From a virus (taxonomy: Duplodnaviria; Caudoviricetes), in the IMG/VR virus record IMGVR_UViG_3300007276_005408, positions 1 through 60,174 of that record: a DNA stretch of 60,174 nucleotides. The stretch is one strand, 5' to 3'. The notes beneath the pieces were generated by a model. The model had not been told where the DNA came from. It ran no database searches and saw only the letters and a list, made by a program, of their open reading frames with translations. Position numbers and translations under genes: made by a program. Each line of letters opens with the position of its first letter. Within the stretch, counting starts at the first letter, position 1. Shown here one piece after another: positions 1 to 60,174 of this stretch.

Positions 1-198
1 CAACTCACCTTCAGTTCTTTCTACCTCTAAATCGCCAGTAGATAATCCACCGACAATAGCAAACTTATCATCCTGGTATCTTGGAGCATTCAAACTAAAG
101 CTAGCATAAGCAGTTGAGTATTTAAAAAATTTCCAAAGTTCGGTTTCTCCAAACAAAGATGAGGTTAATAATAAACCTATTATAATTTTCTTTAACAT
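1..198 (-). CDS. 5' part (66 codons, runs off window) of a paralog of the 952..2250 putative outer-membrane protein
   Basis: Hand translation MLKKIIIGLLLTSSLFGETELWKFFKYSTAYASFSLNAPRYQDDKFAIVGGLSTGDLEVERTEGEL aligns almost residue for residue with the N-terminus of 952..2250; AGGAGA RBS upstream; not in the ORF track. Confidence 0.9.
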   Translation of the reverse strand, partial: MLKKIIIGLLLTSSLFGETELWKFFKYSTAYASFSLNAPRYQDDKFAIVGGLSTGDLEVERTEGEL

Positions 199-235
199 CT
201 GTTTTCTCCTGTTATTGTAGTACCATCCACCAGTA

Positions 236-673
236 TTATATCCACATTCCGTACAAAAGTACTATTAGTCCAGTAGCTGGTAAGATATAAATCTTTTTAC
301 CACCCCACCAAGGAATGTCGTACCCTAAGATATGCCATTTGTAATCTATTGGTTTATAAATTGTTCCTTTATTTACATGATTCAAAGCGGCTTCATAACA
401 AAATGTTCCTATGAACCAACTACCAACACCTAACCAAAAGAATTTAGAGAATGAAGCTTCAATAAAGAATGCCACAATTACAGCACCCCATATGCCTACA
501 TTCTCTAAAATTCTCCACATATGATAATCGAATATACCATTCTTTCCGTTGTTCGGGTGTATTAGTTTATTCTTATTTTTTCTTGCTTTAGTACTCCAAG
601 TCCAACCTTCAGTTACACCCTCACTAAACCAATAAAGAATTATTAGTAAACAAAATAGTATTTGTAATATCAT
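236..673 (-). CDS. hypothetical multi-pass membrane protein
   Basis: 145 aa, several hydrophobic Trp/Gly-rich segments. Confidence 0.75.
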   Translation of the reverse strand: MILQILFCLLIILYWFSEGVTEGWTWSTKARKNKNKLIHPNNGKNGIFDYHMWRILENVGIWGAVIVAFFIEASFSKFFWLGVGSWFIGTFCYEAALNHVNKGTIYKPIDYKWHILGYDIPWWGGKKIYILPATGLIVLLYGMWI

Positions 674-684
674 ATGCTTTCTCC

Positions 685-879
685 TTACTTACTTCCAAAC
701 ATTTTAGAAAAGAAGCCTTTCTTCTTTCCTTTCTTGCCTTTCTGTATTTTCTTGCCCTTCTTCTTTTTCTTCTTTTTGATTTCTCCCATTCCTGCCATCT
801 TCATATCTGAAGCATTAGCAGTCGGAACTGCACCAAAGAATATTATCAAAGAAAGTATTCCTGTTAGTATTGTTTTCAT
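685..879 (-). CDS. secreted Lys-rich peptide
   Basis: Probable start MKTILTG at 879 with AAGGAG RBS; Sec signal ending A-N-A; mature part has 18 Lys in 41 aa. Confidence 0.7.
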   Translation of the reverse strand: MKTILTGILSLIIFFGAVPTANASDMKMAGMGEIKKKKKKKGKKIQKGKKGKKKGFFSKMFGSK

Positions 880-951
880 TATACGCTCCTTGCGTTGTCT
901 ATTTATTTTTTGCCACATTGGCAATTTTCACATTCACACATAGTATTCTCC

Positions 952-2250
952 TTACCATCCTACAAATTGATAATTCATACCGAACTTTATATCATAAGCC
1001 GGCCTTTCCCAATAGTAAAGGTATCTACCTTCTGTAAATACTCCTAAATTTTCCATTACCTTTACTCCTAATATAGCACCCATATCATAATCATTCCAAC
1101 TATGCCACATAGGTTCCATAAACATAAATTCACTTGGTTCACCACCCTCTTCTAAATGGGTCTGATAATTAGCAGCATTATGGTATGCGTGGTCTGTATG
1201 TCCATAATGAACAGGTAACCAATTACCCCAACCATGTATCCACCAATTATCATCATAGTGGTAAAAGTCTATACCCAATACCAAAGATGTTTCACTTTGG
1301 TATCCTAAATCTTTTTTCTTTCCATTGATATACTTCTCTAACATTCTTGGAAAGTGATATACAAAATATTCTCTATCTGTATAAGCAAATAACTTACCAT
1401 CGGCATCTCTCCATAACCAATCATGTCCCCAATACTCGCCTCTACCGTTCCAAAAAGGACCTGAACCTTCTACTTCTCTAACTTCACCTGTTTCAGGATC
1501 TACTTCATAAAGTGTTCTTTTTTCCCAGCCAGTAGGTGAATCAGGATCTATCATAGTAGAATCATACCACATATTATCATCGACATCAAAAGCATCTTCA
1601 GCAAAGTTCCACCATTGTCCCTTATACCAAGTGGTATCTAAAACCATAGCATCAAATCCATATACAGGATGTTGTCTGTGTTTTAGTCCAATAGAAAAGT
1701 GTAGCTTGTTATTTAGTGCTTCTGGCGTAAGATGTAATCTCAAATCTCCGTGTATGTAACTCAAGTCTTCCAATCCTAACTCTGTCCAACCGACTTTAGT
1801 CATAGCCCAATCACCAATGTATCTTACCCAATATTCTTGGTTTACATAATCATTACCCCATTGTCTACCTTCAGACCATTTCATTAGGTATTCCCAACCT
1901 TTTATAGGACCAAATGTGGCACTTTCATTAGCATTTGATTCTGAACCATCGTACCATTCTCCACCATTACCAGCATTTCTCACACCTCTTTTTGGTTCAT
2001 ATTGAAATCTTGCAATCTTACGAAGTCCAAATGATGTTTGAAAATCAGGCTTTAATTCTCTCTCTGTTCTTTCTACTTGAAGTAATCCAGTTGATAATCC
2101 ACCAACTATAGCGAATCTATCATCTTGATATCGTGGAGCATTCAAACTAAAACTGCCATAAGCAGTAGAATACTTTAAAAACTTCCATATTTCATTTTCA
2201 GCAAATAACGATGAGACCAATAACAGGCCTATTATCATTTTTTTCAACAT
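952..2250 (-). CDS. putative outer-membrane beta-barrel protein
   Basis: Signal peptide ending SLFA; aromatic-rich amphipathic strands; C-terminal IKFGMNYQF resembles a beta-signal. Confidence 0.6.
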   Translation of the reverse strand: MLKKMIIGLLLVSSLFAENEIWKFLKYSTAYGSFSLNAPRYQDDRFAIVGGLSTGLLQVERTERELKPDFQTSFGLRKIARFQYEPKRGVRNAGNGGEWYDGSESNANESATFGPIKGWEYLMKWSEGRQWGNDYVNQEYWVRYIGDWAMTKVGWTELGLEDLSYIHGDLRLHLTPEALNNKLHFSIGLKHRQHPVYGFDAMVLDTTWYKGQWWNFAEDAFDVDDNMWYDSTMIDPDSPTGWEKRTLYEVDPETGEVREVEGSGPFWNGRGEYWGHDWLWRDADGKLFAYTDREYFVYHFPRMLEKYINGKKKDLGYQSETSLVLGIDFYHYDDNWWIHGWGNWLPVHYGHTDHAYHNAANYQTHLEEGGEPSEFMFMEPMWHSWNDYDMGAILGVKVMENLGVFTEGRYLYYWERPAYDIKFGMNYQFVGW

Positions 2251-2281
2251 CTCTTTTCTCCTAAAGGATAGACTTTACTCA

Positions 2282-2289
2282 TATAAATA
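2282..2289 (-). promoter_or_regulatory. TATTTATA motif (class B, putative late promoter)
   Basis: Intergenic, just upstream of the barrel-gene operon; motif recurs at other operon heads. Confidence 0.5.
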
Positions 2290-2299
2290 TATACTACCC

Positions 2300-2566
2300 T
2301 TAATTATATTCAGGAACAAATCTGAACTCATCATCACAAACGGCAAAAGTCAATATCCATTTCTTATCTTTACCTTCGTCCCATTCTTCGTAACTAGAAA
2401 GAACACAAGTATCAGTTGTCATTCTCTTTACAACTTTATCCATTTGGTCTTCTGTATTGCAAATGATATTTATTTCATCACCATTAGACTTTACCATTAC
2501 CATATTATCTGCATTGTTATAAACAGCATCAGACCTCAATCTCCGTCTTTGTTTACTTTTAGCCAT
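2300..2566 (-). CDS. hypothetical protein
   Basis: Probable start MAKSKQ at 2566 with GGAGA RBS, overlapping the upstream stop. Confidence 0.7.
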   Translation of the reverse strand: MAKSKQRRRLRSDAVYNNADNMVMVKSNGDEINIICNTEDQMDKVVKRMTTDTCVLSSYEEWDEGKDKKWILTFAVCDDEFRFVPEYN

Positions 2567-2783
2567 TCTTTTCTCCATATAAGTCCCAAGTCTTTGGAGG
2601 CGGCTTTGGAGCTTCAATACCATCGTCAATAGTAATGCTTCCATTTTGTGCATCAACTTCAAAATATGCTACTCCTTTTTCTAAGAATATCTGATTCAGA
2701 CACTCAGTTAGTGATTCATAAACTGTATTACCCACTTTCCACCTGTCACCAGGCGGTACTCTTTCTGCAACATTTACTTTCAT
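2559..2783 (-). CDS. hypothetical protein
   Basis: 74 aa ORF coupled to phoH. Confidence 0.7.
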   Translation of the reverse strand: MKVNVAERVPPGDRWKVGNTVYESLTECLNQIFLEKGVAYFEVDAQNGSITIDDGIEAPKPPPKTWDLYGEKNG

Positions 2784-2784
2784 A

Positions 2785-3615
2785 TTAGTTCCTTAAGTTA
2801 TAAAAATATCTATTCTTTGTTGTTGGTTCATCATATATCTGTCGCTCTATCCACATAGATAAAGTTTCTTCCGCTGATAGGATTCCTATATCATAATCAT
2901 CTTGATACCTTTCTAACATTTCAGCGACAATAGGATGTCTAACGACATCGCTTAAGTCAAACTGACTGAATCCCACTCTTCGTAATCCAGTGAACCTTTT
3001 GATAGCATCCTCTAAACCATTTTCATTTTTGATATCAGATTGCATCAAATCACCATTTATGATATATTTACTTCCTTGTCCTATACGAGTTACGAAAGTT
3101 TTTATTTGTGATGGTGTGGCATTTTGTGCTTCGTCCAATACAACTATACTATCTGTTAGTGTTAGTCCTCTCATATATGCTAAAGGAATAACTTGTACTA
3201 CTCCAGCCTTTTTGAGAACATCCAATCTTTGTTTACCAATAATCTGTTCCATATTGTAATATAACGACATCATATAAGGAGCAGTCTTCTCATCTATATC
3301 ACCAGGTAGGTATCCCATCTTTTCACCATCAACTTCTACCAGTGGTTTTGTAATCACCAACTTATCATACTTACCTTGAGCCAAATTCTTTAGAGCATAA
3401 TGTGTAGCCAAATATGTCTTACCACATCCAGCAGGACCTATTGAAAATGTAACATCGTTTCTTCCAATAGTTCGATAGAATGTTTTCTGATTTGGTGTTC
3501 TAAATTCTAGACTACTCCAATCGATTCTTTTGATTTGTGATAGAGCTTGTCTTTTATTCTCACAGGGTTGGTCTGCCTTGACTTGTGTAACCGTCTTTAC
3601 CTTGGATTTATCCAT
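2785..3615 (-). CDS. phoH: PhoH-family ATPase
   Basis: Walker A GPAGCGKT, MGYLPG, YMRGLT, LDEAQN, GDLMQSD and VVRHP motifs. Confidence 0.95.
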   Translation of the reverse strand: MDKSKVKTVTQVKADQPCENKRQALSQIKRIDWSSLEFRTPNQKTFYRTIGRNDVTFSIGPAGCGKTYLATHYALKNLAQGKYDKLVITKPLVEVDGEKMGYLPGDIDEKTAPYMMSLYYNMEQIIGKQRLDVLKKAGVVQVIPLAYMRGLTLTDSIVVLDEAQNATPSQIKTFVTRIGQGSKYIINGDLMQSDIKNENGLEDAIKRFTGLRRVGFSQFDLSDVVRHPIVAEMLERYQDDYDIGILSAEETLSMWIERQIYDEPTTKNRYFYNLRN

Positions 3616-3636
3616 TGGGATTCTCCTCTATTTTAG

Positions 3637-3936
3637 TTAGTAACTCGGTATTCCTTTAGTAATAAATATAATATATACTTTCTTAAGATAAGGTTTTACT
3701 TCTTTATTTAAGATTTCCAATAACTCCTTTGTAAGAAAATCAAACTCAGGATATTTTGTCAAAGCATCTATAAGATTATTTACATACTCTGACGGCATCG
3801 TATCCAATTTATACTCACCAGTTATAACTGCTTGTTCTATAAAAGTATTTATAGCAGCTGCTAAATCTGCTGGTACTCTTGATGTTGCTCTTAAATGTTT
3901 ATATCTCTTAAGTTGCTCTAACTCTTCTTGACTCAT
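3637..3936 (-). CDS. hypothetical protein
   Basis: 99 aa ORF, last gene of the leader-tagged operon. Confidence 0.7.
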   Translation of the reverse strand: MSQEELEQLKRYKHLRATSRVPADLAAAINTFIEQAVITGEYKLDTMPSEYVNNLIDALTKYPEFDFLTKELLEILNKEVKPYLKKVYIIFITKGIPSY

Positions 3937-3939
3937 AAC

Positions 3940-4326
3940 CTATCCTATTGAATATTTTTTTGTACTTGACTTGAAATTCCTTTTCCTCATAATTGTTTTA
4001 GCTATCATCTCTAACTCTTTCCCATTCCATCTCAGAACCACTGGTACATTTATATCTGTACTCATATCTTTTAGTAGTATATTTACACCATCAGGTATTT
4101 GAGATATTGGCTTACCATACTTCTTATATATCTGTCTGTATATCTTTATTAGTTCTGCTGGATTTATAGGTTTACCATTTCTCGCATCATTTACTCTGTC
4201 CATAAAGTGTCTTGTAAATTCAACATCAATACCAACGCTTCCCCATACCTTATCTAAGTATTTCTCTACTTGATTTAGTTCACCTTGTGAAACAGCTTCT
4301 AATAATAAGTCTTTTAGTTTTATCAT
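3940..4326 (-). CDS. leader-tagged putative internal virion protein; possible RelE/BECR-like fold
   Basis: N-terminus MIKLKDLLLE; FTRHFMDR and KTIMRK motifs. Confidence 0.6.
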   Translation of the reverse strand: MIKLKDLLLEAVSQGELNQVEKYLDKVWGSVGIDVEFTRHFMDRVNDARNGKPINPAELIKIYRQIYKKYGKPISQIPDGVNILLKDMSTDINVPVVLRWNGKELEMIAKTIMRKRNFKSSTKKYSIG

Positions 4327-5237
4327 ACCTGGTCTATTATACCTTCTCTTTTACCAAACCATTGTCTAAACTTTGCTGGTGTACCAATTGTTACTTTACT
4401 CTTTGGTACATATTTGTATAACTCTTCTTGATATCTACCTGGCTTACCAAATTGTTCCCAGTTACCATCTTTAGTTATCCTACTCAACACAAAAGCGTCT
4501 ATGATTTTAGTATTATATATAAGTATCTCATTCCACCACGCAGATGGTTTATTTTCTACAGACCTAAGTCTTTTTTTGAATATCTCTTTGTTTGCCATTA
4601 GATATTTATTTTGCCAGTCAAAATAGGCTTTTATAAATTTGTTTACCATAGGACCAACAGCTTTCTTTTTCTTTTTTTCTATCTCATTCCAAGGCATCTT
4701 AGCATCGTCTTCCATCCACTGGTCTCGTAACTTTTCTTCTAAGTCATACATATCAGATTTCAACTTATCATACTTCTTACGCCATCCAGCAGCTCTTACA
4801 GCTTTGTTCCATACCTCTCTGTCACCTGTAATATAATGTCCTTCCATCCATCTACGGCCTGTCTTATCAGGCACACTATCGAAGTCCATATATCTAGTTG
4901 CTAATAAGTCACCTCTCACATAAAATACGATACCACCTATGGTCTGTATACCTTTACCTTTTGCTAAGGGTGAGTCTTTGTTAGCACGAGTGAATGTAGA
5001 TATAGACCTTTTCTTACCAAGTATATTATCTACTGTTTTTAGATGTTCAGGACTAGTAACATGAAAGGAGCTGATAGGTTGTTTACCAAACATCGATTCT
5101 AATTGCTTAGGATATAGTGCTATCATATCCATCGAACTAATGTTTGCCATTGTTGTTCTGGTATGTGCTGGATACCAGAGAGTTTTACCTTTGTGAGTAA
5201 GCCAATCCTCTGTCAATAAATCTTTGAGTTTTATCAC
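4323..5237 (-). CDS. leader-tagged putative internal virion protein; possible ADP-ribosyltransferase-like fold
   Basis: GTG start, MIKLKDLLTE leader; FHVT, SISTFT and NEILI motifs in that order. Confidence 0.55.
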   Translation of the reverse strand: MIKLKDLLTEDWLTHKGKTLWYPAHTRTTMANISSMDMIALYPKQLESMFGKQPISSFHVTSPEHLKTVDNILGKKRSISTFTRANKDSPLAKGKGIQTIGGIVFYVRGDLLATRYMDFDSVPDKTGRRWMEGHYITGDREVWNKAVRAAGWRKKYDKLKSDMYDLEEKLRDQWMEDDAKMPWNEIEKKKKKAVGPMVNKFIKAYFDWQNKYLMANKEIFKKRLRSVENKPSAWWNEILIYNTKIIDAFVLSRITKDGNWEQFGKPGRYQEELYKYVPKSKVTIGTPAKFRQWFGKREGIIDQV

Positions 5238-5240
5238 TGT

Positions 5241-5606
5241 CTATAACCAATTCTTCCAGATACTGTAAGAATAATTACTTGATATTTTTCTCAAATGTTT
5301 TTCAGTACCTGTTCCACCTTTTTTAGTAATAATTCTATATGCTTTCTTTTTGCCACCATCTATAAGAAAAACTCCGCCTGGTAGATTACCAATCTGCATT
5401 CCTCTATCAACTCTTACTTTAGTAGCTTTATCTCTGTAAATCATTTTGTTACCACCAGGTCCAGCAGTAGACCATTGGCCTGTTGGTTCTTTACCACCAG
5501 CAGCAATATAAAGATCATATGGTTTCATTACTTCCCAATATTCTGTATCACTTCCGTATAATGGATGTTTGTATGCTTCATTTACTAAATCTTTTAGTTT
5601 AATCAT
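5241..5606 (-). CDS. leader-tagged putative internal virion protein
   Basis: N-terminus MIKLKDLVNE; basic protein. Confidence 0.6.
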   Translation of the reverse strand: MIKLKDLVNEAYKHPLYGSDTEYWEVMKPYDLYIAAGGKEPTGQWSTAGPGGNKMIYRDKATKVRVDRGMQIGNLPGGVFLIDGGKKKAYRIITKKGGTGTEKHLRKISSNYSYSIWKNWL

Positions 5607-6025
5607 ACCCTAACCTTATACTTACTCTTTAGAATACTCTCAACTTCTTTCTGACTTTTACCAATTATCATATCTATGTTTTTAGTAACCGGTATAGTTT
5701 TGTTACTAACTTTGATATCTAAATTTACTTCACCAACAATAGCAGAAACATATTTTCTTGCAGCCTTTGCTTTAGCATATCCACTTCTTCCGTGATGTAC
5801 ACCTTTTTCATCATATGTTTTTACGATTTCTAATTTATCCTTTGCTTCAGCTGATATGTTTCTACCTACCTCTGAAGCTAGTATTTTATCAGCAGAAGCC
5901 GATAACATTCCAGCACCCATTCCTTTAGAACGTATCTTTGACCTTCCAACTGCAACTACTCCTCTTGGATTCGGTGTTATAGCAACAAAGAAACTTTCAG
6001 TTAGTAAGTCTTTTAGTTTTATCAT
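5603..6025 (-). CDS. leader-tagged putative internal virion protein
   Basis: N-terminus MIKLKDLLTE; basic protein. Confidence 0.6.
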   Translation of the reverse strand: MIKLKDLLTESFFVAITPNPRGVVAVGRSKIRSKGMGAGMLSASADKILASEVGRNISAEAKDKLEIVKTYDEKGVHHGRSGYAKAKAARKYVSAIVGEVNLDIKVSNKTIPVTKNIDMIIGKSQKEVESILKSKYKVRV

Positions 6026-6351
6026 TGTTGGTATTTCCTATCTTTAGTCATCTCTAACATAAGTTTTGATTTAGTATAGATGTATTCTATTTCTTCTATA
6101 GTAGTCATATCATTCTGATTCTTTATAGCTCTCTGTAAGTTTTTAGCACTGTCTAATAGATACTTTGCTTGACCACGAATCTGAGAATAAAAGTTTACAT
6201 TCAAATCCTCTACTACAGTATCCTTACCACCTTTTCTTTCAAACTCTGTAAGTCCATCTGGCTCACCATTGAATTTTTTAGACCATCTATTTTCTAATTT
6301 TTTGAAATCAGTATTGTTCCATTCTTTTAGTAAGTTCTTTAGTTTTATCAT
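6022..6351 (-). CDS. leader-tagged putative internal virion protein
   Basis: N-terminus MIKLKNLLKE; internal VVE site. Confidence 0.6.
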   Translation of the reverse strand: MIKLKNLLKEWNNTDFKKLENRWSKKFNGEPDGLTEFERKGGKDTVVEDLNVNFYSQIRGQAKYLLDSAKNLQRAIKNQNDMTTIEEIEYIYTKSKLMLEMTKDRKYQQ

Positions 6352-6644
6352 TACAGTACTCCGTGTATAATATCAAAATTAGAATATGTCTTCTTCAATA
6401 AATTCATAAATGGTTTTTCCATATCATTTCTAACCATACTAAGACCTCGTGGTAAACTTCCTACGACATCTTGTATGTCTATAATTCCTTGATAGAATTT
6501 CATATGTTGTTTACTACCAACCATCTTAGCTAATTCATATCTGGCCATAGTATGATTGTTTCTATCAGTAAGCATGCGAATCTTTTCTATATAAGCACCA
6601 CCTAACTCTTTTTTTTCTGTGAGTAAAGTTTTTAGTTTTACCAT
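6351..6644 (-). CDS. leader-tagged putative internal virion protein
   Basis: N-terminus MVKLKTLLTE. Confidence 0.6.
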   Translation of the reverse strand: MVKLKTLLTEKKELGGAYIEKIRMLTDRNNHTMARYELAKMVGSKQHMKFYQGIIDIQDVVGSLPRGLSMVRNDMEKPFMNLLKKTYSNFDIIHGVL

Positions 6645-8410
6645 TTTCTACAACTCCAGTAACGGGCCTTGTGTCTAGGTCCTGGTGAATCACAATTATG
6701 TCTAGCTCTAAAAGATGCTCTAGCTTTAGGATTGGATTTTCTAATTCTCATAGTCCCACCCTTAGCATCACCACCTTGTCCAAAGTTTACTTTTACAACA
6801 TTGCCCTTTGGGTTCTTTACATATACTTTAAATTTCTTTTGGTCACCCTGCATAATTTTTCCTAACTTCACTTTCCTACCTTGGTATTCAGCTTCTGTTA
6901 GTGATAAGTCTTTTACATGCTCTAATGTGTATCCATGACCTTCACCATTTGTTTCGTAATAAACTTCAATTACTTCTTTCACACAATTAGGAACTTTTCT
7001 TCCACCCTTATCTTTCATTCCAACTTGTTTATATCCTACCCAACAAGCTTCGTCTACAGATTCTTTCTTCTTTAGTTTAGCATACTTCTTCATAGCATCT
7101 CTACTCTTCTGATTCTTCTTATTATACTTAGATAATTTTTTAGAGAACTTATCACCCAAACCTTCTTTTACTACTTTTAAAATTTTAAAACCTCTACCTT
7201 TATTTGAAGCATTAAAATCTCTTTTTGCTAAATTAGAATTTTTTGCCCTCATAATATCAGTTTTCTTTCTACCAGTAGAATCTTGATATGTTATTTTATA
7301 CATAGGTTCACTCATTTCATTCACACCTTCACCTAATACTCTCTTGACGGAATTCATAGTATCCATCCACCAATCTTGAGCAGGACCATGACCTGGTATT
7401 TGTAATCTATTTACCCAAGGACTTGGATAAGCTCCTTTGAAATCTTTATTAGCATCTTTTTCAAGATACTTAGTAATCTGTTTTACTCTTTCTCTTTCGT
7501 TCTGTCCTCTTTTTATGTATCCTCTTGCTTTTAGTTTTTGAGCAAACTTATTATCAGACTCTTTTACTGCTTCAGGTTCATCATTGATACCAACAATTTT
7601 TACTTGTGGTTTACCATTTACCATAACAACTTTAATCTTCTTACCTTTTTTAGCAAGCATTTGTGCATATGTAGCTTCACCTAAAGCAGAAAGTCCTGAT
7701 AAAGCCATAGCCTTACCTCTTGGTGATGAACTAGCATATGTTTTAGCAACATACTTGTAATGCTTTTTAATCATTTCAGTAGCATCTTTTGCACTGTTAC
7801 CATACTTGATAAGAAGTTGATATATCTTCTTCATCTCTACATTACTTTCTATGAGATGGTTGGTTTCATTTACAGACTCATTTGCTTTTTTAAGTGCTAC
7901 CTTTACTCGCTTATGATGTGATAGCCCTCTTCTAATTTTTTCAATTCCCTTAACAGCTCCTGTCATATTACCAGCCATTGATTTAGCTATCTTTTCTGCC
8001 TGTTTAATTTGTTTGAGTAGACTCAGTTCGTTTACGGATTCAAATTTTTTCATAAGTTTTCTCACCTTTTTCTTACTTTGTAAATTCTTAAAAATACCTG
8101 GTTTATATTTTTTCATATAAAGCAAATAATCGTATTGCTGTTTGTCGGATAATTTGTTTTCTTTGACACCTAATTTTTTCATTGTATGTGCCATCTTTTT
8201 TATAGTTGGAATCTTCCTACCCATATCACCTTTTCTGTATTGATGATAATCAAGCGCTATCTGTCCAAGTTTGACATTAGATACGTTTGGCAATTTATCT
8301 TTTAAATGTTTTACAACTTTATTGAAAGCTCCCATATACTTTACATTGTATGTAGGATATTTATTGTTCAAATCCTTTATGAGTTCAAATGCTAATTTTT
8401 CTAATTTCAT
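6638..8410 (-). CDS. large Lys-rich multi-module putative internal head polyprotein
   Basis: N-terminus MKLEKLAFE; modules separated by ESVNE, EGVNE, ESVDE, VKE and LTE linkers; C-terminal ARASFRARHNC...ARYWSC module. Confidence 0.6.
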   Translation of the reverse strand: MKLEKLAFELIKDLNNKYPTYNVKYMGAFNKVVKHLKDKLPNVSNVKLGQIALDYHQYRKGDMGRKIPTIKKMAHTMKKLGVKENKLSDKQQYDYLLYMKKYKPGIFKNLQSKKKVRKLMKKFESVNELSLLKQIKQAEKIAKSMAGNMTGAVKGIEKIRRGLSHHKRVKVALKKANESVNETNHLIESNVEMKKIYQLLIKYGNSAKDATEMIKKHYKYVAKTYASSSPRGKAMALSGLSALGEATYAQMLAKKGKKIKVVMVNGKPQVKIVGINDEPEAVKESDNKFAQKLKARGYIKRGQNERERVKQITKYLEKDANKDFKGAYPSPWVNRLQIPGHGPAQDWWMDTMNSVKRVLGEGVNEMSEPMYKITYQDSTGRKKTDIMRAKNSNLAKRDFNASNKGRGFKILKVVKEGLGDKFSKKLSKYNKKNQKSRDAMKKYAKLKKKESVDEACWVGYKQVGMKDKGGRKVPNCVKEVIEVYYETNGEGHGYTLEHVKDLSLTEAEYQGRKVKLGKIMQGDQKKFKVYVKNPKGNVVKVNFGQGGDAKGGTMRIRKSNPKARASFRARHNCDSPGPRHKARYWSCRKW

Positions 8411-8853
8411 TATTTACCTTTTTTCCAACCACCACCAGCTGCTTTATATTGTCTAGCGGCCCAACCATTTGCATATGCTGATGGATAAACATCAAACTTC
8501 TTTTTAGCTTGTGATTTATAATAAGACCATTTACTTGCATCTGTTGGTACATTCTTTTCTAAGAACATATTTAGTTTTTGTTCTGCAATTTCCTTTGTCA
8601 TCACTTTACCCTCTTTTTGCTTATCATAATAATCTTTAGGATGAAATTTCATTTCTACTACTTTTCCATCTTTCGTAATACTTTTGCCATCAACTATAAT
8701 TTCTACTGGATATGGTTTGTTTGGTTTATCATACCAATAAGCCATTTTGTATCCACCATTATCAAGCAGTTTGACTAACATACCTCTTTCGTAGTCTTTG
8801 TCTTCTGCTTTGAGAACTTTAGTCTCTCCTCTTGGTAATACTAAATCAGCCAT
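8410..8853 (-). CDS. two-module putative internal virion protein
   Basis: C-terminal KKKFDVYPSAYANGW...GGGW module follows an FLE site. Confidence 0.55.
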   Translation of the reverse strand: MADLVLPRGETKVLKAEDKDYERGMLVKLLDNGGYKMAYWYDKPNKPYPVEIIVDGKSITKDGKVVEMKFHPKDYYDKQKEGKVMTKEIAEQKLNMFLEKNVPTDASKWSYYKSQAKKKFDVYPSAYANGWAARQYKAAGGGWKKGK

Positions 8854-9833
8854 TATGAACCTTTGCCTGTTCCACTCTTTTTACCTTTAGTATGAGTAGA
8901 AACATTTACTGGCTTCCTACCTTGTCCTTTGATTTTCTTACCACCTCTACCAGCTTTGTTCTGTGCCGCCCTCTTCCTACGAGTTGCCGATTCTTTTTCT
9001 TTTTTAGACATCGAAGCAGCCTTTGATGCTGGTACACATTTAGCATATCCACGTTTATCTCCACTAGTTCCACAAGCAGGATGTTTACCAGATTTATCTT
9101 TCTTACCGATATTTACCCACTTTGATTTGAACCAATTTCTCAAATCTTCGTTTACAATATTACCACAGTTTACACAAGTATTTTCTTTTATAGCATTTAT
9201 TACTTGTTCTGTTTTTGATTTCTTTTTTAGTAGATGAGATCCTGCTGGTTCATCTCCCAACTCTCCGTCAACACCATAGCCACAAGTTCCTTCTCTATAG
9301 ACTATTTTACCATTTTTAGCTTCTATACCAATTCTGTGGTTTGAATACTTCTTTCTCAAATCAGCTAACTCTGCTGGAATCTCTTTTAGATTCTTTACAG
9401 ATACTTGCTTTACTACTTTATTATTTTTACTTACTATAAGATTCCAAGGTCCTGATGTAGGGCCCTTACGAACAGATTTCATAACCTTTGAAGTGCCTGA
9501 CATATCTTCATTCTGAGATTGATTCTCATTATCACTATCATCACTTTTCATATGATGAGTTAGATAATCTTTTACTGAATTCATATAGTCTGCTGATTTT
9601 GTAATCTTAGCTTCTAACCACTCAGGCAAGTCCATATCCTTATCTATCATTTTGAATACTGCCACAGCATCTTCTGCTATCTCTTTAGCATCGTACTTAG
9701 CCATCTTACCTTCTCTTTTATCGTGATGGTCTTCGTGCATATACTTCTTTTTTCTGTATAGAAGTTCTACGCCATCGATATGTCCAGCAACATAGTCTTG
9801 TGGCTTTTCTAATAGTAAGTCTTTTAGCTTCAT
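8853..9833 (-). CDS. leader-tagged multi-module putative internal virion protein
   Basis: N-terminus MKLKDLLLE; modules after MHE, QNE, YRE, IKE and VNE; basic C-terminal DLRNWF...KCVP module. Confidence 0.6.
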   Translation of the reverse strand: MKLKDLLLEKPQDYVAGHIDGVELLYRKKKYMHEDHHDKREGKMAKYDAKEIAEDAVAVFKMIDKDMDLPEWLEAKITKSADYMNSVKDYLTHHMKSDDSDNENQSQNEDMSGTSKVMKSVRKGPTSGPWNLIVSKNNKVVKQVSVKNLKEIPAELADLRKKYSNHRIGIEAKNGKIVYREGTCGYGVDGELGDEPAGSHLLKKKSKTEQVINAIKENTCVNCGNIVNEDLRNWFKSKWVNIGKKDKSGKHPACGTSGDKRGYAKCVPASKAASMSKKEKESATRRKRAAQNKAGRGGKKIKGQGRKPVNVSTHTKGKKSGTGKGS

Positions 9834-10189
9834 TAGTTACCTAATAGTTTACTAATAATTTTTTGTTCTAACTTACCACCATACTGTCTAGCATAATATT
9901 CAGCATCACCTTTAGATTGTTTCTTAGGAGCTGCTTTCTTTGGTTCATCTTTCTTTTTGAACTTATCTTTTATTCTTTGAAAGATACTTTTTGCTTTCTT
10001 ATGTGCTGATGGGTCTTTCTTACTATATCCACTTTGACGAGCAGTATTTACAGATACTTTTTTGCCTTGTGCATTTTGTATTGCCATCCTAGCTGCAGTT
10101 GCTATTACTGCTGGATTTTCTGTAAGAAATGATTCGGTGAAAGCCTGTACCTCTTCGTGTACAATAGCTTCTATTTGTTTTTTATCCAT
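9833..10189 (-). CDS. putative internal virion protein (first gene of the operon)
   Basis: Probable start MDKKQIE at 10189 with GGAG RBS; acidic N-terminus with VHEE, FTE and LTE followed by a basic domain. Confidence 0.6.
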   Translation of the reverse strand: MDKKQIEAIVHEEVQAFTESFLTENPAVIATAARMAIQNAQGKKVSVNTARQSGYSKKDPSAHKKAKSIFQRIKDKFKKKDEPKKAAPKKQSKGDAEYYARQYGGKLEQKIISKLLGN

Positions 10190-10220
10190 CGATATATCTC
10201 CGATTATAAATGTATACAAC

Positions 10221-10228
10221 TATAAATA
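10221..10228 (-). promoter_or_regulatory. TATTTATA motif (class B promoter) heading the leader-tagged operon
   Basis: Intergenic, about 30 nt upstream of the ATG at 10189. Confidence 0.55.
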
Positions 10229-10249
10229 TAACTTTAGATGAAAAATAAA

Positions 10250-10369
10250 TTATTTTTTTATCTTTTTATATCCGTACTGTTCTCTGATGTATTGTCTTAC
10301 GATTTCACCTAATAATTGGTCATTTGGATTCTTCTCAACTAACTCAATTATAACTTCAATTGGCTTCAT
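10250..10369 (-). CDS. small hypothetical protein (39 aa)
   Basis: Hand translation MKPIEVIIELVEKNPNDQLLGEIVRQYIREQYGYKKIKK; overlaps the upstream stop. Confidence 0.6.
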   Translation of the reverse strand: MKPIEVIIELVEKNPNDQLLGEIVRQYIREQYGYKKIKK

Positions 10370-10637
10370 TATCATCTCTTTTTAGAGTTATTCCTAATTC
10401 ATTCAGCATATCTTCCATACTATCCACTTTTATATTAGATAGAGACTTAGCGGCTACTGAATCTTCTATATACTCATCTAACATCTCTTCATATGGTCTT
10501 AGAGTTTCTAATACTTCAACAAAATCTCTAAGTCCTTCATTGTTGATATTTCTTTCCATCAATAAATGTAGACAAGCTATTATCTTATTTAGCTGTTCAC
10601 CAAATATTAAAAATGCTGATTCTTTTTTATAGTGCAT
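10356..10637 (-). CDS. hypothetical protein
   Basis: 93 aa coupled ORF. Confidence 0.7.
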   Translation of the reverse strand: MHYKKESAFLIFGEQLNKIIACLHLLMERNINNEGLRDFVEVLETLRPYEEMLDEYIEDSVAAKSLSNIKVDSMEDMLNELGITLKRDDNEAN

Positions 10638-11295
10638 CTTTTCTTCCTAATCTTATAAATAACCTATCACCCCATTCTTCAAGTGGATGTGTTATTCTTG
10701 GTTTGATTGTTTCTATAATAGTTTTCAGATTTACATCAGACCAATCTTCTTCATCAAATGATTTACCAGTCATCCCTACTCCATTCTCATCAAACTTATC
10801 AATATCATCAATAATAATCATACACTCATTTTGGAAATGATCATATATGTGCATTATTTCTTCATTCAATGGAATCTGCTCTTTTGATGTAGGATTGTCA
10901 TTATCTCCCTTATGTCCACTAAAGTTTCCTATCCAAGTATGAGGACCACTCCAACCACCTTTATATTCTTTGACGCTTTCATCTCCACTCCAATGAGCAT
11001 CAAGATAAAATACTACTTTCTTTCCAGTATGGTTTTCATTATAGTCACTTATTATCTTTGGTATAACTTCAGCACTATCTCCTAACCAACAAGTAACATT
11101 TCCATTACCATTCTCTTCAATGCCCTTTTTAGCAAACTCATAAAGTCTCTCATCTATCTCTATCGTATGTACCCAATTCATACCTACTGCAAACTTTTTG
11201 GCTGTATCACCAAGAAAGGTTCCTGTCTCAACCACATCTGAGAATCCATATGGTAACTTACCTATTAGCTTTGTTATTGTTTCATTTCCTGCCAT
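10627..11295 (-). CDS. class I SAM-dependent methyltransferase
   Basis: VETGTFLG, HTIEID, LGDS, YLDAH and IIIDD motifs. Confidence 0.8.
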   Translation of the reverse strand: MAGNETITKLIGKLPYGFSDVVETGTFLGDTAKKFAVGMNWVHTIEIDERLYEFAKKGIEENGNGNVTCWLGDSAEVIPKIISDYNENHTGKKVVFYLDAHWSGDESVKEYKGGWSGPHTWIGNFSGHKGDNDNPTSKEQIPLNEEIMHIYDHFQNECMIIIDDIDKFDENGVGMTGKSFDEEDWSDVNLKTIIETIKPRITHPLEEWGDRLFIRLGRKDAL

Positions 11296-12055
11296 AATTA
11301 TCCTTTACTTTATTCCAACATTTTTCCATAACACTATTTCTTTCAGATGTTGGTATTCCATTGAAATGCCAAATGTCTCCCATATCAATATGCATAGAGT
11401 TATACAATATATCTGTTTTATGCATATGGTTCATATTGAACTTTTTTGGTAAGAACTTCTTATTGTCACCAAACATATATTCAGCAATAAAATTTACTGG
11501 TGTTTGGTCTGTACCTCTATAATCATTCTTCTCCATCCATCTCAAATCTTCTTTATGGCGATTATAAAAGTTCACAATAGTTTTACAAAATTCCTTACCT
11601 AATTCTTTATCTTCTGGCAAAACAACTATTCCATTATTGATATATCTTTCCCAATCTAACTTTACATTAGGAAACCATTTCTGATAACCTAATATACTAT
11701 GATAAGTCCACCCTAATCCTAAGTCATCTTTTACTCCAGCATACTTACCATCAGCAGCATCAAATGGATTTGGACAATTCCATTTTATCATAGTATCCGC
11801 ATCTACCAACATAACTCTATTGTATTCAGTAATCCAATCTTGTTGTTCTATAAAATCATAACATAACCATCTTTGCCAGGTAGGCATCATCTCATCAGTA
11901 TCTATGTTACTATTATCGAAAACAAATATATCAGCATTGTTTTGACTGCACCAATACTCCCAACTCTTTATGGCCCATTTTGTATATTCTTTTATATAAA
12001 AATTTGGGTCACATCTTTCAGTAGCCAATGCTGTCATAAATACTATGTCTTTCAT
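11282..12055 (-). CDS. GT-A glycosyltransferase (GT8-like), paralog of 33363..34139
   Basis: TWQR, VDADT (DxD), DQT and HFN motifs. Confidence 0.8.
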   Translation of the reverse strand: MKDIVFMTALATERCDPNFYIKEYTKWAIKSWEYWCSQNNADIFVFDNSNIDTDEMMPTWQRWLCYDFIEQQDWITEYNRVMLVDADTMIKWNCPNPFDAADGKYAGVKDDLGLGWTYHSILGYQKWFPNVKLDWERYINNGIVVLPEDKELGKEFCKTIVNFYNRHKEDLRWMEKNDYRGTDQTPVNFIAEYMFGDNKKFLPKKFNMNHMHKTDILYNSMHIDMGDIWHFNGIPTSERNSVMEKCWNKVKDNYGRK

Positions 12056-12249
12056 TATTTATCTTGATTGATTGGTCTAGGGTCTGGTTTTGGTGGTACA
12101 ATCGTCATTCCATCACCTGTTACTTGTATCTTCCTTTTCGGACTGTTTCTATATCTACTCAAATACTTACGGACATTGAGATTTTTTTTCTGTAGTCGTT
12201 TCTTACGAAGTTTTCGTAAAGCTCTTCTACTTTTGAATTGACTTATCAT
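12055..12249 (-). CDS. small basic hypothetical protein
   Basis: Arg/Lys-rich 64 aa coupled ORF. Confidence 0.55.
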   Translation of the reverse strand: MISQFKSRRALRKLRKKRLQKKNLNVRKYLSRYRNSPKRKIQVTGDGMTIVPPKPDPRPINQDK

Positions 12250-12412
12250 TTATAGTCTCCTTATATAGTTTATCAATTGATTTATCGTCACCACCTTGTT
12301 TGATGAGAGCACTTTTTCTTTTCATCACTGTTAGTGGAACATCTGCTAATGATGGTGGTCTTCCCCAGACATCACACGTAACTTTTTCTTCTAACCATTC
12401 TTTTTTTGTCAT
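12227..12412 (-). CDS. hypothetical protein
   Basis: 61 aa ORF with RBS-like GAAGGA. Confidence 0.6.
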   Translation of the reverse strand: MTKKEWLEEKVTCDVWGRPPSLADVPLTVMKRKSALIKQGGDDKSIDKLYKETINDKSIQK

Positions 12413-12429
12413 TTGTTTTCCTTCAACTT

Positions 12430-13215
12430 TTAAAATCCAAGATATTTTTTTCTAGCAAATTCTATATCATAGCTATTATATGTATTCAATAATTCTTTGA
12501 TATTAAATGGATTTTTATAAGGCCACATAGTTCTCCAAAAAGGCCCCCATTTTTTATGCATATACTCAAAGTTTACTGTATTGACTTCCTCTAATTTATT
12601 ATGGAGATTTGGTTCTTCTACTTTAGTTTGACTTCCTGTTTCATAATAGTCTGTTGAACTACCGTGATAATACAACAATTCACAGAAGTCCTGACCTATA
12701 TCAGTATGCCATAATTTCATCTGATAATCGGCATCTTCACAATATGCAGGGTAAAAGTTTTCATCAAATAAACCTAATCTTTGAATCACCCAATCTTTGA
12801 TAAGAAATAAATCAAATGAACCTAAACCAAAATCTCCTCGTTTACCAAAGACAATACCTGTTTCTTTGTTTTGTGCTTTACTCCACATTTCTTCTAATAT
12901 TCCAGGCATAAAAGATACATCGTGATTTACAATAATCCAGTAAGGAGAATTTATATATGATTTGATTATGAGATTCCATGCACCCGAAACACCAATATTT
13001 GATGGCAAGTGGCAAACAAACATATTTTCAATATTATCATTTTCAATTGATTTTAATATTTCTAAGTCATTGGTTATTTCTCCCCTGCCATTATTATTGA
13101 ATATTATATAATTTTCAACAGGATAATCAATACTTTCTATTTGTCTTTTTAGCCAATGAGTACCATTGACTATAGCCGTTCCTAATACTGGAATCTTATC
13201 TTCCACCTCACTCAT
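12430..13215 (-). CDS. GT2-family glycosyltransferase
   Basis: NIGVSGAWN, VNHDV, GLFDENFYPAYCEDADY; start MSEVED via TAATG overlap at 13215. Confidence 0.85.
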   Translation of the reverse strand: MSEVEDKIPVLGTAIVNGTHWLKRQIESIDYPVENYIIFNNNGRGEITNDLEILKSIENDNIENMFVCHLPSNIGVSGAWNLIIKSYINSPYWIIVNHDVSFMPGILEEMWSKAQNKETGIVFGKRGDFGLGSFDLFLIKDWVIQRLGLFDENFYPAYCEDADYQMKLWHTDIGQDFCELLYYHGSSTDYYETGSQTKVEEPNLHNKLEEVNTVNFEYMHKKWGPFWRTMWPYKNPFNIKELLNTYNSYDIEFARKKYLGF

Positions 13216-13538
13216 TATTTGATTTGTAATTTCTGTATCCATTCTGGCACATTCTTTTCCATATAATGCTGTATAACAAATGCTTCTGCAACGTGTGAGA
13301 AAAACCAAACGAATGTAAGTATTGGAACATAAATTCTAACATCTAATTCCATTATAGAAACTCCTAACCAAGTAAAGAATATCATACCTATAGATTTAGT
13401 TATAAAACTTATCCCACTAAATCCGAGACTAAGTATATTACCTCTAGCCACTACTATATAAATATTCAATACCAAATGTATTAGGTTTAGAAATGACGGA
13501 GCAATAACTCCCATTAGGAAATACATACTAGCTTCCAT
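13215..13538 (-). CDS. small multi-pass membrane protein
   Basis: Three hydrophobic helices. Confidence 0.7.
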   Translation of the reverse strand: MEASMYFLMGVIAPSFLNLIHLVLNIYIVVARGNILSLGFSGISFITKSIGMIFFTWLGVSIMELDVRIYVPILTFVWFFSHVAEAFVIQHYMEKNVPEWIQKLQIK

Positions 13539-13698
13539 TTGAATAACTCCTTCTTTGAAGAATCTCTACTATATCAGCATGCGCCGCTTTTGTTCTATGG
13601 TAAGTTTCTTCCCACCACTTTGTTTTATCATATAACTTTCGAATCATATAGGTCTGTATAAGTATCAAACCTATTGTACCAAATAAAAATATTTCCAT
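13528..13698 (-). CDS. small membrane-anchored protein (56 aa)
   Basis: Hand translation MEIFLFGTIGLILIQTYM...; TAATG coupling. Confidence 0.6.
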   Translation of the reverse strand: MEIFLFGTIGLILIQTYMIRKLYDKTKWWEETYHRTKAAHADIVEILQRRSYSNGS

Positions 13699-13808
13699 TA
13701 CTTTTTGAACCTTTCCTCTATCTTATCAGCTATCCAATCTATTATATCAGTAGACCATACTAATAACATCAGAATCAGAAACGATCCCCAACCTTCTAAA
13801 CTTGTCAT
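13698..13808 (-). CDS. small membrane protein (36 aa)
   Basis: Hand translation MTSLEGWGSFLILMLLVWSTDIIDWIADKIEERFKK; AGGAGA RBS. Confidence 0.6.
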   Translation of the reverse strand: MTSLEGWGSFLILMLLVWSTDIIDWIADKIEERFKK

Positions 13809-13888
13809 TTATTTTCTCCTATGCTAGTGCTATATCATTATTTAAAAATTTTATATAAAGAGCCTCTGCTTGTATCATATCTTTCATT

Positions 13889-14044
13889 TCACTTTTTAGG
13901 TGCGGGCCTTTTGTTATTTCCTCTATCTTTTTTTCTAAAGATCTTGTCGTATTTCTTTTCCCATTCATCTTGACTTATTCCTCTTCTTAGTTTATCGCCT
14001 TTACCGGCATTTGAATGTTTTTTATGTGAGTCTTTTTTCATCAT
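13889..14044 (-). CDS. small basic protein (51 aa) with SNAGKGDK motif
   Basis: Hand translation MMKKDSHKKHSNAGKGDKLRRGISQDEWEKKYDKIFRKK... Confidence 0.6.
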   Translation of the reverse strand: MMKKDSHKKHSNAGKGDKLRRGISQDEWEKKYDKIFRKKDRGNNKRPAPKK

Positions 14045-14342
14045 ATATCTTCCAGTAATAGTTTAGTTGTTCTAATTCTGCTCTAACTAACTCACCAGCT
14101 CTCTTCTGACATCTAAGGGTAAATGTGAATCTATCCTGCCACTTGTTCTTATGTAGTACAATAGAGCCAATACCATTCTTTGTTGGTTTATTGTCTTTGA
14201 CATAAGATAACCACTTCATCATACGAACTTGAAGTTCTTTGATTTTGGTGTATTGTAACGCTTTATAATTTACAGGTACTTTGTATGGATAAGAACTGTA
14301 CTTATTATCCCCTTTGCCGGTATTTGAAAATTTTCTACTCAC
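14022..14342 (-). CDS. hypothetical basic protein
   Basis: 106 aa, N-terminal SNTGKGDNK. Confidence 0.65.
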   Translation of the reverse strand: MSRKFSNTGKGDNKYSSYPYKVPVNYKALQYTKIKELQVRMMKWLSYVKDNKPTKNGIGSIVLHKNKWQDRFTFTLRCQKRAGELVRAELEQLNYYWKIYDEKRLT

Positions 14343-14695
14343 AGATTACTTATCTGAATTAGAATGATTGCTAACGCTAATAGTAAACTAATCATTGTTT
14401 TTATAGTTGGTATCTCTCCTATAAAGAACCAAGCCATTATGCCAAATATAATTGTACTTATACCAAAACCTGCAAGTCTCATATTCCAAAAAGCACCAAA
14501 GTATTCGTAAGACCATTTGGTACTGTAAAAGAATAGTGGTGCTATAAAAAGACTTGTAGCATATAACCACCATACAGATTGTAACCATTGTTTATTCCAA
14601 ATTACCCATCCTTGTAATTGGAAGAAAGCAATTAGTGCTCCTATTATCTGAGCACTAATAGACCAAAGTAATTTATTGGTTAGAAGTTTTTCCAA
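14339..14695 (-). CDS. four-helix small membrane protein (SMR/DMT-like topology)
   Basis: Four hydrophobic segments; FFIGE before the last helix. Confidence 0.65.
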   Translation of the reverse strand: MEKLLTNKLLWSISAQIIGALIAFFQLQGWVIWNKQWLQSVWWLYATSLFIAPLFFYSTKWSYEYFGAFWNMRLAGFGISTIIFGIMAWFFIGEIPTIKTMISLLLALAIILIQISNL

Positions 14696-14892
14696 TTGCT
14701 CTCCTCTGCTGTTTGTAAAATTCCTTCTATAATATCTTTAGCCTTTGATGGATTGAATGAGATACCTTTTTTACTTGGTTTCATTTCACCATTATCATCG
14801 TACCATATTCTCAAATCAATGAACTCATGTCCCTCATATTCAGAAGCACTTATTCTAATTACTTCTCTACTATTTTTTTGTATCTCTACCAT
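14680..14892 (-). CDS. PC4/p15-family ssDNA-binding protein
   Basis: EYEGHEFIDLRIWY...KPSKKGISF signature; start via TAATG at 14892. Confidence 0.9.
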   Translation of the reverse strand: MVEIQKNSREVIRISASEYEGHEFIDLRIWYDDNGEMKPSKKGISFNPSKAKDIIEGILQTAEESNWKNF

Positions 14893-15074
14893 TATTCCCA
14901 TATCCTTGCTATTCTACGAATGAAACCTAATGTAGCACCAAATCCTAATGCTATACCAGCTATCTGTAAGTTACCCATATACAACGCAATTGATGAAACA
15001 AGATATGCAGTAAATCTAAATACTCCATAAATTGAAAAATCATTTTGAGTCTTTAGTATTTCTTTTCTTGTCAT
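14892..15074 (-). CDS. small two-helix membrane protein
   Basis: 60 aa hydrophobic ORF. Confidence 0.65.
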   Translation of the reverse strand: MTRKEILKTQNDFSIYGVFRFTAYLVSSIALYMGNLQIAGIALGFGATLGFIRRIARIWE

Positions 15075-15269
15075 CTACTCTTCCTCTTCATCTTCAACTA
15101 CTTCAAAATATTGTTCAGTACATCTAATAGTATTACCATTTACCAATTCTATTGTGTACATATTATCCGACGGGTAGTCAGGCTCATCTTCATCCGGTAA
15201 CCATTTTACTGTACCATTACCTAACGAATTAGCTTTGAACTTTACTGTATCGTTTACTTTAGCTTTCAT
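15075..15269 (-). CDS. small hypothetical protein (SH3/KOW-like pattern)
   Basis: KVNDTV...GTV...YTIEL beta pattern. Confidence 0.6.
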   Translation of the reverse strand: MKAKVNDTVKFKANSLGNGTVKWLPDEDEPDYPSDNMYTIELVNGNTIRCTEQYFEVVEDEEEE

Positions 15270-15564
15270 CTTTTACTTCCTTATATGTTATTTTTTCTAC
15301 CATATTACCTTGTTCATCATGAACATAAACAGACATACTCCCATCTCTACGAATATCTCCATCTTCTAAATTATCATCTATTATAGCAAAATGTGGTGGG
15401 TGTTCTCCTGGTGATACTAATGCGAGTTTAGTATTCTCAAATTCTAATAATCCCCAAGATGCATCTTCATGCAATACCTTACATTTGAAATTTTTTCTAT
15501 ACCAAGTAATTGCTTTTCTGATATTGAGTACTTGTATTCCTACATGATCTATTTTATCCAGCAT
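15259..15564 (-). CDS. VOC/glyoxalase-family protein
   Basis: IDHVGIQV, PHFAI and DEQGNMVE motifs; start MLDK with AGGAG RBS. Confidence 0.85.
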   Translation of the reverse strand: MLDKIDHVGIQVLNIRKAITWYRKNFKCKVLHEDASWGLLEFENTKLALVSPGEHPPHFAIIDDNLEDGDIRRDGSMSVYVHDEQGNMVEKITYKEVKDES

Positions 15565-15772
15565 GCATTCTTCTCCTAAATGTTTCACTCAATTCTGTAA
15601 TGTGTCTACACTTTCTTCTAAACTTATAACCTTTACAACCACAACTATAATGTTTGTGATAAGGATCCCATTCTACTGTATAGTGTTTACCATTCGCGCC
15701 ATCAACACGCCATTGATTACTTACCATAACTTCACCGTCAAATGTTTCAATTATTTTTTCTAACAGATTCAT
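15554..15772 (-). CDS. SWIM zinc-finger protein
   Basis: YTV...SCGC...CRH motif. Confidence 0.85.
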   Translation of the reverse strand: MNLLEKIIETFDGEVMVSNQWRVDGANGKHYTVEWDPYHKHYSCGCKGYKFRRKCRHITELSETFRRRMHAG

Positions 15773-16038
15773 TACAGTCCTTTTGCTAGTGTTGGTGATG
15801 TATTCATAACTTCATCAAGTGTAACATCTTCATCAGCCCATCTTTCTATAGGGTCTAACTGCTTATCGGTTATAATAGATTTCTCTATCTCGTCTTTCAG
15901 GTGGTAAAGAGTACACCGAGCACCATCTATATAACTCTGTGAATCAGAGTTAGCATTGTACTCTGGTAAAGAATAGTAAGCATCATCTAACTCACCTTCT
16001 ATCTCCATTAGCATCTCTAGTATTTTTTCTTTTTTCAT
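15772..16038 (-). CDS. hypothetical protein
   Basis: 88 aa acidic coupled ORF. Confidence 0.65.
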   Translation of the reverse strand: MKKEKILEMLMEIEGELDDAYYSLPEYNANSDSQSYIDGARCTLYHLKDEIEKSIITDKQLDPIERWADEDVTLDEVMNTSPTLAKGL

Positions 16039-16274
16039 AATTCTATTCCAGCTAAATTCAAATCAACTACTTGACCAAAGTACTCATCGAATGTTTCTAC
16101 CAAATGTTTATAGTCTTTACTCTTTAGATTATCAAGCATTGCTTCAATGTCATTCGGTTCCCAACCATATTGTTTACCATATCTTTTAGCCAACCCAAGT
16201 AAATAGAAAGCATTACCTTTAGGACCTGATAAGTCTATGATTGGTTTTGTAGGGTTATGTTTTAGTATAGCCAT
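16035..16274 (-). CDS. hypothetical protein
   Basis: IDLSGPKGNAFYLLG...DYKHLV pattern recalled from other phage genomes. Confidence 0.7.
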   Translation of the reverse strand: MAILKHNPTKPIIDLSGPKGNAFYLLGLAKRYGKQYGWEPNDIEAMLDNLKSKDYKHLVETFDEYFGQVVDLNLAGIEL

Positions 16275-16276
16275 AA

Positions 16277-16504
16277 TTATCCTTTTAGTGGTTGTGGTAT
16301 GTGAAGTCCATCAATAAGTTCTGTTACAGGTATCAACTCATCCGGAAAGTTATCTAAACCTAAAATCTTCTCGTCATCAGAGAACTTCTTTGACTCAGGA
16401 TGAAGCCATAAATCAGAATCAATAAAGTTCCAATTGACACTTCCATCTGATGTCCAATTATCTTTATCCATCAAAGCTTCGATTATAATTTCATTTATAG
16501 TCAT
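16277..16504 (-). CDS. hypothetical protein
   Basis: VNWNFIDSD motif; coupled ORF. Confidence 0.7.
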   Translation of the reverse strand: MTINEIIIEALMDKDNWTSDGSVNWNFIDSDLWLHPESKKFSDDEKILGLDNFPDELIPVTELIDGLHIPQPLKG

Positions 16505-16848
16505 TATATACCTACTCCTATTTGTTGTTCTAATTCCCCAAACATCAAAAGAGAACTAACGATAACATCATCGTTCTCATCCCAATAAGAATCATACGCT
16601 GGTGGTCTCCAATAGGAACAACCAGTGTCTTGGTTATATATCTCATTGATATGAATCTCGCCATCTATATTTTCCCATACAACTGAAAACTCTTCACATT
16701 CCATAAAAGAATGAAACTCATTATTGAACTCAAGCATAAAATCTCTAAATGAAATTTCTCTAATTTTTGGTGAATGATTAGCAACACCTTTTACAACCTC
16801 ATCTATTCCGATGATATGTGATTTATTGAATATTGTTTCGTCTTTCAT
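16504..16848 (-). CDS. hypothetical acidic protein
   Basis: 114 aa, directly behind a class A promoter. Confidence 0.7.
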   Translation of the reverse strand: MKDETIFNKSHIIGIDEVVKGVANHSPKIREISFRDFMLEFNNEFHSFMECEEFSVVWENIDGEIHINEIYNQDTGCSYWRPPAYDSYWDENDDVIVSSLLMFGELEQQIGVGI

Positions 16849-16875
16849 TTATCTTTTCCTTTTTTGTTACAGGTA

Positions 16876-16904
16876 AAGCTACGAATAATTATGCTAAAAG
16901 TCAA
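16876..16904 (-). promoter_or_regulatory. class A promoter TTGACT-N17-TAGCTT
   Basis: One of seven similar copies; spacer contains TTAGCA. Confidence 0.75.
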
Positions 16905-17365
16905 GAGTTATTTTGCTTTTTATTGATCTTTTTCTTGAATTGTTTATATAGGTTATTAGCATATATAAATTGTTTCTTTGATAATCCACCCTTAGCTTTT
17001 ACTTGATTGATAAAAGAGTCTACTAAGAATTTTCTATCAGCAATATAGTTTTCTGTATATCCACACTTATCTATCATAGACCTCAACTTTGTAAGTTTCA
17101 GTAATATGGTTTCTGATATGGGAGAGTTTTTTATATTACTCTTCTTCTTATGAAATTTTATAATCCTATGTATAGCAACTTCCATCTTTGCTGTAATTTG
17201 TCTACTACCTACTAATGCCATATGCATCTCATTTATGAAGTGAGCATACCCTTCGTCCAAACCTTTTACATATACTGAATCAGCTAATACTTTACGGAGA
17301 CCTAAAATCTCCCTACGATATTTATTTTTATTTAGTTCCAAACTATAAGTCCTTGATTTACCCAT
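16901..17365 (-). CDS. hypothetical basic protein
   Basis: 154 aa ORF; start uncertain. Confidence 0.65.
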   Translation of the reverse strand: MGKSRTYSLELNKNKYRREILGLRKVLADSVYVKGLDEGYAHFINEMHMALVGSRQITAKMEVAIHRIIKFHKKKSNIKNSPISETILLKLTKLRSMIDKCGYTENYIADRKFLVDSFINQVKAKGGLSKKQFIYANNLYKQFKKKINKKQNNS

Positions 17366-17505
17366 TTAGATTTACCATTAGGGAATTGGATAAAGAATTG
17401 GTTCTTTCCAGAGACACTCTTTATACCTGTTATTATACCTTGTTTGCCATTGAAGAAAACAACTTTATTCTTCCAAAAGCCTTGTTTTATTTGTCCATTT
17501 TTCAT
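17332..17505 (-). CDS. small hypothetical protein (57 aa), probably leaderless
   Basis: Hand translation MKNGQIKQGFWKNKVVFFNGKQGIITGIKSVSGKNQFFIQFPNGKSKWVNQGLIVWN; ATG 5 nt after the -10 box. Confidence 0.6.
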   Translation of the reverse strand: MKNGQIKQGFWKNKVVFFNGKQGIITGIKSVSGKNQFFIQFPNGKSKWVNQGLIVWN

Positions 17506-17510
17506 ACCTA

Positions 17511-17539
17511 AAGCTACGAATAATATTGCTAAGAGTCAA
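17511..17539 (-). promoter_or_regulatory. class A promoter TTGACT-N17-TAGCTT
   Basis: Repeat copy with TTAGCA in spacer. Confidence 0.75.
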
Positions 17540-17548
17540 GTACTTTTT

Positions 17549-17794
17549 TTATATTTCTGGATCTTTTTCGTCCCAATAGTTATCGAATGGCTTGTTTATT
17601 TTGGTCTCGTACATATCATCCCCACACTCCAAACCATCTTCGTCTATCCCGATGTTGAAGTAATCCCATACATACCTTTGTAGGTCTTTCGAATTGATGT
17701 AAAGTCCGTAGTGGGTGCGGGGGCGTGTGGTGGAAAACGACTCTTGGTCTTTGCTTATTCGCTTGAAGAGATATTCCCCTAACTTGTTTACCAT
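17549..17794 (-). CDS. hypothetical protein
   Basis: 81 aa coupled ORF. Confidence 0.6.
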   Translation of the reverse strand: MVNKLGEYLFKRISKDQESFSTTRPRTHYGLYINSKDLQRYVWDYFNIGIDEDGLECGDDMYETKINKPFDNYWDEKDPEI

Positions 17795-18069
17795 ACATTT
17801 TTCGTGTGTAAGATTTTACCGATAGGTAAACAATAATGGTCATCTTCTAAGTAGAAGCCTTCGTAGGTAACAATCATAATAGGTGCTACTTTGGCGTATC
17901 CGTTACGAAATTGAATAACATCGTAACTTCTTCCTTCGAGTCTCTTACTCCAATACGGAGTGACATCTCTATATTCGATAAGCTTTTCACCAGCTAGGAT
18001 TTGCTCAAAGTAAGTTCTATATAGATTCAGGTGTAATACGGATCTTGTAATGTGTAAATGGTTACCCAA
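17788..18069 (-). CDS. ASCH-domain protein
   Basis: FEQILAGEKLIEYR...FRNGY signature. Confidence 0.85.
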   Translation of the reverse strand: MGNHLHITRSVLHLNLYRTYFEQILAGEKLIEYRDVTPYWSKRLEGRSYDVIQFRNGYAKVAPIMIVTYEGFYLEDDHYCLPIGKILHTKNVW

Positions 18070-18188
18070 TCATAATACCTATAACAAATCCAAATGTGAA
18101 TATAACAACTAACCATAAGTGCGATACAGTAACGGTCTTCTTTCTTTGTAACAGTTGGTCTAACATCTTGTTTCTCATACTTCCTTTC

Positions 18189-18464
18189 CTACTTGAGTAG
18201 ATTACTCCATTGTAATAGCTTGAGCTTCTTCATTTGAATTCGATTATTCAAATCACGAGTATTGACTAACCCGCGCTCTTTCATAAGTTCTATCATAGTA
18301 AGTACATCACCGACTTCTTCGTTTAGTCGGTCATTGTTCTCATACTCTTCACAACGAATAGCTTTACTACAAGCCTCTATCATCTCACCACATTCTTCCA
18401 TAGCGATGACCAAAAGCTCGGTATTGTAATCTAACTTCTTATTTATTGACGGTTTCTTTTCCAT
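18189..18464 (-). CDS. MazG-like NTP pyrophosphohydrolase
   Basis: MEECGEMIEACSK...EEVGDV motifs. Confidence 0.85.
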   Translation of the reverse strand: MEKKPSINKKLDYNTELLVIAMEECGEMIEACSKAIRCEEYENNDRLNEEVGDVLTMIELMKERGLVNTRDLNNRIQMKKLKLLQWSNLLK

Positions 18465-18606
18465 TGATTTCCTCTTCTAATGCACATTTCAAGTGCGTGT
18501 ATTGGTTTACTAAATAATCATATTCCGTGTGGTAGGTACTGCCACCACATAAGGTACATACCCATAAGTCTCTTGGTTTCATATTCGAAAATAATTCTAA
18601 TTGCAT
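18439..18606 (-). CDS. small Zn-binding protein (55 aa)
   Basis: Hand translation with CTLC...HLKC. Confidence 0.6.
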   Translation of the reverse strand: MQLELFSNMKPRDLWVCTLCGGSTYHTEYDYLVNQYTHLKCALEEEINGKETVNK

Positions 18607-18608
18607 GT

Positions 18609-18932
18609 CTAACTTCCTCGTGTTGTATAATAAATATAAGTGCTATCATCCCATACGGCTTGTATCTTTTCCCAAGTATGATGAGTAGCACAATAACGTG
18701 TAACCTTCTGTAAATGTAATAACCTTATCTCTTCCTTGTATAGGTGCTGAATCCCTCTCTTATCCTGTAAGGGTATATAACCCACCGTAGTACATCCCAC
18801 TAAAACCAAAAGTACCCAAAGTCTCTCTACGAGAGAACTATACCCGACGCGCTTCACAATACTCTCCAGTAGTTTCAGAATAAAATTTATAGATAGGTTG
18901 AACATCTTTCCATAGCCAGGACTCAAACCCAT
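18609..18932 (-). CDS. putative lipoprotein (true start probably downstream)
   Basis: Lipobox-like LLVLVGC. Confidence 0.45.
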   Translation of the reverse strand: MGLSPGYGKMFNLSINFILKLLESIVKRVGYSSLVERLWVLLVLVGCTTVGYIPLQDKRGIQHLYKEEIRLLHLQKVTRYCATHHTWEKIQAVWDDSTYIYYTTRGS

Positions 18933-19029
18933 AGACGATGAAGCTGATTAGAGATGAGTAGCTGTTATATAACATTTGATGTATTTTTTTTATCATTATG
19001 ATACCATTTTTTATCAAGTTCCTATAGTG

Positions 19030-19060
19030 AAAAAAACCTGCCTGTATATAAGCGTAGGTA
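19030..19060 (-). terminator. intrinsic terminator
   Basis: Minus strand ACCTACGC...GCAGGT hairpin followed by a T run. Confidence 0.6.
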
Positions 19061-19137
19061 AGAGCCTCTGACTTTTTGTCATAGGTCTTCCGATTCACTA
19101 GCAATTGCCTCAGGTGGCCCTGTAGTCTGTCAATTTG

Positions 19138-19365
19138 TCAAGCTTCTCCAATTATCATATCGAACTCACTTTTGAAGTATTCCCTATCCACCATGATGCT
19201 GGGAACGGAAGCCTCAAATAGTTCAGGGTCTTCTTTCATAATACTTAGGATTTCTCCCGTACTGAATATACTTACCATATGCTCTTCGGCTTTGTGTAGC
19301 AGATAGTCCATCTGCTCTTTAGTTACTTTCATCTTTTTGAAGTCTACTTTCTTTTTTTCTTTCAT
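19138..19365 (-). CDS. hypothetical protein, probably leaderless
   Basis: ATG 3 nt after the TACTTATA motif (19369..19376). Confidence 0.7.
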   Translation of the reverse strand: MKEKKKVDFKKMKVTKEQMDYLLHKAEEHMVSIFSTGEILSIMKEDPELFEASVPSIMVDREYFKSEFDMIIGEA

Positions 19366-19409
19366 GTATATAAGTATCTACTTACTTTAGCAAAAATCTT
19401 TTTATCTTA

Positions 19410-19891
19410 CCGCTGCTATAAAACTAGCGGAGGGGGGAGTCTCTTATTGACATTGGAAGTCCCCCCACCTAGGGAAATGTGTCTGCCTGTCCATCGGGCT
19501 TCAAACCGTCTGTTACACCCATCACCATTTAGCATATTTATCGGGTCGTTTTTTGGCTCTTCAGTTCAGACACTATTGATTCAATTCTTTGTCGGTATTT
19601 GTATCAGTTCCGACTTCTGAATCTAAAGGTGGGGATTCGAACCCCACAGCCTTACTAACGGACTAATCAGGCAATCACTCCCTTTTGTCCTCAGACAACC
19701 TCTTACCTCAAGAGATGATTAGTCTCTATCAACGGCCTTCTAAAGCCGTACCTTACTCAGTTTGATATCCTATATCTGGCATTTCAGCCCCTTTCGGTAC
19801 GATGTCTTTTTGGGACTCCAGAAGTCTCCGACATTTTGTCAGAGAATCTAACAGTGACTCTCAATCTTAGTCCCTAATTCTTTTAGTGTCT
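19410..19891 (-). ncRNA. large ornate structured non-coding RNA candidate (~480 nt), family unassigned
   Basis: No ORF; many nested helices; T-loop hairpin GTGGGGTTCGAATCCCCAC; preceded by a promoter and a boxA-like element. Confidence 0.75.
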
Positions 19892-19897
19892 TACAAA

Positions 19898-19910
19898 TTT
19901 TCAAAGAACA
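19898..19910 (-). promoter_or_regulatory. boxA-like antitermination element TGTTCTTTGAAAA
   Basis: Resembles rrn-leader boxA; lies between the promoter and the structured RNA. Confidence 0.65.
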
Positions 19911-19946
19911 ACCAACCCATCAAAATCTCTCCCCAACCAACATATA

Positions 19947-19975
19947 AAGCTACAACAAAAAAAGCAGAAAAACAA
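19947..19975 (-). promoter_or_regulatory. class A promoter TTGTTT-N17-TAGCTT driving the ncRNA
   Basis: Same -10 box and spacing as the other class A copies. Confidence 0.7.
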
Positions 19976-20007
19976 GGACTTTCTGCAATTATTTCCAGAT
20001 ATATCTT

Positions 20008-20100
20008 GAAGTGCTTTAGCTGCCAGTCGGTAGGATCTATCCGATCCCGCTGGGTAGACAATCCAAGCTTCATCTGTCGCTCAGACAGCGCGGTTGTACA
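20008..20100 (-). ncRNA. small GC-rich structured RNA candidate
   Basis: CTGTC/GACAG hairpin plus a long bulged rod 20008..20071; AATTTATA motif immediately upstream. Confidence 0.45.
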
Positions 20101-20134
20101 CTATAAATTACAAAGGATTTGGCTAATAAACAAG

Positions 20135-20665
20135 CTAAATATCTTGTGAACTAGAAATATCTGAGGAGAATAGGCCATTTACAGCCTTGGTAAAGGATTC
20201 CACATTAGACGGAACAGAAGGACCTTTTTGATCCAGCTTGAGTAAGTAGTAACAATTGTAACATAGTAAGCGTAGGTTGCTAAAATCCTTATTGGTGTCG
20301 TCATTATCTAAGTAATCTAACTGTAAAGGCTTAGTCATATCAGAGGTTCTATACTCCTCATACCCACAATTACTGCAACATTCTTCCAGATAACCCTCGC
20401 GTACTAATCTATACTGAAGTTTCGTGGTAGAATAATTAGGATTCTTACCGCTAAGTATATCAGCTATCTCAGTAGGCTTGAATCCTCTTGGTAATCCTGT
20501 ATTCATAGTACGAGGACCACTTGGATTAGGTTGCCATAAATCATATTGTACGGCGTACTTTTTAAAAGTGTTATAAGCTACATTTAGCAATAGGCTGGCT
20601 TGTTTCATACTACGCGTTTCATTTATCGCCCATTGTATTCTATCTTTACTAAGTCTGCTACTCAT
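20135..20665 (-). CDS. HTH plus degenerate HNH zinc-binding protein
   Basis: N-terminal HTH-like SMKQASLLLNVAYNTFKKY; CSNC...LQLDYLDND...NLRLLCYNC lacking the usual His residues; GGAGG RBS before ATG 20665. Confidence 0.75.
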   Translation of the reverse strand: MSSRLSKDRIQWAINETRSMKQASLLLNVAYNTFKKYAVQYDLWQPNPSGPRTMNTGLPRGFKPTEIADILSGKNPNYSTTKLQYRLVREGYLEECCSNCGYEEYRTSDMTKPLQLDYLDNDDTNKDFSNLRLLCYNCYYLLKLDQKGPSVPSNVESFTKAVNGLFSSDISSSQDI

Positions 20666-20988
20666 CTGAGCCTCCTGTGACATATTGACATACTAAGTTT
20701 ATCAAAATGCTAGAAAAAAATTTGCTGTCATAATGACATACACACACTATATTATTCTAGTATCCTGTATATAATATATATCAATAAGTGTCAATTATCA
20801 GTAGTAATCCCTTGACACCATATCATTCTACTATATCAAAAAGACATCACCCTGTCCTATTGGATACTCCTATTTCCGTCAGGAACGCTATGTATCTAGC
20901 GGACAGAGAAGTATCTAACTTTATTTACTTACCAAACTTACAGAATTATACCCCCCAAAGAGCATTATACCTTACTTACCTACAGGGC

Positions 20989-21020
20989 AAAAAGAAAGGG
21001 TAGCAATTACTTACTACCCT
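20989..21020 (-). terminator. intrinsic terminator after the TonB-C gene
   Basis: Minus strand AGGGTAG...CTACCCT stem followed by TTCTTTTT. Confidence 0.7.
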
Positions 21021-21043
21021 GACTTCTTATCTATCTTACTAGC

Positions 21044-21352
21044 TTACTTTACTACTATAGGCAAACTATATCTTACCTCTACAGGTGTACCGTTCTGAAA
21101 AGCTGGAGAGAACTTCATATCTCTTACGGCCTCTCTTACTACGGGATTTAGTCTGATATCGAATGTATCTACCACTTGAATCTTACCGACTTTCCCTTTT
21201 GCATCGATAATAAAATTTACCAATACCCTACCACGACTTTCTTCTACCGTTTGAATTACTTCTTTAGTATCCAAATAGAAAGACCTGATGATTGAGGGTT
21301 CTTTGGTAACTCCCATCATAGCGTTAGCAGCTAATAGTATGTTCAACAACAT
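21044..21352 (-). CDS. stand-alone TonB C-terminal domain protein
   Basis: GRVLVNFIIDAKGKV...EAVRDMKFSPAFQNGTPV...LPI signature; short hydrophobic N-terminus and no Pro-rich linker. Confidence 0.85.
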   Translation of the reverse strand: MLLNILLAANAMMGVTKEPSIIRSFYLDTKEVIQTVEESRGRVLVNFIIDAKGKVGKIQVVDTFDIRLNPVVREAVRDMKFSPAFQNGTPVEVRYSLPIVVK

Positions 21353-21536
21353 TACTCTATTCCTTTACAACTCATGCGATAGATTATATACTTAGAACTT
21401 AGTGCTAGTACTTTATATCCATTCACTCAAGTAACTTTTATTTTACTATATAGGTAAACCGATTACGATTTCAACCTACGACACCGAGCCGAATCCGGTG
21501 TTCTTATTTATATATATAAGAGTGAACTTAAATTAT

Positions 21537-21677
21537 TTAGGTATTTTTCCACCATAGCCTCCCTAAGTAAGAAAGAAGTCCCATCAAGTATCCTACTTGG
21601 ATTGCCTGATGAATACTTTGTGTCTGTGAGTATTGGTAGGCTGTAACCACTATAGCTATTATAATGGTATATCTCAT
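21537..21677 (-). CDS. small membrane protein (46 aa)
   Basis: Hand translation MRYTIIIAIVVTAYQYSQTQSIHQAIQVGYLMGLLSYLGRLWWKNT; TATTTATA at 21683..21690. Confidence 0.55.
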   Translation of the reverse strand: MRYTIIIAIVVTAYQYSQTQSIHQAIQVGYLMGLLSYLGRLWWKNT

Positions 21678-21843
21678 TACTATATAAATATCCACTAACA
21701 ACGATTCTCTTCGATGGGAAGAGGCTTGTTTAGTGGTGGATACTATTAGGTACTATGGTTGATGAAATCTTCTTTGAAGATTTTATCTCATTGATAGGGC
21801 GTTACGAATCTCAAGCGATAGGCGTATTCATCGAGCTGCGTCT

Positions 21844-22053
21844 CTAATCCAACACCCAATCCCCATCTTCGACATCGTCCCAATCTCCCATCCCATCGGA
21901 CACCTCTGTATATCGTTCATTTCCACCAAGTAGATATCCCATATAGTCATCTTCCATCAGTTCCACATTAGGTTTTTCTTTTACACCATCAAGCTCACCG
22001 ACATCTTTATTCATATCCAGTATGGCCTGTAGTTTTGGGTCTGTTGTTTTCAT
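21844..22053 (-). CDS. hypothetical acidic protein
   Basis: 69 aa ORF. Confidence 0.65.
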   Translation of the reverse strand: MKTTDPKLQAILDMNKDVGELDGVKEKPNVELMEDDYMGYLLGGNERYTEVSDGMGDWDDVEDGDWVLD

Positions 22054-22054
22054 T

Positions 22055-22240
22055 TTATAGTCCTTTTATTTTATTATCTGTTATCAAATATATCAACATA
22101 TTCGTACCTAGCTCATCTTGCTTCCCTTTCAACATATCTTCTTTATCATTGTCTTTAGCCCATTGGTTGAACATCTTTGTTAGTTTCATCAATTTTTTAG
22201 ACATCTCTGCAGATACATAGTCTCTTTTATCCGCCATCAC
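22055..22240 (-). CDS. hypothetical protein
   Basis: 61 aa ORF with AGGAGA RBS. Confidence 0.65.
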   Translation of the reverse strand: MMADKRDYVSAEMSKKLMKLTKMFNQWAKDNDKEDMLKGKQDELGTNMLIYLITDNKIKGL

Positions 22241-22307
22241 ATTTCTCCTATTATTATTATTAGAATTATAAATGGTAGACTAGCTACCAACATTAGTATG
22301 ATTACAT

Positions 22308-22472
22308 TTAGCAATGTAGAGCCTCAGCAACCATACACTCACCTATCTCTTCAGCTAAATGTTCAAGCTCCTCGTCATCATCGTCCTCGTAGACACCACA
22401 ATGGTCAAGGCATTCTGAACAGATATCGTAGTCATCATAGACCATTTCTCCACAGCATTCTGAATATAACAT
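22308..22472 (-). CDS. small Cys-rich Zn-binding protein (54 aa)
   Basis: Hand translation MLYSECCGEMVYDDYDICSECLDHC...; AAGGAG RBS. Confidence 0.65.
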   Translation of the reverse strand: MLYSECCGEMVYDDYDICSECLDHCGVYEDDDDEELEHLAEEIGECMVAEALHC

Positions 22473-22486
22473 ATATTACTCCTTTT

Positions 22487-22873
22487 TTATATTAGGTAGT
22501 TGGGACCAGTCCAACTATAAAATTTATCGTTTGAAAATATAGAACCCCTAGACCACTTAGCCGGAGCTCTCCATCCAGCGGCTTTGAATACATCACCTTT
22601 TCTATGTGGTATTCCCTTATGAGTTCCATCACAATTAGCGATGAATCCCCATACTGAACCATTAGTTATTATCTTAGTATACTTCCTACCAATTTTCATA
22701 TTGACATTCGTATTGAACTCATCAATCATTTTTTGTCTAATACTTTTTCCTGGCTCATCTAAGTCATTAGGATTACTACTCCACCCAGCATAATCTTTTT
22801 TGATACCGACTATTAGGTTATCGATAGCGTCCCAAAAGTCTATCGTTGAATTTTTATCATATACTTTACTCAT
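22487..22873 (-). CDS. conserved T4-like phage hypothetical protein
   Basis: GRKYTKI...SVWGFI...GDVFKAAGWRAPAK pattern. Confidence 0.75.
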   Translation of the reverse strand: MSKVYDKNSTIDFWDAIDNLIVGIKKDYAGWSSNPNDLDEPGKSIRQKMIDEFNTNVNMKIGRKYTKIITNGSVWGFIANCDGTHKGIPHRKGDVFKAAGWRAPAKWSRGSIFSNDKFYSWTGPNYLI

Positions 22874-23086
22874 TTATTTGCCTCTATTTCTCTCGCTTCT
22901 TCTTCTATTTCTTCCCAAGTAATATTGTACTCACTAACTACCTTACCAATTTTGAAAGCATCCTCTGTACTATGTGGTGCTGGATTATCCCAATCATACA
23001 TAGCTAGATAACTAACCAGCCCTATACTCTCTCCATTATCATACTGAATGGTATCTCCATCTAACTTAGCGTTTATACTATCTAAT

Positions 23087-23263
23087 CTATATACCCATGT
23101 GAACCTCAGCTTTCATTTCCCAGTAATCAGCCTCTTTATCAGCAAGCTTCTCTACCAACTCATCCATACCACATTTAGGTTCTGGTTCTATACCAATGAC
23201 TTTATCCATTTCAGCGAAGAAGTCATCCATATCATTTTTTATTTCTTTTAGTATTTCTTTCAT
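23087..23263 (-). CDS. small acidic protein (58 aa)
   Basis: Hand-translated ORF directly behind a class A promoter. Confidence 0.6.
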   Translation of the reverse strand: MKEILKEIKNDMDDFFAEMDKVIGIEPEPKCGMDELVEKLADKEADYWEMKAEVHMGI

Positions 23264-23286
23264 AATTTCCCTTTATCTTACACCTA

Positions 23287-23315
23287 AAGCTACAACAGAA
23301 TATGCTAACAAACAA
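23287..23315 (-). promoter_or_regulatory. class A promoter TTGTTT-N17-TAGCTT
   Basis: Repeat copy with TTAGCA in spacer. Confidence 0.7.
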
Positions 23316-23424
23316 GGATTATTTCTTGATTTACTCATCTTTTTCTTGTTATACTTCGTTAGCGACATACTGGCATTATCAGTAAATATCACTAACGAAA
23401 GCATAATTATCTTACTCAACCTTT

Positions 23425-23727
23425 TCAAACAAACTCCATTCCATTCATAGCAGCGTCAAACTCAGGATGATTCATAATAGAGTGATTATCTAAGTAATCC
23501 CTCTCTAAATCATTCATCAAATTAGCCTGCCCTTCCTTACTCATCCAATTGAACCTATGAAAGTTCTCTCCAACTTCACCCCACTCATTCTCACCGATCC
23601 TCGTCATCTCAACGATTTTGATACTATTAGAAACAGAAGAAAGAACATACTCTACAATGAGTTTGTTTCCTTCAAAGTTAGAGGAAGAATCGAACTTCCC
23701 AAGCTGTTTTTCAAAAATGTGTGTCAT
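23425..23727 (-). CDS. hypothetical protein
   Basis: 100 aa ORF with AAGGA RBS. Confidence 0.7.
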   Translation of the reverse strand: MTHIFEKQLGKFDSSSNFEGNKLIVEYVLSSVSNSIKIVEMTRIGENEWGEVGENFHRFNWMSKEGQANLMNDLERDYLDNHSIMNHPEFDAAMNGMEFV

Positions 23728-23728
23728 A

Positions 23729-23917
23729 CTATTTGTTTTCCTTTTTTCTATTGAATAAAAAATCTAAAATATTATTGGCAGTTTCGTTCTCTTCAACTAT
23801 CTCATTGAGGTTGTCAAATAGATTTAGCTGATTTTTATGATTACCATAATCAGTTCTCTCAACTAAATCACCAAAAGCATTTATCACTAAGTTCTTCATA
23901 TTTTCTCCGTATCTCAT
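23729..23917 (-). CDS. hypothetical protein
   Basis: 62 aa ORF behind a promoter; contains QLNLF (clamp-binding-like) peptide. Confidence 0.6.
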   Translation of the reverse strand: MRYGENMKNLVINAFGDLVERTDYGNHKNQLNLFDNLNEIVEENETANNILDFLFNRKKENK

Positions 23918-23922
23918 ATAAG

Positions 23923-23952
23923 ATCATACGCAAAAATATGCACATGAGTCAA
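23923..23952 (-). promoter_or_regulatory. sigma70-like promoter TTGACT-N18-TATGAT
   Basis: Intergenic variant of the class A promoter. Confidence 0.6.
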
Positions 23953-23986
23953 GGACTTTTGGTATTTATTTCTTGTTTATTTTATT

Positions 23987-24268
23987 TTATGTGAATAAGT
24001 CGTATAACTGTTTGAAGAATAACCCTATGAACCCAGCACCGATTGTCATGCGCCATTTCTGTGAATCTTCTCGGTATCTGGTATTGTCTTTTGTTTCAGC
24101 CCACAATCCTTCATGCGGATTGAACATATTCTCTTTGATGAATCGAAGCGACTCTTCTGTTTTACCATGAGCCATAGACATATCGTGCTTCATATCGTCT
24201 ATGTCTTTTTTGATATCGTCAATCTTATTGTGAATCAAATCGAATTCTTTTCTATCAGTAGCATTCAT
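23987..24268 (-). CDS. coiled-coil protein with C-terminal transmembrane helix (XhlA/holin-like architecture)
   Basis: Heptad N-terminus and hydrophobic C-terminus; ATG 3 nt after TAATTATA. Confidence 0.6.
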   Translation of the reverse strand: MNATDRKEFDLIHNKIDDIKKDIDDMKHDMSMAHGKTEESLRFIKENMFNPHEGLWAETKDNTRYREDSQKWRMTIGAGFIGLFFKQLYDLFT

Positions 24269-24276
24269 ATCTATAA

Positions 24277-24537
24277 TTATTCACCTACTTTGATTTTATT
24301 TGCTCGAACTACTCTTTTTCTTCTTTTTCTTGGCTTTGGTTTGGATTGATTTTCTAGTCTGAATATCTCTTCCTTTAGAGCTTCTCTTACAGCCCTATCT
24401 TGATATATTCTTGCCTCTAAATCAGCTATCCTACTAGCGGCACCAAATGATGATGCCACTATTCCAGCTATAAATCCAATAAGTATTCCTAACCATACCC
24501 AACCTATTGTTGCCATATTATTTACCAGCCAATCCAT
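24277..24537 (-). CDS. membrane-anchored coiled-coil protein
   Basis: N-terminal TM helix, heptads and basic tail. Confidence 0.65.
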   Translation of the reverse strand: MDWLVNNMATIGWVWLGILIGFIAGIVASSFGAASRIADLEARIYQDRAVREALKEEIFRLENQSKPKPRKRRKRVVRANKIKVGE

Positions 24538-24640
24538 TACTTACCTTTTTTCTTATCCTGTGATAACTTTTCAGCTATTGCTGTTATTTTCTTTTCTATT
24601 GACGCTAATAAATTGACAATAGCATTTGCCTGTTGTTCAT

Positions 24641-25408
24641 TCATGATGATACTCCTGTTTGTTTATGTACTTCTACTTTTATAACTTCTGACTCTGTTAT
24701 ATTTCTTACTTTAGGGTATGGTAACAGTGGATGTTTCATAGTCTTCATGGCCATTCTCTTATCACTTTTATTACCGAGCAAGTAAACATACCTATGTTTC
24801 CTCATCTCCCTTTTTACCCAAAAATCTTTCTCAACTAAACTTTTCATTTTCTTTATATCGTTTGTCCCGTAATATGGAAATATGGTTCTTCCATGCTGCC
24901 ACTTACCATCTTCTTCAAACTTATATAACCAACTCTCCGTCCACCTCAGATTATCTCCTTGATACAACCAATTGGTTGCCTGATATACAGTACCAACATG
25001 ACCTCTCATTGGGTCTGAATATGATATGAGAGCTTTTATCTTTTGTTTATACTTCTTTAGCCATCTGAAACTCTCTCCTATTAGATAAGACTCAGCATTA
25101 CTACCATACCCATCATGTACAAATAATCTAACCAACTCATATACTGACTTTCTATCTATTGAAGTTGCTATTGAAGCACCTGAATGTCTACCTATTGGGT
25201 CTCCATAACATATCGTACCGATTAGTTTTTCTTCTTTACCCTCAAAAAATGTATGTTCATTATCTGTAGTATAATATAAACCCAAAGCAACAGAACATTT
25301 AGTCCATTGTTTTGAATAGTGGTTAGCAACAATCATTTCTTTTGCTAACATTCTAGGTATTTCTCTAACAGATAATCTGCTAGAATCTACATACTTTTCT
25401 ATAGCCAT
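24641..25408 (-). CDS. Mom-like GNAT DNA-modification protein (copy 3)
   Basis: NHYS, YELVRL, NAESY, LISYSD, GHVGTVYQATNWLYQG and KHRYVY motifs. Confidence 0.8.
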   Translation of the reverse strand: MAIEKYVDSSRLSVREIPRMLAKEMIVANHYSKQWTKCSVALGLYYTTDNEHTFFEGKEEKLIGTICYGDPIGRHSGASIATSIDRKSVYELVRLFVHDGYGSNAESYLIGESFRWLKKYKQKIKALISYSDPMRGHVGTVYQATNWLYQGDNLRWTESWLYKFEEDGKWQHGRTIFPYYGTNDIKKMKSLVEKDFWVKREMRKHRYVYLLGNKSDKRMAMKTMKHPLLPYPKVRNITESEVIKVEVHKQTGVSS

Positions 25409-25486
25409 ATAGTATTTGCCATAACTAGCCCTATTAGATATCCCACCATAACTCCTATTGCTATGCCCATAACCATATACTCTAAG

Positions 25487-26047
25487 TTATGCTTTTGGTT
25501 TTCCGTCATCATTTTTCTTTTCTATATCAACTCTCATTATACACTCTGATAATAAGATAGATTGTAAATCATTACACTCATCGTAAAACTCATCTATCAA
25601 TTCATCGTAATCTGTACCATCTTCTTCACATTCTTCTTCAAATGGTCTTTCAGGACCATCAGCATCTTCTTCCCAGTGAAATCCATTCTTACTACCATAA
25701 CCAGCAAACCAAAAGTCATCCGATTCTTCGTCTCCGACAAAAGACATACAAGCCTCGCTATCCATAGCTTGTATAACTGAATTGAGTTCTTCTAAGAATC
25801 CTACTGCTGGTGACCAAGCCGAACAAAAGTTTATATAAGTTTCATCTTCTCCAAAATCACAGTCTTCTATAATAACCCACTTAGAACCTACAACATCTGT
25901 GCTATATTTGAAGTCCTTACCAAACACTGGTTCTACGACACCTTTTACATCATCATATGATAAAGCACCCCACCACTTTTCTAATGTCTGATGAAGCTCT
26001 GGTTTATTTGAATTTATTGTTACTCTTTGCCATACATGATTAGCCAT
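25487..26047 (-). CDS. DUF1281/YubB-like acidic protein
   Basis: MANH start and FCSAWSP motif. Confidence 0.6.
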   Translation of the reverse strand: MANHVWQRVTINSNKPELHQTLEKWWGALSYDDVKGVVEPVFGKDFKYSTDVVGSKWVIIEDCDFGEDETYINFCSAWSPAVGFLEELNSVIQAMDSEACMSFVGDEESDDFWFAGYGSKNGFHWEEDADGPERPFEEECEEDGTDYDELIDEFYDECNDLQSILLSECIMRVDIEKKNDDGKPKA

Positions 26048-26048
26048 T

Positions 26049-26228
26049 TTATTCCTCTTCTTCTTTTTCTAAAAATTCTGAATTTTGATGTACATATATA
26101 AGACTACCAGTCTCTTCTGATGGAGGAGGATTTATCTCATAATCTAGTTTCATTTGGATAGCCTCAGCTTCTATTTCCAATGTTATTTGTTCTAATTCTT
26201 TTTCTTGTTCTTTAGTTAGTTTTGTCAT
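26049..26228 (-). CDS. small acidic protein (59 aa)
   Basis: Hand-translated ORF, ATGA-coupled. Confidence 0.55.
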   Translation of the reverse strand: MTKLTKEQEKELEQITLEIEAEAIQMKLDYEINPPPSEETGSLIYVHQNSEFLEKEEEE

Positions 26229-26899
26229 TTCTTTTCTCTCCCAAAGGCTCCACCTGAAAACACCGAATAAGCACCATATATAAATTTTCTATCCGACTTG
26301 GTGTTCGATTGTAATGAAACCGAATGATATGAATTCGGTGTTGATAAAAAGAAAATTGCTCTATTCTTTTTTGCTTCTATTACATTGTGTACAGGTTGTT
26401 GTTTGTCCCAAATTTGTCTTGGCAACTCAATCATATCATCTGATGAATGGATTAGAAAATCTCCACCATCCCAATCTTTGTCACTAAAAAATATCAAGAA
26501 CCCTAAAATTCTTTTTGGCATGTCTCTGTGTATCTCCCTTACATATCCATCTCTAGCAACAGACCAGTCCATATCTAAGTAACAATCCTTTCCAACTTCA
26601 GCATCTACATTACCTTGCCAATATTCTATATATTCTTTATAATAATTCATAAATGTACTAAACACATCATTCCCACGCATAAACCCATAAAACTCTTTCC
26701 AAGTTGGAGAACCAGCGGCCCAAGTATCAAAATTGAGATGTTCTTCATCCATTTTTTGTCTACCACCCATTACATTTTCACTGTATATATCTGGAAACTC
26801 TGTCACTAACTTATCAAGAGTATATTTATCAAAACATTCTTCTACTACCATATGTGGATATGGGTATTCAAATGATTTTCCGTTGGAAAAATCAATCAT
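26225..26899 (-). CDS. 2OG-Fe(II) oxygenase
   Basis: HRD, WDGGDF, HSV and distal R motifs. Confidence 0.85.
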   Translation of the reverse strand: MIDFSNGKSFEYPYPHMVVEECFDKYTLDKLVTEFPDIYSENVMGGRQKMDEEHLNFDTWAAGSPTWKEFYGFMRGNDVFSTFMNYYKEYIEYWQGNVDAEVGKDCYLDMDWSVARDGYVREIHRDMPKRILGFLIFFSDKDWDGGDFLIHSSDDMIELPRQIWDKQQPVHNVIEAKKNRAIFFLSTPNSYHSVSLQSNTKSDRKFIYGAYSVFSGGAFGREKK

Positions 26900-27159
26900 T
26901 AGTGATCAAATCCCTCATCAGGTTCTATTGGTTCTTCTTTCCACCATTGATATTGTTTCAAACTATTCTTCTGATTCAACTCAAATTGTAATTCATAGTC
27001 TTTCTTTTTCACTATTCTCCAAATCTTATGAAACTCTTGTTTCATATCCACCATTTTCTTTCTACCTATAAAATAATGTTCAGCTCCACCAGGTGTTACT
27101 GAATCTATTTTATCTATTATATCATCTGTATAATTGTCAATCAAATAATACATAGCCAT
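26899..27159 (-). CDS. hypothetical protein
   Basis: 86 aa ORF with AGGAGA RBS. Confidence 0.7.
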   Translation of the reverse strand: MAMYYLIDNYTDDIIDKIDSVTPGGAEHYFIGRKKMVDMKQEFHKIWRIVKKKDYELQFELNQKNSLKQYQWWKEEPIEPDEGFDH

Positions 27160-27169
27160 CGCGTTTCTC

Positions 27170-27820
27170 CTAATCTAATACAATACTAAACTCTCCATTT
27201 GTTTCTTCTAGCTTCCAATCATCGAAGTATGTATATCCAATAGTTACAGTATCACCTCTCATTGATTTTACTGGAGCAAACATAGTGTTTACTTCTCCAT
27301 GCATATCCGAATAAGAAGCACTGTTCACTACAGGCACTTCAAATCCATTGAACCAAGTTACATATGTGGTATCATATCCAATATACCAAAGGTCTTCTGA
27401 ACCAGTAGTCTGTACCATATACCCAAGCGTATCTCCAATCGTCCAATAGTGATTAGAATGCCACGAAAACTTTATTACATTTACACCGATTGAGTCTCTA
27501 GTAGCAACACCAGTCAATCTATGTAATGTTTGCCAATTAGTAGTGTCTATTGGCAAATGGTAATATCCATTACCATCTAAATCTATATCGGATAAGAAAC
27601 TAAATAATACTGATGAAAGAGTGTCTTCAGCATTTATTGTTGTGTCTCTATCTTCTCCATGCACATGCACATCAGGTTCATAAGGTTCCCATTCATTAGA
27701 ATAACCTAATGGACTTGTTAGTTCAGAATCTCCACACCCTATAATACTAAATGCGCTTAGGGTGATTAGAGTACTTATTATCTTTTTTCCGATACCCAAA
27801 TTCTTTAGATGTATTTTCAT
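27170..27820 (-). CDS. putative lipoprotein
   Basis: Signal with lipobox-like IIGC; beta-rich mature domain. Confidence 0.65.
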   Translation of the reverse strand: MKIHLKNLGIGKKIISTLITLSAFSIIGCGDSELTSPLGYSNEWEPYEPDVHVHGEDRDTTINAEDTLSSVLFSFLSDIDLDGNGYYHLPIDTTNWQTLHRLTGVATRDSIGVNVIKFSWHSNHYWTIGDTLGYMVQTTGSEDLWYIGYDTTYVTWFNGFEVPVVNSASYSDMHGEVNTMFAPVKSMRGDTVTIGYTYFDDWKLEETNGEFSIVLD

Positions 27821-27935
27821 CTTTACTCCATTCCTTTTTCTTTTTTATTGGTTTTTTCTTTGGTTTGATTTTATCGTTATAAGCTTGTTCTTCAAGCTCA
27901 TCATAATAATCGTATTTTCCCATCATTCACTCCTA

Positions 27936-27964
27936 AAGCTACGAATAATTGTGCTAATTGTCAA
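27936..27964 (-). promoter_or_regulatory. class A promoter TTGACA-N17-TAGCTT
   Basis: Repeat copy with TTAGCA in spacer. Confidence 0.75.
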
Positions 27965-28196
27965 GGATTATTTTCCATTCTTTTACAGTATCTAAGAACT
28001 CTGTAACAGTGTAAGATTTCTTTTTCTCATCTATTATACTTACACTACCAAGCGCTTCAGGCTCTTTTTGTATTATGTAATTCAATGCTGTAAATCCGTT
28101 GCCTGTATAAAATTTCCCAAAGGATTCTTCTCCTAAGATGTTCTCATCCCACAAATCTTCTGGTATACTATTGTCCATTATTATATAATATGTCAT
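27954..28196 (-). CDS. hypothetical protein, probably leaderless
   Basis: ATG 3 nt after TACTTATA (28200..28207). Confidence 0.7.
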   Translation of the reverse strand: MTYYIIMDNSIPEDLWDENILGEESFGKFYTGNGFTALNYIIQKEPEALGSVSIIDEKKKSYTVTEFLDTVKEWKIILDN

Positions 28197-28212
28197 ATAT
28201 ATAAGTATATAT

Positions 28213-29409
28213 TTATTTCACTAAAATCAAATCTTTTTCATATGAGTCAAGTGAACTTATATAAAATTTGAATACTTCTAATTCAAACTCTCCAATATCT
28301 CCACTATCTTTTAGTATATTTGCCAGATTGGTTATAACCTGAAAGTTTTCTTGAGTCAAATCTCTACAATCAAACTCAACACATATATCATGCAACTCTG
28401 ATATTTTACTGTTACCATATAACTTTATCCTCTCTCCCAAATTATATGTTGTATTTGGTTGTTCTTCTCTTATGTATTCTGACATACAATCTGAGTCTTG
28501 TAAATCCAAATATATTTTATCACAGAAAGGTTCTAACTCTTTTAGTAAATTTACTGTACAATTGTAAGCTACAAAACCTATATCATACTTAGGTGATACC
28601 ACTGGTTTCATATATTGATCATGTTGTACCATTGTTCCCCACTTACGAATAAAGTTTCTCATATTCTTTGTGGTGGTATGTATCCACTCTGGACTATCTT
28701 TGCCTGGTGCTCCACCTGATGATGGATTGAACCTACTACCTCTACTTGTCATGTGATATACAAGTCCTCTCCAAGTCTGTATGAACTCCAATCCTAAAAG
28801 ATGAAATCGATTGAATATATCAGAGTCCTCTTTTGATTGTGGAGCAAATAATTTATCATGACCACCAGTCTTCCAATAGTCTTCTTTGTATATAGCCCAA
28901 GGTGCAAATATTCCTTCTGTGTCTCCGTTCTGATGTGGATTCTCTTCTACAAATTGAAGTAATCCTAGCTCATCAAACTCTTCAGGTTCTATTCCAAAGT
29001 CCTTTACTATTTTCTCAGGACCTCCAGGATGAAGAGGTGGTTCTATTCTTGTAGCACTCACCACAGTCCCTTTCTCTATCTTCTTTAGAACCTCAGTATC
29101 TAAGTTAGGACAAGCATACATATCTGCGTGAAAAAACATAACTATATCGTTACTGGCTTTCTCACATAAAAAGTCATACCAATAAACAATACCCTTTCTC
29201 TCAGGTCCTTTGTTTCTGAATATTTGTACATTAGGGTCTTTCTTTTTTATAGTCTGTAACCACTTCCAAGTACCATCATCTGAGAAATCATCTCCGAACA
29301 TTATTTCGTGTCTGTAACCTAAGTTCTTTCTGATACTATTGTAAGACCACTCTAAATATTTTAGATTGTTTCTACTTGGTTGTATAAAACTAATGGTTTT
29401 TTGCGACAT
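28213..29409 (-). CDS. GT2-family glycosyltransferase
   Basis: DDFSDDGT, HADM, GGHD, EDSD and VYH motifs. Confidence 0.9.
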   Translation of the reverse strand: MSQKTISFIQPSRNNLKYLEWSYNSIRKNLGYRHEIMFGDDFSDDGTWKWLQTIKKKDPNVQIFRNKGPERKGIVYWYDFLCEKASNDIVMFFHADMYACPNLDTEVLKKIEKGTVVSATRIEPPLHPGGPEKIVKDFGIEPEEFDELGLLQFVEENPHQNGDTEGIFAPWAIYKEDYWKTGGHDKLFAPQSKEDSDIFNRFHLLGLEFIQTWRGLVYHMTSRGSRFNPSSGGAPGKDSPEWIHTTTKNMRNFIRKWGTMVQHDQYMKPVVSPKYDIGFVAYNCTVNLLKELEPFCDKIYLDLQDSDCMSEYIREEQPNTTYNLGERIKLYGNSKISELHDICVEFDCRDLTQENFQVITNLANILKDSGDIGEFELEVFKFYISSLDSYEKDLILVK

Positions 29410-30280
29410 AATTATCCTTTATATATTCTATAATATCTACAGTTGGATTCCATCCTAATAATTCTTTTGCTTTAGTATCGGTGTTTAGTGTTTCTCTAGC
29501 TTCGCCAGGCCACGCATCAATGTATTCCAATGAATAGAACTGACCAAAGGCACCAGCTATATCATTGATAGAATAATTCTTACCTCTACCCAACTCTATT
29601 TCTTCTGCTTCGTATCTCATATCTACAGCACCATGCATAGCTTCCATCGACTTTACTATACCATCAACTATGTCACCTACATAAGTAAAATCTCTTCTCT
29701 GCTCTCCGTCACCTGTAATAGTTAATGGCTTACCTTCAGTATAAAGTCTTTCAAAAATACCTAATACATTACAATAAGCACCCTCTGTCGCTTGATGTTC
29801 CCCATATACATTATAGAACCTCGTTATTATTGTTGGCACATCATATATTTTGGAATACATTTTGATTACTTCTTCACCTAACCATTTTGTAAAGGTGTAT
29901 GGGTTAGCATATTTATCTCCATGCGTTGATGATGAGCCAGCATATACCAAAGGACAACCCAATCCTCTTACCCATTCCATAACAGATTGTGTTCCTAAAG
30001 AGTTAGCTTCAAAACTCAATGATGGGTGGTCGAATGATGGTTGTATCCTAGCTAAAGCTGCTAAATGAAATACACCATCCACATTATCAGGCATATCTGA
30101 ATACATATCGATATTACTGATGTCCATTTCTGTATAATTTACATTTTCATCCTCAATATGATTCTCTTTTTTACCAGTAGAATAGTTATCCAAACTGAAA
30201 ACTTTATGACCATCTGATAATAGTCTTTTTATTAGATTAGTACCAACAAATCCAGCACCACCCGTTACTACAAAATTCAT
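29390..30280 (-). CDS. NAD-dependent nucleotide-sugar epimerase/dehydratase
   Basis: TGGAGFVG, HLAA, YTFTK (YxxxK), RFYNVYG and RDFTYV. Confidence 0.95.
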   Translation of the reverse strand: MNFVVTGGAGFVGTNLIKRLLSDGHKVFSLDNYSTGKKENHIEDENVNYTEMDISNIDMYSDMPDNVDGVFHLAALARIQPSFDHPSLSFEANSLGTQSVMEWVRGLGCPLVYAGSSSTHGDKYANPYTFTKWLGEEVIKMYSKIYDVPTIITRFYNVYGEHQATEGAYCNVLGIFERLYTEGKPLTITGDGEQRRDFTYVGDIVDGIVKSMEAMHGAVDMRYEAEEIELGRGKNYSINDIAGAFGQFYSLEYIDAWPGEARETLNTDTKAKELLGWNPTVDIIEYIKDNYVAKNH

Positions 30281-30918
30281 CCTATTCTCCTATATATTCC
30301 TATGCCACAAGTATTCTCATTACCAGTGACTTTGTAATTGACAGTGTTTTCGAATCCATCAAAATCACACTCTTCAATAAATCTTCTTACGCCTGGCATT
30401 TTATCGTTATCTATATCGTGGAATATAAAATAACCACCCACTTTTACCATCTGTGAATAGAACTCATAATCCTTTTTCACATACTCATAATCGTGGTTTC
30501 CATCACAAAAAACAATATCATATTCAAGACCCAAATTACTTACTTGTCTCTTTACTTTTTCACCAGTTGAGTCTCCTATAATAAATACTGTCCCATCTTT
30601 AAAAGATAGGTTTCCTACAAGAGATTTTTCTACATTTGGGCATAATAAAGCATCCACTATTACATTATTGTCTATGTTCAAATTGTTCCAAAACATAGTA
30701 TTAGTTAGATTTGAAGCAGTCCCTATCTCCAAAAAGTTTATTGGCTTTTCTTCAAATTTATCTTGAAAGTAAACTAAAGTACTAGCAAACTCTTCAGGTA
30801 CCTGCATCAGATAATCTCTGTCACCATCGAACAATTTAGTTCCACCATAAGCGACTGGAGCATTAGCCTTTATTATCTCATAAAATTCTCTGTAACTTCC
30901 CACTATAAAGTCTCCCAT
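30277..30918 (-). CDS. SAM-dependent methyltransferase (Methyltransf_24-like)
   Basis: LEIGT, IGDS, CDGNHDYE and GGYFIFHD. Confidence 0.9.
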   Translation of the reverse strand: MGDFIVGSYREFYEIIKANAPVAYGGTKLFDGDRDYLMQVPEEFASTLVYFQDKFEEKPINFLEIGTASNLTNTMFWNNLNIDNNVIVDALLCPNVEKSLVGNLSFKDGTVFIIGDSTGEKVKRQVSNLGLEYDIVFCDGNHDYEYVKKDYEFYSQMVKVGGYFIFHDIDNDKMPGVRRFIEECDFDGFENTVNYKVTGNENTCGIGIYRRIG

Positions 30919-31838
30919 ATTTTTTTCATATAGTGATGGAATGTTTTTTCACTATAAGTAGATTCATATAATTCCTTTGTTTCAGCTGAACAACTATTAT
31001 AAAATCCTTTATCATATTTTAGTCTTTTAGCAATAGATTTAGCAGCACCTATGTCACCGACAGCAACAGTTGTTTTTGGATGGCAAATATTTTGTGTTCT
31101 GAAAGTCTCTATACCAATACAAGGTATACCTAAATAAGAACAATTCAGATTGAACGTACCAGCGCCAGGCTCACCTAAATGTACAGCATATTTATTCTTT
31201 GATAGCTCATACATCCAAGTCAACCAATCTACCCACTCTAAATGTGCTATATCCATACCTCTCTCTTCAGGTTTCATTCTACCAGTAACAGGCGCTCTCA
31301 AATCTTCTGATAATACCTTACCAACTACATAATCATCAAATCCTCTATAAATACTGACGAAATTTCCACCTAACATAACACTTTCTGTTTTTTCTTCTGA
31401 TACTTTTACTTCGTCTGTAATCATAAGTGTTGGTAGATACTCACATCTAACATCTAAAAGACCCTCATAATATTTCTTATCTATCTCATTGTGACAAAAT
31501 ATTACATCCATCTCTACCAAAGTATTGAAATACCATATTTGGTCTTCAATTTCTCCATCTTGCCAATAATAAAATGTACTCTCTTGCATTACTGATACCC
31601 TCTTGCACACTCTACGATAATGCTCTATCAATGAAAACTCTCTCAACTTATCTTTATGTTGTTTAGGTATTATAAGAATACCCAAATCATAAGAGTTATC
31701 TGGCAAAGTACTAAGTTCATACCAATGGTGATGTGTGGCATTTAGTGAACATACCCAAGCTAAATCAGTTCTCATATTTGGATGATTTCTTGGTGGTGTT
31801 CCACTATAACCAGCTTCTGTAAAGAATCCTATTTTCAT
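30903..31838 (-). CDS. putative GT-B glycosyltransferase
   Basis: MKIGFF start and C-terminal AGTFNLNCSYLGIPCIG pattern; genomic context. Confidence 0.55.
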   Translation of the reverse strand: MKIGFFTEAGYSGTPPRNHPNMRTDLAWVCSLNATHHHWYELSTLPDNSYDLGILIIPKQHKDKLREFSLIEHYRRVCKRVSVMQESTFYYWQDGEIEDQIWYFNTLVEMDVIFCHNEIDKKYYEGLLDVRCEYLPTLMITDEVKVSEEKTESVMLGGNFVSIYRGFDDYVVGKVLSEDLRAPVTGRMKPEERGMDIAHLEWVDWLTWMYELSKNKYAVHLGEPGAGTFNLNCSYLGIPCIGIETFRTQNICHPKTTVAVGDIGAAKSIAKRLKYDKGFYNSCSAETKELYESTYSEKTFHHYMKKIWETL

Positions 31839-32467
31839 CTTATAAACATTCTCTCTATTCTAAAGTGTTCAACTAACTCAAACCCAAACTTCAAACCATT
31901 GTAATTAGTATGAAATGCTCTTAGACTTTTGTCCATAAAATATGATTTGTCTTTTTGTGATGTAAAGTTCTGTAACATCTTGAGCTTCTCTTCACCAGCA
32001 AAGTATTTATCTAACCCTATATAGACATTAGGTTTCCAATCCTCTAATGTACTTGGTGTTTTATATGTAACCAGTCCAGTAGAACAATTCCTAATCAATG
32101 CCCAAGCTATATTATTAGCAATCCTATGTTCAAAATGAGAGTCTATATTTGGCGTAGTCATAATAATATCATAATCACTTATAGTATATTTTGACTCAAC
32201 TAAATTTATCCACGCATCTTCTGTTTTATCTTTTATATGTGAACCATTTACAAATTTACCATTGATATTCAGATACTCATCCCATATCTTCTGACACTCC
32301 CCATTTCTACCATCACCACTTGTGTCGTCAAAGTCGCCACCACTTGACATTACAGCAACATCAAAGTTTGTATCTTTATTTAGAATCATAGTACCTAACA
32401 TACCATATTCAGCATCATCAGGATGTGCTGAAAGACATAATACTTTTTTACAATCTAAGAATTTCAT
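31835..32467 (-). CDS. PIG-L/LmbE-family N-deacetylase
   Basis: AHPDDAE and DSHFEH motifs. Confidence 0.9.
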   Translation of the reverse strand: MKFLDCKKVLCLSAHPDDAEYGMLGTMILNKDTNFDVAVMSSGGDFDDTSGDGRNGECQKIWDEYLNINGKFVNGSHIKDKTEDAWINLVESKYTISDYDIIMTTPNIDSHFEHRIANNIAWALIRNCSTGLVTYKTPSTLEDWKPNVYIGLDKYFAGEEKLKMLQNFTSQKDKSYFMDKSLRAFHTNYNGLKFGFELVEHFRIERMFIR

Positions 32468-33366
32468 ATAACTATCTCATCGAAATGTCTAATAACTTTT
32501 ATTGGTTTGGGCTCATTAATAAGTATCTCTTTATTTTCCAAAATACCAATAATTATTTCAACAAAATTTACACCAGCTAATGTTGTAAAATATGTACCAC
32601 CACCAAATCTTGGATTGACTTCTATAAACTTTGGAACCCCATTTTCATCCTCTTTCAATTGAATACACACAGGACCTTTGAGTCCCAAAAAGTTACACAT
32701 TCTCATACACTCATTTTCTATATATTCATCTCTTACTATCTCTCCTTGCGTTGATATACCAGCCTTTGTCTGTAATCTCTTTCTAACAACTGCTACATAA
32801 CCACATAACACATCGACAGTGTATTCTTGACCTGGCAAATAGTCTGAATAAATATATTCTACATCACTATGATATGTTGATAGGTATTGATGTACATCCT
32901 CACAATGAAACACTCCTCTACTGCCACCCAACTCGTATCTTGGTCTAGCAATACTATTTTTGAAATTCATATTTTCATTAGACCAAGTCTTCGGTAAATC
33001 AAAATCATCTTTTACTTTTTTGTAAAACTCCCACTTATCATTACATAGTTTTATCGTATCAGAATTAGACATAAAGACATTTGTAATATCTGATAGAGAT
33101 TCGAACTTATCTATCTCCATATTACCAGTAGGTAATAAAACATCTACCTTTTCTTTCTCTATTATTTTTCTGATTGTGGGTATGAAATCTTCATCCGTAC
33201 TTTTGGGGACAATATATTTTGAATTTGCCAGGCAAAGACCAACAGAGTCTTCTGTTATATCCGTAGCAATAATTTTATGAGATGTACCTAACCTATCGTA
33301 ATTATTCAATGATTTTATAACTCCGATAGCAGCTGGTCCTCCAGCAGAAGTTACCATTATCTTCAA
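32464..33366 (-). CDS. ATP-grasp ligase (CarB-like)
   Basis: CNDKW, GSRGV, EYTVD and FIEVNPRFGG. Confidence 0.9.
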   Translation of the reverse strand: MKIMVTSAGGPAAIGVIKSLNNYDRLGTSHKIIATDITEDSVGLCLANSKYIVPKSTDEDFIPTIRKIIEKEKVDVLLPTGNMEIDKFESLSDITNVFMSNSDTIKLCNDKWEFYKKVKDDFDLPKTWSNENMNFKNSIARPRYELGGSRGVFHCEDVHQYLSTYHSDVEYIYSDYLPGQEYTVDVLCGYVAVVRKRLQTKAGISTQGEIVRDEYIENECMRMCNFLGLKGPVCIQLKEDENGVPKFIEVNPRFGGGTYFTTLAGVNFVEIIIGILENKEILINEPKPIKVIRHFDEIVI

Positions 33367-34139
33367 TTTTTATACAACTCCTCGTAAGTTCTTTTTATCC
33401 AATACTTTTGGTCTCTTTCTTTTGGATTTGGTGGTATAGCATTAAAGTGATACACCCATCCAGCATTTGTATAATGAAGTTCATCCTTCATCCAAAACTG
33501 CGCCTCCTCATCCAATACAATCAGATTCTTTCTCCATACATCTTGTAGGTTATAGCAAGGTGGTAAAATCTTTACATCTACATTATGTCTATCTAACATA
33601 TAGTTCAGTATTGTTTGGTCTGTGCCTGCCTGTACTTCAGCAATTACTTTTCTTATGTTTTCCGCATCACCTTCATAGTATTTTTTCATCTCATCGAAAA
33701 ACCATCTATGTTCTTTGTTGACTATCTGAAAACCACCATTGATATATTTATGTGGCATTATTCTATGTCCATCAAATAACTTATCTCCAAAGTCTCTGAT
33801 ACTTCTAGTAACCCACTCATAGCAACCATCATTCATAACCCCACAATACTTACCATCTGATTCTTCGAAGAAGTTAGGACAATCAGGATGAACAATCGTA
33901 TCAGCATCTACCATCAGTATTTGATTATACTCTATTTCATTTTCTTCTAAGAAGTCAAATAGATAATACCTTTGCCAAGTTATTTTCATATAGTCTACTG
34001 GAAAGAGTAAATCTTCCCATACTAGTAATTCACAATTATTCTTATCACAAAAATATTTCCAGCTATCAACTGAATATTGATAAGAATCATTTCTACCATC
34101 ACCCATTTTTATATTGGGTATGAAAACTATATTCTTCAT
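33363..34139 (-). CDS. GT8-like glycosyltransferase
   Basis: TWQRY, VDADT, YINGG, DQTILN and HFN. Confidence 0.85.
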   Translation of the reverse strand: MKNIVFIPNIKMGDGRNDSYQYSVDSWKYFCDKNNCELLVWEDLLFPVDYMKITWQRYYLFDFLEENEIEYNQILMVDADTIVHPDCPNFFEESDGKYCGVMNDGCYEWVTRSIRDFGDKLFDGHRIMPHKYINGGFQIVNKEHRWFFDEMKKYYEGDAENIRKVIAEVQAGTDQTILNYMLDRHNVDVKILPPCYNLQDVWRKNLIVLDEEAQFWMKDELHYTNAGWVYHFNAIPPNPKERDQKYWIKRTYEELYKN

Positions 34140-34143
34140 TCCT

Positions 34144-35001
34144 CTATATCAATTCCATAATTTCATCAACAGTAAATCTTTCAGCATCCTCTGAAGAAAG
34201 TCCATCTGCTAATATCTTTTCATGCAAATTCTCACCTTTTCCTAAACCAATAACTTCTGGTTTTATATCTTTGTCCTTTGCGTATTTGTTTATCATCGCT
34301 TGTAATAAATCTCCCATTTCCATAGCCTTCATATCAGGAACATATGGTAATGAATTTTCAGCCTTCAACATACAATCCCATATCAAGTCAACTGCTTGAT
34401 CGATAGTCCAAAAGAATCTTGTAGCTTTTGGTTCTGTAATTATCGGTGTCTGTCCCTTTTTCAACAAATCTCTCCATTTAGGTAAGACCGAACCAGTAGA
34501 ATACAATACATTACCATACCTAACAATTCTAAATTGGGTATCAGGATAGTTTGTTTCAAATTGTCTATACAATGCTTCCATCAAAAACTTAGAAGCACCA
34601 TACACACCTGACACTATCGCTGCTTTATCTGTACTAATTCCTACATTGAAATCTAAGTCATACTCAGCAGTTAGTTCTAATAGATTCAATGAACCAATGG
34701 TGTTAGACCTAATACATTCACGACTCTGTGTTTCAGCAATACCCACGTGTTTGAAAGCAGCTAAATGAAATATCCCATCTACCATCCTAACTGCCTGTTC
34801 ACAGTCAAATTTATCAGCAATATCTCCAGTCAAAAACTCTACATAAGGTAGGTCTTGTTTTAACTGAATCAACTTTCCTTCATCTCTAGCAATAGTAAGA
34901 ATATTACCACCTTGTTCGTGTATTCTCTCAATGGTTTTCTTACCAAGAAATCCACTACCACCAGTTACCAAATATGTTTTACCTCTATCTATTGTAATCA
35001 T
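34144..35001 (-). CDS. UDP-GlcNAc 4,6-dehydratase-like protein (PseB/FlaA1/CapD family)
   Basis: TGGSGFLG, AAFKHV, STDKA, YGASK, RYGNV, TRF and GENLHE. Confidence 0.9.
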   Translation of the reverse strand: MITIDRGKTYLVTGGSGFLGKKTIERIHEQGGNILTIARDEGKLIQLKQDLPYVEFLTGDIADKFDCEQAVRMVDGIFHLAAFKHVGIAETQSRECIRSNTIGSLNLLELTAEYDLDFNVGISTDKAAIVSGVYGASKFLMEALYRQFETNYPDTQFRIVRYGNVLYSTGSVLPKWRDLLKKGQTPIITEPKATRFFWTIDQAVDLIWDCMLKAENSLPYVPDMKAMEMGDLLQAMINKYAKDKDIKPEVIGLGKGENLHEKILADGLSSEDAERFTVDEIMELI

Positions 35002-35010
35002 TTTTTTCTC

Positions 35011-35781
35011 CTAATAATCACTAAGTTTTAATCTGTTTACTCCGATTTCATTTACCAAATCGTAATTTTCTTCTTTAGGCCTCGCCTTATACCAAGCCTT
35101 TGTTCTAGTCTCATTGAATGAGTCCTTACATAACATTGTATACATAAAAACTCTTCTATCTTTATTTACATGTGGTATTCCGTGATTTGAAAATTCTGAG
35201 TTTTCAAATATAACTACCCTATTGAATTTTGGTTCTATCTGTTTCCAACACTCTTTCATATCATCTGTCCAAAGTTCAAGATATCCTGTGTCTTCTGACA
35301 CCCATTCTTTATTCATATAACCAACCACAGTTATTCTTTTCTCTAAGTTTAGATGTGGGTGTAATCTAGCATCACTGTGAACCAATTGGAACCCATCTTT
35401 CTTTATGTATCGTAAACCACTCCATTGTCCAATTTCATTATAATCATCAGGTACTAAATTATCTACACCAGTAACCTTTGTCATCCAATCGACACTTTCT
35501 TGAGTCTGAAACTTTCTGAATACATCGCCCCATTTGCCAGGCATATCTTCTACTTTACTGATACCATAGTTATTTGGTTCAAGCAAATTATCTTTATCAA
35601 ATATTTTATTTCTGAATTTATACCATCTATTATCTTCTACAGGTGGTATGTAATTATATAACTCTTCAGCAAGCTTCTTATTGAAAAAATTATCAACCAC
35701 CACATATCTGTAATGTTTCCATTCATAATTGAACTTTTTGTTCAAATCTTCAAAATTTACTTTTCCTAATATATCCATCAT
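35011..35781 (-). CDS. 2OG-Fe(II) oxygenase
   Basis: HSD, GYLELW, PKFNRVVIF, HG and distal R. Confidence 0.9.
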   Translation of the reverse strand: MMDILGKVNFEDLNKKFNYEWKHYRYVVVDNFFNKKLAEELYNYIPPVEDNRWYKFRNKIFDKDNLLEPNNYGISKVEDMPGKWGDVFRKFQTQESVDWMTKVTGVDNLVPDDYNEIGQWSGLRYIKKDGFQLVHSDARLHPHLNLEKRITVVGYMNKEWVSEDTGYLELWTDDMKECWKQIEPKFNRVVIFENSEFSNHGIPHVNKDRRVFMYTMLCKDSFNETRTKAWYKARPKEENYDLVNEIGVNRLKLSDY

Positions 35782-36569
35782 TGTTTCCTACACCAGTCAC
35801 CAAGATGTGTTACTTCTGGTTTATGATTTATGTCTCCCCATCTTCCTGAAACAAAACATCCCCATTTCTTATGTGTTTCTTCATGACCTATTAGATTAGT
35901 ATCCATCATAACTATGTCTCTTATTTCTTTTTCTAAGTGGCTAGTACCCTTTGTTTGGTTACTCCAATATTCTTGATGTATTGGTTTATAAAAATCTCTA
36001 CACTTACTAACCTTTGCTATGTGTGGATTGCCTGAATAAAACAAACCTTTAGTTAGTGGTAAGTCTATCTCCGTTTCAACTTCGAAGTATCCACCATCAT
36101 GCGAATCCCAATGTGATGCTCCGCCAGGACCCATATAAGTGTATGAAAATCTTACATAGTTAAAGTGTTCATGTTCATCCATCTTATCCATAATCTTCAT
36201 CGCTGGTACATCTTCTACAAACTTCCAGTCATGTTCTAAGAATAAAAAATATGGTGTCTTACAATTATCTATCATATGCCACCAACTACCACGCATTAGT
36301 TCTTGTCTATCTTCTACAATATCAACATTTATGTGACTAAACTCATTGACTAATCTACTCTGTATATTATCATAGTATTGTTTGAAAAGTTCAGGATACT
36401 TATCTTCCATAACCTTATCTATGTAAAGATAATATTTAGCGTTACCAAGTCCAAGCTTCTCATGCGAACTCTGTAGAGTTTCGAATAACATAGTATTTTC
36501 TAAATATGGGTCTGTGGCAACATTGACAATATGTGTCATAACCATAACCGATATTCTATCTTCTATCAT
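35778..36569 (-). CDS. GT-A glycosyltransferase-like protein
   Basis: FLFLEHDW, SGNPH and HLG motifs. Confidence 0.7.
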   Translation of the reverse strand: MIEDRISVMVMTHIVNVATDPYLENTMLFETLQSSHEKLGLGNAKYYLYIDKVMEDKYPELFKQYYDNIQSRLVNEFSHINVDIVEDRQELMRGSWWHMIDNCKTPYFLFLEHDWKFVEDVPAMKIMDKMDEHEHFNYVRFSYTYMGPGGASHWDSHDGGYFEVETEIDLPLTKGLFYSGNPHIAKVSKCRDFYKPIHQEYWSNQTKGTSHLEKEIRDIVMMDTNLIGHEETHKKWGCFVSGRWGDINHKPEVTHLGDWCRKQ

Positions 36570-37354
36570 AAACTTTCTCCTATTAGTTTTACTAATCTGT
36601 CATTTGAAGTATTTACTCCATCAGCCCATCTATCGAATGCTCCACTTTTGAAATGTAATACAGAGTTTCTTTTTGATTTTATCTCTTCGCTTATCTCTTC
36701 TTTAGAAAGGCCTGATACATTGAAGTTATATTTAGGTGATATATCAAGTACCTTTACATCAACTCCAAGTGAACCATTGTTTATATGTTCTCTCCATTGA
36801 TGAATAACACAACTAAAGTCTTGGTCTACCCACCAGTCTCTTTCTTCCAGTCCCTTTTTATGTGGATGATTCATTCTAAAATTTACATAAGGTTCCCAAG
36901 TTGGATTGTTCAATTGTTCAACAAATATAGACATAAAGTCTTTACCTTCTTTATTACTACGAGCTCCCCAACAACCACCATTTGTTGCAGCCCAAGCCTT
37001 TTGGTTTCTTGTAGTGTAACAATAATCAAATTCATTTTCAAATGCCTCAAATGGGTCTGATAAGAATAACATATCTCCATCAAATACCATAAGATTGTCC
37101 CCTTCTGGTAAACTCTGTAATAAGTCATTAGCCCTTTCAATCTTACAAGTCATTCTTCTATTGTCCCATAGCTTCTTTTCGAACCATAAAACCTCAATAC
37201 CCATAGAGTTTAGTAACTCCTCTGAACCCTTTTGTAATTCAGGTGAAGATACGAATATATTACAATCAGAAACAGACTTCAGCGAAAGTAGACATAGGTG
37301 AAACCAGTCGTCTTTCTCAACTTTACCTGTCCAAGAAAAAAATACATTATCCAT
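36566..37354 (-). CDS. nucleotide-diphospho-sugar transferase (GT-A)
   Basis: FDGDM, NGG, DQD, YN and LHFK motifs. Confidence 0.8.
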   Translation of the reverse strand: MDNVFFSWTGKVEKDDWFHLCLLSLKSVSDCNIFVSSPELQKGSEELLNSMGIEVLWFEKKLWDNRRMTCKIERANDLLQSLPEGDNLMVFDGDMLFLSDPFEAFENEFDYCYTTRNQKAWAATNGGCWGARSNKEGKDFMSIFVEQLNNPTWEPYVNFRMNHPHKKGLEERDWWVDQDFSCVIHQWREHINNGSLGVDVKVLDISPKYNFNVSGLSKEEISEEIKSKRNSVLHFKSGAFDRWADGVNTSNDRLVKLIGESL

Positions 37355-37832
37355 TTTTAGGGATTCTCCTCTTTAGTATTTCACTCCAATTATCTTTGAA
37401 TATTTCATAATCGATGTTATTCTCATTTAGCTTTTGAATCACATCCCAGTACAAAACTTTATATGGTGGTTCTACCTGATGCTTTTTACTCAAATCATCA
37501 ACTAAAAAACAATCCTCATCTTTTATTATACCAACCTTATCCATAGTATTATCACAAGTAATAATTGATTTATACGGAAATCCAAATCTATCTAACCACT
37601 CCTTTGTCCACTCATAAGCATTGTCATACCATCTAGCAGTCAGCATATGAATTTCATAATGCTTATCTAACTCCTTTACTGCTTCAAGTGAGCCTGGTAA
37701 AACGACATCTTTTTGATGTTCTTCGTATGTGAATGCTTTATCAAAATCACACCAACCATCTGTTGTGTTTCTTCTTATTCTTTCCCAGTGATTATTTAGA
37801 GTATTGTCTATATCGCAAAATAACTTTTTCAT
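37347..37832 (-). CDS. HAD-superfamily phosphatase (NT5C-like)
   Basis: DIDNT, TAR, K and VDD motifs. Confidence 0.85.
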   Translation of the reverse strand: MKKLFCDIDNTLNNHWERIRRNTTDGWCDFDKAFTYEEHQKDVVLPGSLEAVKELDKHYEIHMLTARWYDNAYEWTKEWLDRFGFPYKSIITCDNTMDKVGIIKDEDCFLVDDLSKKHQVEPPYKVLYWDVIQKLNENNIDYEIFKDNWSEILKRRIPKNG

Positions 37833-38674
37833 TTGAATTCCTTATGAAACCTTTCGTACTTATAAGTATCAGAAGTATATGTGAAAATAGAATAATTTTT
37901 TGAGTCTGTGTTCATGCCATACAAATTATATTTAATTGCTATCTCTATTGGTATATCTGTTTTAGGTACAACAAACACAGGCGATGGTTCACCACCAAAT
38001 ATGTCAATCAATAACTCTGAATTTCTATCTATTTTATTTCTTAGTTTTTCGACATCAAACTTTACCATCTGTTCTTGTAGGTGTTGAAAGATAGTTACTG
38101 GAGCAGTAGATGGCGTTTGTCCTATGAATCCATAGTTTTTATATCTAGCAAGATTCATATAAGAAAATATAGCATCACTTTGCATCTCATTCCAAAAGTC
38201 TTTTCTGATAAATATTATACTCAATCCAGCAAGGGAACCAAGTTGTTTATTCGAAGTGGTTACAAATATCTTAGTATTCTTTGGTATATCATAATAAGGA
38301 AATGAACTTATACCATCAACAATACAATCAGCATCATCAAATGTCTTTCCGTTTGAGGTTTCCAATTGACAATATAGTTTATGAGTACCATTTGTTTTAC
38401 TCTTAGGCTGTCGTCTGTCAAACTCTAACCACTTATCATGCCATAACCCTTCATTACCAATCACATCGATTGGATGTAATACAGACCAAAATACAGACTC
38501 TATTGCCAATGTACCACTACCACCCATAAATAAAACATCATATTTATGTCTATGCAATCCAGCCTTATCAAGCATCAGATTTGATAATTCTTTATATAAA
38601 TTTATGAAATGGGTATCTCTATGTGAAAAATCCGTTACTATATTTGTCGTTATGTCTGTATTAGGACCGAACAT
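37829..38674 (-). CDS. class V PLP-dependent aminotransferase (compact)
   Basis: MFGP, SHR, GSGT, ETS, VDGISS, SNKQL (PLP Lys) and TPST. Confidence 0.85.
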   Translation of the reverse strand: MFGPNTDITTNIVTDFSHRDTHFINLYKELSNLMLDKAGLHRHKYDVLFMGGSGTLAIESVFWSVLHPIDVIGNEGLWHDKWLEFDRRQPKSKTNGTHKLYCQLETSNGKTFDDADCIVDGISSFPYYDIPKNTKIFVTTSNKQLGSLAGLSIIFIRKDFWNEMQSDAIFSYMNLARYKNYGFIGQTPSTAPVTIFQHLQEQMVKFDVEKLRNKIDRNSELLIDIFGGEPSPVFVVPKTDIPIEIAIKYNLYGMNTDSKNYSIFTYTSDTYKYERFHKEFK

Positions 38675-39767
38675 CTATAAACTCCTTTATTGATTTATAT
38701 ACCAAGTCAAAATGGTTTCTTTTATCCAACCAATTATAACAATATCTTGGTATATGTTGTTTTAGTTCACTCATATTTTCTGTCAAAAACTTTACAAGAT
38801 TAGGTTCTTTAGGATTATAGAAAGGTGGACTGTACCAATGCCCTATACCACTTTCATCTGAATAACCAGCAGCGTATGTTGGCTGTACCTCTAAAAATGA
38901 AAGTGAGTTATCTTCTTGATTTATAATAACATCTACTCCTTGATGATTCAATCCAAGACAATGAACTGCTGAACAAATGTATTCTTCATGTTCTGTCATA
39001 ATTGTCTCGCATAATTTATTGTAGATTATAAAATCGTTTATATGTTTATCACTAAACTTACCAGCAGTTATAGCGCACCAATCACTCTTATCTACAACTC
39101 TCGCATAACCTGATACAATTCTATCACCAGCAACATGCAATCTAAAAGATGTGTTTACTCCTCTGCTCTCATCAACTGAGTTTACTAATTCTACACATAA
39201 CTTTTTAGTTTGTATTCGGCGCGTTTGACCAGTCTCTGAATATGGTTTTTCATTATCTAACTTAGTTAGACACTCATCTAACATAGACTCATCATCAACC
39301 TTATAAGTATTGTAACCACCTACGCTGTTATTTAGTCTAACTAAGAAAGGAAAAGCAATTGGGTGATTCTCACGCTGTTTATAGAAATCATTTTTATCTT
39401 CATAAGTAAAGAAATCAGGACAATTTACTCCCACATCCTTCCATCTAGCAAATGCCACCTCTTTATTCTGTACAGATAGAAATCCAATTGGTGAGTTTGT
39501 TATAAAAGGTATATCACCAATCTGTTGGCGCTGTTTCAACATACCTTCATACTCTTCTCTATTCATTTCATCAGGATCAGGATACCATCTTATGTAACGA
39601 ATATCATCTTTATATTTTTCGTATTGTTCAATTACTGAGTGTCCATCTTCACCATCAACATCTAATACCTTACCGAAATGTTTTTCCAACATTTCCTTTT
39701 CGAACACTCTCCAATTTTTATTGACTTTACCTACTCCTCTATTAGCACTAATTACACTATACATCAT
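38661..39767 (-). CDS. ATP-grasp ligase (RimK-like)
   Basis: QNK, FPFLVR...GG, GVDVI and FLEVQ. Confidence 0.75.
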   Translation of the reverse strand: MMYSVISANRGVGKVNKNWRVFEKEMLEKHFGKVLDVDGEDGHSVIEQYEKYKDDIRYIRWYPDPDEMNREEYEGMLKQRQQIGDIPFITNSPIGFLSVQNKEVAFARWKDVGVNCPDFFTYEDKNDFYKQRENHPIAFPFLVRLNNSVGGYNTYKVDDESMLDECLTKLDNEKPYSETGQTRRIQTKKLCVELVNSVDESRGVNTSFRLHVAGDRIVSGYARVVDKSDWCAITAGKFSDKHINDFIIYNKLCETIMTEHEEYICSAVHCLGLNHQGVDVIINQEDNSLSFLEVQPTYAAGYSDESGIGHWYSPPFYNPKEPNLVKFLTENMSELKQHIPRYCYNWLDKRNHFDLVYKSIKEFIDVRS

Positions 39768-40488
39768 AATACTCCAATATTAAATCTTTGAAATCAGGAG
39801 AATCTAAAGACTTCCTTATTCTAGTCTCAATCCTTCTATCAGCAATATCAGTTTTCAAATGAATTATATGCGTGTCATCTGAAAACTCACTCTCCCAATG
39901 AGTACTGACTAATATTCTATCTATATCGCCAATCTTCAACAAATGTATATTCTCTTCAGCAACCTCACTTAGTGATGGGCTTTCACGAGGTACATTTGTA
40001 GGTTTAGTATCTATTCTTTCAATCCACTCTTGCATAAACTTTGATGTTACCTTTGTTGGTTGTCCAATTACAAAAGAGCCTAAATATGGTGTTCCAGCAT
40101 CCCTCTTACATAGCTGTATATCATAGTTGCTATCTATCAGAGAAGATATATCTTTTACGAAAATACAATCACCATCAACCATCACTAGTGGCATTTTTGT
40201 TATTTCTAATAAGTGTTTGAAGACTATTGTTTTAGAACCAACATTTTCTTGCCATCCTTTACCCCAAGCTCCACCATTATTATAATCAGTTTTTAGTTTT
40301 GTATCATAGATGAACACCTCATCACCTTTACTGAGAAAATATTTTCTCTGTTCTTCTGTTAGTCCAGTGTCCACAATAAAAACATTATCTACTTTAGACA
40401 TATCATTTTTTTCATACAGCGAGTTTATCCAAAGTCTTCCGAATGGAAAATAAGAAGAATTGAAAACTACCATCATATTATACTGCAT
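39757..40488 (-). CDS. GT-A nucleotide-sugar transferase
   Basis: VDTGL, VDGDC and IIHLK; start near 40488 with GGAGG RBS. Confidence 0.75.
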   Translation of the reverse strand: MQYNMMVVFNSSYFPFGRLWINSLYEKNDMSKVDNVFIVDTGLTEEQRKYFLSKGDEVFIYDTKLKTDYNNGGAWGKGWQENVGSKTIVFKHLLEITKMPLVMVDGDCIFVKDISSLIDSNYDIQLCKRDAGTPYLGSFVIGQPTKVTSKFMQEWIERIDTKPTNVPRESPSLSEVAEENIHLLKIGDIDRILVSTHWESEFSDDTHIIHLKTDIADRRIETRIRKSLDSPDFKDLILEYYDV

Positions 40489-41464
40489 CAAATACATCCT
40501 CCCAAGTATACAACTTTTTTTGTGTAAACATATTATAGATGTTATGTTCTGACATCTTATTAGCGTTAGTGTACCAAGTATGACTGTGTCGTCCCTTCCC
40601 AACATCGCCAGGGGTGATTCCCTTCTCACCCTCAACATAAAGTCTTTTTTTAGGATGTTTTCTATTATGTACTAACAATATATTTTTGACTACATATTGT
40701 GGTATACCCCCAAGAATTCTCTGTAACATAATCATAAAACCAGTGTCTTCATGAACAAAGAAAGCACATTGTGGAATATTTACTCCTGACTTCACAACAT
40801 CTGATGACATCACTAAACCACAGCCATTGAATTTTGGTTTTTTCAAAACTCTAACATCTAATTCTTCAACACCTTCATTTATTTTATTCATTTCATCAAT
40901 TGACATTGTGTATTTCAGACTCCACCAGTTCTCCGTATCATTTTCTATAAATGGTTTATCTGTAAATTTTGTATGCTCTATTGGTTCCCAACTTTTGTCC
41001 CACATTTTACATCCACCAAAGAATGTAACATACTTAGGTGTATCTTCTTTTACCCCACTATGTAAGCTATCAAGTATCTCAAATGTTCTATCAGGTAGAA
41101 GAGCATCACTTTCACCCCACATCAGAACATCGACTTCGGTACAATATTTTGTATTGAATTCTCTTCTATAATCTGATATTGTATAGAATATATTATCAGT
41201 AGTTAGTGTGTAATTTACTGCGTATTCGTCACCAAAACTATCCACCATCGCTTCAAATCTTTTTACGATGTCATATAAAGAGGCCTGTTCTTTATCTATT
41301 TTCTCTAATTTTTGTCCAGCGTAAAAATACAAATCTATAATTACAGACTTTTTATTTTCAATAGTATCCAAAGAATTTTTTAGACTCTGTAAATACTCTC
41401 CTATAATTTCTATCTCATACCATTGTATCAAACAGCCAATAGCAAATTTATTAGTTAGTTTCAT
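40478..41464 (-). CDS. putative GT2-like glycosyltransferase
   Basis: WGESDA, HEDT and VHNRKHP motifs; context. Confidence 0.55.
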   Translation of the reverse strand: MKLTNKFAIGCLIQWYEIEIIGEYLQSLKNSLDTIENKKSVIIDLYFYAGQKLEKIDKEQASLYDIVKRFEAMVDSFGDEYAVNYTLTTDNIFYTISDYRREFNTKYCTEVDVLMWGESDALLPDRTFEILDSLHSGVKEDTPKYVTFFGGCKMWDKSWEPIEHTKFTDKPFIENDTENWWSLKYTMSIDEMNKINEGVEELDVRVLKKPKFNGCGLVMSSDVVKSGVNIPQCAFFVHEDTGFMIMLQRILGGIPQYVVKNILLVHNRKHPKKRLYVEGEKGITPGDVGKGRHSHTWYTNANKMSEHNIYNMFTQKKLYTWEDVFDAV

Positions 41465-42284
41465 ATAACTCCATCATAGTTTTTCTTGGTATTTTCTCTG
41501 ATGCTGGATTCCTATCTGAAACTATATTGAAATCAATATTTTGAGTTTTTAGGTATTCGTAAAGTCCTAAAGCACCTTCTATATTTATTTTTACCTCATC
41601 ATAAGTAATTCCACCTGAACCACCTATTGGCAATCTTTCTACATTTACATTATCATACTCTACCTTATCTTTATCTCTACCTTTTTGGTAAAAGTGATCA
41701 TAATTTATGTATTGCTGTCCCTTTTCATGTTCTCTTAGAACTCCAATGTCCCATCCAATGGTAACTATTTTTTTACAACCCAAGTACATAGACAATGGTA
41801 TTGCTAACTCATACATTAGACCAGGACCCCAAGGTCTTTCAAATGATTTATCAAAAGAAATCTCTTCCCAATCTCCTTGTGATGCCACAGTATTTACAAT
41901 ACTTCCAAAGTTTCTGTATATAGGTGTCATAAAGTCACAAGGAACATCATTATCAATTATATAATATGGTTGGTCTTGTTGGTATACAGTCCAAACAACA
42001 ATCGTATCATCTGTTTTATAATCATAAGTTTTTATATTTACAGCATTCAGTAATTGGAAATCCATCTGTTCGTAAAATAAATCATATGTTTGTTTTATAC
42101 CTATAACTAATTTATCAGATAAGAAACTTTTCAACTCATCAACATCGTGATTGTTCAAACTCGGCCCACCAGTAACTATATATGCTGTTTCTCCATCATA
42201 CTTATCTTTTAGAATTTCTAACCTTTGATGGCTTTCATCAAAGTTCTGCATTTCTTGTTTTAGTTTTTTTGTAATCGTTTTCAT
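41451..42284 (-). CDS. Maf/DUF115-like (CMP-ulosonate transferase-like) protein
   Basis: AYIVTGGPSL, YLGCKKIVTIGWD and HFY motifs. Confidence 0.8.
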   Translation of the reverse strand: MKTITKKLKQEMQNFDESHQRLEILKDKYDGETAYIVTGGPSLNNHDVDELKSFLSDKLVIGIKQTYDLFYEQMDFQLLNAVNIKTYDYKTDDTIVVWTVYQQDQPYYIIDNDVPCDFMTPIYRNFGSIVNTVASQGDWEEISFDKSFERPWGPGLMYELAIPLSMYLGCKKIVTIGWDIGVLREHEKGQQYINYDHFYQKGRDKDKVEYDNVNVERLPIGGSGGITYDEVKINIEGALGLYEYLKTQNIDFNIVSDRNPASEKIPRKTMMELYETN

Positions 42285-43939
42285 TTAGGATAAATTTCCT
42301 CTATCTTTTTTATATCTTCAGGATAATCTACAGCATAAGATACAGTATCTAATTCTAACATCTTTACTTTCATACCCTTTTCCAAAAATCTAACTATCTC
42401 TATGTCCTCTACACTTTCTAATGATGTCTTATTATCACTATGAAACTTATTCAATTGTTCCTTACTGAATCCATAGATACATACTTGTTTATAAGCTTCT
42501 GAACCAACAATGATAGGGTCTAAACCATTCTTATTCATTGGTACACAACCTCTACTAGCATACAATAAATTATTATTGTTGTCTGTTACAACTTTTGGTA
42601 TCTTCACATCACTTGGGTCTTCGTCAATATGTAACTTAGACATGCAATTTATGATATGTTTGGGATTATCTTTTTTAGCTTCTATAACCTTATTCACATC
42701 GTCAGCACTAACTAATGGTTCATCACCTTGTATGTTAATAAATATATCAGCATCAATTTCTTTGGATGCTTCAGCAACTCTATCGGTTCCAGTCAAACAT
42801 TCGTCTGAAGTCATAACAACCTGATAACCATTGCTCTTTACAAAATGTGCTATCTCTTCATTTTCAGTAGCCACATACACATTCTTACTACCAACAGATT
42901 TTTCAGCAATCTCACATACCCATAGAATCATTTCTTTTCCGTATATCTTAGCTAATGGTTTGCCAGGAAATCTACTTGATTTGTATCTAGCAGGTATAAC
43001 AACTACAGACCTCTGTTCTTTCAGTTCTTTCAATTTGCTTGAATCATAAGAGTATGTGTTTTTTAGTTTACTAGCTGCTTCAAATAACTGAGAACCTTTT
43101 AGGTTAGATTGATTTAGGTCTTGTACATATAATGGATGCACTGTATTCATACCAGCATACATATACAATGGATTATGTCCCCAACCTAATTTGTTTTTCA
43201 TAGTTTGAAATTCATCGACTAAATCTAAAACATCAGCTGAGATATCTCCATCCTTTAGCTGTAATAATTGTTCTGTAAAAACATTACCTACACCTCTACC
43301 CATTCCAGTAACAGTCCCATCACACCATTCAGCACCACTATCTAAAGCAGTTACACAATTAGCAAATGCGAGATTTAGATTGTCGTGGGTATGAATACCT
43401 TGTACGCTGTGATTTTCAAATATGGATGCGACATCCATAGGTTTTAGAGCACCATAACTATCAGCTACATACCTAACATCAACCCCAACTTTATCCATAG
43501 AATCAGTAAAATATTTTATATCAGCACCTTCTAATATAGATGTCTGCATCAGATTACACATTACTTCATAACCTAAGTCTTGTATTCTTTCTATCAACTC
43601 TAATGAATTAGCTATCTCAGACTTCTTCACAGCAACCCTACAGATTTGAAATATACCCGATGGTTTTATTATGTCTTCTAATAGATAATGTCTATTTATA
43701 TAGTCTTTAGCATCAATCATAAAAGATAACTTAGAACTTACATCAAAATTTACAACTGATTTTATGAACCCATCATTACATTTCCTATAAGGCCCACCCT
43801 TTATTGGTGACTTATAACCAAGCTCTATTACATCAACATTTGTATCTAACGACTTTACAAGTCTTCTTACTAACTCATTATCAAAATGCCAGTCTGTATA
43901 ATAACCACCATCTCTCAATGTACAATCTAATATTTTCAT
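42281..43939 (-). CDS. fusion of HMGL-like (DRE-TIM) aldolase and KdsB-like CMP-ulosonate cytidylyltransferase
   Basis: N-terminal LDCTLRDGGY, ADSYG, HTHDN, GMGRGVGN; C-terminal IPARYKSSRFPGKPL, TGTDR, NIQGDEP, VDYPED; ATGA-coupled start at 43939. Confidence 0.9.
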   Translation of the reverse strand: MKILDCTLRDGGYYTDWHFDNELVRRLVKSLDTNVDVIELGYKSPIKGGPYRKCNDGFIKSVVNFDVSSKLSFMIDAKDYINRHYLLEDIIKPSGIFQICRVAVKKSEIANSLELIERIQDLGYEVMCNLMQTSILEGADIKYFTDSMDKVGVDVRYVADSYGALKPMDVASIFENHSVQGIHTHDNLNLAFANCVTALDSGAEWCDGTVTGMGRGVGNVFTEQLLQLKDGDISADVLDLVDEFQTMKNKLGWGHNPLYMYAGMNTVHPLYVQDLNQSNLKGSQLFEAASKLKNTYSYDSSKLKELKEQRSVVVIPARYKSSRFPGKPLAKIYGKEMILWVCEIAEKSVGSKNVYVATENEEIAHFVKSNGYQVVMTSDECLTGTDRVAEASKEIDADIFINIQGDEPLVSADDVNKVIEAKKDNPKHIINCMSKLHIDEDPSDVKIPKVVTDNNNNLLYASRGCVPMNKNGLDPIIVGSEAYKQVCIYGFSKEQLNKFHSDNKTSLESVEDIEIVRFLEKGMKVKMLELDTVSYAVDYPEDIKKIEEIYPK

Positions 43940-44493
43940 ACACCCACTATTCGTTTTTTTGATTGTGCATCCCAATGATGTACTGGGATACCTCTTTCTC
44001 TTATTGCTGTCCGTATCTTTTTGGTATCTTCTCTTTCTTTATGTACCTTCTTTCCATGAAACTCAGCATACACAATATTTACATAGTCTATCGAACCATC
44101 TTCAATCATCTTTGGAAGTACTTCATACTCAGCACCTTCAATGTCCATCTTCATTATTATATAATCATCCTTACTAAAATTTTCTGTAATCCATTTACTA
44201 ATATCAACCGACTCTACTTGTATAGGATTTGTGAAATCTAAATTACCACGAGTCTTTCCATATATCAGAGATGAAGAAGCAGCATGTCCTAAATAAAAAT
44301 TTTGTATACCATCTTCTATCCAAACAGCTTTGTTATGAAAAGTTATACCATCTGTATTCTGTAACACCTCTATGAATCTTGGATTACACTCAAATGATAT
44401 TATTTCATAGTCACTACTATTAGGATATTCTTCTCTGAACTTCTTTACCGATATAGCTGCATGAGCACCTAAATCTAAAAAAACCTTTCTCAT
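43936..44493 (-). CDS. FkbM-family methyltransferase
   Basis: LDLGA, FECNP, KMDIEGAE and EFH. Confidence 0.9.
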   Translation of the reverse strand: MRKVFLDLGAHAAISVKKFREEYPNSSDYEIISFECNPRFIEVLQNTDGITFHNKAVWIEDGIQNFYLGHAASSSLIYGKTRGNLDFTNPIQVESVDISKWITENFSKDDYIIMKMDIEGAEYEVLPKMIEDGSIDYVNIVYAEFHGKKVHKEREDTKKIRTAIRERGIPVHHWDAQSKKRIVGV

Positions 44494-45134
44494 CTTCTTA
44501 CATTCATCTCCTTACTAAAATTTTCATTATAGAACATATTTTGCTGTGTCTGTTTCTCTATAGTTTTTGGATGATAAAGACTCAACACTTCTTGTGGTGG
44601 TAGATGAGCATATGTTTTGACTCCTGTAATATACTCATGTAATGGTCTAGTCCACCTTATGTTTTCACTTCTACGAAACACACGAGCTTGGTAATCAGGA
44701 TAGTTTACCCAATCTTTTTCTGTAAGTTGCCATCCCCATTTCTGTACATCTTCTTGTGTCATACCATCAATAGTATTTACTCTCGGAATCCAAATCAAAT
44801 CAACTTCTTCATTCATTTGTATTATCTTTTTTAATTGTAATAGTAAAAAATTATGTGGATACTCATCGGCATCTATATGAAAGATGTAATCACCACTTGC
44901 CTTTTCTATAACTGAATTCTTTTGAGCAGAAAAATCTCCATCAAGCTTTCTTTTGTAAACTACAGCTTTGTTTTCAGATATGTATTCACCCAGTACAGCC
45001 TCTACCTTTTCGTCATCACCATCCACACAAACTACTATCTCATCTTCTTTATCTATATTTTTATTTAGTACTTCTAATAACTTTTGTAGTTCTTCCCATT
45101 CATTATGAACTGTAATACCATAAGTAATTGTCAT
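44490..45134 (-). CDS. GT2-family glycosyltransferase
   Basis: VHNE, DFSAQKN, IDADE, PDYQ and LHE. Confidence 0.9.
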   Translation of the reverse strand: MTITYGITVHNEWEELQKLLEVLNKNIDKEDEIVVCVDGDDEKVEAVLGEYISENKAVVYKRKLDGDFSAQKNSVIEKASGDYIFHIDADEYPHNFLLLQLKKIIQMNEEVDLIWIPRVNTIDGMTQEDVQKWGWQLTEKDWVNYPDYQARVFRRSENIRWTRPLHEYITGVKTYAHLPPQEVLSLYHPKTIEKQTQQNMFYNENFSKEMNVRR

Positions 45135-45601
45135 TTTCCAGCCTCAAGATTTTTTATGATTTGCGCGTTTAGTTTTATTGGTTCGTAGTACACAGTATAT
45201 TTTTTAGCAATAGCATAATCATATGTTCTGTACAAATTGTTTCTTTTCATAAATGGTTCTATTTTTTTGAAGTCTGCGTCAACTCTTTTTTCATTTGGTT
45301 TACCACCAACATCAATTTTTATAATTGCTTCTATTGGTGTAACTTTCTCAACTAAAATAATATTACCTGCATTTTTTAGATTTTGTAACAGAGCTTGTGG
45401 TGAAACCAATGGTGAATTTGACATCTCAACTTTCATACCAGCAAGATGTGAAGTTTTATTACCATCATTCTTTTTATAAGGTATGTTCTTTCCAAGAACT
45501 AATATAGAGTGTAATTTAGTGGAGCCCTTTGATGGATATCTAAACGATATAATATCACCAGCTGCTACTTTACTCCAATTAGTTAGTTTACGCGTCGCCA
45601 T
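45131..45601 (-). CDS. hypothetical protein
   Basis: 156 aa coupled ORF; GDIISFRY and YRTY. Confidence 0.7.
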   Translation of the reverse strand: MATRKLTNWSKVAAGDIISFRYPSKGSTKLHSILVLGKNIPYKKNDGNKTSHLAGMKVEMSNSPLVSPQALLQNLKNAGNIILVEKVTPIEAIIKIDVGGKPNEKRVDADFKKIEPFMKRNNLYRTYDYAIAKKYTVYYEPIKLNAQIIKNLEAGK

Positions 45602-46046
45602 CTTTTACAATCCCCATAGCTTTACAAGCTTCCATAAATTCGAATTGGCCAAACTTTAGTGGATTTTCAATATCCAATCTTTTATCATGACCATCATATT
45701 GTTCTCTTTCTTCTTCCGGCACATCAATTACTGGAGCGTAACACCAATTCCAATCGGTGGCTAGTCCTTCAGGATAAATTATCCCTTTTTGTCCCATATT
45801 GATTACTGATGGAAACCATACTAAGCCTCTTTCTTCATCCATTACCCTCAAGTCATTCATCAACTCAGTATTATTCTCAACCATTTTTTCTAAGTGTTCG
45901 CTGTCCATAGCAAAATGAGAATTAGTAGTCATACCACACACAAAGCATAAATATGATTCGAATGGTTCACCCTTTACTTCAGTTTTTTCAACTAAACAAT
46001 TGGTTGATAAATCCTGACATACAGGACAAGTAGTTTTTTCTTCCAT
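45588..46046 (-). CDS. Zn-ribbon-containing hypothetical protein
   Basis: CPVC...CFVCG. Confidence 0.75.
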   Translation of the reverse strand: MEEKTTCPVCQDLSTNCLVEKTEVKGEPFESYLCFVCGMTTNSHFAMDSEHLEKMVENNTELMNDLRVMDEERGLVWFPSVINMGQKGIIYPEGLATDWNWCYAPVIDVPEEEREQYDGHDKRLDIENPLKFGQFEFMEACKAMGIVKDGDA

Positions 46047-46048
46047 AA

Positions 46049-47395
46049 TTACATCCTCTTTAGTTTAGGTAGCGTTACCTTAGATGGCTTCTTTACTTCA
46101 CCCACCTTCTTTAGTTTAGGTAAAGATAAGTTTATTGCCTTTGGTGCTTCTTCAAATTTAGGTAAGTATTTTTCTAATATAGTTTTAAATACCTTTGTCA
46201 TATTATTCAAAGAAAATTTACCACTATTAGCCATAGCTAATTTTCTAGTAGGTTCTTTATATTTTTGGAGATTATTGAAAACATATAACATATGTCTTGC
46301 AGCGTTCTGATAGTTTACTGTAAACCATTGAGTACCTTCAACTAACATATCTTTTGGTAAAGAACTTTTATGTACTGGCGTCATAACTCCTTGTAAAAGT
46401 ACAGATTGAGTCTTATTCAAAAAATCTACATGACCACTCCAAGCAGGAGCAATTATCGGTTTACCACTAAGACTAGCTTCTAATAACGGACGACCAAACC
46501 CCTCTCCATGTGTAAAAGTTATATGAGCTTTTACTTTAGGATGATTGTATAATTGATTCATCTCCTCATCTTCTAAGTCACCATGCAACAAATATATGTT
46601 TGGGAAGTCTTTAGCACCGCTGTGGATATTCTCTTTTATTAGTCTTATCTTTTTTAGTACTTCAGTTCTATCCATAACAGAAAATGTTGCTTGACTTGCC
46701 TTCAATATAAGACCTGGTGCATTTTTCTTACCTTTGAATGTTGTTAGAAATGTCTGTATCATACTAGCTAAATCTTTTCTATCATGCCCAAAGTCACCTT
46801 GTAACCAGTGGCCCACAAATAAAAAGTTCCAATTGTTTTCTACTAATTCCATTTCCTTTATCAAGTCTGTAGAAAATTCTTTAGTCTTACCATAAACATT
46901 TGTATCAGCACCCTCAAACAAAACTTCCATAGGTTTAGTCAATCTTACTTCACCTATTTTCTGATTTTTCTGTTCATCCATTTTATCAAATACCACTTTT
47001 GTAAATGTCTCTTTTACAAAATTAGATGGAACGATATTCATATCCATTCTGTTCAATCCCTCAACCCACTCAGGCTTTGGTGTAGTACATTCGATACCAG
47101 CAGTAATTCCTATATTATATTTAGCTATCGGTGTAAATTCATTTGGTACACTAACTTGAATATGTATTTCAGGTTGTCTTTCTGTATTTTGTTGTTTCAA
47201 TATTCTAGATATTATTTTTTTGTCTTCTTCATTATTAGCACTCAAAGCATTCATCGGTGTATTACCCCACCTCATAGAATTTATTCTAATATCAAATAAA
47301 TCCATAGCTATTAGACTTCTAACTAAGTCTCTACTATGTGCTCCATAACCACTTCTAGTAGCAACAGGTGCTGTAAATAATAACATTGGTTTCAT
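46049..47395 (-). CDS. GT4 (GT-B) glycosyltransferase
   Basis: RSGYG, FLFVG, RK and GEGFGRPLLEA. Confidence 0.9.
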   Translation of the reverse strand: MKPMLLFTAPVATRSGYGAHSRDLVRSLIAMDLFDIRINSMRWGNTPMNALSANNEEDKKIISRILKQQNTERQPEIHIQVSVPNEFTPIAKYNIGITAGIECTTPKPEWVEGLNRMDMNIVPSNFVKETFTKVVFDKMDEQKNQKIGEVRLTKPMEVLFEGADTNVYGKTKEFSTDLIKEMELVENNWNFLFVGHWLQGDFGHDRKDLASMIQTFLTTFKGKKNAPGLILKASQATFSVMDRTEVLKKIRLIKENIHSGAKDFPNIYLLHGDLEDEEMNQLYNHPKVKAHITFTHGEGFGRPLLEASLSGKPIIAPAWSGHVDFLNKTQSVLLQGVMTPVHKSSLPKDMLVEGTQWFTVNYQNAARHMLYVFNNLQKYKEPTRKLAMANSGKFSLNNMTKVFKTILEKYLPKFEEAPKAINLSLPKLKKVGEVKKPSKVTLPKLKRM

Positions 47396-47403
47396 AAGTA
47401 CTC

Positions 47404-48786
47404 CTAAGTCTTATACATTGTGAATCGTTTACGAGGTGTCCATTTATCAAATGCTGTTTCCATATGGTCTATAAAGTTTTTACCTAACCACTTTGAAGAC
47501 ATCATCGATTCATCACCATTTACCCAATCATGTCCTACCATACCACATCGTTCTCTTTCTTCTCTACCCATATCATACCACTCTTTTAGAACATCAGCAA
47601 AGTCTTCCGCATTTGGTCTGTCATCCCAAATGTATGGTGTTGGTAAAGAACCTTGTATTGAACGATTAGCAGGCCATACTGGTTTACACCATTCACCCCA
47701 AGTCAAATCATCATTGTCTTTCCATTTTCTATAGTCATGCAAACTTTCAATGTCCTTATAATCTTGATAAGTAATGTGTTTGTCTTTCAATTTAAATCCA
47801 CATTGGTCTTGTAATCCACCTGTAACATTTACTGATATTGGTGTTCCACAATGTAGTGACTCACAAGTACCTAATCCAAAGCCTTCATTTGAAGCCATAT
47901 TTATAGAAACATCCGACAAGTTGTATAGATAACACAATTCCATATCACTCAATCCTTGATGTGAAAATATTACATCATACTCAGGACATAACTCTTCAAC
48001 TACTGCTGGCAAGTCTGTTCCGTTAGGGTCTTTAGGTGATGTATGCATTATCAGTACACACCTATCAGCCTTTTCTTTTGGTAAGGTATCACAGAAGTAT
48101 TTGTATGATAATATAACATCTGCTGGCAGTTTTCTTTTTATGTTTCTGTTATTCCAAAATACAACATAGTCATATTTTTTGTTCCCAAAAACTTTCTTAG
48201 AAAATTCTACTAGCTTTTTATCTTTCTTATCTATTGGATGAAATGTTTCCGTTTCTATTCCGTGTGGTACATAGGTCGAATCCCAATCTGTTCTTTCTTT
48301 ATTTTGACAAACATTCTGAACAATATTATGTGTTTGTTTAGATATGTTCATAATCAAATCACAAGACTCATAGAATGGTTCATTCCATCTTGGATATGGT
48401 AAATCATCCCATATGTTATAATAGAATATTGGAATCTCTCTTCTGAGTTCGTGTTCCATTTGATACAACCAAGTCCAAAATCTAGGGTCAGTATAATGTA
48501 ATATAGCATCTGGCTTTTCTAATGCCATAACTTCTCTTAGTGTTTCAGGACTTCCGTATCCACTAACAGGATATAACCTTAGATAAACATCTGTCATTCC
48601 CTTATCTTTTTCCAACGACTCTCCCATATCCATAATTTTACCTTCATCAGGATGTTTTATTGCCCCAGCTATTTGAGCCCAATCATACTTATGTAAGGTA
48701 TTCATCACTATGGTTTTGGATTGAGTAGCAATACCACTGTGCATTCTCAAATCGTCTGAAAGAAGAAGTATCTTCTGTTTAGCCAT
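47404..48786 (-). CDS. GT4 (GT-B) glycosyltransferase
   Basis: SGIA, NRNIKRK, NEGFGLGTCES and TGGLQDQ. Confidence 0.9.
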   Translation of the reverse strand: MAKQKILLLSDDLRMHSGIATQSKTIVMNTLHKYDWAQIAGAIKHPDEGKIMDMGESLEKDKGMTDVYLRLYPVSGYGSPETLREVMALEKPDAILHYTDPRFWTWLYQMEHELRREIPIFYYNIWDDLPYPRWNEPFYESCDLIMNISKQTHNIVQNVCQNKERTDWDSTYVPHGIETETFHPIDKKDKKLVEFSKKVFGNKKYDYVVFWNNRNIKRKLPADVILSYKYFCDTLPKEKADRCVLIMHTSPKDPNGTDLPAVVEELCPEYDVIFSHQGLSDMELCYLYNLSDVSINMASNEGFGLGTCESLHCGTPISVNVTGGLQDQCGFKLKDKHITYQDYKDIESLHDYRKWKDNDDLTWGEWCKPVWPANRSIQGSLPTPYIWDDRPNAEDFADVLKEWYDMGREERERCGMVGHDWVNGDESMMSSKWLGKNFIDHMETAFDKWTPRKRFTMYKT

Positions 48787-49009
48787 TCAGAACCTCTTTA
48801 TCATTTTTATTAAAAAAGTATTTATCTAATACTTCTAATTTATCATCATATTCAGCTATAATTGCCAGCTCTTTCTCTATTGTGTCCATAATATCTGGAT
48901 GTTCAGCAACACCTACAACATTTCTCAATAAGTTATTCACATTGACTTTATGTTTTTCAATGTGAGCTTGAAAGTGTAGTCTACTTGCTTTCAATATTTC
49001 TTTTCTCAC
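48779..49009 (-). CDS. hypothetical protein
   Basis: VGVAEHPDIMDTIEKEL pattern recalled from T4-like phages. Confidence 0.7.
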   Translation of the reverse strand: MRKEILKASRLHFQAHIEKHKVNVNNLLRNVVGVAEHPDIMDTIEKELAIIAEYDDKLEVLDKYFFNKNDKEVLNG

Positions 49010-49200
49010 AGCCTACTCCCACTTTGTACTAAATTGTCCCATTCGACAATTGTTTTTCTGAATGAATCATCCTTGACATATAAGTCCATAGACCTATTGA
49101 CAAGCTTTTGTAATGTAAAGTTATCTTCCAAATTTGATATTTTGAATTTTTTGTACAAATCATCCAATAACTTTACGGTAGTCAATTTAACATTGTTCAT
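49006..49200 (-). CDS. small ribbon-helix-helix-like protein
   Basis: LTTVKL strand followed by two helices; TACTTATA motif at 49223..49230 upstream. Confidence 0.55.
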   Translation of the reverse strand: MNNVKLTTVKLLDDLYKKFKISNLEDNFTLQKLVNRSMDLYVKDDSFRKTIVEWDNLVQSGSRL

Positions 49201-49238
49201 ATGTTTACTCCGTATATATGTATATAAGTATATAAGAA

Positions 49239-49640
49239 CTAACTTATTATTACAACTTTTTTTTCTCTTTTTGTAGCTTCATGCAAAGCACTTTCAGTAC
49301 CCTTTGAAACTATATCTTTTGGTAAGAAAGCAACCATTACATCACAGTATTCAGCTATCTGTTTGTTTCTATGGTGGTAATGCCAAGTAGCATACTTTCT
49401 ACCATAGTTATAACTTTCTAAAACACAATGCTGATTATACTGATAATGTTTTGGTGGAAACTCCGAATATTTTACTCCGAACTCCAATGAAAACTTTTTA
49501 GCATAGCCATCAGCACCATCTATCTGTCCACCACTTACAACCTCTAAGTCATCTCCCCACTTTTGTTTTAGTTTGAAAACGAACTCTTGAATCTTTCTTC
49601 TGTTAGTATATTTTCTACTGCCGACTATAGCAACTCTCAT
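49239..49640 (-). CDS. SLOG-superfamily (YspA/DprA-like) protein
   Basis: AIVGSR, VSGG..GAD, RN and SKGT. Confidence 0.85.
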   Translation of the reverse strand: MRVAIVGSRKYTNRRKIQEFVFKLKQKWGDDLEVVSGGQIDGADGYAKKFSLEFGVKYSEFPPKHYQYNQHCVLESYNYGRKYATWHYHHRNKQIAEYCDVMVAFLPKDIVSKGTESALHEATKREKKVVIIS

Positions 49641-50050
49641 TGTCCATCATTCCTTTTCTGTTTCTTAGGTTTTTCACCAGCACAAAAAACAGCGCAATCT
49701 GAAAATGATTTTAGACAACCTATCAAATCTTCAACTGATTTGTAATTATGTACAAACCTTCTACAGTTACCCATCTGTAAATCATCTTCTGGTCTTATTA
49801 TATCATACCATATAAAATCATTAGGTTCTAAAGTTGCTGTTGATTTTATAACTGTTCTGATATGTAACTTAGACTTATGTTCATCAGCAAATCTATTTAT
49901 GGTATCCACATCTATCTCACCTTCTTTACACCAAAAGTTTAGAAAGAATGGTTTTTTTGTGTGACATAAATCTATATAGTCCATTATAATTGGTTCGTAA
50001 TCAGTATTGATAAATTCCGATAACTTCATTCGTAAAGATACTTTATTCAT
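49637..50050 (-). CDS. hypothetical protein
   Basis: 137 aa coupled ORF. Confidence 0.7.
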   Translation of the reverse strand: MNKVSLRMKLSEFINTDYEPIIMDYIDLCHTKKPFFLNFWCKEGEIDVDTINRFADEHKSKLHIRTVIKSTATLEPNDFIWYDIIRPEDDLQMGNCRRFVHNYKSVEDLIGCLKSFSDCAVFCAGEKPKKQKRNDGQ

Positions 50051-50916
50051 TATTTTACTCCTGCGTCACAAAATTCTGTTTGATTGAAATCACACCATCT
50101 ACAATTTTTCTTAGATGCCTCTTTATTATAAGTATGTTCAACATTGTATTCTCCTTCAGGAGTAAAGCATTCTTTTAGAAAAGAATCCAGTCGCTGTACA
50201 ACTTTATTTATAGATGGTTTGCCATTTGCTGGTACAAACTTCTGTACTCTTTTCTGAGGGAAATCTAAGTTCTCATATAGTTTTCTTTTTACAATAAAAT
50301 ACTCCACTTCAATCTTATCGATTGGATGGTTGTATTGTTTAGCATAAAATTGTTTATACAATAGCAGTTGGTCTGTCTTATTCCTATCTGCCTTTTGCCA
50401 TTTATTCCAACCCATAGTAGATGTCTTTATATCATAAATCTTTATTACATTTCTAACAGTGTCTTTGATAACCAAGTCAAGATAACCAATAAATTTTATA
50501 TTATTTGGTAAGTCATAATCTAACTTGACTTCAATACCAAGTAACTCATAACCCTTCTTACTAAAATATTGACCTCTTCTTTTCTTTAGAAAGTCTAATA
50601 TTTCTGTACCATGCACATAAAATTCAACCATATCCTTTTCTGTACAGAACATCTCACCACCATTTTGCTTGAGAGCAGACTCAAAATTCTTTCTCATTCT
50701 AACTCTGAGTAAATCCTCTAAGTCCAAAGTGTCAGCTTTTTTAGCAGTCTCTGTATACATTACATGCAAATATGTTTGTATCACTTCATGCATTGAAGTT
50801 CCAAAGAGAGTATGTATCGACTCTGTAAACTCTCTATGTCCATCGACATATGCTGTTTTCCATCTGTGTGGACATTGAGCCCACATTGAATATTGACTAT
50901 AACTTATTCTTTTCAT
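50050..50916 (-). CDS. PD-(D/E)XK nuclease (RecB/AddB-like, with Cys cluster)
   Basis: ISYSQ..CP, GTSMH, GYLD, DIKTS, QLLLY and CRWC...C; start MKRIS via TAATG. Confidence 0.9.
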   Translation of the reverse strand: MKRISYSQYSMWAQCPHRWKTAYVDGHREFTESIHTLFGTSMHEVIQTYLHVMYTETAKKADTLDLEDLLRVRMRKNFESALKQNGGEMFCTEKDMVEFYVHGTEILDFLKKRRGQYFSKKGYELLGIEVKLDYDLPNNIKFIGYLDLVIKDTVRNVIKIYDIKTSTMGWNKWQKADRNKTDQLLLYKQFYAKQYNHPIDKIEVEYFIVKRKLYENLDFPQKRVQKFVPANGKPSINKVVQRLDSFLKECFTPEGEYNVEHTYNKEASKKNCRWCDFNQTEFCDAGVK

Positions 50917-51035
50917 TAGTCCATCCACTTTCCGTGTTTTCGTAAATGCCATAGTCTATGTGTAAACATTTCCCATAGCAAACCAGACAAAGTATCTGAT
51001 TCATAGACACCAACTTTACATTCGTATTTATACAT
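50916..51035 (-). CDS. small hypothetical protein (39 aa)
   Basis: Hand-translated MYKYECKVG...; TAATG-coupled at both ends. Confidence 0.65.
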   Translation of the reverse strand: MYKYECKVGVYESDTLSGLLWEMFTHRLWHLRKHGKWMD

Positions 51036-51421
51036 TACTTACCCCACTTACCATTCTTTACGATTGTAGCCATAATACCATAGTTAGAAATATCTAAATA
51101 AGCATCTTCCATCGGTTCACCTTGTACAGCATTATCTCTACCACTCATCAATAAAGTTTTTAGTCTTTGTATCTTATCATTCATACGAAACCACAGACCA
51201 GTAAGTGATAAGTGAATTTCTTCTTCGGTTTGTAATTGTGTCCCCACAGATATATTACCAGGACCATAGTCATGTTGCTTTTTTAGAAACAATTCATATT
51301 GTTCTTTTTGTAATCTACGAAACTCAGCAGTCATCTCAGGCCATTCTTTCTCCATCTGTTCGACTATAGGATGTTCAGGCTCTGAATACTCTACGCTCTT
51401 AGATTCTTTTATATTTTTCAT
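51035..51421 (-). CDS. Nmad1/DUF1599 nucleotide-modification-associated protein
   Basis: KQHDYG, RMNDKIQRL and EDAYLDISNY motifs. Confidence 0.8.
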   Translation of the reverse strand: MKNIKESKSVEYSEPEHPIVEQMEKEWPEMTAEFRRLQKEQYELFLKKQHDYGPGNISVGTQLQTEEEIHLSLTGLWFRMNDKIQRLKTLLMSGRDNAVQGEPMEDAYLDISNYGIMATIVKNGKWGK

Positions 51422-51444
51422 ATATCACTCCATTTTACATTATA

Positions 51445-51473
51445 AAGCTACGAACTTTTATGCTAAAAGTCAA
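51445..51473 (-). promoter_or_regulatory. class A promoter TTGACT-N17-TAGCTT
   Basis: Repeat copy with TTAGCA in spacer. Confidence 0.75.
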
Positions 51474-52089
51474 GCTTTTTTATTTTTCTTTTGATTCTTT
51501 TATTGAGATAGTATGTATAAATATGTTTTGGTTTTCTCTTCTTCCAAAAAATATTCTTGTCTCCACTATCATAGCGTCGCTTGATTTCTCTGCTGTATGG
51601 TCTGTGTATTTGATTCATAGACCGACTGTGCATTTCCTTGCCATCTACCATCAGTATTCTAGCACCAGCAGTTTCTCCTAAGTATTCAAAGTTACTAGCT
51701 TTGTATATTATACCTGAGTGTCCGTGGTGTTGGTCAGCAAAAGAAACTACGACTTCCATATCTGTATTTTGTTTTAGCCACCTAAGAGTCTTACCTATAA
51801 AGTAACTCTCTGTATTTGTTGGCGTATCATCTATACAACACAGTCTTCTTAGTTCTAAACATTTTGTTGGATTGATTGGATTATACTTTTCAGCGGTTGC
51901 TGGCATCGATGGATGTGCGTACATCATAGCGCCAATCATCTTTGGTAGTCCAAAGTTTCCCTCACCATATAACCCAAAGTGATACAAAGATTGCACACCA
52001 TTCACATTCTGTGAATAATGGTACTTCTCTATAAACTGAACTAAGGATTTTCTAGGTATTTCTTCTACAGTAAAATCCTTTACAGACAC
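51463..52089 (-). CDS. Mom-like GNAT DNA-modification protein (copy 2)
   Basis: HYS, LELRRL, NTESYF, VSFAD, GHSGIIYKASNFEYLG and KHIY. Confidence 0.8.
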   Translation of the reverse strand: MSVKDFTVEEIPRKSLVQFIEKYHYSQNVNGVQSLYHFGLYGEGNFGLPKMIGAMMYAHPSMPATAEKYNPINPTKCLELRRLCCIDDTPTNTESYFIGKTLRWLKQNTDMEVVVSFADQHHGHSGIIYKASNFEYLGETAGARILMVDGKEMHSRSMNQIHRPYSREIKRRYDSGDKNIFWKKRKPKHIYTYYLNKRIKRKIKKLDF

Positions 52090-52544
52090 TATATAATACC
52101 TAGCTTCCTTACTTCTTTTTCTTCTATACCATACTTAAATAATATATCAGCTATTTCTGCTTGTCCACCAGCAGTCATATCTAACACATCACAAGCATCT
52201 ACTGCTTCTCTTATACTAACCTGCATATCTTTAGCTAGTATTTCATAAACCCATTTTGGATATTTCATCTTTTTGTCTCCTTTGATGTATTTTAGCCATT
52301 GTCTACCTTTAGGAAAAATATTTGTGTATAACTTATACACTACTTCAGGCTCTAAATTATATTTCTGAACCTCATTTACGATATCTATCCAATCCATTTT
52401 CATAGATAGAAATCTATTTACCATATAATTAGACCAAGACTTTTTGTCTTCGTCTGATATATCATCCCAATAATTAGGATTTTGTACATCAGTAATTTGT
52501 TTGATGTGGTCGAATAAAGATTTAGCCTTCAGAGCTTTTGCCAT
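52089..52544 (-). CDS. putative clamp-loader small subunit (gp62-like)
   Basis: YMVNRFLSM motif and position after the clamp-loader ATPase; start MAKALK at 52544. Confidence 0.6.
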   Translation of the reverse strand: MAKALKAKSLFDHIKQITDVQNPNYWDDISDEDKKSWSNYMVNRFLSMKMDWIDIVNEVQKYNLEPEVVYKLYTNIFPKGRQWLKYIKGDKKMKYPKWVYEILAKDMQVSIREAVDACDVLDMTAGGQAEIADILFKYGIEEKEVRKLGII

Positions 52545-52764
52545 CTCTATAAACCTCCCCGCAATTGCCACAGCTATATACTTGTACAGGCACAATAGCC
52601 TCTTGTCCAGTAGGTGACATTAGTGCTGATATCTTCTTTAGAAAAAAACTCTGTATAAAAGAATAGTTACCACACTTTTCACATTGAATATTTTCTGCTT
52701 GTGCTAAGTCTACAGTAACCTGTCCTTTATTGCCGCCCATAGGTTTCATTGGTTTCATACTCAT
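52522..52764 (-). CDS. Zn-ribbon protein
   Basis: CEKC...CGNC. Confidence 0.8.
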   Translation of the reverse strand: MSMKPMKPMGGNKGQVTVDLAQAENIQCEKCGNYSFIQSFFLKKISALMSPTGQEAIVPVQVYSCGNCGEVYRDGKSSEG

Positions 52765-52771
52765 ATCTTCC

Positions 52772-53695
52772 TCACTTTATTATTGTTAGTAATTTTACCA
52801 TTGTAGCCATAAAGTTTATTTCTTTATCTACTACAACTATGTCGTCTCTTTGCCCTTCAGCTAATATTAGAATAACTTCAGCAGTATGTCCACTAGCCCA
52901 ATCATCTAAGGTATCGTAAAGTAATCTAAATCCATCAGAGAAATCTGTAACCTTACTATCTGCTAATAACTTTCTTATCTTTTTGAAAGCATCCTTCTTA
53001 TTATCATTTTTCAATATTTCAATCAATGTTAGTTTATAATCATTCTCCATCAATGCCTGTTCATCGATAACTAACAAACCATCTACCACTTGTCTCTGAG
53101 CAGAGTTTATAACTCTACGAATATCAGGATAACCTGCGTTTACCAAATTGACAACATCATCCATCTTACAAGCAACTTCTTCTTCTTTCAATATATTATT
53201 GAGATGAACAGCAACCTCTTTCTTTGATGGTGGTACAATTTGAAATGATTGACAACGACTTTGTATTGGGTCTATAATTCTTTCTACAAAGTTACAAGTT
53301 AGAATGAACCTACAATGTTTAGAGAAAGTCTCCATAAGGTTACGAAGAGCGGCTTGTGCGTTAGGTGTGATGTAATCACACTCATCTAAGATTATAATCT
53401 TTGAGTCTTTGAATCCAATAGTAGAAGCAAAGTTACGAACTTTATTACGAACTGTGTCTACACTATTCTCATCAGAAGCATTGATATATAGATAATCACA
53501 ATCTATACTATTTACCAACATCTTTGCTAATGTGGTTTTACCAGTACCAGCTCTACCAAACAATAGTAGATGTGGCATATCACCACTTTTCAAATAAACA
53601 TCTACCTTACTCTTTAGATGTTCGTTACCAATATAGTTTTCTAATTTTGTCGGGCGATATCTCTCAACCCATAAACTATGTTCTAATCTTTCCAT
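52772..53695 (-). CDS. clamp-loader ATPase (RFC/gp44-like)
   Basis: WVERYRP, GRAGTGKT, NASD, LDECD, AQAALR and SRC. Confidence 0.95.
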   Translation of the reverse strand: MERLEHSLWVERYRPTKLENYIGNEHLKSKVDVYLKSGDMPHLLLFGRAGTGKTTLAKMLVNSIDCDYLYINASDENSVDTVRNKVRNFASTIGFKDSKIIILDECDYITPNAQAALRNLMETFSKHCRFILTCNFVERIIDPIQSRCQSFQIVPPSKKEVAVHLNNILKEEEVACKMDDVVNLVNAGYPDIRRVINSAQRQVVDGLLVIDEQALMENDYKLTLIEILKNDNKKDAFKKIRKLLADSKVTDFSDGFRLLYDTLDDWASGHTAEVILILAEGQRDDIVVVDKEINFMATMVKLLTIIK

Positions 53696-54444
53696 TTGTT
53701 ATTTTCCACTGTTATTTTAGTTATTGTAACATCATGTACATAATTCTTAGGATAATTCATTATAGGATGTTTCATCATTCTTTTGAAGTGTCTATTTTCT
53801 CTTTTATTACCAAGAAAATAAATGTATCTATGTTTACTAGCTTCTTTCTTCAACCAAAAATCTCTTCCAATTGCTTTCTTTAGATTTTCTGGCGCAGCTG
53901 AACCATATTTAGAATACACACTTCGACTATGCATCCAATCATCATCTTCATTTACTCTCAATGAGTATGTAGGTGCTAACTGAAAATCACCACATCCTTG
54001 GTATATCCAATTAGTAGCTTGATAGATAGCACCATCATGACTCTGTTCCGGATCTGCGTATGAGATTAGAACCTTTATATTCTGTGCGAACTCTTTCATC
54101 CATTTGAAAGATAAAGATATTGCCAGTGATTCGATATTCTTTCCATACCCATCGTGTATGAATAATCTAGTAAGTTCCAAAATATTTTTATTTTGTATAA
54201 CCTCTTCTGAAAATATAGAACCGACAACTCTCCTTCCAACTGGAAAACCATAACAAGCCACGCCAATCAACTTTTCGTTTTTATCAAAAAATTGATGTTG
54301 ACTGTCTTCTTCATAGAATACTCCCAAAGGATATCTACAAGAAGACAGTCTACCACTATAATGATTCTTTTCAATCATATCTCTAGCTATTCTTTTATCT
54401 ATAGGTCTAAGAGATACTTTTGATTTATCTACATAAGATTCCAT
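53683..54444 (-). CDS. Mom-like GNAT DNA-modification protein (copy 1)
   Basis: NHYS, LELTRL, NIES, LISYAD, HDGAIYQATNWIYQG and KHRYIY. Confidence 0.8.
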   Translation of the reverse strand: MESYVDKSKVSLRPIDKRIARDMIEKNHYSGRLSSCRYPLGVFYEEDSQHQFFDKNEKLIGVACYGFPVGRRVVGSIFSEEVIQNKNILELTRLFIHDGYGKNIESLAISLSFKWMKEFAQNIKVLISYADPEQSHDGAIYQATNWIYQGCGDFQLAPTYSLRVNEDDDWMHSRSVYSKYGSAAPENLKKAIGRDFWLKKEASKHRYIYFLGNKRENRHFKRMMKHPIMNYPKNYVHDVTITKITVENNKWKD

Positions 54445-55161
54445 TTAGTCATTGGTTTCAGCAACTAAATAATACAAAGCATCGTAATCATCAACTTTGA
54501 ATTGTATTCTAGCAAGACCTTTTGACGAAATCTCAAGTGTCGCACTTTCACACTCTTTATTAGCAGTTAGAACATCTTTCAATAGATTGGAACTGAAAGC
54601 AACATTATCTATCTTAGATAGTTCTTCTGTTTCTACAGGGATAGTAACCCTATTAGTGCTTATTTCAGCATACCCAATAACCACTTTACATTCTTTATCA
54701 TTAGTGATAACAGTAAAGTTACCCGCATCTGGCAATGCTGATACACCTGAAATAAACTTACTCATAAAAGACTTATCGACTTTTATCTTTACTTCAAATT
54801 CTGGCACACTTTTCATATTAGGTGCTTGATTTATAACAGATAAATCTGACAACATATAGTTGACATTTGAATTGTTATCAGAAACCTTTAGTGATACAGC
54901 TTTATCACCAGCCCTCGTCAAATCAATACTGATTTTCTCATTCAGAACTGATAGTAGTTTTACCAATTGTTCTGTATTATAAACACCCATTTCAACAGCA
55001 TCAAACGAAAAATTATCCAAAGATAATTCACCAAGTAGATTCTTATCACCAGTTATAAAACGAGTAGATAGTTTATTACCATCACTCTTTAGTACAACAG
55101 ATGAGCAGTTTCCATTTAGGTAGTATTTTTCGATGAAGCGTGTAATTGAGACTTTATTCAT
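54445..55161 (-). CDS. DNA sliding clamp (gp45/PCNA-like)
   Basis: 238 aa between polymerase and clamp loader; GVYNTEQLVKLL and C-terminal YYLVA resemble gp45. Confidence 0.75.
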   Translation of the reverse strand: MNKVSITRFIEKYYLNGNCSSVVLKSDGNKLSTRFITGDKNLLGELSLDNFSFDAVEMGVYNTEQLVKLLSVLNEKISIDLTRAGDKAVSLKVSDNNSNVNYMLSDLSVINQAPNMKSVPEFEVKIKVDKSFMSKFISGVSALPDAGNFTVITNDKECKVVIGYAEISTNRVTIPVETEELSKIDNVAFSSNLLKDVLTANKECESATLEISSKGLARIQFKVDDYDALYYLVAETND

Positions 55162-55225
55162 TTATTACTCCTTATTAGTTATTAGATATATACATATATA
55201 TATATATCAAAGTTATTTGTCAAAA

Positions 55226-57724
55226 TCAAAAAAATCTTTCTAAAGATGTCTTTTTATTTACTGGGACATCCCATTTCAATGTTTCATAAAACATCATTAT
55301 TTTCTTTTCCAGCATCTGAGCATACATTTTTTTATGGTCTATGTATGTCTTTATAAACTCTATTATTTGTGGTGGGTCTTCGTAACCTTTATACCCACAA
55401 GATTCCATAGCTAATGTATTTTGTTTTAGGTACACCCATCTTATCTTTTGAGCTTCATTTATCTTTTCATATTGTTTACCCAAACCAAAGTGTCCCAACA
55501 AATCATTGTAATTTATAGCAGCCTTTACATGTGCCGGAGAACCTTTTGCGAAATTTGTAAAGTGACCATTCTTACCAGCACTGTATTTCTTTAGGTTCTT
55601 TACCCCAGTAGGCATTGCTATCCTATCAAAGTCTAATAGTTTCATAGATTCTTTGAAGTTTATAATTCTTTCATCTATCTTATCCTTTGGCACAGTTGCT
55701 AAAATGTCCTCTAACACACTCTTCAGTAATTCACCCATAGCTTTTGGAAAGTTACTACGAACTAAGTCCAAACCTTTTACATGCAGTTTGTTTACCTTTA
55801 CCCCATTGTCATTGATAATCTTCATACCATATCTTTTCTTCACAATGAACAAACCTGATTTAGCTATCAACTCCTGCTTTATCTCAAACCTATGTTTATC
55901 TAAGTTCAAAAACTTCTTACCAAAATAATCATAGGATTTGTTTAGGTATGTCTGCATCTCATCAGCTACATCCAATATCCTCTTACTCATCATAGTCTCA
56001 CTGTCGTAATCTATATTAGGAAACCTTTTCTTTACCAATGGTAGTGCTGAATAGAATACAGAATCAGTATCGATGTAAATACAATAGTCATCATTAGTAC
56101 CAAGCTCATTATTGTAAAAGTGATTACCAATCTCTTTAGTAAATTTTATTAGTTCTTGACCAGTAAGTGTTGTAGCTTCCGCATTATCTAAGTCATAGAA
56201 ACGAAATACAGGTAAACCCAATACACCATAAAGTGAATTTAGAACCACCTTCTGAATCAACTGGCGACTTTTGAAGTATGTGTATTTCTGTTCATCTCCA
56301 GCGTCACCAAACTTCTTCATCAACTTTCTATACTCCACACGAGTATCAAACCACTTCTCTAATAGAGCTGGAATCAATCCTTTCTTATCACTACGATATA
56401 GAACACCATTAGAAGATACAGAAACTTTATTGTTGTCAAAGAAATCTTTTAGTTCTGTTTCTGTAAGTTTACCCATCTCTTTTTCGCCAGACATTAGAGT
56501 ATAAGTTTTCTTTACACCCTTCATAAATTCTTTAGCATTCCAACCAGTCAATTTCCCCATCTTAGTTTCAGGTGATATATTCAAAGACATAATAACTGAT
56601 GGATACATAGATGTAATATCCAAATCAAATACCCAATCATGCTTTCCTCTTTGTGGTGGCTGTACATAAGCACCAGCAAACTTTTCCCCATCATCTAATG
56701 TCTTTGGTCGTGGTGGTTTATTTGGAGCAACAACTCCTAAGTTCTTTAGATACACTAAGATAGCACCCTCTAAATATCTTGATGAAAAATATACATCTTC
56801 ATAAGGAACATGACCTACATGACACACACCTCGCGCCATCTCAATAAAATCTAATTTATCATTTAGTCTCTTTACAAGTCTAACATCATGAATGTTATAC
56901 TCTACGAACTTATCTATATTATTTTCATATAAGTCATTGAGTGTTCCAGTATATTCTATTTTGTTTTCACTCAATTCAAATTCAGCAACAGCATCTAATC
57001 TGTAAGATGATAACTGTGTATATGTAAAGAGTCTGTATAAAGAGTAGTAGTCTAAACAACTAACACCAGCAAACATATATCTTTTTCTATGCTTGTTCCA
57101 ATTTACAATTTTTATAGGAGATAATAAGTCAGCAATATTTTTACCAGCAACAACCATTATTCGATTATATAAATACGGCATATCAAATGTGTCTATATTC
57201 CAACCAGTAATTATAGTAGGCTCATCTTCTAAATAAACCTCAAGAAATCTTTTGAATAAATCTAACTCATTGTCGAAACTTTCAATTATAATATTGTCTT
57301 TTGATTTTAGTCTGAGTTTGTCTTTTTCATCTAATACAAAAGCGTAGTATGAATCGGTAGATGATAGATATATAGCGATAGAGGTTATCTTATTCGTTGC
57401 TTTTCGGTAGTCTGGAAAGCCATCTGTAACTTCAACCTCAATATCGATATTCAACAATCGATGATTTTTAGAGAGTTCTTCCGACTTAGCATACTTATCA
57501 ACTAACACACGAGTTTCTACTGGCACATCAGACTCAAATAAATTTGGTGTGGCTGGATTGAATTGAGTTACCTTCTTTAGTTTGTCACCATACAAAGAAA
57601 TGTGCTGTCCATTTCTATCTTTTACATAAGCATATGGTTTATGTGGGATTGTATAATAACCAAGCTCATCGTCCCAAATATGAACCTTTCTTTTTTTATT
57701 GTCGTAATATAAATTTTGGTATAT
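55226..57724 (-). CDS. family B DNA polymerase (gp43-like), probable ATA start
   Basis: DIE, GWNIDTFD, DITSMYPS, KVVLNSLYG, YIDTDS, KKRY and C-terminal SLERFF clamp-binding motif; frame open 43 codons upstream of the TTG to an ATA behind GGAG. Confidence 0.95.
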   Translation of the reverse strand: MYQNLYYDNKKRKVHIWDDELGYYTIPHKPYAYVKDRNGQHISLYGDKLKKVTQFNPATPNLFESDVPVETRVLVDKYAKSEELSKNHRLLNIDIEVEVTDGFPDYRKATNKITSIAIYLSSTDSYYAFVLDEKDKLRLKSKDNIIIESFDNELDLFKRFLEVYLEDEPTIITGWNIDTFDMPYLYNRIMVVAGKNIADLLSPIKIVNWNKHRKRYMFAGVSCLDYYSLYRLFTYTQLSSYRLDAVAEFELSENKIEYTGTLNDLYENNIDKFVEYNIHDVRLVKRLNDKLDFIEMARGVCHVGHVPYEDVYFSSRYLEGAILVYLKNLGVVAPNKPPRPKTLDDGEKFAGAYVQPPQRGKHDWVFDLDITSMYPSVIMSLNISPETKMGKLTGWNAKEFMKGVKKTYTLMSGEKEMGKLTETELKDFFDNNKVSVSSNGVLYRSDKKGLIPALLEKWFDTRVEYRKLMKKFGDAGDEQKYTYFKSRQLIQKVVLNSLYGVLGLPVFRFYDLDNAEATTLTGQELIKFTKEIGNHFYNNELGTNDDYCIYIDTDSVFYSALPLVKKRFPNIDYDSETMMSKRILDVADEMQTYLNKSYDYFGKKFLNLDKHRFEIKQELIAKSGLFIVKKRYGMKIINDNGVKVNKLHVKGLDLVRSNFPKAMGELLKSVLEDILATVPKDKIDERIINFKESMKLLDFDRIAMPTGVKNLKKYSAGKNGHFTNFAKGSPAHVKAAINYNDLLGHFGLGKQYEKINEAQKIRWVYLKQNTLAMESCGYKGYEDPPQIIEFIKTYIDHKKMYAQMLEKKIMMFYETLKWDVPVNKKTSLERFF

Positions 57725-57773
57725 AACTAACTCCGATTGTTATAGGATATAAAATCCCCATTTTCAATACTTA

Positions 57774-57802
57774 AAGCTACAAAGAATTATGCTAAAAGTC
57801 AA
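57774..57802 (-). promoter_or_regulatory. class A promoter TTGACT-N17-TAGCTT for the replication operon
   Basis: Repeat copy with TTAGCA in spacer. Confidence 0.75.
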
Positions 57803-57815
57803 GTCTTTTTTAGAT

Positions 57816-57849
57816 AAATGGGGGAAATAAATGAAATTCCCCCCAATTT
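57816..57849 (-). terminator. terminator hairpin after the TonB-dependent receptor
   Basis: TGGGGGAA/TTCCCCCCA inverted repeat just after the stop. Confidence 0.65.
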
Positions 57850-57855
57850 TATCAT

Positions 57856-60174
57856 TTAGAAATTAACAGATAGTCCTAAGTTGAAGTGTCTTGGAGAACC
57901 AAGAAATACTTCAGCATTATGAGCTAAGTGCATTTTATCACCATACCCATTGTACTGACTGTTATCAACTGCATCTTGAACATATACATCATCAAGAACA
58001 TTGAATACATGACCACTAATAGTCATATTCAACCCAGCAATTTCTGGCAGTTTGTAAGATAAATGCATGTCTAACTTACCATACGATGGAGTTTTCCATA
58101 CTTGTGCTCTATCTACATCCTCACCGTCAACCTCACGAGAATCAGGACTCCAATCAGCATAATGATTATCATACCATTTGTAAAGACCCTGTACACGTAA
58201 ACCTTCAATTGGCTTTAGTGTAAGACCACCAACATAAGATGTCTGTGGCATATCACCAACCTTTAGATTGCTTAGAGCATATTGATACTCAGTAGATGTC
58301 TGACCAATGACTTGATTGTCATCATTGTATTCCATCTCTGTGTAATCACCTTTAGCATCGCCATCAAAGTACCAGTCACCAAAACTTACAACGAAATCTA
58401 CATCAACCATTTCGTGTAGAGCAACTTTAGACTCAACTTCGACACCAGAGTGACTTTGATTTACACCAGTAAGATAAATAATATCAGAGTCTCCTGAATC
58501 ACCTTGACCAGTCGTTACCGACTTAGTTAGGTTTCTATCATTCCACTTAGTGTTATAGTAACTACCTTTGATAGAAACTAAATCACTATTATATTCTCCA
58601 CCTATTTCAAAAGATGTGAATTTCTCATTACCTGGTTCTGAAGATACAGTTCCATCGTAAGAAATTACATTGTCAAGAATTGGTGGTTTTTGAAGATACC
58701 CAATATTAGCAAATGCTGAAAGTCTATCGTCAAGATTATATCTACCACCACCTTTCACTTGGAAAGTAGTAATAGCATCAGCCTCAACAACTTTTTTATC
58801 AACTGAGAAGTGGTCTTGATAGGTATAACCAATAGTGGATATTCCACCCATACCATACAAGTTAATTTTTTCAGTATCATACTTACCTTGTAAGAAAGCA
58901 CCAAACCAATCTACTGTGGTTTCGTTGTGGTAAGCGATAATATCACCTAACCCAACTTTCTTACCATCAGCAGCATTGTCATCAGCAAAGTCTACATAGT
59001 AGTCTCCACCAAGTAAGTCACGAACTTCCCTAGCATGTTCTATTCCAGCAGTTCTCCAATCAATACCAACTTGAACTTCAAGTTCATCTGATACATCATA
59101 GTTCAACTTAGAAATTAATCCAAGTGTACTTTGACGGTTGATTGAATTACGAAGAATACCAGTAGAACGATTTTCGGTATCAGAGAAAGCAGAATCTACA
59201 TTAGCAGAGTTCTGTGCAATCTCAGCATCCCAATCCCAAGTCCAAGGTGAAGATGCATACCAGCTTTCTCCCTCAACTGCAGGTTTTCTACTAACACTTC
59301 CATATGTACCAGTACCACCACCAGAACCACCCGACCAATAAGCAACAGAACTTAGTCTCATGTCGTCATTGATATCATAGAAATGGTTTAGGTTTACAAG
59401 TGGCTTATGAAAGAAATTTTCTCTTTCATTTAGGAAGTCGGGACTAAACCTATCTGATGTTTTATCTCCATACATATACCAATATTGTTTTCCTTTGTAA
59501 TCGGAACTTATTGGTGCTACGTTTTGGTTATAAAACCTACCAGCTTCAGTTTCAAACTTCTCACCCGCAACATAAGCTGAATCATTGTATCCATCGATAC
59601 TTCCAGCTAAGTCTTGAGAGTAAGTTGCTATATTCTGTTTGTACAGGTTCTGTCCATGCCTTTGTGGGGCACCGATAGCATATAACTCAAATCTCTGCTT
59701 ATCCGATACAGCGTAAGATGTACCCAAATAATAAGCCCAAGCGTCTGTCCAAGTTCCATCAATAAAACCATCGCCAGTTTTACGAACTATCGTTCCACTT
59801 ATTGCTAACTTATCATTTATTAGACCTGAGTTATAATTCAAGGTGGTTTTTAAAAACCCACCCTCACCGATTTCCTGTTTGAACTTCCCACCTTTTTCGT
59901 GAGATGAGGGATCGGTAATGATATTCATTGTTCCACCAATTGATGGTGTTGCTAGATTGACGGCTGATAGACCTCTTTGCATCTGAATTGAGGAAGTAGC
60001 ATCACCTACCCCATCCCAATTAGACCAATAGACCCATCCGTTCTCCATATCATTCTGAGGAACTCCGTTAATCATAACAGCCACATTTCGTTGGTTGAAA
60101 CCACGAACATTGATACGAGCATCACCCGCACCACCACCTTGATTAGTAGCATATACACTCGGTGTAGTATTCAG
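57856..60174 (-). CDS. TonB-dependent outer-membrane receptor (5' end outside window)
   Basis: Frame open to the window end; plug motifs INVRGF...VMINGVP and IQMQRG...IGGTMNIIT; barrel ending LGLSVNF. Confidence 0.95.
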   Translation of the reverse strand: MNTTPSVYATNQGGGAGDARINVRGFNQRNVAVMINGVPQNDMENGWVYWSNWDGVGDATSSIQMQRGLSAVNLATPSIGGTMNIITDPSSHEKGGKFKQEIGEGGFLKTTLNYNSGLINDKLAISGTIVRKTGDGFIDGTWTDAWAYYLGTSYAVSDKQRFELYAIGAPQRHGQNLYKQNIATYSQDLAGSIDGYNDSAYVAGEKFETEAGRFYNQNVAPISSDYKGKQYWYMYGDKTSDRFSPDFLNERENFFHKPLVNLNHFYDINDDMRLSSVAYWSGGSGGGTGTYGSVSRKPAVEGESWYASSPWTWDWDAEIAQNSANVDSAFSDTENRSTGILRNSINRQSTLGLISKLNYDVSDELEVQVGIDWRTAGIEHAREVRDLLGGDYYVDFADDNAADGKKVGLGDIIAYHNETTVDWFGAFLQGKYDTEKINLYGMGGISTIGYTYQDHFSVDKKVVEADAITTFQVKGGGRYNLDDRLSAFANIGYLQKPPILDNVISYDGTVSSEPGNEKFTSFEIGGEYNSDLVSIKGSYYNTKWNDRNLTKSVTTGQGDSGDSDIIYLTGVNQSHSGVEVESKVALHEMVDVDFVVSFGDWYFDGDAKGDYTEMEYNDDNQVIGQTSTEYQYALSNLKVGDMPQTSYVGGLTLKPIEGLRVQGLYKWYDNHYADWSPDSREVDGEDVDRAQVWKTPSYGKLDMHLSYKLPEIAGLNMTISGHVFNVLDDVYVQDAVDNSQYNGYGDKMHLAHNAEVFLGSPRHFNLGLSVNF

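What the first reader, a model, noticed from the sequence alone, without database searches (positions are those of the whole stretch)
19410..19975. Large ornate ncRNA with its own promoter and boxA-like antiterminator
Seen: about 480 nt without an ORF in an otherwise gene-dense genome, preceded by a class A promoter (19947..19975) and TGTTCTTTGAAAA (19898..19910). Nested pairings: AGACACTA/TAGTGTCT (19884-91 with 19568-75, closing ~320 nt), GGGACT/AGTCCC, TCTCTGACA/TGTCGGAGA, GTACC/GGTAC, ACGGC/GCCGT, GACTAATCA/TGATTAGTC enclosing two hairpins, a T-loop hairpin (19629..19647), GTCGG/CCGAC, GGGGGGA/TCCCCCC and CCGCT/AGCGG. Established: boxA protects untranslated RNA from Rho termination, and phages carry large RNAs such as GOLLD and ROOL. 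I see no tRNA, tmRNA or RNase P signature. Inference: possibly a new large phage RNA class (scaffold, protein sponge, tRNA mimic or ribozyme).
Basis: partly seen in the sequence, partly recalled or inferred. Interest (0 to 1): 0.85.

Follow-up and report, generated by a model that had tools for sequence, protein, structure and literature searches.

The report
Modular phage RNA array with tRNA-mimic
This gene-free stretch of an uncultured marine T4-like phage encodes a string of small, separately folding RNAs, one shaped partly like a tRNA; they match no catalogued RNA family, are common in ocean metagenomes, and their function is unknown.

Summary
The region is real, conserved, structured, non-coding RNA, but it is not one giant fold.

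- **Layout.** On the minus strand, a phage promoter (19975..19945) and a conserved boxA-like leader element (19910..19898) precede six self-contained modules: A, B, a T-arm domain, hairpin D, C1 and C2.
- **Shuffling.** In relatives these modules are reordered, dropped or given promoters of their own. In one lineage they share an array with a genuine tRNA-Tyr.
- **Support from covariation.** Compensatory changes back modules A, B, the T domain, C1 and C2 (0 of 500 shuffles reach the observed score).
- **What fails.** The roughly 320-nt closing helix is absent from the more distant relatives that keep the flanking modules, is at chance level, and competes with C1's own stem.
- **tRNA-like domain.** It has a canonical T arm. 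In short forms a 6+6 bp acceptor/T-like stack closes a four-way junction. tRNA, tmRNA and all other Rfam 15 models miss it.
- **Abundance.** At least 119 marine metagenome stretches carry the T domain.
- **Module A.** It occurs beyond this phage group, including circularly permuted and tandem copies.

Function is unknown. My best guess is a tRNA-operon-like precursor of stable accessory RNAs. Expression evidence is weak.

The parts
19964..19986 (-). Terminator-like hairpin plus U run behind the upstream HNH endonuclease gene. It overlaps the promoter's upstream element.
   Evidence: gene identity (phrog_14736, E 4e-13)
19945..19975 (-). Promoter of the phage's recurrent class. This copy has a degenerate upstream element.
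   Evidence: 5 exact copies elsewhere in the window against 0.03 expected; the same promoter stands ahead of homologous arrays in relatives.
19898..19910 (-). boxA-like leader element
   Evidence: fixed position, enriched in non-coding leaders: 34 of 138 against 2 of 79.
19875..19883 (-). A/U-rich linker that recurs at module borders. In L273/L343 the same kind of linker directly precedes a tRNA-Tyr.
   Evidence: by eye
19812..19874 (-). Module A: outer stem (19874-69 with 19817-12), a conserved one-sided internal loop, a 3-bp helix and a variable hairpin (19845-37 with 19833-25).
   Evidence: 29 sequences; 89.8% paired against 74.0 shuffled; 0 of 500 shuffles; 5 outer-stem pairs compensatory.
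19747..19808 (-). Module B: conserved 8-nt prefix, then a three-way junction closed by a 6-bp stem (19801-796 with 19752-47).
   Evidence: 49 sequences; closing stem 99% paired, 5 of 6 pairs compensatory; whole structure 94.8% against 82.3; 0 of 500 shuffles.
19735..19746 (-). Small hairpin between B and the T domain; weakly supported.
   Evidence: 78.6% paired
19629..19727 (-). tRNA-like T domain. It comprises hairpin P2 (19727..19711) with an invariant 7-nt loop (19722..19716); a long arm P4-P5-P6 (19696..19649) whose invariant end loop (19679..19672) is complementary to the P2 loop; and a 6-bp T arm with a canonical 7-nt T loop (19647..19629).
   Evidence: 64 sequences; 97.9% paired against 87.6; 12 pairs compensatory; 0 of 500 shuffles; 142 bits; the only copy in the window; short forms.
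19591..19614 (-). Hairpin D, conserved behind the T domain in many long forms.
   Evidence: by eye, one compensatory variant
19481..19571 (-). Module C1, closed by its own 5-bp stem (19571-67 with 19485-81).
   Evidence: 16 sequences; 5 of 18 predicted pairs compensatory, 3 of them in the closing stem.
19429..19469 (-). Module C2: G/C-rich hairpin with a conserved loop and a U-rich tail. It may act as a terminator.
   Evidence: 34 sequences; 6 of 10 predicted pairs compensatory. The terminator scan did not list it.
19366..19430 (-). Last hairpin (19430..19410) and the conserved 5' leader of the downstream 75-aa ORF (start codon at 19365).
   Evidence: by eye; not tested by covariation

Best explanation
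The stretch is a polycistronic, tRNA-operon-like array of small structured RNAs. It lies in a hypervariable slot beside an HNH homing-endonuclease gene of an uncultured marine T4-like phage.

**Shown**
- A phage promoter stands in front of it.
- A leader element of boxA type sits at a fixed position, and is specific to leaders without an immediate ORF.
- Six modules follow. A, B, C1 and the hairpins D and C2 each close on themselves. A, B, the T domain, C1 and C2 carry compensatory changes.
- Relatives reorder or lose the modules, or transcribe them from promoters of their own.
- One module is a tRNA-like domain with a canonical T arm. In its short form it is a four-way junction whose 6-bp closing stem stacks directly under the 6-bp T stem, 12 bp in all, as in a tRNA's acceptor/T arm.

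**Inferred**
- The boxA-like element keeps RNA polymerase Rho-resistant over about 520 untranslated bases.
- The A/U-rich linkers and the tRNA-like domain recruit the host's tRNA-processing nucleases, which cut the precursor into stable RNAs.
- The mature RNAs are accessory factors, most plausibly tRNA mimics or decoys for host tRNA-binding or tRNA-cleaving proteins.
- The two invariant complementary loops lock the T domain by a kissing contact.
For: **Homologues and mosaic order.**. Of 138 T-domain instances, 65 have the B word upstream, 44 have module A upstream, 18 have A downstream and 25 have C1 downstream. Many contigs are short, so these are lower bounds.

**Covariation.**

**Short-form closing stem.** 97% paired, with 4 of 6 pairs changed on both sides.

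**tRNA in the same array.** A true tRNA-Tyr sits behind the same kind of linker in L273 and L343, which are one lineage.

**Leader element.**

**Accessory nature.** The model R1 hits 3 of 5 partial relatives' genomes, once each. The closest relative, L003, carries a small ORF in the slot instead.

**Neighbouring gene.** The upstream gene is an HNH endonuclease.

**RNA libraries.** Metatranscriptome contigs of 3 studies hold parts of the stretch, with summed depth highest over B and T. This is a weak hint only.
Against: - No 5' or 3' ends were mapped. Contigs cannot show them, DNA in the RNA libraries cannot be excluded, and the extra depth over B/T may just sum related phages.
- One RNA contig (X17) spans the promoter itself.
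- In the long form, which is the window's form, no partner was found for the 6 nt behind the T stem. The acceptor-like stack is therefore missing here.
- tRNA and tmRNA models do not recognise the domain.
- The two invariant loops never vary, so their contact cannot be tested by covariation.
- Single-sequence folding energies are only modestly better than shuffles (z from -0.1 to -2.3).
- No CCA-adding enzyme, RNA ligase or Ro60 gene was found in 5 partial genomes.
- B and T always travel together in long forms, so those two may form one larger unit.
- No promoter stands between C2 and the downstream ORF, so the array may also serve as that gene's leader.
Confidence: 0.6

Rival explanations
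1. One large ornate RNA: the whole stretch of about 480-520 nt folds into a single architecture, like GOLLD or ROOL, with modules A to C as its domains.
For: All modules lie on one promoter-driven untranslated transcript in the window. B and T always co-occur in long forms. GOLLD also has a conserved part and a variable part and lies near tRNAs (PMC12286853, passages seen).
Against: The closing helix occurs only in the window and two near-identical contigs. It is absent from the more distant relatives that keep its flanking modules, and it competes with C1's own covarying stem. Modules occur singly, reordered, or behind promoters of their own. No covarying pairs between modules were found, although only the 6-nt tail was searched for systematically.
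Confidence: 0.15
2. A cis-regulatory leader: the structured stretch is the 5' UTR of the downstream 75-aa gene and controls it by attenuation, a riboswitch or a protein operator.
For: No promoter of the recurrent class lies between C2 and the start codon at 19365. Module A sits directly ahead of the homologous gene in L020, L194, L002 and L004, and in the 5' UTR of a RecA/UvsX-like gene in another phage group.
Against: The same modules are followed by unrelated genes, by a new promoter, or by a tRNA. About 520 nt made of six separate folds is far beyond known leaders. C2 looks like a terminator. Permuted and tandem copies of module A are hard to fit to a riboswitch.
Confidence: 0.12
3. Decaying remnants: pieces of former tRNA genes and recombination scars in a plastic region, with no function of their own.
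For: The slot is hypervariable and lies next to a homing endonuclease. The T arm is tRNA-like. L003 holds only a small T-loop piece.
Against: Many compensatory changes and invariant loops across 45-64 distinct sequences indicate purifying selection on structure. The family is abundant in marine metagenomes.
Confidence: 0.03

Closest known systems
GOLLD and ROOL RNAs (large phage and prophage RNAs near tRNA islands)
   Same: Phage-encoded, untranslated and highly structured, with unknown function. They lie in the neighbourhood of tRNA genes, and kissing loops matter for their architecture (PMC12286853, passages seen). Here one lineage has a tRNA inside the array, and two invariant complementary loops exist.
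   Different: No match to any Rfam model. There is no single conserved fold of 500 nt or more; the modules shuffle independently. Oligomer formation was not tested.
Phage T4 RNAC and RNAD (small stable RNAs of unknown function)
   Same: Small stable RNAs of unknown function in a T4-type phage (PMC9697503, passages seen). That they lie in T4's tRNA region and have tRNA-like 3' parts is my recollection; no call shows it.
   Different: No sequence comparison was made. The present phage is only distantly T4-like: its PolB is 47% identical to that of a Microcystis phage and about 33% to T4-like cyanophages.
Bacterial Y RNAs of the YrlA type (tRNA mimics bound by Ro60/Rsr)
   Same: A non-coding RNA with a canonical T arm and a tRNA-like junction. 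Some YrlA RNAs are cut by RNase P and receive CCA, and some are phage-encoded (PMC4201824, passages seen).
   Different: No TROVE/Ro60 gene in 5 partial genomes. There is no D-arm-like hairpin at the expected place. The stem partition is 6+6 bp.
boxA antitermination elements of rRNA operons and lambdoid nut sites
   Same: A short U-rich element early in a long untranslated transcript, conserved in position. Its likeness to boxA consensus sequences is recalled, not computed.
   Different: No boxB-like hairpin was sought, NusB/S10 binding is untested, and the element drifts among relatives.

Membership tests
tRNA (RF00005) | Recognised as a cloverleaf by tRNA detectors | tested here: not met
   ARAGORN finds 0 genes in the window and 0 in 10 relatives' loci. 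The only Rfam hit is a tRNA-Sec match of 16.9 bits against a gathering score of 47. In one search only genuine tRNAs elsewhere were found.
tRNA (RF00005) | T arm with a canonical 7-nt T loop | tested here: met
   the stem is 99.7% paired over 64 sequences and 2 pairs are compensatory. The stem is 6 bp, not 5.
tRNA (RF00005) | Acceptor stem stacked on the T stem (12 bp) | tested here: inconclusive
   Met in short forms as 6+6 bp (97% paired, 4 of 6 pairs compensatory). Not found in the window's long form.
tRNA (RF00005) | Anticodon loop with a purine 3' of the anticodon | tested here: not met
   The only 7-nt loop (19722..19716) has a pyrimidine at that place (read). The loop is invariant in 64 of 64 sequences.
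tmRNA (RF00023) | Detected by tmRNA models; tag reading frame; encoded acceptor end | tested here: not met
   ARAGORN finds none. Rfam finds none in the window. The only hit is a 13-bit match of 15 nt in L215.
GOLLD / ROOL / OLE / HEARO / RNase P and all other Rfam 15 families | Match to the family covariance model | tested here: not met
   No match at gathering score in the whole window. At E up to 10, four chance-level hits. In 12 relatives' loci, no hit lies on the modules.
YrlA-type Y RNA | Encoded beside a Ro60 (TROVE) gene | tested here: not met
   PF05731 is found in 0 of 5 partial genomes, while the controls respond. The genomes are 33-68% complete, so absence is not proven.
YrlA-type Y RNA | Ro60-binding helix motif | not tested
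   The motif is known to me only from the passages of PMC4201824. I made no model of it.
boxA / Nus-dependent antitermination | Conserved element early in untranslated transcripts | tested here: met
   34 of 138 non-coding leaders against 2 of 79 coding ones, at 32-36 nt behind the promoter.
boxA / Nus-dependent antitermination | Binding of NusB-S10 and Rho resistance | not testable with these tools
   Needs binding and transcription assays.
Intrinsic terminator (module C2) | G/C hairpin followed at once by a U run | tested here: inconclusive
   The hairpin covaries and U-rich tails are seen in relatives. The scan did not list it in the window.

The most novel reading that the evidence does not exclude
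These are new RNA classes with new activities, in three respects.
1. The B-T(-D) unit is a tRNA-shaped RNA whose two invariant complementary loops pair between molecules and build an RNA-only oligomer in the manner of ROOL or GOLLD. Alternatively, it is a decoy that disarms a tRNA-targeting host defence.
2. Module A is a new self-processing or nuclease-guiding motif that cuts such arrays into units. It is found well beyond this phage group, also circularly permuted and in 48-nt tandem arrays.
3. A phage uses a boxA-type element to protect an operon of such RNAs.
Probability: 0.15. Interest if true: 0.9.

Novelty: new variant of a known kind. Interest (0 to 1): 0.72.

Why it matters
Phage-encoded structured RNAs near tRNA genes, such as GOLLD, ROOL and T4's RNAC/RNAD, are a long-standing puzzle. 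This locus adds several uncatalogued motifs with strong comparative support that are abundant in marine metagenomes.

Three features give direct experimental handles:
- A tRNA-like domain with an unusual 6+6 bp stack can be tested with RNase P, the CCA-adding enzyme and tRNA-modifying enzymes.
- An invariant loop-loop pair can be tested by compensatory mutation and by oligomer assays.
- A leader element can be tested for antitermination.

The modular, shuffled layout suggests that phages trade small RNA cassettes much as they trade accessory genes. Module A's permuted and tandem forms make it a candidate for a processing or catalytic motif.

Tried and rejected
**Searches that found nothing**
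- blastn of the stretch, and of two module-A contexts, against 50,697 cultured-phage records: no real match.
- Full-text search for six motif words: 5 papers, all unrelated primer or sequence coincidences. No paper with these motifs was found by that search. I did not search by topic beyond, and supplements were not seen.
- The 14-nt C1 word scanned in viral contigs gave mostly chance hits and was not used.
- The downstream 75-aa protein found no relatives in viral contigs and has no Pfam or PHROG family.

**Host or bacterial copies of module A could not be checked.** Whether bacteria carry these motifs is open.

**Readings considered and dropped**
- A selenocysteine-tRNA-like cloverleaf: its acceptor pairing is not kept in relatives (by eye).
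- attP or a tRNA fragment: no integrase context was examined, and covariation argues for RNA function.
- A hammerhead-like junction in module B: the junction words resemble the core, but no Rfam hammerhead model matches and, as I recall the core, one essential position differs.
- A phage-RNA-polymerase promoter for permuted module A: its capped stem covaries, with 16 of 17 unique copies keeping both pairs.

**Gene searches.** CCA-adding enzyme, RNA ligase and Ro60 gave no hit in 5 partial genomes.

**RNA runs.** Parts of the stretch without cover in X17 and X20 carry no meaning.

Full report
**Setting.** The window is an IMG/VR virus record of 60,174 bases, estimated to be about one third complete. 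All long ORFs lie on the minus strand. Its family-B DNA polymerase is 47% identical to that of a Microcystis phage and about 33% to T4-like cyanophages, so it is a distant T4-type phage. The finding lies between an HNH endonuclease gene (20135-20683) and a 75-aa ORF of unknown family (19138-19365).

**The observation.**
- Only short ORFs overlap the stretch, and the closest relative does not keep them.
- The promoter class is real: the pattern occurs exactly five times in the window against 0.03 expected. The RNA's own copy (19975..19945) is a weaker version that overlaps a terminator-like hairpin.
- The boxA-like 13-mer is present. In the window alone it is not above chance.
- Across the phage family, however, a motif of this kind stands 32-36 nt behind the promoter in 34 of 138 distinct promoter contexts that lack an immediate ORF. 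It does so in only 2 of 79 contexts that have one, and its background density is 0.064 per kb.
- ARAGORN finds no tRNA or tmRNA. Rfam 15 gives nothing at gathering score for the window. At E up to 10 it gives four chance-level hits, the most relevant a tRNA-Sec match of 16.9 bits against a gathering score of 47.

**Relatives.**
- The upstream protein led to 17 viral loci. In the four closest of these, the slot behind that gene is mosaic. One shares the T-loop part and the 3' part. One has a small Cys-rich ORF plus a T-loop piece. Two have one or two copies of the first module only.
- Pattern scans found the first module in 75 viral stretches and the T-arm region in 26 viral stretches, 16 of them family members by eye.
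- In all sequence held there are 138 T-domain instances, or 114 distinct ones counting flanks. Of the 138, 65 have the module-B word upstream, 44 have module A upstream, 18 have module A downstream and 25 have the C1 word downstream. Many contigs are short, so these are lower bounds.
- In L020 the T domain plus C1 and C2 form one promoter-driven unit, and module A follows behind a second promoter.
- In L273 and L343, one lineage, the array ends in a genuine tRNA-Tyr that starts right after the same kind of A/U-rich linker that precedes module A in the window.

**Structure by comparison.** I dropped exact duplicates, and copies too close to a contig end, before every alignment.
- *T domain, long form.* 64 sequences, window first; L341 is identical there and was replaced by the window. 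My model comprises a hairpin with an invariant 7-nt loop, a three-part long arm, a 6-bp T arm, and a loop-loop contact. It is 97.9% paired against 87.6% in shuffles, with 12 pairs changed on both sides and 0 of 500 shuffles as good.
Only the T hairpin holds. In most relatives they are broken without compensation.
- *T domain, short forms.* 45 of the 47 sequences not first classed as long form; the other two were moved to the long-form set. A 6-bp stem directly 3' of the T stem closes the domain. It is 97% paired, with 4 of 6 pairs compensatory. The whole structure is 90.4% paired against 78.6%, with 0 of 500 shuffles as good. The result is a four-way junction with a 12-bp acceptor/T-like stack.
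- *The window's form.* No partner for the 6 nt behind the T stem was found between 60 nt upstream of module B and the T arm. The best offset averaged 3.8 of 6 pairs.
- *Module B.* 49 of 61 distinct copies; the 12 left out have long inserts, several with a second T-loop hairpin. It is a three-way junction whose closing stem is 99% paired with 5 of 6 pairs compensatory.
- *Module A.* 29 of the 33 shortest of 61 candidates. It is 89.8% paired against 74.0%, with five outer-stem pairs compensatory.
- *C2.* 34 of 38 candidates. 6 of 10 predicted pairs are compensatory.
- *C1.* All 16 copies.
- *The long-range helix.* It is present only in the window and two near-identical contigs. It is absent where the flanking modules persist. 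Such 8-bp complements are expected by chance: 3 observed against 1.8 +/- 1.7 in shuffles.
- These structures were drawn by eye from the same sequences, so the slid and shuffled controls flatter them somewhat. The many two-sided changes do not depend on that.

**What it is.** The transcript is best read as beads on a string: promoter, boxA-like leader, then A, B, T, D, C1, C2.
- The covariance model of the T domain hits once in the window (142 bits). It hits once each in 3 of 5 partial relatives' genomes.
- The domain is therefore accessory. It sits in a plastic slot next to a homing endonuclease.
- None of the modules matches Rfam, in the window or in 12 relatives' loci.

**Expression.** Six RNA libraries were listed as holding words of the stretch, and four were laid.
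- Two metatranscriptomes of one study carry contigs over the whole 2.7 kb at word depth about 10-16, rising to 55-115 over 19583-19855 (modules B and T).
- A third study holds only 19643-19804.
- A fourth holds 19869-20040, which crosses the promoter.
- Depths are summed over contigs of related phages, and DNA carry-over cannot be excluded. This is a weak hint, not proof.

**Mechanism.**
- *Shown:* the promoter, the leader element, the independent covarying folds, the tRNA-like T domain, and co-location with a tRNA in one lineage.
- *Inferred:* protection from Rho by the leader element; cutting at the linkers and at the tRNA-like domain by host tRNA-processing enzymes; and an accessory role as a tRNA mimic or decoy.
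- The promoter resembles the Bacteroidota type and the linker resembles an RNase E site. Both likenesses are recalled, not computed.
- A TonB C-terminal domain protein nearby fits a Gram-negative host.

**Comparison with known systems.**
- ROOL and GOLLD are phage RNAs of unknown function, often near tRNA islands and held together by kissing loops (PMC12286853, passages).
- T4's RNAC and RNAD are still of unknown function (PMC9697503, passages).
- YrlA Y RNAs mimic tRNA, and some are cut by RNase P (PMC4201824, passages).
- The present RNAs share the ecology and the tRNA mimicry, but they fail every model-based membership test. No Ro60, CCA-adding enzyme or RNA ligase gene was found in five partial genomes.

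**Verdict.** This is a genuine, abundant, uncatalogued set of phage RNA motifs.

Noticed in passing
L156 111-225, L137 548-615, L166 about 13800-13880, and about 15 further loci: Module A also occurs circularly permuted: the outer stem is capped by a loop and the inner end is open. This form lies upstream of assorted genes in other marine phage contigs, and in head-to-tail arrays with a 48-nt period (3 copies in L156). 16 of 17 distinct permuted copies keep both pairs of the capped stem.
   Followed up: partly
L158 8813-8880 and like loci (L141, L143, L151, L153, L163, L164, L170 and others): In another group of marine phages, module A (type 1) lies in the 5' UTR of a RecA/UvsX-like gene (373 aa), directly after a gp32-like single-strand-binding gene. 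Both gene names are my reading of the translations; no family search was run.
   Followed up: partly
L158 7028-7221: A manA RNA (RF01745) at 58.8 bits, above its gathering score of 55.2, lies about 1.6 kb upstream of that module A copy.
   Followed up: no
L273 3478-3558; L343 950-1030: A tRNA-Tyr is encoded inside an array of these modules, right after the recurrent A/U-rich linker.
   Followed up: yes
L267, L312, L282, L247, L311, L229, L260 (module B region): Some copies of module B carry a second canonical T-loop hairpin in place of the variable hairpin. These include L247 and L311, which are otherwise near-identical to the window.
   Followed up: no
window 20000-20135: The segment between the HNH gene's stop and the promoter is partly conserved in L003 and in several metagenome contigs. 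It could be the endonuclease's target, a protein-binding site or a further RNA.
   Followed up: no
window 19363-19385: About 15 bases ending in the start codon of the 75-aa ORF are nearly identical in distant relatives. This could be a promoter for a leaderless message or a translational signal.
   Followed up: no
L003 4752-4895: The closest relative carries a small Cys-rich ORF of about 47 aa in the slot where the window has modules A, B and most of T.
   Followed up: no
window 28213-43975: A long run of genes on the minus strand includes a family-2 glycosyltransferase and a fused HMGL-like / cytidylyltransferase protein. It may be a sugar-nucleotide or nonulosonic-acid pathway, which is unusual in a phage.
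   Followed up: no
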